Shown here: positions 1 to 32,000 of the stretch, piece after piece | Layout: each line of letters begins with the position of its first letter | Position numbering within the stretch: position 1 is the first letter of the stretch | Assembly (NCBI GenBank): GCA_030614005.1 | Contig: JAUWKS010000013.1 | Coordinates: forward strand, 31,466 to 63,465 | DNA length: 32,000 bases | Direction: 5' to 3' | Origin: Candidatus Heimdallarchaeota archaeon | Lineage (GTDB): Archaea; Asgardarchaeota; Heimdallarchaeia; JABLTI01 | Program-made: the position numbers and the translations under genes | The notes under the pieces: model-generated | The model's database searches: none | Seen by the model: the letters and a program-made list of their open reading frames with translations, nothing else | What the model was told of the DNA's origin: nothing

Positions 1-3000
1 TTTGATATTTACTAGATGTGCTTGTTGTAGTGTGCTGGCGAGGTTCCCTTCTTGGAAGGCTTCCAAAGATTTCTTGAGGGCTACAAATTTCTTATTTTTC
101 AAAACACGCTGATCGTCAACTTTATCAAAAATTGCTTGAATGGCATTGAAATCCCAAATACGCAGTTTCTTTAGTGACGTTCTGATTAGTAGATCTAAGA
201 ATAAGTTAATGATTTTTGAATCAGAAGTAGCTTCAAGATATTTGAACATTAAACCATCATAAATCTTGGTTTCTTCAATAAAGCTTCCAGTTCGCTCATA
301 AATATCTGTTGCAGCAAAAACATATGGAATAGAATGGAAAATCAAATCTTTCTTACCAGAATTAAGCATTTTTTTAGCTTGGTCTAGTGCCTGAAATGCA
401 ATATCTTCTGCTTCTTCGATTTTATCTCTATTTGCATAAACCATTCCAGGAACAAGATAACAAATATATCCATCTTCAATGGGTACAGTGTTGAAGAGAT
501 TCTGGATAGTTGTTGCTATGATTTGAATGCTATTTTCATCTCCAGAGAGCTCATAATTTTCAAGAGAAGTCGAATAATAGTATAACCCTTCTTTGAATTT
601 CTCTTCTTTAATTTTCTGATCGCCAATACTTGCACTTGTCATTGCAACCTCAGCAATTAAACGATTATTTCCATAGATTTCATATATTCTTCCAGCAGCT
701 TTTAGGAAATTGATAGCGTCACTTAATTTCTTCTTATCTGCTGCTAGTTGACCTAGAGCTATACATTGTTTGCCGATTTCAATAATTCTTTCTTTTTGTC
801 CTAAATCATTCATTGCCGTTGCCAAAGTTTCCATAAGGACATCAAGGCCCTTGAAACGTTTCTTCGTCAAACTCTCAAGTATGGCCAATAGGTTATCAAT
901 TATTGCAATTCCAATTTGATGTTGTTTTGATATACTTGCTAATCTTAATGCTTGATCCTCTATTCTAATGGCTTTATCGAATGTGATTGCTTTTTGTAGC
1001 AATAATTCAGCAGTTTGATGCCAAGCCATAATCATATTGGCAAAATCTAAATTGCCAAGAATTGATAGTGGATGATTTGTGTTGATAATTGAATTGAGTA
1101 ATTTGATAATATTTTCTCTAGCAAAAATTACTAGGTCGATATTTGCTTCTTCAGTAATATCTTGGTTTAACTGAATTAATGGAAAAGTTATAACAGAGTA
1201 GAAGTCTTTTTCTGATAGGTTAATAACTAAATTAGTAACTATACTTAGTAGTTTTCTACCCTCATTTCTAGTTGACGATTCAATGCAAAGTATCCTACCA
1301 GTTTGAGCTAAGGTGCCAATGAACTTTCTAATTTCTTTAGTATCATTGGTTTCTAGATAAATACTCCTTGCCTGATTTACAGTTGCATCAAGTAATTCGA
1401 GTTTTTTATTTTTTACTAAATAATTAACATGATTCAAATAATTATTTGCAATATCAATCTTTAATTTCGAATTACCCGCTAAATCTGCTGCAGCAAAAGC
1501 AGCATCTAAAATACCTCTAGCTATTCTTGGTCCACGTGAAACAAGTAATTTCTTACCATAAACAGTTAGCATCTTGGATAAATTCTCAAGGCCTTTCTGA
1601 TTTTTCGTTTGGGTCAAGAATTTAGTGGTAGAATCAACAAATTGCCCAATGAGTTCCAGTCGGCTTTCTTCATCTTCTATACTCTTTTCATATTGTGGTC
1701 CTAATACTTGGGAAATAGTTTCAAGATAGTTTGCTCCCGCTCGAGATGCTTTTTCGAGTTTCGTTTCATATTGGATGATAAGCTCACCGCCGGCATTCAT
1801 AAATTGAATGCCTAAAATTGGATCTCCTTCTTTAATTAATTTCAAACCGAAATCAATACATCTATTTCCTACTTTAGGTAGATAATCGTTTAAACCTGCT
1901 CTTGTAGAAAGTTCCATTGCTTTTGAGAAATAGAGCGCTGCAATATCGAAATTGCGTTCGTTGAGCATTTTACCGCCTTGATTGATGAAGATTTCAGAGA
2001 TAACCATTATTCTTTCAGTTCGTTGAAGGAAGATATACAATCCTCCAGCAAGTTCAACTAAAGGCATTCCAGCATTAACGTTATTATTATCAATTTGTTT
2101 TCGACCTTCTGCTATGAGCTCATTAACAACATCTAATGATTCTTTGGTCAAATTCCCTTGAGCCAAAAGGTGAACACCATTTCTAAATGCTTCAACAGCA
2201 GCAGCCATTTCGTTTCTTTTTACAAGCGTTCGACCTAAATCAATACTGATTTGACCTATGCCTATGAGGTCATTTATTGTTCGGAGGATACCGATGCCAG
2301 AAGCAAGAATAACATGAGATGCTTCAAGTTTCCCATCCTCTCTAAGAATAATGCCTTGATTTCTACAAACTGTAGCTAAATGCTTTATTGAAGATTCATC
2401 AGTGATTTGAGCAATTTTTTCCATACCCTTATCAATTAATCGACTACCACCAACATTTCTTCCATATGAAATCAAGAGTGCTGCTCCTACAAAACACTTC
2501 TCAATACCACCTGTTATTTCTCCTTTAGCAAAGAGAGCATCAATCGCTGTGTTGATTAAATGGAACCCTTCCTTGGCTCTTTCGACTTCAATATAATTCT
2601 TTGCGTGGGTAAGAAGCTTTTCAGTGCCTAGGAATAAATCATCTGCAGAGGTCATTGCTTCAAAGGCAATTGGTAACATTTTGAAAGCGGTGTCATATTC
2701 TCTCTTTTTCTGGAGATTTAAAGCGATTTTGAATATTGTATTTGCTAAATGGATTAAGCGATTTTTCTTTCCAGTTCTTCTAAAGAGAGTAAAGCTTTCT
2801 TTGAATAATTCTATAGATTTCTCATAATCTTTAATTTCATAAAATGTTTGACCTTCAATCATACAGAGACGGCCAGTGAATTCTTCACCAACAATTGCAC
2901 CAATAGTGAGTGCAACTTCCCATAATCGTAATCCAGCCTCTGGATTATTACTTTTGATATTTGCTGTACCAAAAGCCATGACCTTTAGAGCAGTTTCTTC

Positions 3001-6000
3001 AACTTCTTTCAAACGATTATTTTGTTCCAAAATTTTAGCTATTTTACCATAACAGAGAATAGCATTTTCTATACTATTTGCTGCCATTAATTGATCTACT
3101 AACTCTTCCAAAAATTGAATTGCTTCTTCTACCTGACTAATTTCAGTTAAAATTTCTGCGCCTCGAATACCCCAAGAAACAGCAACTTCATTGTTCTTCT
3201 CTTTGAGAAACTCTTCACAAGTGTTGATACAGATGCCTGCAGCTTCGATATGGTTATTCACACTTTGGAGAATTTCAATAGTGAGATTAATGTAATTTGT
3301 TGCAGGGAGAAGTTTCCTTTCAGCAATTAAATTGCTTGAAAAAACTGCTACTTTATTTGCTAGCTGACTGATTTGTTTCAAATTTTGGGCTTGAATATAT
3401 ACTTTGTAGGTTTTTTCTAGACTAATTAAAGCTGCTTCATGCAGATCTTCTTTTGAGTAGACTTCCCATTCAGTAAGTTTAATCTGTCCATTTAGTTTCA
3501 AATCATTAATTTGCAATGCGAAATTCTCAGCTACCTGATAGAATTCTTGACTTCTTGCTGCTCTTACTGTTCCATCTAATTTTATTGTGGGAATACTACC
3601 TCGAACAATTTCTGTTGCTATATCGACTATTTGTGTGATAAGTTTAGTCAATTCTTTGTTTTTATTTAGACTTAGATAAATGTCACCCGTATTTCTGATT
3701 TTGGCTAAACCCTCTTCCAAATTATTATTTACAATATAATATTGACCCATTGAGTTATGTATTTCAGCAATTGCTGAACGGTCTTCTATAATAACGAATA
3801 ATTTTATAGCTCTTTCTAAAAGATTTATGCCAAATTGAGGTGTGTGGCTATGAAGGAATTTTTCACCTTCCATTCTTGCTGTTTGAGCTCCTTGAATAGT
3901 TTGCTCTGCATTATTCAAAGCTTCAATACCCAGAGTAATCATATTATTCGATTCAGGAAGCATATCTCTTTGGAAGAGCTCTCTTCCTTTTTCAATAATT
4001 TCTGCACCAACTATAGCTGCATGTCGAACTGATGAAGAAATATACAAATCAATTGAATTTCCATAGTATTTTGTTGAAAGCTCATATTGTTCTTTTTCTA
4101 AAAACTTTTTAGCAACTTCATAAGATCGACCAGCTTCCGCCTCTGTGTTTACTGCACCATCTATCTGAATGGCAACTTGATATCCTTTTTCAGCGTTAAC
4201 AAAATCACCTTTATTCAGTATAGTTGTGTATGTTTCAAAGCAATGATTAGCAACACCAGGATAAATTTGATCTTTTTCGGGTATTTTATTTTTTACTGAA
4301 GCAAGACGGTAATACTCAAAACTTTTTTCGTGATTATCATGTTCAGAATGATATCTTGCTAATGCAGAGAGAATTCTCGCTGCTTCTTCAGGTTGATCCG
4401 CTTTAGTGAACTCAACAGCTCCCTCCTCAAAAAGAGGGTCTGCATATTCAGTAAGGTTCTTTCGTAAGAAATCTGCAGCAAAACTTACCATAATTTTAGC
4501 TGCACGTTCATATTCTCCTGCTTCAGAAAGCACTTTGCCACTCCCTCGAGCCGAGGCAAGTGTGATATCATTTAGTTCTTCAAGATTGAATTTTCTAACA
4601 TTCCCTATGTGATCCTCAATAGTTTCTACGGCTGAATTAATATTTCGTTTAATTAATGCTCTCGAGAGTGTTTCATTAAACTCACAGGCAGCACTCCACA
4701 ATCCTTTGGCATTAATAATATCTCCAGTTTTTATACACTGCTCTGAATACTTTGTGGCGAGAAGAACTAATGGTTTGAATTTTTGCTCTCTAAGTTCTTC
4801 AGGAATTGTTTGAGCAGCAAGTTTCAATCGATCTAATGCAATGTCAAAATGGCCTTCTACTAATAGTTCATCAGCAAGTTTGACATATACATCTGCTGCC
4901 TCCTCGCTTTTCCCTGCTTCAATATATGCTTCAGCTGCTTTTGTTGCTAAATCAATGCCTGTTTGAAGATTTCTAACCTTAAACATAGGTTGCCACGAAG
5001 AATCAAGAGTATCTGCTGCTAGTTCTATTTCCCCTAATTCCATAAAGAACTCCGCACAAAGACGATACATTATCTCAGCATAATGGAAATCATTTTTACT
5101 AAATCGCTCTCGAGCGAGTTGTCGTATTTCACTGGGGATATCCACTCTTTCTTCGCTCTCAGGCAAATCTTTTAGTGGGTCAATCATTTTTTTGAAAGCT
5201 TCAGTGGCTAGTTGGAATTTGTTATATTTTAGTAGAAGCTCTGCTTCTTTCCTATAAACTACTACCTCAAAATTACGATCAATTAATCTTCCAATCTCAA
5301 TTGCAATATAAAAATAGTCTCTGCCAATTGGATATTGCTCTATTGTGTGAAGTTGGAGTCCTAATGAAATAATATTATTCCCAAATTCAATGGTTTTATC
5401 TTTATTACCAATTTCAATGTAATATTCTTTAGCCATATTATAGTAGGGAATTGCCTCTCGATAGAGTTTCTTTTCAAAAATAGCTAATCCAATTAAAGCT
5501 AGCTCACGTGCAAGAACCGTTATAGCTGGAACTGCTTTTCGAGTAATACAGATATCTTTTGCATGTTTAATTAAACGAATAGCAGTGCTATTATTAAAAT
5601 CAACTGCAGCTGCTTTCAAAAGTTGGTTTTCTGGGTCTAAAATTTCAGGAATTAAGCTCTCTATGTGAGAGACAAAATTTGCCATCACATTTTCAGCTGC
5701 TAGGATAATAGTTTCCTTATTATCAGTATTCATCTCAAGAAGTAGCTTAACAGCTTCGTCAAGTGTTTTCTCTCCTTTTTCAGCTTGACCGCTTTCAATA
5801 TATCTTTGAGAGAGTGATGTGTAGAAATCAATTGTGCCAATTTCATAATCAGCTTTTTTATAGAGTACTTTTGCTTTCTCTAAATACTCTTCCCCAATTT
5901 TCTCTTCGTCAGCTCTAACTCTTGCTTTAGATAATATTTGAATGGTATTTTCAATGTAAGCTTTAGCTGCCTCTAGGTATTTTCCTTTTGGATCCTTGCC

Positions 6001-6363
6001 AATTTTTTCATACTGATTTGCAATTGTTTCATTTATTTTGCCTACTAAATCAAACCTGTTTTCCTTTGTCTGGAAAATTATTGCTGCTTTCTCTAAGAAA
6101 TTTTCAGCACTAGTTTGAAATGACTCATATTCCGAATGATCCAGTTTTTCACTTGCATCAATAAAATAATTAATCGTTTGAATCAATATTTTTGAATCAT
6201 TTTTAGTAATTACTGCTTCAGCAATTTCCAGCATTAACCGAGAAGCTTCTTCAAAATTGTCTTTCTCGATAAAAACTTGTATTAACCTAAAGAATTCATC
6301 AACTGCTGCTCTTGTTGAGCCAGAGTTTAAGAGATGGCGTGCTTTTTCAATATTTTCAAACAT
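1..6363 (-). CDS. Giant alpha-helical repeat (TPR/alpha-SNAP-like solenoid) protein, >=2121 aa; 3' end lies beyond the window start
   Basis: Not in the ORF track because it has no stop inside the window. I read the minus frame from ATG 6363 (MFENIEKARHLLNSG...) to position 1 and found no in-frame stop; an upstream in-frame TAG sits at 6388-6390. The protein is a continuous run of helical TPR-like units (e.g. AAEAYIEAGKSEEAADVYVKLA, EEAARILSALARYH, EKSFEYYRLA) with no recognisable catalytic motif or TM segment. Confidence 0.93.
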   Translation of the reverse strand, partial: MFENIEKARHLLNSGSTRAAVDEFFRLIQVFIEKDNFEEASRLMLEIAEAVITKNDSKILIQTINYFIDASEKLDHSEYESFQTSAENFLEKAAIIFQTKENRFDLVGKINETIANQYEKIGKDPKGKYLEAAKAYIENTIQILSKARVRADEEKIGEEYLEKAKVLYKKADYEIGTIDFYTSLSQRYIESGQAEKGEKTLDEAVKLLLEMNTDNKETIILAAENVMANFVSHIESLIPEILDPENQLLKAAAVDFNNSTAIRLIKHAKDICITRKAVPAITVLARELALIGLAIFEKKLYREAIPYYNMAKEYYIEIGNKDKTIEFGNNIISLGLQLHTIEQYPIGRDYFYIAIEIGRLIDRNFEVVVYRKEAELLLKYNKFQLATEAFKKMIDPLKDLPESEERVDIPSEIRQLARERFSKNDFHYAEIMYRLCAEFFMELGEIELAADTLDSSWQPMFKVRNLQTGIDLATKAAEAYIEAGKSEEAADVYVKLADELLVEGHFDIALDRLKLAAQTIPEELREQKFKPLVLLATKYSEQCIKTGDIINAKGLWSAACEFNETLSRALIKRNINSAVETIEDHIGNVRKFNLEELNDITLASARGSGKVLSEAGEYERAAKIMVSFAADFLRKNLTEYADPLFEEGAVEFTKADQPEEAARILSALARYHSEHDNHEKSFEYYRLASVKNKIPEKDQIYPGVANHCFETYTTILNKGDFVNAEKGYQVAIQIDGAVNTEAEAGRSYEVAKKFLEKEQYELSTKYYGNSIDLYISSSVRHAAIVGAEIIEKGRELFQRDMLPESNNMITLGIEALNNAEQTIQGAQTARMEGEKFLHSHTPQFGINLLERAIKLFVIIEDRSAIAEIHNSMGQYYIVNNNLEEGLAKIRNTGDIYLSLNKNKELTKLITQIVDIATEIVRGSIPTIKLDGTVRAARSQEFYQVAENFALQINDLKLNGQIKLTEWEVYSKEDLHEAALISLEKTYKVYIQAQNLKQISQLANKVAVFSSNLIAERKLLPATNYINLTIEILQSVNNHIEAAGICINTCEEFLKEKNNEVAVSWGIRGAEILTEISQVEEAIQFLEELVDQLMAANSIENAILCYGKIAKILEQNNRLKEVEETALKVMAFGTANIKSNNPEAGLRLWEVALTIGAIVGEEFTGRLCMIEGQTFYEIKDYEKSIELFKESFTLFRRTGKKNRLIHLANTIFKIALNLQKKREYDTAFKMLPIAFEAMTSADDLFLGTEKLLTHAKNYIEVERAKEGFHLINTAIDALFAKGEITGGIEKCFVGAALLISYGRNVGGSRLIDKGMEKIAQITDESSIKHLATVCRNQGIILREDGKLEASHVILASGIGILRTINDLIGIGQISIDLGRTLVKRNEMAAAVEAFRNGVHLLAQGNLTKESLDVVNELIAEGRKQIDNNNVNAGMPLVELAGGLYIFLQRTERIMVISEIFINQGGKMLNERNFDIAALYFSKAMELSTRAGLNDYLPKVGNRCIDFGLKLIKEGDPILGIQFMNAGGELIIQYETKLEKASRAGANYLETISQVLGPQYEKSIEDEESRLELIGQFVDSTTKFLTQTKNQKGLENLSKMLTVYGKKLLVSRGPRIARGILDAAFAAADLAGNSKLKIDIANNYLNHVNYLVKNKKLELLDATVNQARSIYLETNDTKEIRKFIGTLAQTGRILCIESSTRNEGRKLLSIVTNLVINLSEKDFYSVITFPLIQLNQDITEEANIDLVIFARENIIKLLNSIINTNHPLSILGNLDFANMIMAWHQTAELLLQKAITFDKAIRIEDQALRLASISKQHQIGIAIIDNLLAILESLTKKRFKGLDVLMETLATAMNDLGQKERIIEIGKQCIALGQLAADKKKLSDAINFLKAAGRIYEIYGNNRLIAEVAMTSASIGDQKIKEEKFKEGLYYYSTSLENYELSGDENSIQIIATTIQNLFNTVPIEDGYICYLVPGMVYANRDKIEEAEDIAFQALDQAKKMLNSGKKDLIFHSIPYVFAATDIYERTGSFIEETKIYDGLMFKYLEATSDSKIINLFLDLLIRTSLKKLRIWDFNAIQAIFDKVDDQRVLKNKKFVALKKSLEAFQEGNLASTLQQAHLVNIK

Positions 6364-6596
6364 CGTTAGTTTTACAACCCACAAAGCCTATAATATAGTG
6401 CAAGATCTTTTTATTTCTACTTCTAATTGAATATAGACTATTTACTTATATATTTGACTCTTATCCAAATAAAAATTGTGTTTAATGATATTCTTCGAAG
6501 ATTTAAACATCTTCAAATAGGCAAAGTAATTTCCCATGGTCAGTATTTATATTAGATGCTTTATTATGTTATACAATTAACATAGGTGAATATACA

Positions 6597-7973
6597 ATGG
6601 ATTTATCAGTTAGCTTTCATGGAGCAGTAGCGAGAACAACAGGTTCTGCGCACTTAATTCGAGCGGGTAATAAACGGATTTTATTAGATTGTGGATTGAT
6701 ACAAGGAATACCTCATCATTATAATCAAAATTTCTCATTTGATCCAAAATCCATTGATGATATTGTTTTGTCGCATGCACATTTAGACCATTCCGGAAGA
6801 ATACCTCTGATGTTCAAACAGGGGTTCGAAGGAAACATCTATTGTACTGCTGCAACAAAAGATTTAGTCAAAGTATTGCTTTTAGATGCAGTGAAAATAT
6901 CTCGAATAAAAATGAAGAAAACACGCATTGGTGGTAGAAGAGTTTCCTTAGACCCCTTATATGTTGAAAAAGATGTATATAATGCATTGAAACATTTTAT
7001 TACTGTTCCTTATCATCAGGTTAAGAACATTGATAGAAAAATCTCTTTGAAATTCATTGACGCTGGACACATTCTTGGATCTGCGCAAGTTATACTTGAT
7101 TGTGATGGAACAATTATTACTTTTACAGGCGATTTAGGACAAAATGGTATGCCTTTGATTCGTAACCCTGATCCAATTAAGAAAACACATTACTTGATAA
7201 CCGAATCAACATATGGCAATCGAATCCACCCACCCATGGGAAAAGCTGCCCAAGAGTTAATCCAGTATGCAAAACACATTTATGATGAAGGGGGGAAGCT
7301 AATCGTTCCATCATTCGCAATTGGAAGAACGCAAACACTGATTTACTTTCTAAATGAAACATTTGAGAAAGAGGAAATCGATAAAATGCCAGTCTATATT
7401 GATTCACCTATGGCAATAGATGCAACGGAAATTTATATAAAACATCCAGAATGCTTTGATAAAGAAACCTTGAAGTTACTAAAATCAGGTGACAATCCTT
7501 TGATGTTTCCTGAATTATCCTTTTCAAAAACCCATCGCGATTCAAGAAGCATATTGAAGGGCTGGGAAACATGTGTTGTTTTTGCTGGTTCTGGTATGTG
7601 CACTGGAGGACGAGTATTAAGTCATTTAATTAATGAATTGCCTACAAGAAAATCTATCGTGTTGCTGGTTGGATTTCAAGCTAAAGGTACTCTGGGAAGA
7701 GAGCTCTATGAAGGAGCTAAATCAGTAAAGATTTATAATAAAGAAATTAAAATTCGTGCAAAGGTAAAATCTATCGGAGGCTTCAGTGCACATGCTGATC
7801 GAAGGGAACTTATTGATCATATAGCGAAAATTCGAAAGAAACCTGCAAAAACATTTGTGGTGCATGGGGAAGCACAACAATCATTGACTTTTGCTGCAAA
7901 CATAAGAAATACTTTACGGATATGGGCGCGTGTACCTGAATATAAGAAAGAGTATCGTCTCAAACCATTGTAA
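6597..7973 (+). CDS. Metallo-beta-lactamase / beta-CASP family ribonuclease (COG1236-type)
   Basis: Motifs LLDCG, SHAHLDHSG (HxHxDH), DAGHILGSA, TGDLG, TESTYG, PSFAIGRTQ, GSGMCTGG, FSAHADR and VHGE; SD-like AGGTGA upstream. Confidence 0.93.
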   Translation: MDLSVSFHGAVARTTGSAHLIRAGNKRILLDCGLIQGIPHHYNQNFSFDPKSIDDIVLSHAHLDHSGRIPLMFKQGFEGNIYCTAATKDLVKVLLLDAVKISRIKMKKTRIGGRRVSLDPLYVEKDVYNALKHFITVPYHQVKNIDRKISLKFIDAGHILGSAQVILDCDGTIITFTGDLGQNGMPLIRNPDPIKKTHYLITESTYGNRIHPPMGKAAQELIQYAKHIYDEGGKLIVPSFAIGRTQTLIYFLNETFEKEEIDKMPVYIDSPMAIDATEIYIKHPECFDKETLKLLKSGDNPLMFPELSFSKTHRDSRSILKGWETCVVFAGSGMCTGGRVLSHLINELPTRKSIVLLVGFQAKGTLGRELYEGAKSVKIYNKEIKIRAKVKSIGGFSAHADRRELIDHIAKIRKKPAKTFVVHGEAQQSLTFAANIRNTLRIWARVPEYKKEYRLKPL

Positions 7974-7986
7974 TAAAGTGGTTTTT

Positions 7987-9762
7987 CTAAACTTGACTCC
8001 TATAGACAATTGCATTCGGTACTCCCGCAATATTAGCTACGACTATTAATCCGTGCTGTGAAAAGAATTCATGAATGTCAAAGAAATATAGAGTCACTCT
8101 TTGAATATCAGTCGTTCGAACAACAACATACGTACCTTTTATTGAGAATTTTTCTAAAGTATCACTATCATTCAGTCTCCATATTGGACTTGTAAATTGT
8201 GAACGTATGAAAGTAATTGAAATATTTTTATTCAAATAAGCGTAACCACCTGTATACCAAACCATTTCTAGAACAATAAGCCTTTCAGAATCTTCTTGTT
8301 GCCCTACCCAGTACATTGCATTACAGATGCCTGAATTCCATTTCCACATATAGTTTTTCTTAACTAATCCCATATACAATGAAGATGTGCTTAACATAAC
8401 CAGAAGTAAACCTAAAACAACATATTGAAACTGTTTTCTTTTAACCAATTTCGAAAATTTGTAAATACCATTAGCAACGAAAAGCATGCCAAGGGGAAGA
8501 AAGGTCATTATAAATCTAAATTCTTTATGAGCAATGGATGAGAAAATTGCTAACCAATAGAACATTAAAATTAAAACGAATACTTTTGACTTGGTCTTTT
8601 CCTTAAAAATAAGTCCAAAAATGAGTAAGAAAAAAAAGATGAATATGAAGATATAGGCGAAATCAGTGAAAAATCCGGCAAAGTATTGGAACCAGGGAGA
8701 CGTACCATGATATGCACTATTGCCTTCCACAATATTATATCGAAAGTAATTGATAGGCGAATGAAGAAAGGTACCCCAAGTAAATAAATCTAATAATCCC
8801 TGGAAGAGAACCATCAAAAATGCTCCCCCACAAAAACTTGCTAGAGTTGAAAACGAATTAAGATATTCACCTCTACTTAGAGGTTCATATGTTTTCTCTT
8901 TCTTCTTAGCTAACGTTCTAAATGAAATAGCTATTTTTCTGCAAACATCTACAATAGGTTTGTATAAAATTGCAATTGCTAGAGGTATCCCCATAAGAGC
9001 TCCTGGAAATCGTATCATAAAAGATAGTCCTAATGAAAGTCCGGCAATTGCAGAAAGAGTGACTTTCCTCTTCGCTTTTTCATGTCTTATCGCCTTATAA
9101 ATTAGAAAAATGCTTAGAAAGAGAAAATCAGAAGACAATGAATCTGTCATAGTTCGACTCGCCCAATAAGGGAAAAACCACCAAGTACCACAAATAAATG
9201 CACTTATTAAACCAACGATTTTATTAAACATCTCTTTGCCAAATAGATATGAAACTACAACAGTAATTATTGAGAAAAGAGAAAGAAATAATCGAGCCGA
9301 ATAAATCAAAACCAATGGATCTGTTATTCCGAAGAGCATTAGAAATTTATAGACCCCAACAAGTATTAAAACAAAGAACCATGACCTTGCTCCACCAAAT
9401 CGATAAGCAGTGTTGTATTCCCAAGGAATGGTTTGACCTGTTCCATATTCCCCATATATCCAATAATGAATCATTTCAAGCGATTGAAAGACTTCATCAG
9501 GATGAACAAACCCTTGGGATTCTTGTGCAGCTAAGAGACGAAGAAGAATGGATAAAATGATAATAACTGTCAAAGGTAAATAATTGAATATTTTTTTGAA
9601 AAACGTTGTACTAACAACATCAGAGAAATTCTTTCTAGTGGGCATGTGTTCATTCACTTTTTCTTGATCATGAATGGAGAATTGAGTTTTAGTAGGTTGG
9701 TCTCCATCGAGCAAAAGCCATTCTCTCCAGTTTAGGTATACAAGGTTAGAAATATTAACCAT
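7987..9762 (-). CDS. GT-C fold glycosyltransferase family 22 (PIG-B/GPI10-, ALG9-like mannosyltransferase), multi-pass membrane protein
   Basis: FVHPDEVFQSLEMIH resembles the PIG-B first luminal loop (FVPDEYWQSLEVSH, recalled); also PWEY...RSW, SRTMTD and HKEFRFI; about 10-12 hydrophobic segments. The true start may be the downstream ATG (MPTRK). Confidence 0.85.
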   Translation of the reverse strand: MVNISNLVYLNWREWLLLDGDQPTKTQFSIHDQEKVNEHMPTRKNFSDVVSTTFFKKIFNYLPLTVIIILSILLRLLAAQESQGFVHPDEVFQSLEMIHYWIYGEYGTGQTIPWEYNTAYRFGGARSWFFVLILVGVYKFLMLFGITDPLVLIYSARLFLSLFSIITVVVSYLFGKEMFNKIVGLISAFICGTWWFFPYWASRTMTDSLSSDFLFLSIFLIYKAIRHEKAKRKVTLSAIAGLSLGLSFMIRFPGALMGIPLAIAILYKPIVDVCRKIAISFRTLAKKKEKTYEPLSRGEYLNSFSTLASFCGGAFLMVLFQGLLDLFTWGTFLHSPINYFRYNIVEGNSAYHGTSPWFQYFAGFFTDFAYIFIFIFFFLLIFGLIFKEKTKSKVFVLILMFYWLAIFSSIAHKEFRFIMTFLPLGMLFVANGIYKFSKLVKRKQFQYVVLGLLLVMLSTSSLYMGLVKKNYMWKWNSGICNAMYWVGQQEDSERLIVLEMVWYTGGYAYLNKNISITFIRSQFTSPIWRLNDSDTLEKFSIKGTYVVVRTTDIQRVTLYFFDIHEFFSQHGLIVVANIAGVPNAIVYRSQV

Positions 9763-9841
9763 AAAAAACTATTCCATATGCTACTATAACACAAGTATTT
9801 TATAAATAATAGAACTCGATATTACATACAGAGGTAGAAAA
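9763..9841. promoter_or_regulatory. Short divergent promoter region with a near-palindromic TATA element
   Basis: 79-bp gap between head-to-head genes; TATTTTATAAATA at ~9796-9808 reads as a TATA box on both strands; SD-like GAGGT at 9831-9835 precedes TTG 9842. Confidence 0.5.
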
Positions 9842-11962
9842 TTGAGCGACTATATACATACTATCAGCTTCAAAGTTCTCATAGATTCTGAAGTGGTGGA
9901 TTTTACGTTTAGAGTTCCACGAGGAACGTTGCTAATCCAAGTATTGGATGAACTTGAAACAACGCTGAAAATTCAGCCAAGGGTTATTGCTACAGTAAAT
10001 CATGATGGAGAAATAGTTATTATCGAAAACCATTATTCCACCGTTGAGTACCTTATGCAAAAACATGGAACTGATTTTTATGCTGGCGGATCAAGTATTG
10101 TGACATTCAATCATGGAGAATACATTATTGATCTAGAAGTTCCAGAAGCAATTCCATTTGCATCATCCTTTAGAACAGCCTGTAAAAGCTTCTCGATAAT
10201 GCCAAGAGATGTCTCTATGGAAAGACAAGATGGTCAAGTGATGGATTATGAAATATTTCGTATGCCCACCGCTTTTGTGCTAAACTCTTGGGGGAATTTT
10301 TATCGAATTGTTGATCGCGAATTAGGTGATCCTTTAATTGATCCACCAAAAGCAGTTGAAGAAGAGTCGCTCACACATACAGAGCAAACTTCTGAAGAAA
10401 TAAAATCGGAACAAGATTCAATGGTCTACCCACCGAAATTAGATGGTTCTGAATTAATAGATGCAGCTTCAGTAGTATCTGAAATAGATACTTTGACTGA
10501 TCATTTTGTTGAATCCTCCTTATCTGATGACCAAGAAAAACCAACAATTGAATCATTAATGGATGAAATACGTATAGATAGTGAAACCGATTTAGACGAT
10601 GACGAAGAGGAGTTTATGACTCAAGCAATTGACGAACCCTTAGCAGATTCTGTTATTACAGATGTTTCACACATAGAGGAGAAGGAGGAGGAACCTGAAG
10701 GCGTTCCCCTAAGTGAAGTGATTGATTTTGACGATGAAATAGAAGCTTTAGAGGATGAAACAATTGCTGATGAAGAGGAAGAAGATGATTTAGAAATTTT
10801 TGCCCAAGATTATGAAGAAGTAACGGATTTTGAAGAAGTTGATACTGAAGAACAAATTTCCGATGAATTTGTTGATGAGGATGAAGAGGTCATTGACGAT
10901 CTTCCAATTGAAGAAACTTCTCCATCATTTGAAGAAATGATAACAACTTCTGTAATAGAAGAGAAAGTAGAATCAGATGAAGTTGAAGAACCTGAGGAAG
11001 AAAAAATAGTTACTCAACCATTTGATGATGAGCAATTTATTGATTCAATCAATGATCATTATGTTGAAAAAGATACGAGTGATCAAATACCAGTATTCTC
11101 TACTGATGAAACAGAAATAACCGAAGATGTTGAGGATGAAGACTTAGACGAAGACCCTCAAGCATTGGATGATTTGACGGAAGATATGGTTATCAAATCC
11201 GAAGATATTTTCGAATCTGATCTCAAAGAGATAGATGAAGTAACTGAACAACCAGTAGTTGCTCCTATTCAGGATGATTTGTCTTTAGACCAAAGATTAG
11301 AGATTAGAAAACAAGAGCTAGTTACTCTTGAAAAAATCTTAAGTGAAGAAGAGAAATTAAAAGTAAAGATACAACAAAGGACAATTACCATCGATTATTA
11401 TGAGAAAATGAATCCACGAAAAATATATCCAATAGCGGTGAAAATTTCACCTACTACTTCACCTAAACAAAATAAATTCACTGACCAACTAAAGATTGTA
11501 CCGATATTTCCAGGTTGTTATGTAACTCCCCATCAAGAAATTATTGAAATAAATGGTGAAAGTGATATTGATACAGAATTCACTGTAACACCTCTAATTA
11601 GCAAAGGAATAGTAAATGGAAAACTTGGTATCTGGTATAAAGAAAGAAATATTCTCAATATCAATACTAGATCAAAAATAAGGAATTATTCGGGTTGCAT
11701 TGTTAGTAGCATATTGGCATTTCTATTTGGAATTATGCCTTTTATGTTTTTAATATTCAATTTTAATTTTAATGAAGCTTTAGCAACTGGAATAAATAAC
11801 ATTCTTTCAACATCATTGACAACTACTTTGTTAATGATTATTGAAATAATTCTGTTAGTAGTTTTCCTTGGCCTAATGGTAGGGTTTATTTTCGTAGGGA
11901 AACCAGCAAAACGAAAAATAAAACGCAAATTTTATCCTGTTGCACCTCAATCTGATGATTAA
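9842..11962 (+). CDS. Membrane-anchored protein: two tandem UFM1-like beta-grasp domains, long acidic disordered linker, coiled coil, predicted beta-sandwich, two C-terminal TM helices
   Basis: Residues ~8-83 (SFKV..VP..T..VL..DG..T..KHGT..AGG) and ~86-162 (LEVPEAIPF..DG..TAFVLNSWGNFYRIVDRELG) align by eye to UFM1. D/E-rich residues ~173-470; two hydrophobic helices and a basic tail KPAKRKIKRK. Confidence 0.8.
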   Translation: MSDYIHTISFKVLIDSEVVDFTFRVPRGTLLIQVLDELETTLKIQPRVIATVNHDGEIVIIENHYSTVEYLMQKHGTDFYAGGSSIVTFNHGEYIIDLEVPEAIPFASSFRTACKSFSIMPRDVSMERQDGQVMDYEIFRMPTAFVLNSWGNFYRIVDRELGDPLIDPPKAVEEESLTHTEQTSEEIKSEQDSMVYPPKLDGSELIDAASVVSEIDTLTDHFVESSLSDDQEKPTIESLMDEIRIDSETDLDDDEEEFMTQAIDEPLADSVITDVSHIEEKEEEPEGVPLSEVIDFDDEIEALEDETIADEEEEDDLEIFAQDYEEVTDFEEVDTEEQISDEFVDEDEEVIDDLPIEETSPSFEEMITTSVIEEKVESDEVEEPEEEKIVTQPFDDEQFIDSINDHYVEKDTSDQIPVFSTDETEITEDVEDEDLDEDPQALDDLTEDMVIKSEDIFESDLKEIDEVTEQPVVAPIQDDLSLDQRLEIRKQELVTLEKILSEEEKLKVKIQQRTITIDYYEKMNPRKIYPIAVKISPTTSPKQNKFTDQLKIVPIFPGCYVTPHQEIIEINGESDIDTEFTVTPLISKGIVNGKLGIWYKERNILNINTRSKIRNYSGCIVSSILAFLFGIMPFMFLIFNFNFNEALATGINNILSTSLTTTLLMIIEIILLVVFLGLMVGFIFVGKPAKRKIKRKFYPVAPQSDD

Positions 11963-12000
11963 CAGACGCTGTTAATCACTTTCATTTTCTAAATGCTCTA

Positions 12001-12014
12001 GAAAGATTTTAATA
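12001..12014 (+). promoter_or_regulatory. Putative BRE-TATA promoter for the OST5-like gene
   Basis: GAAAGA-TTTTAATA about 40 nt upstream of ATG 12054; same pattern as the element at 31048-31061. Confidence 0.45.
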
Positions 12015-12053
12015 TAAACTAAATAAAAAAACAAGAGAAGGTGTTAAGAACAA

Positions 12054-12272
12054 ATGAATGATTTCAACGCATTCCTTGGACCAAAAGGTTTACTAGCATT
12101 TGCAATTATTTTCGTAATTTTAGGAATAGCCGCACTCGCATGGTTATTCATGTATCAAGAAGCAGACCCTGATAGAACATTTCGTGGTTCAGTAGCTAGA
12201 GCGTTTTCTGCATCAATGTTTTTAGGATTTTCAGCCTTTCTCTTTGTTATTTGGAGCGGCGTACTAATATAA
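12054..12272 (+). CDS. TMEM258: OST5/TMEM258-like oligosaccharyltransferase small subunit (2 TM)
   Basis: LGIAALAWLFMYQ...ASMFLGFSAFLFVIWSGVLI matches recalled human TMEM258 IGMFFTAWFFVYE...[20 protein letters not shown] in motif, spacing and length (72 aa). Confidence 0.8.
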   Translation: MNDFNAFLGPKGLLAFAIIFVILGIAALAWLFMYQEADPDRTFRGSVARAFSASMFLGFSAFLFVIWSGVLI

Positions 12273-12291
12273 TTTCAATAATGAAACGAAG

Positions 12292-12309
12292 AGCGATCGT
12301 TTGATCGCT
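12292..12309. terminator. Hairpin between convergent genes, possible bidirectional terminator
   Basis: AGCGATC-gttt-GATCGCT perfect 7-bp stem in the 59-bp gap, followed by T-rich sequence. Confidence 0.5.
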
Positions 12310-12331
12310 AAACTTTAATTTTATTAGTTCT

Positions 12332-13078
12332 TCAATGGTATTTTGCATTTGAGCATTTGTTCCTAGATTTAATCTTGATGGAATCAAAGAGCATTGAACC
12401 GATATCAATGAATAATAATCTATTAGTTAACAATGGTTTTTCTTTTAACATAACTCTAGTAGCTTCGGCAATCTGTAAACTACCAATTAACTGTATTATA
12501 CTCGGATGAATGCCAGTTTCTGCTGAAGATGGAAGTGCATTATCATCAATATGACCAAATAAACACTCGATACAAGCGCCTCCTCGAACAACTGTCATTA
12601 CATTCCCTGCTAAACCGCTAACCGCACCAAATAGGAAAGGTATATCGCTTTCTAAGCATTTCTTGTTAATTGCGAATCTTGATGTGAACCTATCTAAAGC
12701 ATCAATAACAAAATCAACATTATCAGTTACAAGATCAACATTTCTAGTAGAAACCTCTTCTTGAATGATTTCAATTTTAACATCTGGGTTTAGCTTTTCT
12801 AAGAATTTTTTAGCCGCATTTACCTTTGGTTTGCCTACATCCTTTTCACGGTATAGCATTTGTCTTTGTAAATTTGATAACTCAACAATATCTTTGTCAA
12901 AAAGTCGCAGGTGACCCACACCTAATGCTGTAAGTTGAGTTGCAGTAACAGAACCAAGACCTCCAGCTCCAACAATTGAAACTCTTGCTCGTCGAATTTT
13001 TTTCATACCCTCAACACCAATTGTTGGGAGATTAACAAAACGAGAATATCTGCCTGTAGAAAAATTGTTTTCGTTCAA
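12332..13078 (-). CDS. ThiF/MoeB/HesA family E1-like adenylyltransferase
   Basis: RYSR, VSIVGAGGLG, FDKDIVELSNLQRQ, VGKPKV, DALD, CIEC, IGSLQIAEA. Start placed at TTG 13078 (GGAG about 10 nt upstream); the ORF-track start at 13111 overlaps the HD gene. Confidence 0.92.
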   Translation of the reverse strand: MNENNFSTGRYSRFVNLPTIGVEGMKKIRRARVSIVGAGGLGSVTATQLTALGVGHLRLFDKDIVELSNLQRQMLYREKDVGKPKVNAAKKFLEKLNPDVKIEIIQEEVSTRNVDLVTDNVDFVIDALDRFTSRFAINKKCLESDIPFLFGAVSGLAGNVMTVVRGGACIECLFGHIDDNALPSSAETGIHPSIIQLIGSLQIAEATRVMLKEKPLLTNRLLFIDIGSMLFDSIKIKSRNKCSNAKYH

Positions 13079-13082
13079 ATCT

Positions 13083-13673
13083 TTATTTCTCCATAAGTAG
13101 TTCTTTTGCAAGTTTCTTAACTAAGCTAAATTCATAATTGTCAACTTCTTTATTGAAACTAATGAAAAAATCACTAAACATCTCTTTAGAGAGGCCATTT
13201 CGAATATAATTGTTCAGCTGAAGAATTGTTTCAAGACGATCTGCTTCAGATACAATCCTTGCTTCTATTGATTTCTTTTCCTGAAATTCAGCGAAATATT
13301 CTTGCAAAATTTTCCCTTGTTCTTTAGGGAGCTTTGCAAATAATGATTTTGCCGCATTTTTATCAAGGTCATGTTTGAATGCATCATATTTTTCCGGAGA
13401 GAATTTTCTTATGCAACGATTAATATCTTGAGATACACTTTCTGAGAGATCATGAATATGGGCCATAATTAGTGCTTTCTCTAGATTGATTTCCTTTCCT
13501 TTAGCTTTTTCATCAAAACAGATTAGCATAGTTATCATAGTAACAAATTGACTGTGGTCTGCAACACTCTCTACATCTGAAAGCGGAACACCGGAGTAAA
13601 TCCAACCACTTCTAACAATTCGTTTAAGGCGGATGGCTTCTTGTAAAAATGACAATAGATTAATTTCATGCAT
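13083..13673 (-). CDS. HD-domain phosphohydrolase, YfbR/HDDC2-like 5'-deoxynucleotidase family
   Basis: LKRIVRSGW, ESVADHS, AHIHDLSES, EARIVSEADRLE. Confidence 0.88.
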   Translation of the reverse strand: MHEINLLSFLQEAIRLKRIVRSGWIYSGVPLSDVESVADHSQFVTMITMLICFDEKAKGKEINLEKALIMAHIHDLSESVSQDINRCIRKFSPEKYDAFKHDLDKNAAKSLFAKLPKEQGKILQEYFAEFQEKKSIEARIVSEADRLETILQLNNYIRNGLSKEMFSDFFISFNKEVDNYEFSLVKKLAKELLMEK

Positions 13674-13764
13674 TTATATCACACATCTTATAATAATTCA
13701 GTTTTAATTAAAAATGATTGGCAATTACTTTCAAAAAAAGAGTTGGTTGGTAAATTGTTCCAAC

Positions 13765-14532
13765 CTATGTATAAAAGTTGCTCTTTTTCCTTGCTTGTCG
13801 GGGTGTTCCAGCAGACATTTCATTTGTCTGAAGTGCTAATTCTGAAAGTTTCTTTTTAATGGATTCAGATTGCTCAATCAAGGTTTCAACATTGATATCT
13901 AATTCTTTCAAGTCATTGATAATTTTAACAAGAGAGGCAGCCCCACCAGGATCAGGGAGTTCAGGTCTTGTGCCTACAAGAAACGCATAACCATCTATAT
14001 CACTTATCATGGTTTTATTTAGAATTGCACCAGCAAACCCTTTGATAAAGCCACTTTTCAGAGGAGGAATTTTCAGCTTCTCTGCTTTATTTTTAATTTC
14101 GGGTTCGGAAACCATATACACTTTCCCTTCATCCTTTCTATTGAGATAACCAAATCCATCAAGGGTTATAATTTCCTTTGCTCCATGCCCTTCTGCCCAC
14201 GACATAATAGCATTGGAAATAAAGTATGCTGCTTCTGGAGAAACAGCACTTTCACCAATAAATACTGCAATTTTCAAATCCTTCTTCCCCATAATCCGAT
14301 AGGGATGTCTCAGATACCCATCTAGGAAAACAGCAACAGGTGGTATTGCAACGCCTTCAATAAAACCAATGGTTTTTAGTTCCAATTTTTCACTTATATG
14401 TTGGGCAGCAATCGCTCCAGTTAATCCCATACCTGGAAAACCAACAATAACTGTTTCTACATCAAAATCAGTTTTACAGATGCATCGAGCATACATCTCA
14501 CTACTTTCAATTAAACTTCTATCATAGTTCAA
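13765..14532 (-). CDS. PAC2-family proteasome assembly chaperone (archaeal PbaA/PbaB-like)
   Basis: IVGFPGMGLTGAIAA, EIITLDG, GFIKGFAGAIL, PDPGGAA, INVETLIEQSE. Confidence 0.9.
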   Translation of the reverse strand: MNYDRSLIESSEMYARCICKTDFDVETVIVGFPGMGLTGAIAAQHISEKLELKTIGFIEGVAIPPVAVFLDGYLRHPYRIMGKKDLKIAVFIGESAVSPEAAYFISNAIMSWAEGHGAKEIITLDGFGYLNRKDEGKVYMVSEPEIKNKAEKLKIPPLKSGFIKGFAGAILNKTMISDIDGYAFLVGTRPELPDPGGAASLVKIINDLKELDINVETLIEQSESIKKKLSELALQTNEMSAGTPRQARKKSNFYT

Positions 14533-14739
14533 AATACATTTCTCCTACTTTTTTTTTGAAATTAAATGTTTAATATTTCGTAAATATATACTATCTTCTA
14601 CCATTATTTAGACTTGTTGTTTTTTTTCTTTGTAAAAAACTCATCAAATATTAATAAAATGTTAAAATTCAGCTAAAATCTTAATATTAAAACAAATGAA
14701 AGGTCGGAGAATTGGCTCCGACAAATTGCTGTTTGAAAA

Positions 14740-15627
14740 TTATTTTTTCTTCTTAACGATTTCGACCATTTTCTTTATATGTTCTGTAGTGGTTCCACAG
14801 CATCCTCCAAGAACTTCAACACCAAGTTTTTGGATTTCTAGCATATCATTAGCAAACCTAGCAGGATCGATTGGGTAGAGATTTTTACCTGCGACAGTCA
14901 ATGGTGCACCAGCAGTAGGTTGTACGATAACTGGTTTCGTTGCAACATTTTTGATCTCCTTAGCTAGTCCTATCATTTCATAGCTACCAAGTGTACAACC
15001 GCAACCAACAACATCTGCTCCGGCTTTTTCCAAACGAGTAATGGACTCTTTCACATCCATATTACACAAAGGTGTTCGATATCCTTCAGCAAATTTGTCA
15101 AAAGTCATTGCTACGATAATAGGTAAATCACTTGTTTCTTTTACACTCTTAATGGCTTCTTCCGCTTCTTCGATGTAATACATTGTTTCAATACTAAACA
15201 AATCTACATCTGCTTTCGTTAGGGCTTCGATTTGCTCATCAAAAGCTTCACGGAACATTGCTAACGTATAGTCTCCACCATCACGTTCTAAAAGCACTGC
15301 ATTAGGACCAACATTTCCAGCAACAAAACCATTTTTTGGGCAAACACTTCTAGCAATCTCTACCTGACGGGTATTGATTTGTTGAATCTTTCCTTCGAGT
15401 TTTTTACCTAGGCCAATAATAGTTGCACCATATGTATTTGTGTGGATAGCATCAACACCGGCATCAAAATGTGCTTTATGTATCTCTGCAATAATCTCTG
15501 AAAAGTAAGCTGAAAATCTTTCTGCAGAATCGCCTAGTACTAATCCTTTCTCAAGGAGCTCTGTTCCCATTGCTCCGTCAAAGAAAACGGTTCGTTCTTC
15601 TATTAGATCAAGTATTGTTTTCTTCAT
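14740..15627 (-). CDS. Homocysteine S-methyltransferase family protein (stand-alone MetH N-terminal-like domain)
   Basis: FFDGAMGTEL, HFDAGVDAIHTNTYG, ADVDLFSIETM, GCGC, GGCCGTTTEHI. Start at ATG 15627 with GGTGA SD (ORF-track start 15663). Confidence 0.9.
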   Translation of the reverse strand: MKKTILDLIEERTVFFDGAMGTELLEKGLVLGDSAERFSAYFSEIIAEIHKAHFDAGVDAIHTNTYGATIIGLGKKLEGKIQQINTRQVEIARSVCPKNGFVAGNVGPNAVLLERDGGDYTLAMFREAFDEQIEALTKADVDLFSIETMYYIEEAEEAIKSVKETSDLPIIVAMTFDKFAEGYRTPLCNMDVKESITRLEKAGADVVGCGCTLGSYEMIGLAKEIKNVATKPVIVQPTAGAPLTVAGKNLYPIDPARFANDMLEIQKLGVEVLGGCCGTTTEHIKKMVEIVKKKK

Positions 15628-15797
15628 AATTTTCACCAAAACTACAACTTTTTTCTTTCCCAATAGTAATTGTTTCTAGTTTTAAAAAACGTTCCTCAAG
15701 AGGAATAGGTGAAGAGAAATAATCAAAACTTTGTTAAAGTGAAATAAACCTTATTCTAAGGTAGTTGAAATTAACCTTTCAATCCAAGTTGATTGTA

Positions 15798-17903
15798 ATG
15801 AAGAAACTAGCTATTGGTATTGATATAGGTGGAACGTTCACAGATATTATTATCCAAAACAAAGACTCTGGCGATATTATCAAACAGCTAAAGGTTGCAA
15901 CAATACTCAAAAACCCCGAAGAAGCCATAATTGCTAGCTTACAACAAGAACTAATCAGTGAAGACATAGACTTTGTCCAACAAATCTATCATGCAACAAC
16001 TATTGCAACAAATGCTTTTCTTGGTCAAGTAAATTTGGAGTTACCAAAAACAGCGCTCGTAACAACGAAAGGTTTTCGAGATATATTAGAAATAGGTCGA
16101 CAAAGAAGAGCCTCTCTCTATGACTTTTCTTTTGAGAGACCAAAACCCATTATTCCTAGACGTTTTAGATTTGAAATTAAAGAGCGATTAAACCACAAAG
16201 GAGAAATAATCTGCCCTATTGAATTAGATATTCTACCAAAAATAAGTGCCGCTATCAAACAAGAAAATATCAGTAGCGTTGCAATTACTCTTCTCCACTC
16301 ATATAAGAACTCAATCCACGAACAAAAAATCAAAGAATACTTTGAGAAAAATCACAAAGATCTTTATATTTCAACTAGCTTTGAAGTTTCTCCTGAACAC
16401 AGAGAGTTTGAACGAACAAGCACAACAGCAATAAATGCAATATTAATGCCGATAGTTTCTAGATACATAAATTCGTTGGCAGAATCATTTAGAGAATTTG
16501 GTTTTAAAGCTCCTTTGTTCATAATGCAAAGTAATGGTGGAGTCAGTAAATCAGATCAAATACAAAAATTGCCTGTAAGTATAATTGAAAGTGGCCCATC
16601 AGCTGGCGTAGTTGCTTCTCGATTTTATGCTGAATTCCTTGATCTTAATAGAGTACTTTCTTTTGACATGGGTGGCACAACCGCAAAAGCAGGTTCAATT
16701 GTAAATAAAACGATTACTTTAACCTCCGAATATGAAATAGGTGGCGATGTACATAGCGGTCGAATAACAAAAGGAAGTGGTTATCCTGCAAGATTTCCAT
16801 TCATTGATTTAGCTGAAATTTCGTCTGGTGGAGGATCAATTGCTTGGGTAGATAACGGAAATGCTTTGCGCGTTGGACCAATTAGCGCTGGGTCAGAACC
16901 AGGACCCGTCTGTTATAATCAGAATGGTATTGATCCCACAATTACTGATGCAAATCTAGTTCTAGGTCGGTTAAACCCTGAAGGCTTGCTCAATAAAACA
17001 TTTAAAATATTTCCTGAATTATCAAAGAAAAGTATAAAGAAGAAAATAGCTTCAAAAATAGATCTGAGTGTCACTGAAAGTGCACTGGGAATCATTGAAA
17101 TTGCTAATATAAATATGAGTCGTATTTTACGAATAGTAACAGTTGAACGTGGATTAGACCCAAGAGATTTCATTTTAATTGCTTTTGGTGGTGCAGGACC
17201 ATTGCACGCGTGTGCCTTAGCTAATGAGCTTGAAATGACTCATATAATAATTCCAAATAATCCTGGACTTTTCTCGGCAATGGGATTACTGTTCACTGAT
17301 GTAAAGCATACAAATGTAAAATCAATAAGAGAAAAGATTGAGAATCTTGATTACCTGATGATTGAAAATGAATTTGGAAAATTGGAAGAAAAGGGAATTG
17401 CTGTTTTAGATGATGAGGGTTTCAAAGGAAAAGATATAATACATCAGAGATTTGCAGAATTACGGTATGTAGGACAAGGTTTTGAATTATTAGTTCCACT
17501 TTCAGACATTAAATTAGTAGCTGATAATACCTCTTCTAAAATTGAGAAGCTCTTTAATCAGAAACATAAAATAATTTACGGTTACATTATGGAAAATGAA
17601 GAGGTTGAAGTGGTAAATATAAGAGTTAATAGTCTTGGTCTTATCAAAAAACCAATTCTAAAGAAAGTCAAACCTGGAGAGAAAAAGCCAATAAAAGAAG
17701 CTATAGTTGATCATAGGCAAGTATTATTCGACAAACAAAAGGAATATATTCAAACACCAATTTATGATCGAACAAAACTTCTAGCAAAGAATGAAATTGC
17801 TGGTCCTGCCATAATAGAACAATACGATTCAACAACAATCCTTCCCCAAAACTGGAAAGCAAAAGTGGATGAATTTGGGTTAATTCATTTGCATAGGATG
17901 TGA
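15798..17903 (+). CDS. Hydantoinase/5-oxoprolinase subunit A (ATP-binding)
   Basis: GIDIGGTFTD, HATTIATNA, ESGPSAG, DMGGTT, GPISAGSEPGP, AFGGAGPLH. Start at ATG 15798 (ORF-track start 15765). Confidence 0.93.
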   Translation: MKKLAIGIDIGGTFTDIIIQNKDSGDIIKQLKVATILKNPEEAIIASLQQELISEDIDFVQQIYHATTIATNAFLGQVNLELPKTALVTTKGFRDILEIGRQRRASLYDFSFERPKPIIPRRFRFEIKERLNHKGEIICPIELDILPKISAAIKQENISSVAITLLHSYKNSIHEQKIKEYFEKNHKDLYISTSFEVSPEHREFERTSTTAINAILMPIVSRYINSLAESFREFGFKAPLFIMQSNGGVSKSDQIQKLPVSIIESGPSAGVVASRFYAEFLDLNRVLSFDMGGTTAKAGSIVNKTITLTSEYEIGGDVHSGRITKGSGYPARFPFIDLAEISSGGGSIAWVDNGNALRVGPISAGSEPGPVCYNQNGIDPTITDANLVLGRLNPEGLLNKTFKIFPELSKKSIKKKIASKIDLSVTESALGIIEIANINMSRILRIVTVERGLDPRDFILIAFGGAGPLHACALANELEMTHIIIPNNPGLFSAMGLLFTDVKHTNVKSIREKIENLDYLMIENEFGKLEEKGIAVLDDEGFKGKDIIHQRFAELRYVGQGFELLVPLSDIKLVADNTSSKIEKLFNQKHKIIYGYIMENEEVEVVNIRVNSLGLIKKPILKKVKPGEKKPIKEAIVDHRQVLFDKQKEYIQTPIYDRTKLLAKNEIAGPAIIEQYDSTTILPQNWKAKVDEFGLIHLHRM

Positions 17904-17907
17904 AGCT

Positions 17908-19545
17908 GTGAAAGAAAATCAAGTAGATATCATTACTCGAGAGGTCATTCGTGGAGGATTAGAATTTACTGCAGAAGAAATGGGTATCATTTTACGAAAC
18001 GCAGCGTATAGTACCAATATTAAGGAAAGAATGGATCACAGTTGTTCTTTATTCGATTACAAAGGACGAATGTTAGCTCAAGCAGAGCATATACCTGTAC
18101 ATCTCGGTGCTATGCCGCTTACTGTGAAGAGTGTTATAGCAACTTTTGAAGGTGAAATCAAACCTGGGGATTCATTTATTCTAAACGACCCATATTTAGG
18201 TGGAACTCATCTGCCTGATATTACTATTGTTACACCGATATTTTATCAAAAAGAATTGGTTGGTTATTCTGTAAGTAGAGCACATCACAATGATGTTGGT
18301 GGGATGGTTCCAGGATCAATGCCCGGAAATGCTACCGAAATATTCCAAGAAGGGCTGAGGATTCCTCCGGTAAAAATCGTTCAAAAAGGCGTTGTTAACA
18401 AAGATATCCTAGATATTATAATGATTAATTCTCGAACGCCTAAACTACGAAAAGGAGATTTAATGGCTCAACTGTCTGCAAATTGGACCGGAGAGAAACG
18501 ATTAATAGAATTAATTCAGCGAAAAGGATTAAAAACATATAAATTAGCTGTTGATGAAATCTTGAATTATTCTGAAAGAAGATTTCTAGCAATTATTAAG
18601 AATTTTCCAGACAAAGAAGCTGAAGGCATCGACTTTATGGATGACGATGGGATTAGTGATGAACGAATCAAACTCGTTGTCAAAGTAAAGAAAATTAAAA
18701 ACCATCTGACTTTTGATTTCACAGGTACTTCTAAACAAGTACGAGGTGCTGTTAATTGCCCAATTGCTGTAACATTATCTGGTGCTTATTTTGTTTTACG
18801 ATCAATAACTGATCCAACAATACCTGCAAATGAAGGGTTATATCGTCATTTAACAGTTATTGTTCCAGAAGGGTCAATATTAAATGCCAAATCTCCCGCG
18901 GCTGTTGTCGGAGGAAACGTAGAAACATCTCAAAGAGTTGTTGATACTTTGCTAAAAGCATTTTCAAATATTCTTCCAGATATAATTCCTGCAGCATCAC
19001 AAGGAACAATGAATAATCTCATCATAGGTGGAATGGATGTAAATAATCACCCCTTTACTTTTTATGAAACAATCGGCGGTGGAAGCGGAGGTACTCCAAG
19101 CAAAGATGGTGTTGATGGAATACATACCAATATGACGAATACTATGAATACACCCATCGAGGAAATCGAAGCAAGATATCCACTAAGAGTTCTGGAATAT
19201 TCATTGAGAAATAATAGCTCTGGTAAAGGCAAGTATCGTGGTGGTATTGGAATAATTAGAGCATTTCAAACGGAAGTGCCTGTGATAATTAGTCTTCTGG
19301 GTGAAAGGCAAAAAACCGCTCCTTGGGGATTACAAGGAGGAAAAGATGGAAAGCAAGGAGAATATTACAAAATTACTACTGGGAATGAAAAAATAGTTTT
19401 ACCAGGAAAAGGCACTTTTACATTAGACGCTGGAGAAGTAATCGTTATTGAAACCCCTGGAGCCGGTGGCTGGGGTAAACCAAAGGAAAGAAGTAAAGCA
19501 AGATTAGCTGAAGATACATTAGATGAAAAAGTATTTGAAAAATAA
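17908..19545 (+). CDS. Hydantoinase B/5-oxoprolinase family subunit
   Basis: STNIKERMDHSC, HIPVHLG, NDPYLGGTHLPD, HHNDVGG, GGNVETSQR, GAGGWG; 4 bp after subunit A. Confidence 0.93.
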   Translation: MKENQVDIITREVIRGGLEFTAEEMGIILRNAAYSTNIKERMDHSCSLFDYKGRMLAQAEHIPVHLGAMPLTVKSVIATFEGEIKPGDSFILNDPYLGGTHLPDITIVTPIFYQKELVGYSVSRAHHNDVGGMVPGSMPGNATEIFQEGLRIPPVKIVQKGVVNKDILDIIMINSRTPKLRKGDLMAQLSANWTGEKRLIELIQRKGLKTYKLAVDEILNYSERRFLAIIKNFPDKEAEGIDFMDDDGISDERIKLVVKVKKIKNHLTFDFTGTSKQVRGAVNCPIAVTLSGAYFVLRSITDPTIPANEGLYRHLTVIVPEGSILNAKSPAAVVGGNVETSQRVVDTLLKAFSNILPDIIPAASQGTMNNLIIGGMDVNNHPFTFYETIGGGSGGTPSKDGVDGIHTNMTNTMNTPIEEIEARYPLRVLEYSLRNNSSGKGKYRGGIGIIRAFQTEVPVIISLLGERQKTAPWGLQGGKDGKQGEYYKITTGNEKIVLPGKGTFTLDAGEVIVIETPGAGGWGKPKERSKARLAEDTLDEKVFEK

Positions 19546-19661
19546 GCCTTAAAAGTAGTTTTTTGATAAAAAGTGCTAAATCTAAAGATTTATTTTCTCA
19601 TAACTGACAAAATTGTGTAAGAAACGTTTGAGTTTAGCGTTTCGTATCGGAGCAATGCATA

Positions 19662-21644
19662 GTGACCACGCCAGCTAAGGGAGATAAGATAAAAACAAAA
19701 ACCCCCTACAAGACGCAACCCGATCTTGATAAAATCATTTCAGGTGGTAATTGGTACAAAAAACTCATTGAAACAATGGATGATGGAATTATTGCTACAG
19801 ATATGAATAGAATTATTATTTATGTTAACCCTGCTGCTTGTAAAAAATTAGGTTATACTGAAGAAGAATTACTTGGAAAAAGCTCTTTAGAAATTGTTGT
19901 TGAAGAAGATCGCGCTAGAGTCACTCGAGAATCAGCAATACGCTTTAGTGAAAAAGTCTCTACACAATATGAAATTACTTTTAAAACAAAAGTTGGCTCA
20001 AAATTTCCCGTTCTGATTAGTGGTTCACCAATTTTGGATGAGAATAATCAAACACTTGGCACTTATGCATTAATTACTGATATCAGAGATAGAAAGGTTG
20101 TAGAAAAAGAGTTACGGGATAAGAATAATGAATTACAAAATCTCTATAACAATTTATTGGAGTTATATCAGCAACTGGGTGCAATAATCGCAGAGACAAC
20201 TACAGTACCCTCAACTGAAATTTTGCTTTTCACCTCCAAGCATTGTGTGTATTGTGCACCTGCAGAAGAGGTCCTACAACAGGTACTTGCTTCTTACGCT
20301 GGAAAAATCACTTACAGAAAAGTGGATATTGATGAAGAGCCTGAGTTGGCAGCAGAACATGAGATTCTTTCCCTCCCAACAATTGCAATTGGCGAAGAAC
20401 AACTAACTTCTGTTCCTGATATCTATAAATTACATTCAGCATTATTCAGTGCATTAGTGCCCGAAGAAAAGTTCAGAAGAACAAGACAAGAATTAGATAA
20501 TATTATTGATAATTCACCTGTTGCTATTTTTACTATAAATTCTAAAGGAACGGTTACCAAAAGTAATCCTCTTGTCGGGATACTGACCGGTGTGGAATTA
20601 CAAGACATTACAGGTCATGATGCACTAAATCCAGAAAAGAATGGAGAATCACTATTTCCAAAATCACTCATTAAGCTTTTTAAGAAAGGCCTAAAAGGTA
20701 AGACAATAACTGAAGATCGTTTACGTATCAAAGACTATTCCTCTGAGAAAGATGATCCATTTTCAATTGTTAGTTTCAAAGTAGTTCCAATGGCTACTAA
20801 AGAGGGAGAAATAAACGAAATTCTTGTCTTATGTGAAGATGTCACTAAACTGGCTATGCAAGAAGAAGCATTGAGTGAATCCTATACCAAATTAGAAGAC
20901 CTGAATGACAAGCTTTTACAATTAAATAAAGATAGGTCGAATTTTGTTGAACTTACTTCGACTAAACTTTTAGAACCATTAAGAAACTCAAGAGAGTTGA
21001 TAGATACTATTCTTCGTGGGCAATTAGGCATGCTGAGTGAAGAACTATTTGGCACAATGGAATTTCTGAGAAATAACTTAGAAAAAGTATCAAAAAGTAT
21101 TTTTGGCATTATAGAATTTTCAAATATAGAAGCACAAGACTTCAGTTTGAAACTTGATGAACATAACCTTAAGGATCTTATTTCACAAACAACTAGTTTA
21201 GTTGGGTCTGTAGGTATACAAAAAAGCTTTATTGGGACAATTGAACTTTCTAATGAAGTCACTGTTTGGTGTGACTCTGAACAAATTATTCGTGTTTTAA
21301 GAAACTTAGTTTTGAATGCTATCCAATTCACTCCTATAAATTGTAACATTCACTTTTCAGCTGAAGATAAGAATGGTCTTGTTGCTGTTTATTTGAAGGA
21401 TAACGGTTTTGGTATTGCTAAGAAAGATCTTAAAAGAATATTTGAGCAATATGTAAAAACTGATCCCGAAAGTTCTGGGTCGGGTTTAGGGTTATCCATG
21501 GTAAAAAGTTTAGTGGAAGCTCACGGAGGAACCGTTAGAGCAGAATCGGAAGGCAAAAACAAAGGTTCAACGTTTATGTTTACTTTGCCAACCAATAAAG
21601 CATCATATGAAAAACTAATCTCTAAGAAAGAGAAATCAAATTAG
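19662..21644 (+). CDS. Cytoplasmic sensor histidine-kinase-like protein: PAS-PAC, thioredoxin-like, PAS, His-less HisKA-like, HATPase_c
   Basis: PAS (IETMDDGIIATD..YVNPAACKKLGY..EELLGK) and PAC (GTYALITDIRDRK); CVYC plus KVDIDEEPELA..ILSLPT; second PAS; N box NLVLNAIQF, G1 DNGFGI, G2 GSGLGL. Confidence 0.9.
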   Translation: MTTPAKGDKIKTKTPYKTQPDLDKIISGGNWYKKLIETMDDGIIATDMNRIIIYVNPAACKKLGYTEEELLGKSSLEIVVEEDRARVTRESAIRFSEKVSTQYEITFKTKVGSKFPVLISGSPILDENNQTLGTYALITDIRDRKVVEKELRDKNNELQNLYNNLLELYQQLGAIIAETTTVPSTEILLFTSKHCVYCAPAEEVLQQVLASYAGKITYRKVDIDEEPELAAEHEILSLPTIAIGEEQLTSVPDIYKLHSALFSALVPEEKFRRTRQELDNIIDNSPVAIFTINSKGTVTKSNPLVGILTGVELQDITGHDALNPEKNGESLFPKSLIKLFKKGLKGKTITEDRLRIKDYSSEKDDPFSIVSFKVVPMATKEGEINEILVLCEDVTKLAMQEEALSESYTKLEDLNDKLLQLNKDRSNFVELTSTKLLEPLRNSRELIDTILRGQLGMLSEELFGTMEFLRNNLEKVSKSIFGIIEFSNIEAQDFSLKLDEHNLKDLISQTTSLVGSVGIQKSFIGTIELSNEVTVWCDSEQIIRVLRNLVLNAIQFTPINCNIHFSAEDKNGLVAVYLKDNGFGIAKKDLKRIFEQYVKTDPESSGSGLGLSMVKSLVEAHGGTVRAESEGKNKGSTFMFTLPTNKASYEKLISKKEKSN

Positions 21645-21682
21645 TTACTGGTTCTTTTTATATAACTTTGTTTTGTTAGTCA

Positions 21683-21696
21683 GAAACGTTTTATAT
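21683..21696 (+). promoter_or_regulatory. Putative BRE-TATA promoter of the aldo/keto reductase
   Basis: GAAACG-TTTTATAT about 30 nt upstream of ATG 21727; GGTGA SD at ~21716-21720. Confidence 0.5.
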
Positions 21697-21726
21697 AGAC
21701 GCAATATTGTGATACGGTGATAAAAA

Positions 21727-22860
21727 ATGCAATATCGTACTTTAGGCAAAACAGGACGAAAAGTATCAGTACTAGGTTTTGGCGCAATGCGTTTACCCAC
21801 AATAAAACTTGGGGAACAAGCAATCAAACATGATGAAGCAATAGAATTGATAAGAAAAAGCATAGATGCTGGAGTAAATTATGTTGACACAGCATATAAT
21901 TATCATAGCGATGAAAGTGAGCTTGTTGTAGCAAAAGCATTGAAGGATGGTTATCGAGAGAAAGTTACTCTTGCAACAAAAGCACCAATTTGGAAGAAAG
22001 AGTACGATAAAGAAGAAAGCTTTGATAAATATCTCAATGAACAATTGAAAAAATTAGAAGTAGAAACGATAGATGTGTATCTTTTCCATGCTTTAAATAC
22101 TAAAACATGGAAGAAACTGAATGAAATAAAAGGAATTGAAAGTGCAAAGAAAGCTAAAGCAGCAGGAAAAATAAATCACTTGGCCTTTTCATTCCATGAT
22201 AAACCAGAGCTTCTGAAAGAGATAATTGATTCTGAAGCATTTGAGGTAATGCTTGTACAGTACAATATTCTTGATACTGTAAATGAAGAAATGATCAAGT
22301 ATGCATCTGAAAAAGGGATTGGTGTAGTTGTAATGGGTCCAGTAGGAGGAGGCCGACTTGCTGGTGTTCCACCTGAGAAACTAGAACAATACTTGTTACC
22401 AGGGAAGAAGAATTTTGCTGATTTAGCATTAAGGTATGTTTGGAATAATCCATACGTTGACGTTGCATTATCTGGTATGGGTACAGATGAAATGGTAGAG
22501 GAAAATCTCGCTTTGGCTTCTAACGAAGAGTACACTTTAACAGATACTCAGAAAAAAATGGCTGATGAATTAGGTGTCAAATTTAAAGGATTGACAGATA
22601 ACCTTTGTACAAACTGTAAATATTGTATGCCGTGTGAACAAGAAGTAAATATTGCATTCATCTTTCAAGCACTGATAAATTACCAAGTTTACGGACAAGA
22701 AGACGAAGCGAAAAGAAGGTACAGCATAATAGGTAAAGAAGATTGGGCTTCTGGAAAAAATGCTGAAGCTTGCACAGAATGTGGTGAGTGTTTAGAAAAA
22801 TGCCCGCAGAAAATACCTATTATTGATCAATTAAAGAAAGCACACGAAATCCTGACTTAA
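21727..22860 (+). CDS. Aldo/keto reductase with C-terminal 4Fe-4S dicluster (COG1453-type)
   Basis: YRTLGKTG..VSVLGFGAMRLP, GVNYVDTAYNY, LATK, AFSFH, MGPVGGG, CTNCKYCMPC and CTECGECLEKCP. Confidence 0.92.
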   Translation: MQYRTLGKTGRKVSVLGFGAMRLPTIKLGEQAIKHDEAIELIRKSIDAGVNYVDTAYNYHSDESELVVAKALKDGYREKVTLATKAPIWKKEYDKEESFDKYLNEQLKKLEVETIDVYLFHALNTKTWKKLNEIKGIESAKKAKAAGKINHLAFSFHDKPELLKEIIDSEAFEVMLVQYNILDTVNEEMIKYASEKGIGVVVMGPVGGGRLAGVPPEKLEQYLLPGKKNFADLALRYVWNNPYVDVALSGMGTDEMVEENLALASNEEYTLTDTQKKMADELGVKFKGLTDNLCTNCKYCMPCEQEVNIAFIFQALINYQVYGQEDEAKRRYSIIGKEDWASGKNAEACTECGECLEKCPQKIPIIDQLKKAHEILT

Positions 22861-22892
22861 TTAATTAATAAGACTAATAAAAATAAAAAAAC

Positions 22893-22910
22893 AGCAGTTG
22901 AGAAACTGCT
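22893..22910. terminator. Hairpin with flanking A/T tracts between convergent genes
   Basis: AGCAGTT-gaga-AACTGCT 7-bp stem, with an A-run upstream and a T-rich run downstream. Confidence 0.55.
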
Positions 22911-22925
22911 TCTATCTTTCTTTTT

Positions 22926-23615
22926 CTATCTCATCCATTGTGCTACTTTGACTCCTTTCCAACGTTTTATCTCGCCGTTTTTCATACCGATGAAATCAGG
23001 AATCATTCTGAGGATAATGAGTATTGTGCACCCCCAACTAAAAACCATTATTGGCCACGTATGCCAATGAGTTCCATCAAGCAAGGAAAATTGTCCTACT
23101 AGATAGAAAATAGTGTATGTTGTCGCAACGGATACTGTTGCCATTATACCTGCTATTCCACTATATCTGATAATTATTAACCAAACAAGTAATGAAACCC
23201 ACCAAACAAGGATACCCCATGGATTGATTACAATCATGACACCAGTTAATACTGCAAATCCTTTGCCTCCTTGAAATTTCATCCAAGGCATCCAACAATG
23301 TCCCGCAAATGCTGCAATACCACACAGAGCAGCTAGTAAATCCAAATTCACTGGTTCTAAAGATGTTAGAGTACTGAAAAAGATATATCGAGTTAATAAT
23401 GTGCCAAGAAAGCCTTTTGTAATATCTAAAGACATAGTTAAAATCGCCCAACTATAACCCGCTGTTCGTACAGTGTTTCTAGTGCTAACGGAACCTGAAC
23501 CTTCATTTCGCACATCTTTTCCAGTAACTAATTTAACAATAATCCAAGCAAATGGAATCGAACCGAAAAAGAACCCAATAATTGGTGCTAAAATATAAGG
23601 ATAAATCATCTGCAA
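22926..23615 (-). CDS. plsY: PlsY-family glycerol-3-phosphate acyltransferase homolog with divergent motifs
   Basis: FGSIPFAWII, DVRNEGSG, DITKG, GH...FQGGKGFA; multi-TM, 229 aa. Motif 3 is degenerate (see findings). Confidence 0.85.
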   Translation of the reverse strand: MQMIYPYILAPIIGFFFGSIPFAWIIVKLVTGKDVRNEGSGSVSTRNTVRTAGYSWAILTMSLDITKGFLGTLLTRYIFFSTLTSLEPVNLDLLAALCGIAAFAGHCWMPWMKFQGGKGFAVLTGVMIVINPWGILVWWVSLLVWLIIIRYSGIAGIMATVSVATTYTIFYLVGQFSLLDGTHWHTWPIMVFSWGCTILIILRMIPDFIGMKNGEIKRWKGVKVAQWMR

Positions 23616-23787
23616 AATCTCCTGTTATTAGCACTACTATTCTTTATCTTTAAATAGATTTTTCACAGACGCTATGATATGGTTATTACGGCTAATTCTT
23701 TAACAAAATTAATTCTTTGGCAAAAACTAAAAAAGCAGAAGAGCTTAAAGAGGATAACAAACCAAATCAAAAGAGAGACTGATTATC

Positions 23788-24054
23788 TTGGTATCTTGGA
23801 AAGAAGAATTTAAACAAGCAGGTATAGAGTTGGGGTATGATTTACTATTAGTTGCACTAATCATTTGTTGGGTAGCGGCTATTGTTACTGCTATACTAGA
23901 AGTTTCTCTTTGGATTGCCTTAGGACTTTTCTTTTTGGGATGTATTTTCTTATTTTCAATGTTTACAGTATCGAGAAATTCAGAAGAAGCTGAGAAAAAA
24001 GCTCTAGCAAAAGAAAATTCTGAAGATGTAGAAGAGGAAGAAGAAAAAGCATAA
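23788..24054 (+). CDS. Small hypothetical membrane protein (2 TM, acidic tail)
   Basis: 88 aa, two hydrophobic stretches, coding-like composition, no overlap with neighbours. Confidence 0.75.
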   Translation: MVSWKEEFKQAGIELGYDLLLVALIICWVAAIVTAILEVSLWIALGLFFLGCIFLFSMFTVSRNSEEAEKKALAKENSEDVEEEEEKA

Positions 24055-24287
24055 GAAAGTATATTTTTGGAATAATTTTATTCGTAAGAGAAACTAACAG
24101 CCTTTTTTTTCTTTGTTATACCCATAACACAATACTTTTTTGCATACAATTCAAAAATATGCTATCTGATAATTTGTTGCTAATAGTTAAATTGCTCGTA
24201 ATTTTGTAAATTAGGTTCATTTACACAAATGAATAAGCAGAATAATCAAATTATTAACTATTGAAATCCTGTTTGGAGAGAAAAAAC

Positions 24288-25937
24288 ATGCCAGAAGTAG
24301 GTCTAGGAGAATTCGATGATCAAGAAGTATTAAAGAAATCGCTTGTGGCATTCGAAAAAACCAAAAAAGAGATTCAAGATCATATTCTTGAAAGAACCGC
24401 AGTTGTTCCTGATGTAACTTTAACTGAAATAGAAAAAGAATTCAATATTTCCACAGAACTCGCGAAAGCAATTTTTGTGTTAGAATTTGAGTATTATATT
24501 CCGAGGAAACTTTCAGCAAATTGTTACCTCTCTGAAATGAAGAGACTTACAGAAGCTCAATATGAATTGCCGGATATTTACTCTTTTAGAGTAAGGTATT
24601 CAATGGAAGAAGGTTTTTGGATTAAATATCTAGTAGTGGATCTTCCAAAAAAACTTGAACATAAAATGGGTAAACTGAAAAAAATCTATTGTTCTCTATT
24701 TGGCGACCTCGCCGCGGATAAAGAAGACGCAGCCGTATATATTATCGAAAGAGCTTTTATCTGTAGTGAGGTAATAAGACCAATTATCCATTCTTGGATG
24801 AAAGAGCATCATCGAGCAAAGTATTCTGATTGTGTGAAAACATTTTTGTGTAGCATCCAACGAAAAGCAAGAGAAAAGTGTTTACCATTAGTGGAAGAAA
24901 TTGGCAATAGATTTCATTCACAGATGGATTCACTAAGAAGTATCATTACCGAAATTCGACCAAAAGGGTGGATAATGAATGCAAAAGAAGAATATAATAA
25001 ACTTTCAGAGAAACTAATACTATTTGAAAAGGAAGACTACCTTGATTGGCGATTAGCTGCAGAAATTATTTTAGAAACAATGTTGTTGAGAGATTTTGAT
25101 GATCAAGATAAAGAAGAAACAGATTTTGTAGTTAAAGAAATGCCAAAACAAAAAGAAAATATTGTAACTCAAATGATAACAACAAAAAAGGAAAAATACC
25201 TCACAGATGATATTTCAGTAATTCTTACAAAAATAGTTGATTTATCTGAAGAGAACCAGAAACCGCTAATAGAAGAGATGATACAAGAAAATTATGATCA
25301 TGCAACAGTCAAAAACCGAGTAAAACCAGCTATTTTCTCAAAGATTTTTCTTGAAAGGATTATGACTGAACTGATGATTGGAAATAAAGAAATAGTCAAA
25401 ATAACAAAGAAATTTGATGTACAACTTATGTTTCGCTTATCTCCTGCTGGAGGAAAAGAATTTCCACATTTAGGAATAGATGACAAAATAACTGGATTGC
25501 TTGAAGAATTTGTTATGGATATTCTACAAAAACAAAATGAGCTAAAAATGATTTCTACAGAAGAAACTATGAGGGAGAAAGCTGAGCAATCTATTGAAGA
25601 GAGCGAAAAACACTCAGAAGAAGTAGACTCGACAAAGAAAAGTCAAGTGGTTGGGAAAATAAAGGAATCGAGTGAAAAGGAATTATGGTTATTTGTAAGA
25701 GATGAATACTTGAAAGAATTATTCGATAGTGAGAAAGAATTAGTTGCAGGAGCAAGAATTCTGAAGAAATATTCACTTGAACTGGGATTATTAATGACTG
25801 AGGGAGAAGCAACGTCATATCTAACCTCTGAACTCGATAAGAAGGGCTTTTCTATTGAAAGCTCAAGCAGAGAAGATATTGATTCAAATGTGTGCAAAAT
25901 CGTTTTCAAACAGTTGAAAGAATTGAGGAAATACTAA
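24288..25937 (+). CDS. Hypothetical soluble alpha-helical protein (~550 aa)
   Basis: Long ORF; GGAGAG SD before ATG 24288 (ORF-track start 24261); no recognisable family motif. Confidence 0.85.
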   Translation: MPEVGLGEFDDQEVLKKSLVAFEKTKKEIQDHILERTAVVPDVTLTEIEKEFNISTELAKAIFVLEFEYYIPRKLSANCYLSEMKRLTEAQYELPDIYSFRVRYSMEEGFWIKYLVVDLPKKLEHKMGKLKKIYCSLFGDLAADKEDAAVYIIERAFICSEVIRPIIHSWMKEHHRAKYSDCVKTFLCSIQRKAREKCLPLVEEIGNRFHSQMDSLRSIITEIRPKGWIMNAKEEYNKLSEKLILFEKEDYLDWRLAAEIILETMLLRDFDDQDKEETDFVVKEMPKQKENIVTQMITTKKEKYLTDDISVILTKIVDLSEENQKPLIEEMIQENYDHATVKNRVKPAIFSKIFLERIMTELMIGNKEIVKITKKFDVQLMFRLSPAGGKEFPHLGIDDKITGLLEEFVMDILQKQNELKMISTEETMREKAEQSIEESEKHSEEVDSTKKSQVVGKIKESSEKELWLFVRDEYLKELFDSEKELVAGARILKKYSLELGLLMTEGEATSYLTSELDKKGFSIESSSREDIDSNVCKIVFKQLKELRKY

Positions 25938-25956
25938 AAAAAATCATTATCCTCTT

Positions 25957-26094
25957 TTATCTGTCCTCAAAAATTGAGAAGGATCTACTCGTCGTTTTTT
26001 GATTAGCATTATCAGAAGAATTGTTACCAATAACATCTTTCTTACGGTAACTGCGGCTCAGATTTTCCGCCCAAAAATCTAGTTCAACTGGCAT
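25957..26094 (-). CDS. Candidate small ORF (45 aa, MPVELDFWAENLSRSYRKK...)
   Basis: Read by hand; ATG at 26094 with GAAGGT upstream, convergent to the preceding gene. Below the ORF-track cutoff and no homology evidence. Confidence 0.3.
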   Translation of the reverse strand: MPVELDFWAENLSRSYRKKDVIGNNSSDNANQKTTSRSFSIFEDR

Positions 26095-26543
26095 GCTATT
26101 TCTTTACCTTCTCAAGATTGGTTTGTAGTGACAATGATATTTCAATAATTCAATAAAAACAACCGCAATATCGGGATAGTTACCTCAATATTAGCTTCTA
26201 ATAGAATTTAGAGATGAAAAAGAGAAGAAAAAAAGGTTTTTGTAGCGACAAAAACACCGATGCTTTTTCCCACAAAACATAAAAAGAATCAATAAAAAGT
26301 ACAATTAGAAAGTTACTAGACTTCAAATCCAGAAAAACTAGCTGAAGTTACCAGTACAAAGAAAAGTTCCTAAAATCAATGTTATCTTAGATGGGAACAT
26401 CAAGAAAAAGCGGGGATATGTTTAACTATTCAAAAAGTGGTTAGATAAAAAACATCACCAAATAAACAAGTACTTGGTACAGATAGATTTTGAAGGAAAT
26501 GAAATACAGACCAAACAATTGGTAATAGGTTGATGAAAGAACA

Positions 26544-27782
26544 ATGTCAATGAAAGCAGATTTCATAAAAGAATTAGAAATTTCTACATTCTCAAAACCA
26601 ATTCTAAAAGAAATGGGCGTAAAAGCAATCTTCTTAGTCACTTTTGACATTATCCTAGGACCAATAGCCTATGTCAATAAACTCTCTACAGAAAAAAGTG
26701 AGTATCTCGAATTTTTGCAACAGAATATAGCGCACCTAGGAGAATTTTACACTGGAATATCACATGCACAAATCGATAAAGTAACAACAAGAACCGGAGA
26801 AGAAATGCTTGTAGGACGAGCAACAAGAAAAGTAAATGAAATGGAACTAATAGATATCGCCGTAGCTTTAGTGGACTCAACAGAATATCATAATGAAATT
26901 GTTAAGATGCTAAAATTCGTTGTGAGAACGTCATATGGCAATCCAAAAAACTTTTGTGATTTATTAGACAGAGTGTTGCTGGAATATCAAGACCTCGGAA
27001 AGAAAAAAGCAGAGGCAGGAAAATTCGCCGTATTCAAAGATGCTTCAAAGGAAAAAGTGGCGAATATAGCAAAGCTATATCACAATTGGAAAGGAGTACT
27101 ATTCATAGATTTTGAAGGAGATAACATAAACAGCTCATTTATGCCGGATTGGATTGAAGCGAGTAAAATAAATTCGCAGGAATTAGCTCAGAAAACGAGA
27201 AATATGTACGCAGAAGGAGTTATCATTCCAAGATCTAAACAAATATTTTCGATGGTAAGCATAAAAGGCAAACAAGTAATCGTTGTATCAACAAATAATT
27301 CACGCTATGTAACAATCATTTTCCCGACAGCAGATGGAATGACAAAAATATCAACAATAGCAGAAAATATGGATATTATTAACGAGGCACTGAGCGAAGT
27401 GGGAATGCAATTCAGCACAGATGCAATGAAGAATACTCTCGAGATAATCGATAAAAGAATAAGAGAAAATGATACCAGCGTCTTAATGAAAGAAGTAATT
27501 GTAGTAATGTTAAGATCCGAAGAGTTGATGCCAAAGAAAAAGATAAAACAAGAAGAATTTGAAGCATTTCAGGGAGAAATACAAAAGAAATATTTTCAAG
27601 GATTGAATAAAGCATTCGAAGAATTTGATGGCACAAAAACAATCTTAGAAATAACTCATAGAGTAAATGTTAGTTTAGAGCAAATGGGTGATTTTGTGGT
27701 GTTTTGTATGACAAGGGGAATTGTGCAGGTCTTTACTAAAAATGGCCGAACAAGAAAAACAGATGGAAAAGTTGTTATCTAA
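26544..27782 (+). CDS. Longin/uDENN-type N-terminal domain protein with C-terminal winged-helix-like domain (NPRL2-like layout)
   Basis: KAIFLVTFDIILGP fits the hhhhxF(D/H)xxxGP longin/uDENN opening motif; C-terminal FDGTKTILEI...VFCMTRGIV resembles the NPRL2 winged helix (recalled PYIDG...LLYYGVV). Confidence 0.6.
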   Translation: MSMKADFIKELEISTFSKPILKEMGVKAIFLVTFDIILGPIAYVNKLSTEKSEYLEFLQQNIAHLGEFYTGISHAQIDKVTTRTGEEMLVGRATRKVNEMELIDIAVALVDSTEYHNEIVKMLKFVVRTSYGNPKNFCDLLDRVLLEYQDLGKKKAEAGKFAVFKDASKEKVANIAKLYHNWKGVLFIDFEGDNINSSFMPDWIEASKINSQELAQKTRNMYAEGVIIPRSKQIFSMVSIKGKQVIVVSTNNSRYVTIIFPTADGMTKISTIAENMDIINEALSEVGMQFSTDAMKNTLEIIDKRIRENDTSVLMKEVIVVMLRSEELMPKKKIKQEEFEAFQGEIQKKYFQGLNKAFEEFDGTKTILEITHRVNVSLEQMGDFVVFCMTRGIVQVFTKNGRTRKTDGKVVI

Positions 27783-28080
27783 GTAGGGAAAAGAGCCCGA
27801 AAAAAGTATCGTTACCATTCTATTCACTCATATTTAAATAAAAACGATTTTTTATTACTAAATATAATTTTAGAAATAATCGCAAGTTATTAAAAACCGT
27901 TAACTCAAATATTAAGTGGAAATGGAGTACCACTATTTGTTATTAGGAGAAAAATGCAGTTGCAATAGAGGCTTCTTTTTCTAGAAACGAAGAGTAATTG
28001 AGGAGCTTTGTAAAAAAATACTAGCTGAAAAAACTCAAGAAAAGGGAAAGTAAAATAACCGATTTAAAGAAGGGGAAAAT

Positions 28081-28899
28081 ATGTATCAAGATGATTTGGG
28101 AAATTTCCATAGAACAGATGCAGAAGAAAATGTTTTGTGGGGGATGAGACTATTAAAAATAGGATTCATTCTCTTAATAATATGTTTTACAGCATATTTC
28201 ATAGAATCAATAATAGAATTGTATACAGGACTAGGTCATTATACAATAGATCCGACATACTCCTTTAACAAAATAAAAGCATATTATATAATGATAATGT
28301 TTTTGGCAATATTCACAACTACTTTTACAGGATCAATTTATGTGCTTGGAATGGGAACTGTATTTTTGAGTAGGATCTTACCAGAACCTGTGAAAAAGAG
28401 CCTGAAGATAACGGGGATACTATATCTAATACTAATACCTCTGAACTTGCTAAAAATAATAATTATATATAGTATTTATGCAAATTCCTCATTAGTTACA
28501 GATATCTCAAGAATAAGTAGAATAATAACCAATATAGTTTATTCAGTAAAAGTACTAGAATTTCTAATGCTGATAGTAATAGCTATGCTACTAGCAAAAG
28601 AACTGAAACAAATGAATGAAATGCAAAGAGGAAAAAATGGTACGGTAGTTTTACCGGGAATTTTAGTAGCAGCATTCATTATCTGGTTAACAGGAGGAAT
28701 AATGTTTTACGTTGTAGTAGATAAACCAGATCCATACGATGTGCTAGAACCAGTGCTAAATACTGCAATATATCTAGAAGGAATAGGTCAAATACTCTAT
28801 TGTGCAATAGCAGTTGGAGTATTCATAGCACTACTAGTAAAAGCAAACAAAATAGTGATACCTCCTTTAGCAGTAATAAACAGAAGTGGTTATTACTAA
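28081..28899 (+). CDS. Hypothetical polytopic membrane protein (~6 TM)
   Basis: 272 aa, repeated hydrophobic helices; GAAGGGG SD-like sequence upstream. Confidence 0.85.
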   Translation: MYQDDLGNFHRTDAEENVLWGMRLLKIGFILLIICFTAYFIESIIELYTGLGHYTIDPTYSFNKIKAYYIMIMFLAIFTTTFTGSIYVLGMGTVFLSRILPEPVKKSLKITGILYLILIPLNLLKIIIIYSIYANSSLVTDISRISRIITNIVYSVKVLEFLMLIVIAMLLAKELKQMNEMQRGKNGTVVLPGILVAAFIIWLTGGIMFYVVVDKPDPYDVLEPVLNTAIYLEGIGQILYCAIAVGVFIALLVKANKIVIPPLAVINRSGYY

Positions 28900-28985
28900 C
28901 TACATACCTATCTAAAATAAAGAAAAAAAAAGACAAGTAAGCAAGTGTGTGTGAGAAATTGACAGCGCAATATGTAGTTAAGAAA

Positions 28986-29246
28986 ATGGCAAAGATACAT
29001 TGTGCGAAGGGACCAAAGAACTGCAAGAAATGTAGAGAATATGCAAAAGAGAAAAGATATGCATTATTGGACACCAACCCACAAGAAAATGAAATGGCAG
29101 CAAGACCGATGATAGAGTTGGAAGTTGAGGGCGGGGAAAAAGTCTGGGTAACTTTTGATGTGATAGCTTATTTTGAGTCAATGGATGAAGTAAAAGAATA
29201 TACAACAAAAAAAGACATTGAAGTAGAACAAATAATTGAAGAATAG
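28986..29246 (+). CDS. Small hypothetical protein with putative metal-binding HC-x6-CxxC motif
   Basis: MAKIHCAKGPKNCKKC...; start uncertain (GTG 28947 or ATG 28986). Confidence 0.75.
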   Translation: MAKIHCAKGPKNCKKCREYAKEKRYALLDTNPQENEMAARPMIELEVEGGEKVWVTFDVIAYFESMDEVKEYTTKKDIEVEQIIEE

Positions 29247-29298
29247 AATTCAAAAAGTAAAGAATAAAGCTGAAGCCTAGATTGAATAAAATGATCAA

Positions 29299-30360
29299 TC
29301 AAAAATTCAAGCCAAAAAAAGATTGCTTTTCAATTTGTTGTTTAAGACTAGGTTTGATTTGTATACAAATATCCGTTACTAAAGTCATTAAATCTTCTGG
29401 AGTTTGTTTGGTAAATTTCTGGAATTGTTCACTATCAAATTTGCCATTAGAACACATTCCTAACAATTCAATACATTTAGTAATAATATTACTCATTTCC
29501 TTTTCAAATGATGCTCGAATGTCAATTTCAGTTTTTTGCTTTCGCATTTTTTTTACCAGAGCACGTAAAATTTTTGTACCATTTAAACCGGAAGCTGTTC
29601 CTTTTTCCAAAGAAATAATTGCTACATCAGCATTTTTGTAATTTATTTCAGAAGCTTGAGGAACACCAATAACATTAGCTGTTTGAGGGTCTACATATGA
29701 ACTTGTATAAGTGATTACGTTTTGAAAGGGAAACGGAGTAAGTAGATTTAGGATAGCTATTGTTTGAGATGCAGATATTAGATCACTACAAATGATGATT
29801 GGTTTGAAAGACAATAAGGCATAAATTACTACATCTAAATTAGATTTAATATGGTCAAAAAGAAAAGTGATAGAAACATCGGTAGGGGCATTCATTTTAG
29901 CGCGAAAATAAGCTAGATTTTCTTCGGAAAACCTACTCATCTCAGAGAAACGTTGATCATATATTGAAAAAACGGCATCAATAATTCCATTTAATATCTG
30001 TTCTTGCTTATGTGAGAAGATGAGACCGGTATGAACTTCTTGAATTTCTTGAATCTCAGAAATAATTTTAGATACTATTTCAGAGAGAATCTTATCTATT
30101 ATTTCCTTTTCATAAGCTACATTAATATCCTTGATTATAACAACACCAAAATTCTTACTTATTTTAATATAGATTTCATGTGTTTGAGTAGCAAAATAGT
30201 TCGCTTCACCAACATCCATAGTAGCTAAAAAAGTCTGAATGGCTGTAATAGCTCCTGAGAAAAGAGTAGCTCGTTCAATAGATTCTTTTCCTTCTGACTT
30301 TAATTTTCGGAAATAAAGAGGAAGTCCACTTTGAGAGATAATATATATGGCATCTAACAT
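29299..30360 (-). CDS. Longin + cDENN (+ helical dDENN-like) protein, DENN-type small-GTPase regulator homolog
   Basis: N-terminal longin (AIYIISQSGLPLYF...LFSGAITAIQTF); cDENN-like LFDHI..NLDVVIYALLSFKPIIICS...LLTPFPFQ...VIGV. Confidence 0.75.
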   Translation of the reverse strand: MLDAIYIISQSGLPLYFRKLKSEGKESIERATLFSGAITAIQTFLATMDVGEANYFATQTHEIYIKISKNFGVVIIKDINVAYEKEIIDKILSEIVSKIISEIQEIQEVHTGLIFSHKQEQILNGIIDAVFSIYDQRFSEMSRFSEENLAYFRAKMNAPTDVSITFLFDHIKSNLDVVIYALLSFKPIIICSDLISASQTIAILNLLTPFPFQNVITYTSSYVDPQTANVIGVPQASEINYKNADVAIISLEKGTASGLNGTKILRALVKKMRKQKTEIDIRASFEKEMSNIITKCIELLGMCSNGKFDSEQFQKFTKQTPEDLMTLVTDICIQIKPSLKQQIEKQSFFGLNF

Positions 30361-30559
30361 TCTAAAAAAATAGACTACTATCCCATTTTAAATGTTCTTT
30401 AATATACAAGAAGGGATAATGAACGTAATTTTTGTCAGCAAAAAATACCCTCGGAAATGGTGACTGAATTTGTATCTAGAAACGAAAAGGCTAGAGTAGC
30501 CGCTTAGTAAACTGTGTAAGCATAGTAGGTAGACTAACAAACTAACAGTGATTGGTAAA

Positions 30560-30871
30560 CTATTTAATTATCATTTTATAGGTCCTCAAGCTTAATAAAA
30601 CCATTATTAAAACGAAGACCGCACCAAACACATAAACAATGGGTGTGATAATTTGATTGATAATATCAATCTCTAATATGACACTAATTATTGCTGCGAT
30701 ATAACCAAGAATAAAGAAAATAATAAAAGAGATAGCTATTTTCCAGTATTTGGTTATACTTGCTCCCTCAGGGAACATTGCTATGATTTTAAGGATCAGA
30801 ACAAAAGCAAAAACGAAACTTATTATTCCAATGCCGGCTGAAACAAGAGTGAAAATATCTAGTAAATCCAT
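30560..30871 (-). CDS. Small 3-TM membrane protein resembling stand-alone membrane sensor modules
   Basis: 103 aa, three hydrophobic helices, W..AISFIIFFILGY...VFGAVFVLIMVLLSLRT pattern. Confidence 0.75.
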   Translation of the reverse strand: MDLLDIFTLVSAGIGIISFVFAFVLILKIIAMFPEGASITKYWKIAISFIIFFILGYIAAIISVILEIDIINQIITPIVYVFGAVFVLIMVLLSLRTYKMIIK

Positions 30872-30900
30872 TTGACATCAACTCTTTCTACTCAAAAATA

Positions 30901-30915
30901 GTTATAAAGTTTTTT
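30901..30915 (-). promoter_or_regulatory. Putative BRE-TATA for the 3-TM gene (probably leaderless)
   Basis: Minus strand AAAAAC-TTTATAAC about 30 nt upstream of ATG 30871. Confidence 0.5.
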
Positions 30916-31009
30916 TTACCACAATAAAGACCAGCAAAGCTGAAATTAACAGCAAAAGAGCAATAAAGAACACTCAAAAGGATGAAAGTTAACAGCAAAA
31001 GCAAAGAGA

Positions 31010-31166
31010 AAAAACTTTAATCATAGAGAGAGAATAATAAAACTGAGGAAAGGTTTTAATACTCCGACCTCAGAACAAAACAAGTCGAAAGACGAAAACT
31101 CGGGATGGGACGCAACAGAAAAAAACGCTTGCAGACCATTTGCTCATTGGAGCAAAAGTTTAAAAA
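31010..31166 (+). promoter_or_regulatory. Three tandem BRE-TATA-like elements, candidate rRNA operon promoters
   Basis: AAAAAC-TTTAATCA (31010-31023), GAAAGG-TTTTAATA (31048-31061), CAAAAG-TTTAAAAA (31153-31166). Confidence 0.45.
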
Positions 31167-31598
31167 GAAAAAACTTCACCGAAAGAGATTAGTTTCATCA
31201 TGAAACTGCTCGCACCGTATAAATGGCGACAACCCGACTTGGAGCATACCGCTCAAGAATGACAGGTTGCAAAAATCCAAGCGAGCAAACAATGAAAAAA
31301 TGAAACAAAAAATCTCAAAAAAAAACTATCAATTTATGTTTACTATGAGATCCCGAAATAAAACGGTTCGGGGTTGATGAAAACCAACTCGCGCTATTAT
31401 TATTACCCCCAATAGAATAAAGCAAAATTGCATGGTTAAAAGACATGTAAAGGTTGTACAAACTAATAATTCCTACTGTTAGAGAACGAATATTTTCTAG
31501 TGGAAAGTAAGATCTTGTTAATAGTAAACCCGTACACAAAAAAAACCCTGTTATGTTTATACCATAAATGGTCCATAACTAATCAAAAACAGGATTCA

Positions 31599-32000
31599 AC
31601 ACCGGTTGATCCTGCCGGACCTGACTGCTATTGGAGTAGGACTAAGTCACGCTAGTCAAAGGTGCGGAATGGAGCACCTGGCGTACGGCTCAGTAACACG
31701 TAGTCAACCTACCCTAAGGACGATGACAACCACGGGAAACTGTGGATAATCTTCGATAGGAAATTTGGCCTGGAACGGTATCTTTCCTAAAACCGGCTCG
31801 CCGTGAGACACGGGCCTTAGGATGGGGCTGCGGTCGATTATGCTTGATGGCGGTGTAAAGGACCACCATGGCTACGATCGGTATGGGCAATGGAAGTTGG
31901 AGCCCAGAGTCGCTAACTGAGACAAGGTAGCGAGCCTTACGAGGCTTAGCGGTCGCGAAAACTCGCCAATGCACGAAAGTGTGAGTGGGCTACTCCAAGT
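31599..32000 (+). rRNA. rrs: Archaeal 16S rRNA, 5' portion (continues beyond the window)
   Basis: CCGGTTGATCCTGCCGGA 5' signature, CGGCTCAGTAACACGT, GGGAAACT..ATAAT, CTGAGACA, h14 hairpin with TACG loop, GCAC-GAAA-GTGT; locally higher GC. The 5' end is approximate. Confidence 0.98.

Follow-up and report, generated by a model that had tools for sequence, protein, structure and literature searches.

A hairpin-anchored membrane protein with a UFM1-like head in one lineage of Heimdallarchaeia, and the partly older neighbourhood in which it lies

We analysed a window of 32,000 nucleotides (the whole stretch of DNA under study) from a Candidatus Heimdallarchaeota genome. Six neighbouring genes and, further along, a pair of orphan genes are relevant here:

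7987..9762, minus strand: GT22 (Alg9/PIG-B-like) GT-C mannosyltransferase (Pfam PF03901, E = 1.9e-48, 166 bits against a cut-off of 23.8)
9842-11962, plus strand: UFM1-TM gene, an open reading frame of 706 aa that matches no Pfam family
12054..12272, plus strand: Ost5/TMEM258 homologue of 72 aa with two TM helices (PF05251, 33.6 bits against a cut-off of 27.4)
12332..13111, minus strand: short Cys-less MoeB/Uba4-type adenylyltransferase, E1-like (ThiF, E = 1.1e-69)
13083..13673, minus strand: HD-domain (YfbR-like) phosphohydrolase (HD_3, E = 2.7e-24)
13765..14532, minus strand: PAC2 proteasome-assembly-chaperone family protein (PF09754, E = 2.1e-37, 129.5 bits against a cut-off of 25.8)
24261..27782, plus strand: two Asgard-only orphan genes of 558 aa and 412 aa (no Pfam family)

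An earlier note on this DNA had described the six genes as a membrane-tethered UFM1-like modifier clustered with glycosylation, E1 and proteasome-chaperone genes. Its description of the locus was accurate: GT22, the 706-aa protein, Ost5, E1, HD and PAC2 all lie where it had placed them and on the same strands, and Pfam agreed with the identities given to GT22, Ost5, the ThiF-type E1, HD and PAC2. The GT22 and UFM1-TM genes diverge head-to-head from a gap of 79 bp. Ost5 starts 91 bp downstream of the UFM1-TM gene and does have the promoter-like element of its own that had been claimed, with a TATA-like box and an SD-like motif. Ost5 and E1 are convergent, 59 bp separating their stop codons, and the HD gene overlaps the start of E1 by 29 nt; E1, HD and PAC2 are indeed all on the opposite (minus) strand. 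The window ORFs with Pfam hits include no member of an E2, E3 or UBL-protease family, as the note had also observed. When compared with the PDB, Ost5 matched human TMEM258 alone (E = 1.5e-3, full length) and GT22 found no relative by sequence.

The phyletic range of the UFM1-TM gene is narrow. It was found at 10 loci among 185,579 species genomes, all in one family-level lineage of two genera (f1); no full-length UFM1-TM protein was found outside f1, and a profile of the head domain run against 399 Asgard genomes recovered no relative outside this family. Three distant phmmer hits (P0025-P0027) were discarded as a chance similarity of ~40 residues multiplied by tandem repeats, with no homology. 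Among the sequencing runs listed as containing the gene cluster or the UFM1-TM gene alone, the DNA runs are cold-seep and marine-sediment metagenomes, and none is an RNA run. Within f1 the entire ~25-kb block is collinear, from a giant solenoid gene to a histidine kinase, and conserved gene order is therefore uninformative on function there. The GT22 family is present in 46 of the 82 Heimdallarchaeia genomes and linked to the UFM1-TM locus in f1 alone. Outside f1, neither GT22 nor UFM1-TM nor a PAC2 of the window's type was found near Ost5 or E1. A PAC2 gene does lie near Ost5 in family f33, and PAC2 was considered as a conserved partner of Ost5. The candidate was rejected: the genome has a second PAC2 paralogue, on contig C124, and it is to this one that the f33 protein is orthologous (38% identity, against 20% for the paralogue in the window).

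Ost5 itself is widespread, being detected in 182 of the 399 Asgard genomes, and part of its surroundings recurs. Ost5 occurs with E1 and/or HD in the Heimdall family f5 and, outside the class, in f32 and f33. Ost5 and E1 are adjacent in four f5 genomes, belonging to four genera, in two relative orientations; the f33 order is orphan-HD-E1-Rce1-like-Ost5, and in f32 HD adjoins Ost5. According to tblastn, both orphan families encoded at 24261-27782 adjoin HD-E1-Ost5 in f33, and the first (558 aa) also adjoins Ost5 in f31 and f26. All homologues of both orphan genes are annotated as hypothetical, and Pfam at E ≤ 1 gave nothing useful for these two families or for the f31 neighbours of Ost5. Looking for genes that stay together despite diverged surroundings, we found this for Ost5, E1 and HD alone, and in part (f5, f32 and f33); UFM1-TM, GT22 and the window's PAC2 paralogue do not behave in this way. 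From the linkage across Asgard genomes that had been envisaged, the Ost5-E1-HD portion thus survives in these three families, and UFM1-TM (f1 only), GT22 and PAC2 fall away. Only the Ost5-E1-HD part of the neighbourhood is old. Since it is conserved across classes, some functional coupling among the neighbours is plausible.

These recurrences could be taken further, Ost5, E1, HD and the orphan families forming an old Asgard membrane module to which the UFM1-like protein was recruited non-covalently, for example with the Cys-less E1 as a UBL-binding scaffold. The f5 adjacencies in both orientations, the f33 and f32 arrangements and the return of the orphan families next to Ost5, E1 or HD would all fit, as would a PAC2 gene located 0.8 kb from Ost5 in genome G397. 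However, most Ost5-E1 pairs are not co-transcribed because they are convergent. In f20 and f31, the families with most genomes, Ost5 lies beside other unknown genes, with E1 or HD at 0 of 29 sampled loci, and in the Heimdall family f6 Ost5 and E1 are on separate contigs. The f33 PAC2 is the other paralogue, and a biochemical rationale for linking the Ost5, E1 and HD enzymes is absent. We consider such a module unlikely, though with some chance of being real.

The E1-like protein resembles MoeB and ThiF more than UBA5. Its PDB matches favour MoeB (2e-32) and ThiF (1e-30) over UBA5 (3e-22), and against the NCBIfam equivalogs for MoeB, ThiF and UbaA it scored 197-213 bits, where the cut-offs are 266-450. 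The crossover Cys of MoeB aligns to a Ser in the window E1 and is missing in every f1 orthologue. As this cysteine is absent, the enzyme is expected to be unable to form an E1~UBL thioester. Orthologues from f5 and G397 keep both the crossover Cys and a C-terminal domain of ~110 aa, an extension for which Pfam at E ≤ 1 gave nothing useful (that of G397 is weakly TBP-like, E = 1.1e-3). The short Cys-less form is also present in G398, which has no UFM1-TM gene; the loss of the cysteine is therefore not tied to the UBL.

Elsewhere in this 90%-complete genome, a MAG in which absences are provisional, a search for UFC1, UFL1 (E3_UFM1_ligase) and UFSP (Peptidase_C78) homologues found none. The genome has three E1 genes. 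A UBA1-like E1 is on contig C91, and on C94 an E1 gene precedes genes for a 103-aa protein with a terminal Gly and for a weak E2-like protein. The Gly-ended protein (P0028) was examined as a possible relative of the UFM1-like head and proved unrelated by hhalign and PDB search. A free ubiquitin ending in Gly-Gly is encoded 19 kb upstream, without E1, E2 or E3 neighbours. STT3/AglB is present on contig C26, and the conserved Asgard neighbours of Ost5 are not OST subunits.

The 706-aa protein is divided as follows:

9842..10090, plus strand: head domain 1, residues 1-83, probable beta-grasp with an invariant Gly82 (low-confidence AF2 and ESM Atlas models)
10091..10327, plus strand: head domain 2, residues 84-162, UFM1-like beta-grasp ending at the invariant Gly162-Asp163 (profiles and Atlas model)
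10337..11338, plus strand: polyacidic disordered tether, residues 166-499 (38% Asp+Glu, net charge -113)
11378..11932, plus strand: anchor module (AF2 model)

The anchor is the part predicted with most detail. AF2 with a 22-sequence alignment gave a model of pLDDT 86 and pTM 0.72, in which a PapD-like beta-sandwich (513-613) is followed by a TM helix (617-638), a short helix (643-655) and a second TM helix (661-685), and the basic strand of the tail (689-697) returns to pack on the sandwich. The membrane anchoring by two TM helices that had been proposed is confirmed by this confident model. Basic residues lie before the first TM helix and after the second, from which we infer that both ends of the protein face the cytoplasm. 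Foldseek against the PDB returned PapD-like chaperones and ASH domains (E ~2e-4); against AFDB clusters, the whole module was recovered at the C-termini of bacterial STAS, TIR, FHA, vWA and CHAT proteins (E from 8e-12 to 1e-6), and a weak DUF7363 match was also obtained. Other Heimdall proteins have the same anchor under different heads, joined by acidic or proline-rich linkers, and one of these heads is Ras-like (Pfam E = 1.6e-20). The tether of 334 residues differs in length and sequence among orthologues, which range from 642 to 886 aa.

Conservation within the protein is highest in the head, at 60-91% identity among 50%-cluster representatives; the anchors of these representatives reach 35-56%. 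Three routes (PDB profile hits, Pfam Ufm1 and the Atlas structure match) clearly make domain 2 UFM1-like, on the strength of sub-threshold, reciprocal and UFM1-specific profile hits together with the predicted structure of an orthologue. The 13 best matches of the domain 2 profile in the PDB were all UFM1 (E from 0.09 to 0.3), with a sequence alignment covering the helix-1 region. The window protein did not match Pfam Ufm1 (PF03671) at E ≤ 0.01 and its orthologues scored 17-20 bits, under the curated cut-off of 27; in six-frame scans of 82 genomes, Pfam Ufm1 gave six hits at E ≤ 0.01, five of them on orthologues of the UFM1-TM protein. Structural comparison of the ESM Atlas model for orthologue P0008 gave the UFM1 cluster as the best match to residues 84-162 (TM 0.82 over 76 residues), followed by other UBL domains. 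Domain 1 is probably a beta-grasp too. Its strands and helices are ordered b-b-a-b-b-a-b in the low-confidence AF2 model, and residues 1-161 of the P0008 Atlas model align to polyubiquitin (TM 0.56) and to both UBLs of OASL. Domain 1 had no significant sequence hits, its profile found nothing in the PDB, and its similarity to domain 2 was not significant in hhalign. The notion of an N-terminal, UFM1-like beta-grasp head is thus supported by profile hits and predicted structure, and that of a tandem holds for domain 2 and is plausible, with weaker evidence, for domain 1. AF2 of residues 1-175 with 12 orthologues reached a pLDDT of 40, and the Foldseek matches of this model were non-significant (best E 0.14). 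The weak matches, taken as no more than a consistency check, were nearly all beta-grasp folds, with UFM1 ranked 3.

The end of domain 2 invites a comparison with modifier precursors. Gly162-Asp163 is invariant and coincides exactly with the end of the structural alignment to UFM1. A membrane-held precursor might be cut after Gly162, perhaps also after Gly82, and the released unit activated by the E1 and attached at the membrane with Ost5, GT22 and PAC2. The E1 lies one gene away, a placement that chance is unlikely to produce when the genome contains three E1 genes; Ost5-E1-HD is an old neighbourhood, and SAMP-type conjugation in archaea, which needs no E2 or E3, offers a precedent. However, the E1s of f1 lack both the crossover Cys and the C-terminal domain kept in f5 and G397 and are more MoeB/ThiF- than UBA5-like, and the same short form in G398 occurs without a UFM1-TM gene. 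The 90%-complete genome yielded no UFC1, UFSP or UFL1, and the UBL gene occurs in a single family, the E1-Ost5 pairing being older. Unlike in typical UBL precursors, conservation runs on for ~6 residues past Gly162, and in sister proteins this type of tether and anchor supports heads that are clearly not tags. Release and conjugation therefore appear quite improbable. A complex prediction of the E1 dimer with domain 2 (84-162), which scored 0.00 with domain 2 at a pLDDT of 34-60, gave no verdict and counts neither for nor against. It is very improbable that the resemblance to UFM1 is accidental and the head some generic or novel small domain of an orphan membrane protein among housekeeping genes: the low pLDDT values of the head in isolation and in complex predictions, the failure of Pfam scores and PDB E-values (0.09 at best) to reach any curated threshold and the lack of significant similarity between the two domains speak for this, but the sub-threshold hits are reciprocal and UFM1-specific and the independent Atlas model selects UFM1 first and other UBLs next.

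The reading that we prefer, to which we would give an even chance, is that the UFM1-like head is a permanently tethered docking module and that the six genes are neighbours without evidence of one pathway. The 706-aa gene would encode a hairpin-anchored membrane protein with both ends in the cytoplasm, carrying two ubiquitin-fold domains at the end of a polyacidic tether of ~330 residues that hangs from a PapD-like beta-sandwich packed on the membrane hairpin. Because other heads, a Ras-like one included, are carried by the same anchor, the UFM1-like head most likely serves as a permanent docking module rather than a released tag. The anchor would be a reusable module, found under unrelated heads in Heimdallarchaeia and with the same fold in bacteria; the head would stay attached and recruit a UBL-binding partner at the membrane as a docking signal, and is probably neither cleaved off nor conjugated. 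The gene would have arisen in one family-level lineage, between a GT22 gene and the older Ost5-E1-HD neighbourhood, where the E1 would be a stripped-down MoeB/Uba4-type adenylyltransferase that makes no E1~UBL thioester. Several points weigh against this reading: Gly162-Asp163 resembles a processing site, the UBL gene is closer to an E1 gene than chance would readily explain, the cross-class conservation of Ost5-E1-HD makes some coupling plausible, the N-terminal fold relies on an ESMFold model and sub-threshold profile hits, and the absences come from a 90%-complete MAG. An archaeal UFMylation-glycosylation-proteasome system at the UFM1-TM locus is mostly not supported. The earlier note's view of the six genes as one UFMylation-like system finds little support, given a GT22 unlinked elsewhere, a UFM1-TM gene limited to one family, UFC1, UFL1 and UFSP not being found and a Cys-less E1; with STT3/AglB on another contig and a lineage-bound linkage, its precursor of ER-type glycosylation and quality control is likewise unsupported.

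In eukaryotes UFMylation acts at the ER translocon. If Ost5-E1-HD reflected a real functional link of the translocon-associated OST machinery to an enzyme that activates a UBL or a sulfur carrier, and one Heimdall lineage then added a membrane-tethered UFM1-like domain to it, the locus would represent an archaeal predecessor of the UFM1 signalling that takes place at the ER translocon; we see only a slender chance of this, slighter than for any reading above. A UFM1-like domain in Asgard archaea is not new: a structure-based search has reported Ufm1 homologues there from nine clades, and some of these homologues contain several regions with hits as well as long stretches of disorder (PMC12962969). 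New in the searchable literature are the combination of two UFM1-like domains with a polyacidic tether and a PapD-like sandwich and hairpin membrane anchor, and the anchor as a reusable Heimdall module also used with Ras-like and other heads, a concrete and testable example of how the archaea of this group place eukaryote-like signalling domains on membranes. The conserved non-OST neighbours of Ost5, E1/HD in some lineages and unknown families in others, are also new and raise the question of what Ost5 does in archaea.

UFM1 is a modifier that stands alone; UFSP uncovers its C-terminal Gly, which then serves UBA5, UFC1 and UFL1. Domain 2 resembles UFM1 by sequence alignment and over 76 residues of predicted structure, ending at a conserved Gly. 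It differs in scoring below the Pfam cut-off and in its position inside a 706-aa membrane protein, where another 544 residues, the membrane anchor among them, come after it; UBA5-, UFC1-, UFL1- and UFSP-like genes were not found in the 90%-complete genome. With the tandem-UBL modifiers ISG15 and FAT10 and with polyubiquitin the protein shares two beta-grasp domains in tandem. All three end at a conjugatable Gly-Gly or are cut there; in the Heimdall protein the residues after Gly82 vary, and Gly162 leads into a conserved Asp-x-Leu/Phe motif and then a long tail. The window E1 shares with MoeB, ThiF, Uba4/MOCS3 and archaeal UbaA the ThiF fold, a Gly-rich motif for nucleotide binding and the first of the CxxC zinc pairs; it differs by a Ser in place of the crossover Cys and a reduced second zinc pair and, from its f5 and G397 orthologues, by having no C-terminal domain. 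HERPUD1/Herp and TMUB1 carry a cytosolic UBL on a hairpin or TM anchor and use it as a docking module instead of a conjugated tag. By analogy, the Heimdall protein may likewise hold a cytosolic UBL at the membrane for docking; a sequence relationship is undetectable, and it differs in its two UFM1-type UBLs, its 334-residue tether and its PapD-like sandwich. This sandwich matches PapD-like chaperones and ASH domains among the PapD/MSP/ASH-type folds. With the bacterial STAS, TIR, FHA, vWA and CHAT sandwich/TM-hairpin proteins the likeness is structural only: the whole Heimdall anchor superposes on their C-termini, and the difference lies in the Heimdall heads (UBL, Ras-like and other) and their long charged linkers.

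ORF calling and Pfam searches bore out the coordinates and strands of six genes that had been put forward as one candidate system of UFM1-like modification, glycosylation and quality control:

Genes of the locus (Pfam assignment for all but UFM1-TM, which is without a Pfam family)
7987-9762, minus strand: GT22
9842-11962, plus strand: UFM1-TM, a 706-aa ORF
12054-12272, plus strand: Ost5
12332-13111, minus strand: ThiF-family E1
13083-13673, minus strand: HD/YfbR-like hydrolase
13765-14532, minus strand: PAC2

The window, C123:31466-63465, comes from a Heimdallarchaeia MAG (3.6 Mb, 126 contigs, 90% complete), and DNA near-identical to the window is present in cold-seep and marine-sediment metagenomes. 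The TTG start of UFM1-TM was judged correct because the methionine of its orthologues falls at the aligned position; the sequence just ahead of the start carries an AGAGGT motif and a TATA-like box. The promoter-like element attributed to Ost5 was also found (TATA-like box and SD-like motif), and human TMEM258 was the sole PDB match of Ost5. STT3 lies apart from this locus, on contig C26. Elsewhere in the window, a reading frame longer than 2,128 aa that continues past its edge (1-6384, minus strand; SNAP-like and TPR matches) encodes a giant helical-repeat protein, which every genome of the window's own family, f1, has conserved in collinear position. The window also holds a histidine kinase with PAS and embedded thioredoxin/glutaredoxin-like domains (19662-21644, plus strand) and a PlsY-type glycerol-3-phosphate acyltransferase (22926-23615, minus strand; PF02660, E 2e-36), a lipid enzyme of bacterial type that is here encoded by an archaeon.

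Conservation within UFM1-TM is highest in residues 1-165, with 60-91% identity between 50%-identity cluster representatives and 53 invariant positions in 12 sequences. Profiles of the whole head and of its domain 2 (residues 83-168) were compared with the PDB (177,635 sequences): in both cases the 13 best matches were all UFM1 (E 0.09-0.3), aligned over strand 2, helix 1 and strand 3. Reciprocally, the Pfam Ufm1 model scored UFM1-TM orthologues at 17-20 bits, under its cut-off of 27. When 82 Heimdall genomes were scanned in six frames, five of its six matches at E <= 0.01 were these orthologues, and at E <= 1e-3 none of 399 Asgard genomes gave a match. In the ESM Atlas model of the orthologue P0008, residues 84-162 matched the UFM1 cluster best (TM 0.82 by query, 76 residues) and other UBL domains next, while residues 1-161 aligned to polyubiquitin (TM 0.56) and also to the two UBLs of OASL. 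The AF2 model of the head was of low confidence (pLDDT 40); domain 1 nonetheless followed the beta-grasp strand/helix order. The membrane protein with a UFM1-like head is thus real, domain 2 being very likely a UFM1-like beta-grasp, as judged from the reciprocal sub-threshold profiles and the Atlas model, and domain 1 probably a beta-grasp too.

Full-length UFM1-TM was found in f1 only, being carried by 9 of the 10 further genomes of its genus and by the one genome that represents a second genus. The domain 2 profile retrieved nothing beyond the f1 proteins from 399 Asgard genomes, and a pattern scan covering 185,579 species genomes gave no loci other than the same ten. UFM1-TM is an interesting lineage-specific variant. 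Within f1 the entire stretch, and not merely the six genes, is collinear (>2,100-aa solenoid gene, beta-CASP, GT22, UFM1-TM, Ost5, E1, HD, PAC2, homocysteine methyltransferase, hydantoinase A/B, PAS histidine kinase), and the six-gene order is therefore uninformative on function. Outside f1, neither GT22 nor a window-type PAC2 lay within about 9 kb of an Ost5 or E1 orthologue, and HD did so in families f32 and f33 only. GT22 occurs in 46 of 82 Heimdallarchaeia genomes, but outside f1 it sits elsewhere in the genome (148 kb from Ost5 in genome G045). The results do not support the six genes as one system; of their linkage, only the part around Ost5, E1 and HD recurred in other Asgard families.

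In the Heimdall family f5, four genomes, each from a different genus, have an Ost5-like gene adjoining the E1 orthologue (convergent in three, co-directional in one). Outside the class, f32 has HD directly beside Ost5, and f33 has the order orphan, HD, E1, Rce1-like protease, with Ost5 convergent (44-45 bits). Families of both window orphans reappear next to this f33 group, the second one adjoining it:

Asgard-only orphans of the window (no Pfam family)
24261-25937: first orphan, homologue of a family near Ost5
26544-27782: second orphan, homologue of a family near the f33 Ost5

Ost5 has partners other than E1 and HD in f31 and f20, the families with most genomes. In all 15 sampled f31 genomes it lies beside a first-orphan homologue in a one-strand array: 256-aa family, Ost5, ~400-aa first-orphan homologue, 259-aa family (L127:3610-6770). 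It adjoins this homologue in f26 too, where the 259-aa family is also found, and in f20 the 256-aa family flanks it in about 10 of 14 sampled. Neither the 256-aa nor the 259-aa family has a Pfam family, and E1 and HD were never beside Ost5 in the sampled f31, f26 and f20 loci. Another repeated neighbour is a zinc-ribbon/wHTH gene of ~120 aa (f5, f29, f33). A PAC2 gene 0.8 kb from Ost5 in genome G397 was rejected as counterpart of the window PAC2, being orthologous to the other PAC2 paralogue of the window's genome (38% vs 20% identity). The adjacencies in f5, f32 and f33 thus make Ost5-E1-HD a recurrent neighbourhood of some Asgard lineages, probably an ancestral one, which UFM1-TM and GT22 joined in f1 only.

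The UFM1-like domain 2 ends at an invariant Gly162-Asp163 (Gly82 is invariant as well), as might be expected of a modifier precursor whose head is cut after Gly162, activated by the adjacent E1 and attached to targets. However, about six residues beyond Gly162 are still conserved, and the E1 itself speaks against this model. Its PDB matches were MoeB (2e-32), ThiF (1e-30) and UBA5 (3e-22), and it fell below every NCBIfam equivalog cut-off. The crossover-loop Cys is Ser in the window E1 and missing from all f1 orthologues. The f5 orthologues and the G397 E1 retain it, together with a C-terminal domain of ~110 aa (conserved Cys-Gly-Arg motif; weak TBP-like match); the G398 E1 lost both, independently of f1.

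E1 forms compared
window 12332-13111
L078:8976-10052
L113:5248-6315
L112:2400-3170

The short form, with neither Cys nor C-terminal domain, thus arose at least twice (f1, G398), suggesting a joint function of the two cysteines. This pattern of loss argues against a thioester-forming, UBA5-like role and points to a sulfur-relay type E1 cut down to its adenylation core. Moreover, the search for UFC1 and UFSP proposed in the earlier note found neither in this 90%-complete MAG, nor was UFL1 found. The genome holds three ThiS/MoaD-like genes and other UBL components:

Other UBL machinery of the genome
contig C91: UBA1/NAE-like E1, adjoining an SPFH protein
G000:C94:22296-24765 (L099:6296-8765), contig end: ThiF-family E1 (284 aa), 103-aa protein, weak E2-like protein, 98-aa protein
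G000:C123:22269-22502 (L077:10270-10503), 19 kb upstream of the locus: free ubiquitin-family gene, 77 aa, Gly-Gly end

The C94 genes are the likeliest true UBL-conjugation cassette: the 103-aa protein ends in Gln-Val-Gly, and the E2-like protein (259 aa) has a weak UQ_con match (17.8 bits). The free ubiquitin gene is surrounded by housekeeping genes, with no E1, E2 or E3 neighbours.

The remainder of UFM1-TM consists of an acidic linker (residues 166-499; 38% Asp+Glu, net charge -113) and an anchor predicted confidently (residues 500-706; pLDDT 86, 22-sequence alignment). The anchor model comprises an eight-strand sandwich, resembling PapD-like chaperones and ASH domains in Foldseek searches, two TM helices separated by a short helix, and a tail strand of basic character running back to the sandwich. 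The same module is carried under other heads in the Heimdallarchaeia families f2 and f4-f7, joined to it by long linkers that are acidic or rich in Pro, and one of these heads is Ras-like (Pfam E 1.6e-20); this sharing of the module too weighs against a head released for attachment, which we consider improbable. The window's genome has its own anchor paralogue on contig C90. At L021:1438-2718 (G065:C56), Ras-family GTPase segments are joined to the same sandwich and TM hairpin; the heads of other Heimdall paralogues are without assignment or weakly SPFH-like. This architecture is a general means of tethering a cytosolic head to the membrane, and mainly because it serves such varied heads we propose that the UFM1-like head would remain membrane-tethered and serve as a docking module.

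A structure-based search has reported Ufm1 homologues from nine Asgard clades, some of them with more than one hit region and long disordered stretches (PMC12962969). Ost5 has been reported from most Asgard classes (PMC10307638), and UFL1-domain fusions were described by Liu et al. (10.1101/2020.10.19.343400). Within the limited literature searched, we found no description of the membrane-tethered UFM1-like architecture or of the Ost5 neighbourhoods. Among known systems, bacterial proteins headed by STAS, TIR, FHA, vWA or CHAT domains carry, by structural match, the complete anchor module at their C-terminus as UFM1-TM does (AFDB clusters). The E1, lacking the crossover Cys, is closer by PDB E-values to MoeB and ThiF than to the thioester-forming UBA5.

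Follow-up and report, generated by a model that had tools for sequence, protein, structure and literature searches.

We describe a membrane protein of 706 residues, encoded in a Heimdallarchaeota genome, that begins with two tandem UFM1-like beta-grasp domains. Considering its domain structure together with the gene content of its relatives, we think it fairly probable that this head is a permanently tethered ubiquitin-like (UBL) adaptor or docking module, as opposed to a tag released by cleavage for conjugation. The second domain is a remote but real UFM1 homologue, judged by sequence profiles and predicted fold, and it ends in a glycine at the position of UFM1 Gly83. That glycine has neither a free C-terminus nor a short removable tail after it: the chain continues for another 544 residues, which include conserved motifs, a conserved module and two predicted transmembrane (TM) helices.

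Gene and architecture

The gene lies in the window, which is the whole 32,000-nt stretch of DNA analysed (positions 31,466-63,465, forward strand, of contig JAUWKS010000013.1, assembly GCA_030614005.1, Candidatus Heimdallarchaeota archaeon). Homologues share the start residue of the window protein (MSGYIH...), and the gene is a single ORF, never split, in 41 of 41 clusters and in all 11 genomes that carry it. We derived the domain order from 39 aligned full-length homologues together with a hydropathy scan: two beta-grasp domains, an acidic linker, a C-terminal module that is conserved, and a membrane hairpin of two helices. The features, in window coordinates, are:

9842..11962, + strand: whole gene, 706 aa; TTG start with GAGGT ahead of the TTG
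9842..10090, + strand: domain 1 (residues 1-83), UFM1-like beta-grasp without C-terminal tail (hhalign, AF2, Foldseek, conservation)
10091..10327, + strand: domain 2 (residues 84-162), UFM1-like beta-grasp ending ...RELG162 (Pfam, PDB profile, hhalign, VIA-align)
10325..10330, + strand: invariant Gly162-Asp163, at the UFM1 Gly83 position (alignment of homologues, VIA-align)
10328..11266, + strand: acidic linker of variable length (residues 163-475), 39% Asp+Glu, net charge -112
10421..10441, + strand: linker motif 1, M-V-Y-P-P-K-L (residues 194-200; conservation)
10481..10513, + strand: linker motif 2, E-I-D-x-L-T-D-H-F-V-E (residues 214-224; conservation)
10544..10570, + strand: linker motif T-I-E-S-L-M-D-E-I (residues 235-243; conservation)
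11267..11692, + strand: conserved C-terminal module, predicted cytoplasmic (residues 476-617; conservation)
11696..11758, + strand: predicted TM helix 1 (about residues 619-639; Kyte-Doolittle scan)
11828..11896, + strand: predicted TM helix 2 (about residues 663-685) with invariant Glu668 inside (Kyte-Doolittle scan, conservation)
11897..11959, + strand: basic C-terminal tail, net +5, with conserved RKFYP motif (conservation, charge)

With its UBL domains set within a larger membrane-anchored polypeptide, the window protein is an integral (type-2) UBL-domain membrane protein, as a functional class and not as a homology family. A phmmer search with residues 1-172 against 1.84 billion representatives gave matches confined to a narrow family; three extra matches (P0018-P0020) were low-complexity repeat proteins and were discarded. 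A word-indexed search for domain 2 as a stand-alone protein returned fragments only, and feature searches of the ESM Atlas, all scoring below 0.9, were counted merely as leads.

Two UFM1-like domains

Pfam Ufm1 (PF03671) was the top family for domain 2 in 14 of 14 family members, with a best E value of 9.4e-6; the window's own copy (E 0.026, 14.9 bits) fell below the 27-bit gathering cut-off. When the PDB was searched with the domain 2 profile, 13 UFM1 chains ranked first (E about 0.06-0.11), and the single sequence gave no match. Against free Asgard Ufm1 homologues, hhalign gave E 6e-8 (prob 94.7). Structural comparison points the same way: with VIA-align, UFM1 filled the six top places for residues 81-161 of the AF2 model, whose pLDDT is 61 (72-74 residues aligned at 19-22% identity, Z 8.9-9.4, rmsd 2.0-2.4 A), and SUMO and ISG15 came within about one Z unit of UFM1 at 7-10% identity. 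In these alignments model residue 161 pairs with UFM1 residue 82, and Gly162 therefore corresponds to UFM1 Gly83. Gly162 and Asp163 are invariant in 38 of 38 aligned homologues, and residues 157-161 vary. Integral UBL domains have usually lost this terminal glycine.

The AF2 model itself is of moderate confidence (pLDDT 61 with 38 sequences, up from 40 with 12). Both domains show the identical strand-helix order (two strands, a helix, one or two strands, a helix), as a beta-grasp fold would require, with the final strand modelled in domain 2 only. The best Foldseek matches span both domains and are tandem UBLs, namely linear di-ubiquitin, ISG15, FAT10 and OASL; for the Foldseek match 5xda_G, TM was 0.73 by target.

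Domain 1 had no Pfam match, and a PDB search with its profile was also empty; free Asgard Ufm1 homologues were matched by hhalign with E 2.4e-6 (prob 88.9). Gly82 is invariant among homologues, and position 83 is occupied by G, E, S, D or N. In the profile alignment, domain 1 ends 3 residues past a conserved Phe, whereas free Ufm1 continues for 9 residues from there to its terminal Gly; stopping this early, domain 1 lacks the UFM1 tail. Domain 1 is thus UFM1-like as well, but with a variable Gly83 and no homologous tail its 'GG' is no processing motif, and its release as a modifier is unsupported because its terminal Gly is neither conserved nor homologous. Direct hhalign comparisons were weak between domains 1 and 2 (E 0.046) and between single-head relatives, described below, and domain 1 or domain 2 (E 0.021 and 0.005, respectively); the link among the three is significant only via the free Asgard Ufm1 profile.

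An earlier note, made by eye on this DNA, had proposed two tandem UFM1-like domains, each ending in a glycine processing motif. Both domains are borne out at residues 1-83 and 84-162 by the ORF, the AF2 model, hhalign and Foldseek, as is the placing of the domain 2 glycine (10325-10327) at the mature C-terminal Gly of UFM1, but the di-glycine of domain 1 had to be given up as a processing motif. Of the RELG ending, whose conservation the note proposed to check, the glycine holds and the preceding residues do not, and the Pfam Ufm1 comparison it suggested for each domain gave a match, below cut-off, for domain 2 but not for domain 1. The predicted folds, another check that it named, have a beta-grasp order in both domains.

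Could these be generic ubiquitin-superfold modules, neither specifically related to UFM1 nor involved in UBL signalling, that act for example as spacers or oligomerization units of a membrane scaffold? The low Pfam score of the window's own copy, the empty searches with domain 1, the moderate AF2 confidence and the closeness of SUMO and ISG15 in Z would all fit such a reading. We give it very little credence, as UFM1 comes first in Pfam, in the PDB profile search and in the best VIA-align rows, at higher identity than SUMO and ISG15, and both domains match Asgard Ufm1 by hhalign. The free Asgard proteins themselves align with eukaryotic UFM1 over the whole length and adjoin UBA5-like and UFC1-like genes.

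Linker, membrane anchor and alternative heads

The 313-residue linker is no inert spacer: the short motifs conserved in it number three to five or more, and most homologues have FLTxP and YPWE/K motifs between motif 2 and T-I-E-S-L-M-D-E-I. A complex prediction of the head (1-165) with the motif region (186-262), run without controls, scored 0.28, under the 0.32 mark, and counts neither for nor against binding between them. The C-terminal module, which has no Pfam or NCBIfam match, consists of a helical stretch and then a segment with P-x-F-P-G-C-x-V-x-P and F-x-V-T-P-L motifs that we read as beta-rich. Given the net +5 of the tail and a +3 flank before TM helix 1, the hairpin is predicted to be N-in/C-in, which would leave head and linker in the cytoplasm.

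The anchor module (residues 476-706) is a general-purpose one: of 399 Asgard genomes, 71 encode it, in ORFs 320-730 aa long, and the heads it carries include single UFM1-like domains, a Ras/Roc-like region and several domains of unknown kind. A paralogue of the anchor module also occurs in the window's own genome. In the single-head relatives the UFM1-like domain ends R-x-x-V-N-G-P-N-L, the Gly being followed by an invariant Pro, and R-x-x-V-x-G is the best-conserved part of these proteins. Ubiquitin-Pro junctions are poor deubiquitinase substrates.

UFM1 machinery in the host family and in other Asgard genomes

Among the 12 genomes of the window's GTDB family, which are MAGs 64-92% complete from which gene absences were judged, we found no UFC1-like E2 (positive controls G145, G010 and G136), no UBA5-like E1 and no free Ufm1; the free Asgard Ufm1 profile picked out the tandem protein only, and no ORF of ~90 aa. 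When the Asgard cassette proteins (JAMM, UBA5-like, Ufm1 and UFC1) were searched by tblastn against the window's own genome, which is 90% complete, only three generic ThiF paralogues were matched (29-32% identity), with no match for the cassette-type JAMM, and UBA5 was not the best PDB match for any of the three paralogues. The Pfam models Ufm1, UFC1, Peptidase_C78 and E3_UFM1_ligase gave nothing above cut-off. A weak Peptidase_C78 match was rejected as a UfSP, the 407-aa ORF being, by eye and without a family search, a GNAT-type acetyltransferase, and weak E3_UFM1_ligase and DDRGK matches were set aside as small, sub-cut-off proteins hit by models that also match control genomes. Over 399 Asgard genomes the Pfam Ufm1 model never reaches cut-off, and it is thus unusable for mapping Asgard Ufm1. 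What the window genome does encode is a ubiquitin gene, three E1-like enzymes including a UBA1/NAE-like E1, three UBC-type (UQ_con) E2s, four other JAB/MPN proteins and ThiS/MoaD-type proteins.

Other Asgard genomes (G136, G145, G010, G109, G277 and G280) have free Ufm1, Ufm1-UFC1 fusions or a UBA5-Ufm1-UFC1(-JAMM) cassette. The cassette Ufm1 either is a free protein of 87-93 aa, whose last residues are VG with or without 1-3 more, or forms a fusion with the E2, and some Asgard Ufm1 proteins have short C-terminal tails (…VVG-GN, …LLG-DDF). The Ufm1-UFC1 fusions presumably need cleavage, and a long C-terminal extension alone is therefore no bar to processing. Five genomes of family f19 have single-head tethered relatives, and only one of the five has UFC1; UFC1 was not found in the f19 genome that is a single contig (G141).

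The neighbouring E1

An E1 gene lies 370 bp from the window gene on the opposite strand, an arrangement kept in 10 of 10 related loci. The enzyme is MoeB/ThiF/UbaA-like, and the crossover-loop Cys is missing at the aligned position in the window E1 and in nine of the nine orthologues compared, one of which has a Cys one residue later. Likely it has other substrates, for which the ThiS/MoaD-type proteins of the genome can serve. An Ost5-like neighbour was also considered as part of the system and dropped, since it is not kept beside distant anchor-family members.

The conserved adjacency raises the prospect that the head remains attached but binds the MoeB-like E1, or a UBC-type E2, non-covalently, so that sulfur-transfer or ubiquitin-type reactions might become concentrated at the membrane by analogy with the plant membrane-anchored UBLs (MUBs), which recruit E2s. 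The ubiquitin gene, UBA1/NAE-like E1 and UQ_con E2s of the host would supply such partners. We think this quite unlikely. Since synteny extends across the entire 10-kb block in these close relatives, the E1 adjacency carries little weight; the E1 gene, besides its opposite orientation, overlaps an HD gene, as though it belonged to a separate operon; and distant anchor-family members lack the same neighbours, a comparison made for Ost5 only.

A tethered module or a precursor

The earlier note had left the choice between a precursor from which one or two modifiers are freed and a permanent membrane-tethered module. Our data favour the second, and release of domain 1 is unsupported. We favour the tethered module because the family lacks a UFC1-like E2, free Ufm1 and a UBA5-like E1, unlike other Asgard genomes; because tethered heads in f19 occur independently of UFC1; because conservation extends past the Gly (Asp163 here, Pro in the single-head relatives) and includes the linker motifs; because the gene is never split; because the same anchor carries unrelated heads elsewhere; and because the adjacent E1 is of MoeB/ThiF type without the crossover-loop Cys.

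Several observations pull the other way. Gly162 stays invariant where UFM1 has Gly83, although the preceding residues change; conservation in the single-head relatives is highest in the R-x-x-V-x-G tail; and the Foldseek alignments to ISG15/FAT10-like tandem folds end at residue 162. N-terminal Ufm1 fusions such as Ufm1-UFC1 exist in Asgard archaea and, with the short-tailed Ufm1 proteins, imply processing in those lineages, and the four JAB/MPN proteins of the host could be candidate proteases, next to its three E1-like enzymes and three UBC-type E2s. On this evidence, a JAMM/MPN protease, or one of another kind, could cut behind Gly162 and free an ISG15/FAT10-like di-UFM1 modifier for activation and attachment to targets, the remainder being a membrane-bound pro-region that limits where the modifier is made. 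We nevertheless regard such processing as unlikely: no cassette-type JAMM was found in the 12 family genomes either, the supposed pro-region is itself conserved, widespread and able to bear non-UBL heads, and the distribution in f19, the conserved junction and downstream motifs and the Cys-less E1 count against it as well. The fuller route, in which a metalloprotease frees di-UFM1 at Gly162, the adjacent Cys-less E1 activates it and it is attached to targets without a UFC1-type E2, seems decidedly improbable.

In the tethered model, a hairpin-anchored membrane protein would display a rigid UFM1-like pair in the cytoplasm at the tip of a flexible acidic linker of ~300 residues. The head would have descended from a free Asgard Ufm1 modifier and become an integral UBL that stays attached and is neither E1-activated nor conjugated. 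We infer that the protein is not cleaved and that the head binds a partner non-covalently, recruiting it to the membrane or keeping it there; candidates are UFM1- or UBL-binding proteins such as an AAA+ unfoldase or proteasome component, an E2, or a winged-helix UFL1/DDRGK1-like protein.

Significance

In eukaryotes the ER membrane is the site of nearly all UFM1 action, and three findings here bear on how that link to the membrane was acquired. In some Asgard lineages UFM1-like domains are part of a scaffold that is membrane-anchored and rich in motifs, such tethered forms are retained where UBA5 and UFC1 are missing, and the same anchor module bears other cytoplasmic heads, one of them Ras-like. 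Taken together, they suggest that the closest archaeal relatives of eukaryotes employ the UFM1 fold at the membrane and independently of conjugation, and that Asgard archaea have a modular family of "head on a tether" proteins. Should the protein be processed, it would represent a UBL precursor of a new kind; if it is cleaved and then activated by the Cys-less E1, it would provide a second, membrane-gated route of UFM1-type tagging, independent of the UBA5-UFC1 cassette.

Comparison with known systems

Asgard Ufm1 homologues were reported only in 2026, and the accessible part of that report describes matches of which some are not full-length, some have multiple regions and some have long terminal disordered regions (Koestlbacher et al., 2026; PMC12962969). 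The tethered architecture, which that part of the paper does not describe, appears to be new, the Asgard homologues themselves being already published. Like Asgard Ufm1 and eukaryotic UFM1, the window protein has a UFM1-type beta-grasp, sequence homology and a single Gly at the Gly83 position; unlike them, its UFM1-like unit is duplicated, a long chain with a membrane hairpin lies downstream, and it is found in genomes without UBA5, UFC1 or free Ufm1. The UBL of the archaeal UBA5-Ufm1-UFC1(-JAMM) cassette is homologous to the window head, and the window Gly aligns with the C-terminal ...VG of that modifier, but the cassette Ufm1 adjoins its own E1 and E2, whereas the window protein has no such partners in its genome or family.

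ISG15 and FAT10 share with the window head the two beta-grasp domains arranged head to tail. They have a free or near-free GG end and dedicated E1/E2 enzymes; in the window protein the chain continues and the cognate enzymes are absent.

HERPUD1/Usa1, TMUB1/2, UBXD8/FAF2 and the prenylated MUBs hold a cytoplasmic beta-grasp at the membrane by a hairpin or lipid anchor, and the UBL domains of such eukaryotic proteins recruit a partner (an ERAD ligase, p97/Cdc48 or an E2) and are not conjugated. We found no sequence homology between the window protein and any of these, and the resemblance of its predicted N-in/C-in hairpin to those of HERP and UBXD8 would be one of analogy only. What sets the window protein apart from the eukaryotic integral-UBL proteins is the combination of a tandem UFM1-type UBL, a polyacidic linker and an Asgard-specific anchor.

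Gene, homologues and architecture

The UBL protein is encoded by a single ORF (window 9842-11962, + strand; 706 aa) with the tandem head at its 5´ end. The ORF opens with a TTG codon preceded by a GAGGT motif, and its start residue is common to homologues. A phmmer search with residues 1-172 against 1.84 billion representatives returned 16 proteins at E ≤ 1e-10, which, contig-end fragments left out, measure 640-890 aa and share 61-92% identity in the head. Three extra matches were low-complexity repeat proteins and were discarded. All 41 clusters from a word-indexed search are unnamed or "hypothetical protein", none of the 41 carries a precomputed Pfam domain, and the named sources are nearly all Heimdallarchaeota or "Asgard group" MAGs. 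Among 399 Asgard genomes, a domain 2 profile matched 11, one copy each, and each of the 11 belongs to the same GTDB family as the window (two genera).

Alignment of 39 full-length homologues, together with a hydropathy scan, gave the following architecture.

Architecture of the UBL protein
Residues 1-165: head, highly conserved (column identity 76-95%)
Residues 163-475: acidic linker, variable in length; D+E 39%, net charge -112
Residues 476-617: conserved helix, then a segment with PxFPGCxVxP and FxVTPL (alignment)
About residues 619-639 and 663-685: two hydrophobic helices; Glu668, in the second, is invariant
Residues 686-706: basic tail, net +5, RKFYP

The segment within residues 476-617 that carries PxFPGCxVxP and FxVTPL reads to us as probably beta-rich. 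Positive charge before the first and after the second hydrophobic helix predicts an N-in/C-in hairpin, in which case head and linker would be cytoplasmic. On the DNA, a hairpin with a 6-bp stem and a T-rich run behind it (window 10313-10331, + strand) lies exactly over the D-R-E-L-G-D codons, where domain 2 meets the linker; within the 2.7-kb region there are 6 terminator-like sites, compared with 1.1 in its shuffles.

The C-terminal anchor (residues 476-706) is a general, Asgard-wide module with interchangeable N-terminal heads, present in 71 of the 399 genomes (loci L057-L075). Its hallmark is YFxRMxPxKxYPL ... PxFPGCxVxP ... FxVTPL plus a two-TM hairpin. Acidic or Pro-rich linkers join it to heads that are UFM1-like, Ras/Roc-like (L073) or, in several cases, of no recognised type. 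The window's own genome encodes one more such protein (G000:C90:4191-4868).

Asgard Ufm1 relatives

Anchor proteins with a single UFM1-like domain have a head of some 90 aa whose last residues are R-x-x-V-N-G-P-N-L. Their profile retrieved stand-alone Asgard proteins of 87-100 aa, in which ...RGVVG either runs directly into the stop codon or has 1-3 more residues after it. At six loci (L083-L086, L093 and L094, from genomes G031, G015, G016, G014, G012 and G011) the ORF stops right after ...RGVVG; these genes encode mature Ufm1 directly, with no tail to remove. The same profile retrieved N-terminal Ufm1-like fusions to a UFC1 domain. In one genome (G136), a 93-aa Ufm1 of this kind (...VVGGN) is flanked by an E1 gene and a UFC1-like gene (192 aa). 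The best PDB matches of this E1 are UBA5 (E 2e-47, as against 1e-26 for MoeB), and a gene for a 477-aa JAMM protein adjoins it.

Asgard loci with Ufm1 and UFC1
L087:974-1750, L088:1411-2229, L091:1453-2286, L102:1420-2235: Ufm1(...VG)-UFC1 fusions, linker about 20-25 residues
L108:203-2040 and L125:1010-2443 (G136:C1, about 1,037,500-1,040,800): complete UFM1-type cassette of JAMM, UBA5-like E1, Ufm1 and UFC1-like E2

In three of the four fusions the UFC1 part scores 26-29 bits with Pfam UFC1 (cut-off 25).

Homology and terminal glycines of the head

The earlier note had proposed two tandem UFM1-like domains, each ending in a glycine processing motif. All 14 members have Pfam Ufm1 as their top match for domain 2 (residues 84-162; best E 9.4e-6), but the window copy itself stays below the 27-bit cut-off (E 0.026, 14.9 bits). 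A PDB sequence search with the domain 2 profile ranked 13 UFM1 chains first, at E about 0.06-0.11. Domain 1 (residues 1-83) had neither a Pfam nor a PDB sequence match. Both domains are nonetheless recovered by hhalign with the alignment of free and UFC1-fused Asgard Ufm1 (domain 2, E 6e-8, prob 94.7; domain 1, E 2.4e-6, prob 88.9; single-head relatives, E 1e-13). That alignment in turn matches eukaryotic UFM1 in the PDB end to end (E 0.004), pairing Asgard ...drgvvG with ...PRDRVG. The decisive link of the head to UFM1 was this indirect one, reached through relatives of the C-terminal module.

The structure prediction agreed with the proposed folds. In an AF2 model of moderate confidence (38 sequences, pLDDT 61), both domains are predicted to follow the strand-helix order needed for a beta-grasp fold: two strands and a helix, then one or two strands and another helix, with a last strand modelled in domain 2 only. 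The top Foldseek matches (linear di-ubiquitin, ISG15, FAT10 and the OASL tandem UBL) span both domains, and the alignments stop at residue 162. With VIA-align, UFM1 fills the first six rows for residues 81-161 (Z 8.9-9.4, rmsd 2.0-2.4 A, identity 19-22%); SUMO and ISG15 come next, at 7-10% identity.

In this alignment the counterpart of model residue 161 is UFM1 residue 82, which places Gly162 at the position of UFM1's mature C-terminal Gly83, as the earlier note had it. All 38 aligned sequences have Gly162 and Asp163, but they differ at residues 157-161 (RELG, KDLG, RESG, RTKG, QPEG and others). The proposed "GG" motif of domain 1 did not hold up: its Gly83 is G, E, S, D or N across the family, and in the profile alignment the domain stops 3 residues past a conserved Phe, where free Ufm1 continues for 9 to the terminal Gly. 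Domain 1 has thus lost the UFM1 tail, and its chain leads directly into the first strand of domain 2.

Gene neighbourhood

The adjacent E1 is MoeB/ThiF/UbaA-like. Cys is absent from its aligned crossover-loop position in the window copy, which has Ser, and in nine orthologues (Ser/Thr/Ile across the set), one of which has Cys one residue later. Together with a degenerate second zinc pair (CxxC) in the window copy, this suggests an adenylation-only enzyme. Its gene converges on the UBL gene and overlaps the HD gene, operon-like; ThiS/MoaD-type substrates are encoded elsewhere in the genome. The E1-UBL adjacency adds little, since all ten related loci share synteny across the entire bCASP-GT22-UBL-Ost5-E1-HD-PAC2-... 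block.

Neighbouring features
Window 1-6384 (-): open frame of at least 2128 aa, continuing past the window edge
Window 7987-9762 (-): Alg9-like GT22 mannosyltransferase (Pfam E 1.9e-48), divergent from the UBL gene, 79 bp between start codons
Window 12054-12272 (+): 72-aa two-TM protein, Pfam Ost5 (E 4.8e-8, above cut-off)
Window 12332-13111 (-): E1

The Ost5-like gene (Ost5, oligosaccharyltransferase subunit 5) follows the UBL gene at a distance of 92 bp and is kept in the family synteny; none was found beside distant anchor-family members. For four sizeable ORFs, 24261-25937, 26544-27782 and 28081-28899 (+) and 29299-30360 (-), Pfam gave nothing at E ≤ 0.001. A stand-alone ubiquitin-family gene (G000:C123:22284-22478; Pfam ubiquitin E 1.4e-13) lies some 9 kb ahead of the window, and neither an E1 nor an E2 gene adjoins it; a UBA1/NAE-like E1 (contig C91) and three UQ_con E2s are encoded elsewhere in the genome.

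Tethered protein or precursor

The earlier note had left open whether the protein is a polyprotein precursor or a permanently tethered module. Six lines favour tethering. The machinery appears to be missing from the family: an Asgard UFC1 profile found nothing in 12 of 12 of its genomes, and matched in three control genomes; a free-Ufm1 profile retrieved the tandem protein only; and tblastn with the G136 cassette, run on the entire genome that the window comes from (90% complete), gave only three generic ThiF paralogues (29-32% identity), none UBA5-like. In another Asgard family, f19, a single-head tethered protein occurs in five genomes; UFC1 accompanies it in just one of these, and is absent from a single-contig genome (G141) with the tethered protein. 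The anchor, moreover, is general-purpose. The residue after the terminal Gly is constrained, being Asp in the window's family and an invariant Pro in single-head relatives. The linker has conserved motifs (MVYPPKL, E-I-D-x-L-T-D-H-F-V-E and TIESLMDEI, with FLTxP and YPWE/K in most homologues), and the gene is one ORF, never split, in all 41 word-indexed clusters and in the 11 Asgard genomes that carry it.

Cleavage after Gly162 would instead release a di-UFM1 modifier, and three observations lean that way. An invariant Gly162 is unusual for an integral UBL domain; the Ufm1-UFC1 proteins are presumably modifier-E2 fusions that need cleavage to work; and the window's genome encodes four JAB/MPN proteins. 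On balance we think a cleaved precursor unlikely and a permanently tethered protein reasonably probable. The UBL protein is most likely a conjugation-independent, membrane-tethered UBL adaptor, with a function and partner that we can only infer.

Relation to known systems

According to the portions of Koestlbacher et al. (PMC12962969) that we draw on, Ufm1 homologues occur in nine Asgard clades, with matches that are partial or have multiple regions and long disordered termini; a membrane-tethered Ufm1 architecture is not described in those portions. Within this Asgard Ufm1 family, itself described only recently, the UBL protein shows a new architecture. UFM1, UFC1 and UFSP2 are given as eukaryote-exclusive by Picchianti et al. 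(PMC10183829); the Asgard cassette has a UFC1-like gene, and the fusions a UFC1 domain.

Follow-up and report, generated by a model that had tools for sequence, protein, structure and literature searches.

We analyzed a 32,000-nucleotide stretch of DNA (hereafter the window) and found that it encodes, from a GTG start whose position is the same in the orthologues, a 660-amino acid protein with the domain order PAS1, coiled coil, thioredoxin (Trx), PAS2, DHp-like hairpin and HATPase_c, as outlined by Pfam matches and a full-length structural model (Table 1). The full-length model has a pTM of 0.35 and thus does not give the mutual arrangement of the domains. The translation of 20214-20456 on the plus strand is exactly the peptide quoted in an earlier note on this DNA, which had described a thioredoxin-like domain with CVYC and LPT motifs, located between two PAS domains of a soluble sensor kinase and flanked by coiled-coil linkers. 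We found CVYC at the codons given there and Pro239 of LPT at 20376-20378, and the placement between two PAS domains is borne out by Pfam and by the full-length model. The protein also looks soluble as claimed: the top Kyte-Doolittle 19-mer mean across its length is only 1.2, and it thus appears to contain no membrane segment. Of the two proposed coiled-coil linkers, the upstream one is indeed a long heptad-type helix, whereas downstream there is only a short helix that caps the N terminus of PAS2. In public marine-sediment and cold-seep metagenome contigs from three studies, one run of which is possibly the source of the metagenome-assembled genome (MAG) itself, the CxxC and H-box stretches show zero differences, and independent contigs contain no frameshifts or stops in the gene. 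The data sets listed as containing the stretch included no RNA set.

Table 1. Features of the PAS-Trx-PAS gene, given as positions in the 32,000-nucleotide window and as residues of the 660-amino acid protein
Feature	Position	Strand	Residues	Description and basis
Whole gene	19662..21644	+		660-aa protein, predicted soluble, GTG start; ORF list, Pfam, full-length model
PAS1	19752..20084	+	31-141	Pfam PAS E 6.9e-25, PAS_9, PAS_4; five-stranded sheet in model
Linker	20085..20213	+		Helix 142-177 in model, heptad Leu/Ile, invariant Asn, then short loop to Trx
Trx domain	20214..20459	+	185-266	β-α-β-α-β-β-α; Pfam, PDB profile matches, domain model
CVYC motif	20244..20255	+	Cys195, Cys198	Codons TGT GTG TAT TGT; N terminus of helix 1
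Pro239 of LPT	20376..20378	+	239	Thioredoxin cis-proline position, just ahead of strand 3
Post-Trx connector and PAS2 N-cap helix	20460..20519	+	267-286	Helix 275-284 in model
PAS2	20520..20843	+	287-394	Pfam and TIGR00229 both match a second PAS region; sheet in model
DHp-like two-helix hairpin	20844..21131	+	395-490	No phospho-acceptor His
H-box position	20961-20963	+	Thr434	
HATPase_c ATP-binding domain	21132..21596	+	491-645	Pfam E 2.8e-22; N, G1, F and G2 boxes invariant

The embedded domain adopts a genuine thioredoxin fold and has a complete catalytic signature. Pfam assigns PF00085 Thioredoxin at 29.8 bits (cut-off 23.5, E 6.5e-7) and PF00462 Glutaredoxin at 23.2 bits (cut-off 22.9), and the NCBIfam model for MJ0307-type thioredoxins (TIGR00411) matches with an E-value of 8.5e-12 at 45 bits, under its equivalog cut-off of 92.75. 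Among solved sequences, small archaeal thioredoxins come nearest: searching with a domain profile finds the Pyrococcus PDO (E 5e-11), Mt0807 (1nho, 8e-10) and Mj0307 (1fo5, 6e-9), and its CxxC and cis-Pro columns align with those of 1nho and 1j08. The AlphaFold2 model of the domain (pLDDT 85.3, pTM 0.76) has the topology listed in Table 1, with the CxxC motif beginning helix 1 and Pro239 immediately preceding strand 3. It matches thioredoxins in Foldseek with a probability of 1.00 and TM scores of 0.71-0.80, and in VIA-align with Z scores of 12-13 and an rmsd of 1.6-2.0 over 83-86 residues. The domain thus shares the ~85-residue fold, the CxxC and the cis-Pro motif with the small archaeal thioredoxins (1fo5, 1nho and the C-terminal unit of Pyrococcus PDO, 1a8l/1j08), but it is embedded in 660 residues and carries CVYC rather than CPYC. 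Phage T4 glutaredoxin carries CVYC too; a search of the literature on this motif returned nothing relevant. An 84-residue free-standing Trx from a sister Heimdallarchaeial family is ~44% identical, has the motif CPYC and shares the terminal HSALF. We considered the invariant His-258 of this motif as a replacement phospho-acceptor and rejected it, because HSALF already ends the free-standing protein and thus belongs to the Trx fold. The two termini of a thioredoxin fold sit opposite the active site, which should therefore face outward in the window protein.

We compared the conservation of the individual segments among the orthologues. Mean pairwise identity is 82% in the Trx domain and 88% in the connector that follows it, and 56-64% in PAS1, PAS2, DHp and CA. 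The connector is the best-conserved stretch of the protein, with 65% invariant columns, and the linker ahead of the Trx domain has 30%. CVYC is present in 45 of 46 family proteins, the remaining one having CVYG, and the LPT motif was found by regular expression in 45 of 46, with Pro239 invariant in all 25 aligned orthologues. The elements of the substrate groove (CxxC, the LPT loop and the T-x-x-P loop ahead of helix 3) are invariant among the aligned orthologues. Conservation over the whole length of the embedded domain is far above what a housekeeping Trx needs, and the pattern of constraint fits a domain that may perform chemistry while touching its neighbors.

The kinase half of the protein presents a different picture from the one given in the earlier note, and the label "sensor kinase" does not hold. 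The phospho-accepting H-box histidine is missing from all 45 orthologues that have the DHp region, where the position reads Thr, Ser, Lys or Asn, and the protein gives no match to Pfam HisKA (PF00512). Thr-432 is invariant and positions 433 and 434 are mostly Ser or Thr. Paralogous kinases from the same genome have SHDLRxPLR at the aligned H-box position. The ATP-binding domain retains the HATPase_c invariants in 25 orthologues (Asn-548, Asn-552, Asp-580, Gly-582, Gly-584, Phe-594 and Gly-606 to Leu-611). Every orthologue found with a DHp-CA region contains the Trx domain and gives no HisKA match, and the next relatives of this region are only 27% identical and all have HisKA. The Trx domain and the loss of the histidine thus co-occur in one isolated clade. 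Judged by its sequence, the protein is not a working histidine kinase: with the histidine missing from the whole family, a canonical His-Asp phosphorelay is impossible as output, and signaling must be non-canonical. We also considered a regulatory disulfide between the conserved Cys-537 and Cys-561 of the ATPase domain, which appears unlikely from the secondary structure of the model, as one cysteine lies at each end of the 17-residue N-box helix. A complex prediction for Trx with two copies of DHp-CA scored 0.00; it gives no verdict and is neutral as evidence.

Domain shuffling is frequent among signaling proteins, and we surveyed how widely this particular combination occurs. The architecture is found in ~46 protein clusters, all from Heimdall- or Asgard-labeled MAGs. 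All 11 genomes examined from the window's own family have it, with an intact reading frame at 56-87% identity. It was not found in 289 other Asgard genomes, and a pattern scan over 185,579 species returned 11 loci. No other fusion of Trx and histidine kinase was found among the best 150 of 931 profile matches, a sample beyond which other Trx subfamilies could hold further fusions. A feature search of the ESM Atlas with residues 150-660 returned generic PAS-HisKA-HATPase clusters only, none with Trx, and the search for split or shorter forms yielded a single 334-residue record that is marked partial. The architecture goes unmentioned in published censuses of two-component systems in Asgard archaea and in archaea at large (PMC5847659, PMC10343646). 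In the sequence collections covered here it is thus restricted to one family of Heimdallarchaeia and previously undescribed, in agreement with the earlier suggestion that it is unusual. The family is small and its organisms are uncultured.

Cysteine-based redox control is well known from true histidine kinases such as ArcB and RegB/PrrB, whose output is set by the oxidation state of cysteines. These are isolated cysteines of the PAS or DHp domains that form intermolecular disulfides and involve no thioredoxin fold, whereas the window protein has a full Trx domain. Redox sensor kinases that lack an H-box have been described in Methanosarcina acetivorans, where MsmS and RdmS (MA_type 2) bind and hydrolyze ATP and do not autophosphorylate (PMC11784639). 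Like them, the window protein is a multi-domain, apparently soluble archaeal protein with an HATPase domain and no H-box, an analogy at the level of sequence features. By contrast, MsmS and RdmS sense via GAF-bound heme plus cysteines, whereas the window protein has a Trx and no GAF or heme domain, and their H-box region is wholly missing (PMC11784639), whereas here a DHp-like hairpin is kept in which only the histidine and the adjacent acidic residue are replaced.

We tentatively favor, at a little short of an even chance, a thiol/disulfide-gated and ATP-dependent signaling protein that works without a His-Asp phosphorelay. We infer the redox activity, the dimerization, the coupling between Trx and ATPase and the nature of the output, and the protein, which is soluble and probably dimeric, would operate as follows. 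PAS1 leads into a parallel coiled-coil helix that bears a presumably redox-competent Trx of the small archaeal type. The highly conserved short helix connects the Trx domain to PAS2, which feeds the His-less DHp-like hairpin and then the intact GHKL domain. The cell's thioredoxin-reductase system or oxidants would set the dithiol/disulfide state of the Trx module, and this state would be relayed via the connector and PAS2 to the ATP-binding domain. As a result, the protein may bind or hydrolyze ATP differently, or else there may be a change in how it phosphorylates or binds some partner that is not a DHp histidine. The genome contains two thioredoxin-reductase-like genes (the best two frames are 309 residues long), the products of which could reduce the Trx domain. 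A fusion of REC and thioredoxin reductase has been reported for Heimdallarchaeota (PMC5847659), and none was seen in the window's genome. The window encodes no response regulator or other evident partner, a point against this reading, and five orthologous neighborhoods likewise lack a REC domain; 23 REC matches over the cut-off lie elsewhere in the genome, and a distant partner is thus possible.

A conceptual problem with this favored reading is that thioredoxins change little in structure between the oxidized and the reduced state, so that allosteric switching is not what one would first expect of a Trx domain. The domain may instead be a regulated output: PAS1, acting via the coiled coil, would govern how two Trx domains pair or become accessible. 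The protein would then act on specific targets as a disulfide reductase or oxidase under the control of a signal, with the His-less ATPase half as an extra layer of control or a scaffold. This alternative is possible, though we consider it doubtful. It draws on P0051, a 600-residue protein from a Hodarchaeales MAG that is annotated as "glutaredoxin family protein" and consists of GAF, GAF, coiled coil and a Trx domain with CVHC. Over its C-terminal 117 residues, linker included, it shares 43% identity with residues 151-267 of the window protein (E 1e-24), and it stops just past helix 3 of the Trx domain, where the connector of the window protein starts. The two proteins thus share a homologous coiled-coil-plus-Trx module (CVHC versus CVYC), but P0051 has GAF rather than PAS sensors, which would take the place of PAS1 as the controlling element, and has no PAS2, DHp or ATPase after the Trx domain. 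A C-terminal position is the usual place of outputs, and that of the Trx domain in P0051 favors a controlled enzyme over a sensor; the Trx domain may thus be a sensor, but just as well an output under control. Consistent with an enzymatic role, valine follows the first cysteine in both fused modules, whereas the nearest free-standing Trx of the sister family has CPYC, and the listed elements of the substrate groove are invariant. However, the Trx domain of the window protein is internal, and the fact that its connector into PAS2 is the best-conserved stretch suggests that information flows onward from Trx. Moreover, no candidate substrate gene is linked to the locus, and the terminal arrangement is known from one rare relative only (its cluster holds 3 sequences, and no protein of the P0051 type was found among the 82 genomes of the class searched).

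The paired CxxC motifs of a coiled-coil dimer may also bind a metal ion or a [2Fe-2S] cluster, in which case the protein would sense iron, oxygen or redox state as the cluster is acquired or lost, like some glutaredoxins with a proline-free CxxC. The earlier note had likewise raised metal sensing, next to a thiol-redox switch. There is no proline in CVYC, and the two Trx domains would be expected to lie next to each other on the heptad linker; glutaredoxin dimers bridged by a cluster are known with CSYC or CGYC motifs. We nevertheless regard ligation as quite unlikely. In known cluster-bridging glutaredoxins glutathione is required as a further ligand, of which there is no sign here; the cis-Pro loop is L-P-T, as in classical thioredoxins, and apart from the two cysteines the sequence offers no hint of a metal site. 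In the family member with CVYG, ligation by four cysteines is impossible, whereas thiol chemistry would still be permitted.

To our knowledge, no histidine kinase studied in depth other than SasA contains a thioredoxin-like fold, and the Trx domain could by analogy be a docking module of the KaiB/SasA-N type, which recruits a KaiC-like ATPase or another partner and in which the cysteines are incidental or structural. Our domain model superposes on the N-terminal domain of SasA (1t4z) with a VIA-align Z score of 11.3 over 94 residues and on KaiB (4kun) with the same Z score, nearly the level reached with thioredoxins. NCBIfam KaiB models give weak matches (E 0.04), several KaiC-family ATPase genes are present in the genome, and relatives of this small Trx type are fused to KaiC-like ATPases, as in P0136. 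Yet the sequence profiles prefer thioredoxin of the MJ0307 type over KaiB by many orders of magnitude in E-value, and Pfam KaiB (PF07689) gives no match at an E-value of 0.01 or better. The KaiB-like domain of SasA lacks a CxxC motif, is N-terminal beside the DHp domain and docks on KaiC in a kinase that keeps its phospho-histidine, whereas in the window protein the Trx domain is internal between PAS domains and the histidine is lost. KaiB itself and the KaiC-fused P0136, which has AAYC, likewise lack CxxC, whereas here both cysteines and the cis-Pro motif are conserved in the family. A docking role is thus very improbable. The lost phospho-histidine and the missing HisKA match might suggest a functionless remnant, an inactive and decaying kinase in which the Trx domain is left over. 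This is hardly credible, because the conservation pattern contradicts it: the frame is intact throughout the family and in independent metagenome contigs, the ATP boxes do not vary and conservation of the Trx module is very high.

Redox sensing by proteins of the histidine kinase type is known to proceed via heme, flavin, Fe-S clusters or single cysteines. Here, a whole thioredoxin active site sits within the signaling chain, in the most conserved part of the protein. If the state of the Trx domain controls the ATPase, or the reverse, this would represent a new coupling of thiol redox state to ATP-dependent signaling, and such coupling would provide a defined, expressible protein with which to probe His-less archaeal "kinases" and a first functional entry point to signal transduction in Heimdallarchaeia. 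A wider proposal, which we judge unlikely, would have the coiled-coil-plus-Trx unit as an unrecognized module of Heimdallarchaeia, in which PAS or GAF domains control a redox-active pair of Trx domains that acts, in the window protein, in cis to a His-less GHKL domain serving as a redox-gated Ser/Thr kinase or an ATP-driven switch. Heimdallarchaeia are the archaeal group nearest to eukaryotes, and if the proposal is true, this lineage would contain a one-polypeptide analogue of thioredoxin-controlled kinase signaling such as ASK1-Trx.

The gene order HydA, HydB, PAS-Trx-PAS gene and PlsY is kept across the family. We considered this neighborhood as functional evidence and set it aside, as the entire 16-kb region is equally conserved and other Heimdallarchaeial families have unrelated genes after HydB. 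The gene for P0051 lies ~2 kb downstream of a hydantoinase B gene, a second proximity of HydB and the Trx module that is only suggestive.

We found that the CxxC-containing peptide quoted in the earlier note is the exact translation of window positions 20214-20456 on the + strand, which correspond to residues 185-265 of the encoded 660-aa protein. Pfam and a full-length AlphaFold2 model both place this built-in domain between two PAS domains of a soluble kinase-like protein, as had been claimed. The model, which is of moderate quality only (pLDDT 71.5, pTM 0.35), orders the chain as PAS1, a 36-residue helix (residues 142-177), a β-α-β-α-β-β-α unit (187-265), a short helix (275-284), PAS2, two long DHp-like helices (395-451 and 460-490) and the ATPase domain. 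No 19-residue stretch reaches a membrane-like level of hydrophobicity, and the protein is therefore soluble. HisKA has no Pfam match in it.

Features of the kinase-like gene and its 660-aa product
Feature	Position	Strand	Source	Detail
ORF	19662-21644	+		660 aa, GTG start
CVYC codons TGT GTG TAT TGT	20244-20255	+	sequence	
Proline of LPT motif	20376-20378	+	sequence	
PAS	residues 32-141		Pfam	
Thioredoxin PF00085	residues 187-245		Pfam	29.8 bits, cut-off 23.5
Glutaredoxin	thioredoxin (Trx) stretch		Pfam	barely over cut-off
Second PAS stretch			Pfam	
HATPase_c	residues 538-644		Pfam	

The top NCBIfam match of the 81-residue piece is an MJ0307-type small archaeal thioredoxin (E 8.5e-12), but the match lies under the equivalog cut-off, and the domain is thus not an equivalog of these free thioredoxins. 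A Trx-domain profile built from 25 orthologues and run against solved structures best matched the C-terminal unit of the Pyrococcus protein disulfide oxidoreductase (E 5e-11), followed by Mt0807 (1nho, E 8e-10) and Mj0307 (1fo5, E 6e-9), with the CxxC motif and the proline preceding strand 3 lining up in all of them. Folded alone with a deeper alignment, the domain gave a confident model (pLDDT 85.3, pTM 0.76), for which thioredoxins were returned by Foldseek at probability 1.00 (TM 0.71-0.80) and by VIA-align at Z 12-13 (rmsd 1.6-2.0 Å). These matches, together with Pfam, bear out the proposed thioredoxin fold: by every feature that could be tested the domain is a member of this fold class, with a complete thioredoxin active site placed after a heptad helix.

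In an alignment of 25 orthologues, no other part of the protein is as constrained as the Trx module. Conservation is extreme in the Trx domain (82% mean pairwise identity, 46% invariant columns) and in the 20-residue connector into PAS2 (88% and 65%), compared with 56-64% identity and 17-24% invariant columns in PAS1, PAS2, DHp and CA. The same regular-expression search found CVYC in 45 of 46 family proteins and LPT likewise in 45 of 46. The member with CVYG instead (P0034, an orthologue from a JGI metagenome) lies on a 3.6-kb contig, and its CVYG is an error there or else a natural monothiol variant. Further cysteines are kept in 23-24 of the 25 orthologues, namely Cys60 in PAS1 (19839-19841) and Cys537 (21270-21272) and Cys561 (21342-21344) in the ATPase domain; these could serve the Trx domain as targets within the same molecule.

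The label "sensor kinase" could not be upheld. The H-box of the family reads F-V-E-x-T-[ST]-x-x-L-x-x-P-L, and the phospho-His, by which a histidine kinase is defined, is lost: its position holds Thr, Ser, Lys or Asn in 45/45 proteins that include it. The acidic residue that follows is replaced too, and in six paralogous kinases encoded in this genome the aligned stretch is S-H-D-L-[RK]-x-P-L-R. Thr432-Lys435 is encoded at 20955-20966, and Thr432 is invariant in the family. Judged by its H-box, the protein is functionally not a histidine kinase. The ATP site is intact, with N, G1, F and G2 boxes that are invariant in orthologues, and ATP is probably still bound. The closest experimentally characterized case that came up is the MsmS/RdmS class of Methanosarcina: these proteins also lack an H-box, and they bind and hydrolyse ATP but do not autophosphorylate (PMC11784639). 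With DHp-CA as query, every orthologue (at least 50% identity) has the Trx domain but no HisKA match, whereas the next matches (27-34% identical) all have HisKA. Gain of the Trx domain and loss of the histidine therefore mark the same isolated clade, and this search revealed no intermediates between the two events.

Among free-standing proteins, the closest to the Trx domain are 84-135-aa thioredoxins encoded in other Asgard genomes (≤44% identity). One free-standing thioredoxin of a sister family, with CPYC, shares the terminal HSALF motif, which accounts for the invariant His258 as part of the Trx domain. A 600-aa Hodarchaeales MAG protein, P0051 (L021:2648-4450; a rare cluster of 3 sequences), has the order GAF / GAF / coiled coil / Trx(CVHC). 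Its last 117 residues match residues 151-267 of our protein (43% identity, E 1e-24) across heptad linker and Trx domain, and it ends where our protein goes on into PAS2. It thus seems that in our protein a sensor / coiled coil / Trx unit has been joined to a PAS / DHp / ATPase unit, and the alignment indicates that coiled-coil-plus-Trx is a module in its own right, able to occupy the usual place of output domains. Many Asgard genomes encode a protein of ~490-550 aa with an N-terminal CxxC Trx and two V4R domains (P0083; L018, G000:C1:55943-57541 in the window's own genome, where a KaiC-family ATPase gene, G000:C1:59872-60564, follows ~2.3 kb downstream). A degenerate small Trx-like domain (AAYC) is free-standing in P0131 (81 aa) and fused to a KaiC-like ATPase in P0136 (316 aa), reminiscent of the KaiB-KaiC pairing.

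We tentatively favor a mechanism in which the dithiol/disulfide state of the Trx domain, set by a thioredoxin-reductase system or by oxidants, would be passed on through the connector and PAS2 and would modulate an ATP-dependent output without His-Asp transfer; the protein resembles thiol-regulated kinases in principle only. A thioredoxin fold has its two termini on the side opposite to the active site, which should thus face outward from the helical axis. A sensor-controlled oxidoreductase, for which the architecture of P0051 speaks, appears rather unlikely, and a metal or Fe-S site bridging the dimer, where two CxxC pairs would be held side by side, is improbable. The SasA N-terminal domain and a KaiB reached Z 11.3 in the same VIA-align search, close enough to the thioredoxins that shape alone cannot decide between a redox thioredoxin and a KaiB-like docking domain. 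On sequence criteria, motifs and profiles, unlike shape, do separate them; the likeness to SasA is in the Trx-like fold only, and the conserved CxxC makes a docking module of this kind quite improbable. A functionless relic is contradicted by the conservation and hardly credible.

The architecture was called unusual in the earlier note, and our searches agree. Among 5.8 billion protein clusters, searched for proteins of 363-1155 aa only, 44 matched residues 165-275, all 70-100% identical there and with the same Pfam architecture; where a source is named, it is a Heimdallarchaeota/Asgard MAG, with one further labelled Thorarchaeota. When 1.84 billion representatives at 50% identity were searched with a profile, only two scored under E 1e-30; after a gap came unrelated multi-thioredoxin proteins, and Trx and kinase domains were combined in none of the best 150 matches. 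All 11 genomes of the window's own Heimdallarchaeial family encode full-length orthologues (56-87% identity); no other family of the class does. Across 300 Asgard genomes, a linker-Trx-connector query matched fully in this family only, and elsewhere by the Trx core alone (≤44% identity). Scanning 185,579 species genomes for the pattern gave 11 loci, nearly all labelled Heimdallarchaeota. No split form was seen save one record labelled partial, and archaeal and Asgard two-component censuses (PMC5847659, PMC10343646) do not mention the architecture. These results together indicate that it is real, conserved and rare. Marine-sediment and cold-seep metagenome contigs from three public studies, one run of which may be the MAG's own source, show no differences, insertions or deletions in the CxxC motif and H-box, which are therefore not assembly errors; no run covering the gene contains an indel. 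At 20642 one marine-sediment run has G where the window has T, and at 21176 it has C instead of T, probably strain variation.

Upstream on the same strand lie subunits A and B of a hydantoinase/oxoprolinase family (HydA and HydB, 15765-19545), whose best NCBIfam similarity, caprolactamase, is far under cut-off. The 116-base spacer between HydB and the kinase-like gene (19546-19661) contains a T-run, seven T directly after the HydB stop, and an AT-rich stretch, TTTATTTT, ~60 bases before the GTG start; these could be an archaeal terminator and promoter. Downstream are an aldo-keto reductase gene with a ferredoxin-like (4Fe-4S dicluster) domain (21727-22860) and, on the other strand, PlsY. The reductase gene is found at this place only here and in the closest relative; in more distant members PlsY comes directly next. 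All family members examined keep the order HydA, HydB, kinase-like gene, PlsY, and likewise the surrounding 16 kb, and other Heimdallarchaeial families have unrelated genes after HydB. The P0051 gene also lies ~2 kb downstream of a HydB gene (hydantoinase B, L021:55-741), with nothing else common to both loci; we regard this proximity as a lead rather than evidence. No receiver domain is encoded in the window; elsewhere the genome contains 23 matches over the REC cut-off and two thioredoxin-reductase-like genes.

Follow-up and report, generated by a model that had tools for sequence, protein, structure and literature searches.

A PlsY-family paralog with a predicted change of acceptor site in a Heimdall-group Asgard archaeon

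The closest described system is PlsY of Aquifex aeolicus (PDB 5XJ5-5XJ9), in which the acyl-phosphate is bound by a phosphate hole formed by the backbone of motif 2, together with His92 and Thr41, the latter being one of just two side chains that contact the acyl-phosphate (PMC5700162). Ser35, Arg45, Lys104 and Asn180 clamp the phosphate of the acceptor G3P, Ser142 and His177 bind its 2-OH, and Asn37 is the proposed oxyanion stabiliser (PMC5700162). Neither His177 nor Asn180 is a catalytic base; catalysis is substrate-assisted (PMC5700162). Single substitutions in Aquifex PlsY leave 5% (H177M), 3% (N180D), 5% (T41A) or 18% (N37S) of the activity; N180D also increases the Km for G3P by 22-fold, and H177M is among the mildest substitutions tried at His177 (PMC5700162). 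In nature Arg is found at position 41 in 3% of 7,288 PlsY homologs (Table 2 of that study) and Ser at position 37 in 6% (PMC5700162).

PlsY homologs in some archaea were mentioned in the original prediction for this locus; those in Asgard archaea have already been reported and are cited as evidence for bacterial/eukaryote-type ester lipids (PMC6431249; PMC6737245; PMC13400652). We found no literature on a motif-level analysis of Asgard PlsY or on the paralog clades described below, nor on a Heimdall family without G1P dehydrogenase. Villanueva is said to have taken the PlsY homologs of Asgard as evidence for ester lipids of the bacterial/eukaryote type in 2017, and the Heimdall group of these archaea holds the closest archaeal relatives of eukaryotes. 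New here are the data on one such paralog (A1), the presence/absence tables for the host family (f1), a fakA-degV-plsY unit and a ceramidase cluster.

Gene A1 and its fold

The window, i.e. the whole stretch of 32,000 nucleotides that was analysed, comes from a 3.6-Mb metagenome bin of a Heimdall-group Asgard archaeon (90% complete, 3.4% estimated contamination), and outside the gene under study it is Asgard-like. This gene, named A1 for clade A, orthogroup 1, lies in a minus-strand open frame that spans 22926-23615 and has an alternative upstream TTG at 23615. Because the orthologs are 221-228 aa long with N-termini MIYPY or MYQY, and because a GGAG is read in the sequence 9 nt 5' of the ATG at 23609, we take this ATG as the true start. 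All neighbour genes are on the opposite strand, so A1 is probably transcribed alone, and a TTTAAA box suggests a putative promoter belonging to the gene itself. The features are as follows.

22926..23609, minus strand: coding sequence of A1, PlsY-family paralog, 227 aa, stop codon included (open reading frame, PF02660, orthologs)
23610..23680, minus strand: putative A1 promoter and leader, with the TTTAAA box and the GGAG about 40 nt and 9 nt, respectively, before the ATG (read from the sequence)
23466-23501, minus strand: motif 1, GSGSVSTRNTVR; Ser35, Asn42 and Arg45 kept, Asn37 changed to Ser, Gly39 to Ser and Thr41 to Arg (translation, alignments)
23259-23300, minus strand: motif 2 region, HCWMPWMKFQGGKG; His92 and the Gly102-Gly103-Lys104-Gly105 phosphate hole intact (translation)
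22968-23009, minus strand: motif 3, RMIPDFIGMKNGEI; His177 changed to Met, Asn180 to Asp and Arg183 to Gly (translation, alignment to 5xj5)

Comparison of A1 with its nearest orthologs gave a dN/dS of 0.09-0.11 at a dS of ~0.5. A1 is a functional and intact gene under purifying selection, in which the unusual residues are fixed.

The protein matched the Pfam profile PF02660 (G3P_acyltransf) with an E value of 2.2e-36 and 125.9 bits, vs. a cut-off of 24.1, over profile positions 1-157 of 164. An AlphaFold2 model built from a 44-sequence alignment reached a pLDDT of 92.8, and in a Foldseek search this model retrieved PlsY structures alone at E < 0.001, with TM scores of 0.73/0.82 to 5xj5. Given the PF02660 E value, the pLDDT and the Foldseek TM scores, the match to PlsY is not a chance one; profile alignment to Aquifex PlsY 5xj5 gave E 4e-56 over chain residues 4-196, and a search of the ESM Atlas with A1 returned generic PlsY clusters only. 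A1 thus belongs to the PlsY family, broadly defined, and has the seven-helix PlsY fold. It differs from PlsY proper (TIGR00023, EC 2.3.1.275) in four features, namely the equivalog score (100.1 bits, under the 137.2-bit cut-off), Asn180, the His177/Ser142 pair and Asn37.

Residues of the donor and acceptor sites

We derived the residue correspondence from the 44-sequence MAFFT alignment and the profile alignment to the crystallised Aquifex enzyme, whose numbering is used unless A1 numbering is indicated. A1 shares with Aquifex PlsY, besides the fold, Ser35, Asn42, Arg45, His92 and Gly102-Gly103-Lys104-Gly105. It is only ~27% identical, however, and seven motif or pocket residues are replaced: Asn37 by Ser, Gly39 by Ser, Thr41 by Arg, Ser142 by Gly, His177 by Met, Asn180 by Asp and Arg183 by Gly. 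Further differences are a Pro after His92 that is shifted by one residue, and a longer, conserved C-terminal tail, G-E-I-K-R-W-x-G-x-K-x-x-Q-W.

In A1 numbering, the acyl-phosphate site is represented by His104, Gly114, Gly115, Lys116 and Gly117, and Thr41 of this site corresponds to Arg44. The G3P phosphate clamp retains Ser38, Arg48 and Lys116, and its fourth residue, Asn180, is Asp205. Both ligands of the G3P 2-OH are replaced, Ser142 by Gly154 and His177 by Met202; the equivalent of Asn37 is Ser40, that of Gly39 is Ser42 and that of Arg183 is Gly208. In motif 3 the segment RMIPDF aligns with RHRENI of Aquifex PlsY, with the Met codon at 23004-23006 and the Asp codon at 22995-22997, and a Glu follows one position before Glu189 of the Aquifex protein.

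Most of what the original prediction had described is confirmed by these data: the host is an archaeon, A1 is a PlsY-family protein, and the translation gives an intact motif 2 and the letters claimed for motifs 1 and 3. The alignment to 5xj5 agrees with it on the Met at 23004-23006 and on the changes from Asn to Asp and from Arg to Gly. The loss of the motif 3 His stands, as no substitute conserved His was found near this motif, the His of DGTHWHTWP not being conserved among the orthologs. Nor is the variant a common bacterial one: of the 129 nearest cluster representatives at 50% identity, not one has an acidic residue (Asp or Glu) at position 180, and position 177 is His in 122 of the 129 nearest bacterial-type ones. 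What has to be given up is the description of the motif 3 His and Asn as catalytic, because in G3P binding His177 contacts the 2-OH and Asn180 the phosphate (PMC5700162). As these residues are ligands of G3P and not a base, the changed part is the acceptor pocket and not the chemistry. The alignments show a donor-phosphate hole that is intact in A1 and an acceptor pocket that has been rebuilt, and instead of a rewritten catalytic motif we would speak of a rewritten acceptor site.

Clade A, its surroundings and the lipid genes of the host family

The host genome contains six PF02660 genes, so that A1 is not the lone bacterial-type PlsY that had been proposed but one of six divergent paralogs and part of a lineage-specific clade. 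Three of them, A1, A2 (L003) and A3 (L006), have GSGSVSTRN, GGKG and R-x-[IL]-P-[DE]-F in common, and the remaining three (B) are more divergent. In a search of 5.8 billion proteins we found 35 A1 orthologs with 53-90% identity, after which the matches drop to 34-36%; those that are named are all Asgard, except for one or two records labelled Zixibacteria. A search of 1.84 billion cluster representatives gave no more than two clusters with an E value better than 1e-29. Apart from one syntenic locus in a bin labelled Bathyarchaeia, every clade A locus of the genome scan came from a Heimdall or Promethearchaeati bin.

In the maximum-likelihood tree clade A is monophyletic (SH-aLRT 99), with A1 as sister to A2 plus A3, and group D, the Arg41-type paralogs of the neighbouring Heimdall family f2, is its weakly supported sister (SH-aLRT 80). 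The 35-sequence clade A alignment is invariant at Ser40, Ser42, Arg44, Asn45, Arg48, His104, Gly114, Gly115 and Lys116 (A1 numbering), and the phosphate-hole residues remain invariant between members that are down to ~35% identical. All clade A sequences examined have Arg at 41, Ser at 37 and Asp or Glu at 180. Arg41 is common to A1, A2, A3 and the D paralogs, and A2 and A3 also resemble A1 in the Pro-Asp/Glu-Phe of motif 3. Position 177 is where they part: A1 has Met or Leu (once His, once Trp), A2 keeps His, and A3 has Tyr or His. The D paralogs of f2, unlike A1, have Gln177, Asn180 and Arg104.

Gene order around A1 was read in 13 loci. In at least 10 independently assembled Heimdall bins it runs two unknown genes, a small membrane ORF, A1, a PAS histidine kinase and hydantoinase B and A; an aldo-keto reductase with an Fe-S domain lies near A1 in four of the 13 loci. 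The neighbours (hydantoinase A/B, a PAS-thioredoxin histidine kinase and three unknown ORFs) are opposite-strand and unrelated to lipids, and we therefore rejected operon context as a functional lead for A1. DegV/FakB proteins are carriers of the acyl-phosphate route. The A3 gene lies 26 nt 3' of a DegV gene and beside PlsA/PlsR-like genes; other members of this cluster are a gene with a PLAT domain, two with DUF2229 and one for a BadF/BadG-type ATPase. Three closely related bins have a second copy of A1, which is preceded on its own strand by genes for a neutral ceramidase, a DegV and a weakly matching alpha/beta hydrolase. The A3 locus and the second A1 locus, both seen in closely related genomes, link clade A to the handling of fatty acids by DegV carriers. 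The ceramidase link is a lead only, because the gene is present in four of 12 f1 genomes and absent from the host genome.

We surveyed lipid-synthesis genes in 60 genomes of the class, i.e. 12 of the host's own family f1 and 48 of other families. Clade A PlsY was present in all 12 f1 genomes (A1 in 11), with members scoring at least 190 bits, and in none of the other 48, where the best score was 138 bits. Each f1 genome has 4-11 PlsY-family matches; in Heimdall families other than f1 a near-canonical PlsY ('C') occurs, in some cases together with Arg41-type paralogs. G1P dehydrogenase (NF002022) was found in all 48 non-f1 genomes at E 1e-80 or better and in none of the 12 f1 genomes, the only matches there being generic Fe-alcohol dehydrogenases at 33 bits or less. 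GGGP synthase (PF01884) was likewise found in none of the 12; it is present in f3, f4 and f28, and in three of 17 f2 genomes, two of these matches being marginal. PlsC-type acyltransferases (PF01553) were found in 0/12 f1, 0/17 f2 and 0/1 f5 genomes, in all 29 genomes of f3, f4 and f28, and in 1/1 f6. Among the PlsY copies read in those 29 genomes there was no Arg41-type paralog, and f6 has both a PlsC-type enzyme and an Arg41-type PlsY. The families are related, and the complementary pattern of PlsC and Arg41-type PlsY may thus rest on one or two events.

A canonical PlsY above the equivalog cut-off, reading GSGNTGFSN ... HRENIQRL, occurs in 8/12 f1 genomes. It belongs to the same family and the same host lineage as A1, presumably with the same acyl-phosphate supply, and is ~29% identical to A1 over the N-terminal two thirds. 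In contrast to A1 it passes the TIGR00023 cut-off (154.6 bits for the copy at 5978-6715 of L125), and it adjoins fakA and degV whereas A1 probably stands alone. The gene order, exemplified by L125 and read in the relative G154, is fakA-like (Dak2 plus FakA middle domain in G154), degV, plsY; a Dak2 match lies within ~2 kb of the canonical PlsY on the same contig in seven f1 genomes, and Dak2 (FakA-like) is present in 9/12.

In the host genome, the partner genes named in the original prediction, plsX, plsC, gpsA and glpK, were not found; it has 19 DegV/FakB genes. The GpsA candidate is a reductase of the PanE type, the FGGY kinase scores above the cut-off of XylB but not that of GlpK, and the Fe-ADH matches considered for G1P dehydrogenase are generic alcohol dehydrogenases; the sole G3P source seen is two GDPD genes. 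Searching the host genome by tblastn with GGGP synthase, G1P dehydrogenase and PlsC of the same class gave nothing (best E 0.016). A CarS-like cytidylyltransferase is retained. FakA/Dak2, PlsX, PF01553 and canonical PlsY were not found in the host assembly, nor were orthologs of the genes in the 12.7-kb fakA-degV-plsY region of the nearest relative, G154, in DNA and protein searches. The absence of the fakA-degV-plsY unit may reflect loss or an assembly gap.

Acceptor specificity and competing readings

The earlier proposal of an altered substrate or chemistry can be kept for its first half, a change in the acceptor pocket; a change in chemistry is not suggested, as His177 and Asn180 are not catalytic bases. 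We infer, with a probability of roughly 0.55, that A1 still actively transfers acyl groups from acyl-phosphate but no longer uses G3P in the canonical pose as its acceptor. Changed specificity is the best reading because the changes in motif 3 are real, conserved and under purifying selection. A1 would then have retained the substrate-assisted transfer of the PlsY type, taking a fatty acyl group from acyl-phosphate that is made in the lineage by the FakA-like kinase with DegV/FakB carriers, and would move it to an acceptor other than G3P in the canonical pose. Regarding the host itself, neither FakA nor PlsX as an acyl-phosphate source for A1 was seen in the 90%-complete assembly.

Alternatively, A1 could still be a glycerol-phosphate 1-acyltransferase (for G3P, G1P or DHAP) and serve as the organism's PlsY, with an Arg41-Asp180 pairing in place of the Asn180 contact. 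The Ser35, Arg45 and Lys104 clamp, His92 and GGKG are indeed kept, the host assembly yielded no canonical PlsY, the two GDPD genes could supply G3P, the mildness of H177M fits (PMC5700162), and bacterial PlsY reportedly tolerates both glycerol-phosphate stereoisomers (PMC13400652). We still regard this as unlikely, as N180D alone costs Aquifex PlsY 97% of its activity along with the 22-fold rise in Km (PMC5700162), five pocket positions of A1 are altered together, and A1 falls under the equivalog cut-off. The eight f1 genomes with a canonical PlsY beside clade A argue for distinct roles, and G1P is an improbable acceptor because no G1P dehydrogenase was found in f1. The replacement of Thr41, an acyl-phosphate contact, by Arg throughout clade A could instead mean that the enzyme has adapted to a different phosphorylated donor. 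An acyl-adenylate or an acyl carrier thioester with phosphopantetheine would be conceivable, and so would a polyprenyl phosphate, in which last case perhaps no fatty acid would be transferred at all; that FakA and PlsX are absent from the host assembly points the same way. This seems quite improbable when A1 retains His92, Asn42 and an unaltered backbone phosphate hole, Arg41 occurs in 3% of 7,288 PlsY homologs (PMC5700162), FakA-like genes are present in most f1 genomes (9/12), and both A3 and the second A1 copy of the relatives adjoin DegV/FakB genes.

A non-catalytic role, also raised by the original prediction, would make A1 a PlsY-derived membrane protein for lipid binding, regulation or scaffolding. 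Several residues required for full PlsY activity are replaced, and with so many paralogs in the host genome redundancy could free one from catalysis. We consider this very unlikely, since the phosphate-hole residues, with His92, Asn42 and GGKG, are invariant across clade A down to ~35% identity, dN/dS is ~0.1, and the replaced positions do not drift but are fixed as Arg41, Ser37 and Asp/Glu180. That A1 should be a decaying gene, an annotation artefact or bacterial contamination, as one might suspect from a metagenome bin with 3.4% estimated contamination and from the Zixibacteria label on a homolog record and the Bathyarchaeia label on one locus, is refuted by synteny and dN/dS: the intact frame evolves under purifying selection, the gene order recurs in at least 10 independently assembled Heimdall bins, and the window is otherwise Asgard-like.

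Returning to an acyl-phosphate-dependent enzyme with a changed acceptor, with three clamp residues kept it could still be a phosphorylated glycerol. PlsC, the lysophosphatidate acyltransferase (PF01553), has an unrelated fold, an HX4D motif and a thioester as donor, and resembles A1 only in a possible role, the second acyl transfer of glycerolipid synthesis. Our first candidate for the acceptor would accordingly be a lyso-glycerolipid, e.g. 1-acyl-glycerol-phosphate, which is attractive because no PlsC-type enzyme was found in f1 and f2, the families with several Arg41-type paralogs. A cationic or non-phosphorylated head group held by the new Asp/Glu would come next, and dihydroxyacetone phosphate third. 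If a non-G3P acceptor is true, A1 would be the first PlsY-fold enzyme with one.

The Asgard PlsY matches are not uniform, as Heimdall genomes hold near-canonical copies and several rewired paralog clades, and in our opinion only the near-canonical Heimdall copies should count as G3P acyltransferases. Very tentatively, f1 might have given up G1P dehydrogenase and GGGP synthase and now make its glycerolipids from fatty acids by an expanded PlsY set with FakA/FakB; the canonical PlsY would carry out the first acylation, and the Arg41-type paralogs a PlsC-type second acylation or the acylation of other head groups. We think this scenario is doubtful as a whole; f1 offers a concrete case on which the lipid divide can be tested.

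Lipid-synthesis enzymes and canonical plsY

We searched the 12 sampled genomes of f1, the Heimdall family to which the genome holding the window belongs, for enzymes of lipid synthesis. The G1P dehydrogenase was found in none of them (0/12), and the same 12 genomes gave no GGGP synthase (PF01884) and no PlsC-type acyltransferase. G1P dehydrogenase is present in all other families of the class, among the genomes sampled. A CarS-like gene is retained in the own genome, G000.

A canonical plsY lies on the same strand as a fakA-like gene and a degV in G154, a genome of the own genus. The plsY product scores 155 bits and thereby exceeds the equivalog cut-off (TIGR00023), and the fakA-like product (330 aa) carries Dak2 and the FakA middle domain. 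In seven of the 12 family f1 genomes the fakA-like gene is found at most about 2 kb from canonical PlsY on one contig; the three-gene unit is absent from the assembly at hand.

G000, contig C72, 4183-4731: CarS-like gene
L125 (G154, contig C6), 5978-8760, same strand: fakA-like gene, degV, canonical plsY, in this order

Neighbourhoods of the clade A paralogs, and a divergent PlsY domain in family f13

DegV/FakB genes are numerous in the 3.6-Mb archaeal genome G000, where we counted 19 paralogs genome-wide, several of them tandem copies on contigs C32, C50 and C3. A DegV gene accompanies both A3 and a second A1-type copy, the latter in a same-strand cluster with a ceramidase (match at E 8e-134), an enzyme that is unusual for an archaeon. 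This cluster was observed in three related Heimdall bins (L026, L027 and L142).

L026, 1874-7108, +: neutral/alkaline ceramidase, DegV, weak alpha/beta hydrolase, second A1-type PlsY copy
L036, 6484-12576, +; in the own genome on contig C103: PLAT-domain protein, DegV, A3, DUF2229, DUF2229/HGD-D-like, BadF/BadG-type ATPase
L031, 4259-9724, +; in the own genome on contig C8: ArsR-type HTH gene, A2, DUF4234 membrane gene, further genes including Epimerase_2

A2, the paralog that retains His177 (Aquifex numbering), always follows the ArsR-type HTH gene and precedes the DUF4234 membrane gene, on a single strand throughout in 9 bins. The genes beyond DUF4234, identified by eye, we take to be the formyltransferase Ftr and the cyclohydrolase Mch; the Epimerase_2 gene comes after these putative genes, an order common to the 9 bins.

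In family f13, from another class of the phylum, genes for proteins of about 400 aa each stand in tandem, two or three to an array (L116 and L117). A divergent PlsY domain forms the first half of these proteins, with the motifs GT[KR]N..N and GG[QRK]G; motif 3 is absent from this domain.

Other genes of the window

1-6384, -: open-ended ORF of >2,128 aa, matching only SNAP-like and TPR
7987-9762, -: Alg9-like GT22 mannosyltransferase
13765-14532, -: PAC2 proteasome-assembly-chaperone-like gene
19662-21644, +: histidine kinase, PAS domain and inserted thioredoxin/glutaredoxin-like domain

The Alg9-like and PAC2-like genes are eukaryote-like and typical of Asgard genomes. The histidine kinase gene is convergent with A1, and its synteny with A1 is kept in most relatives.
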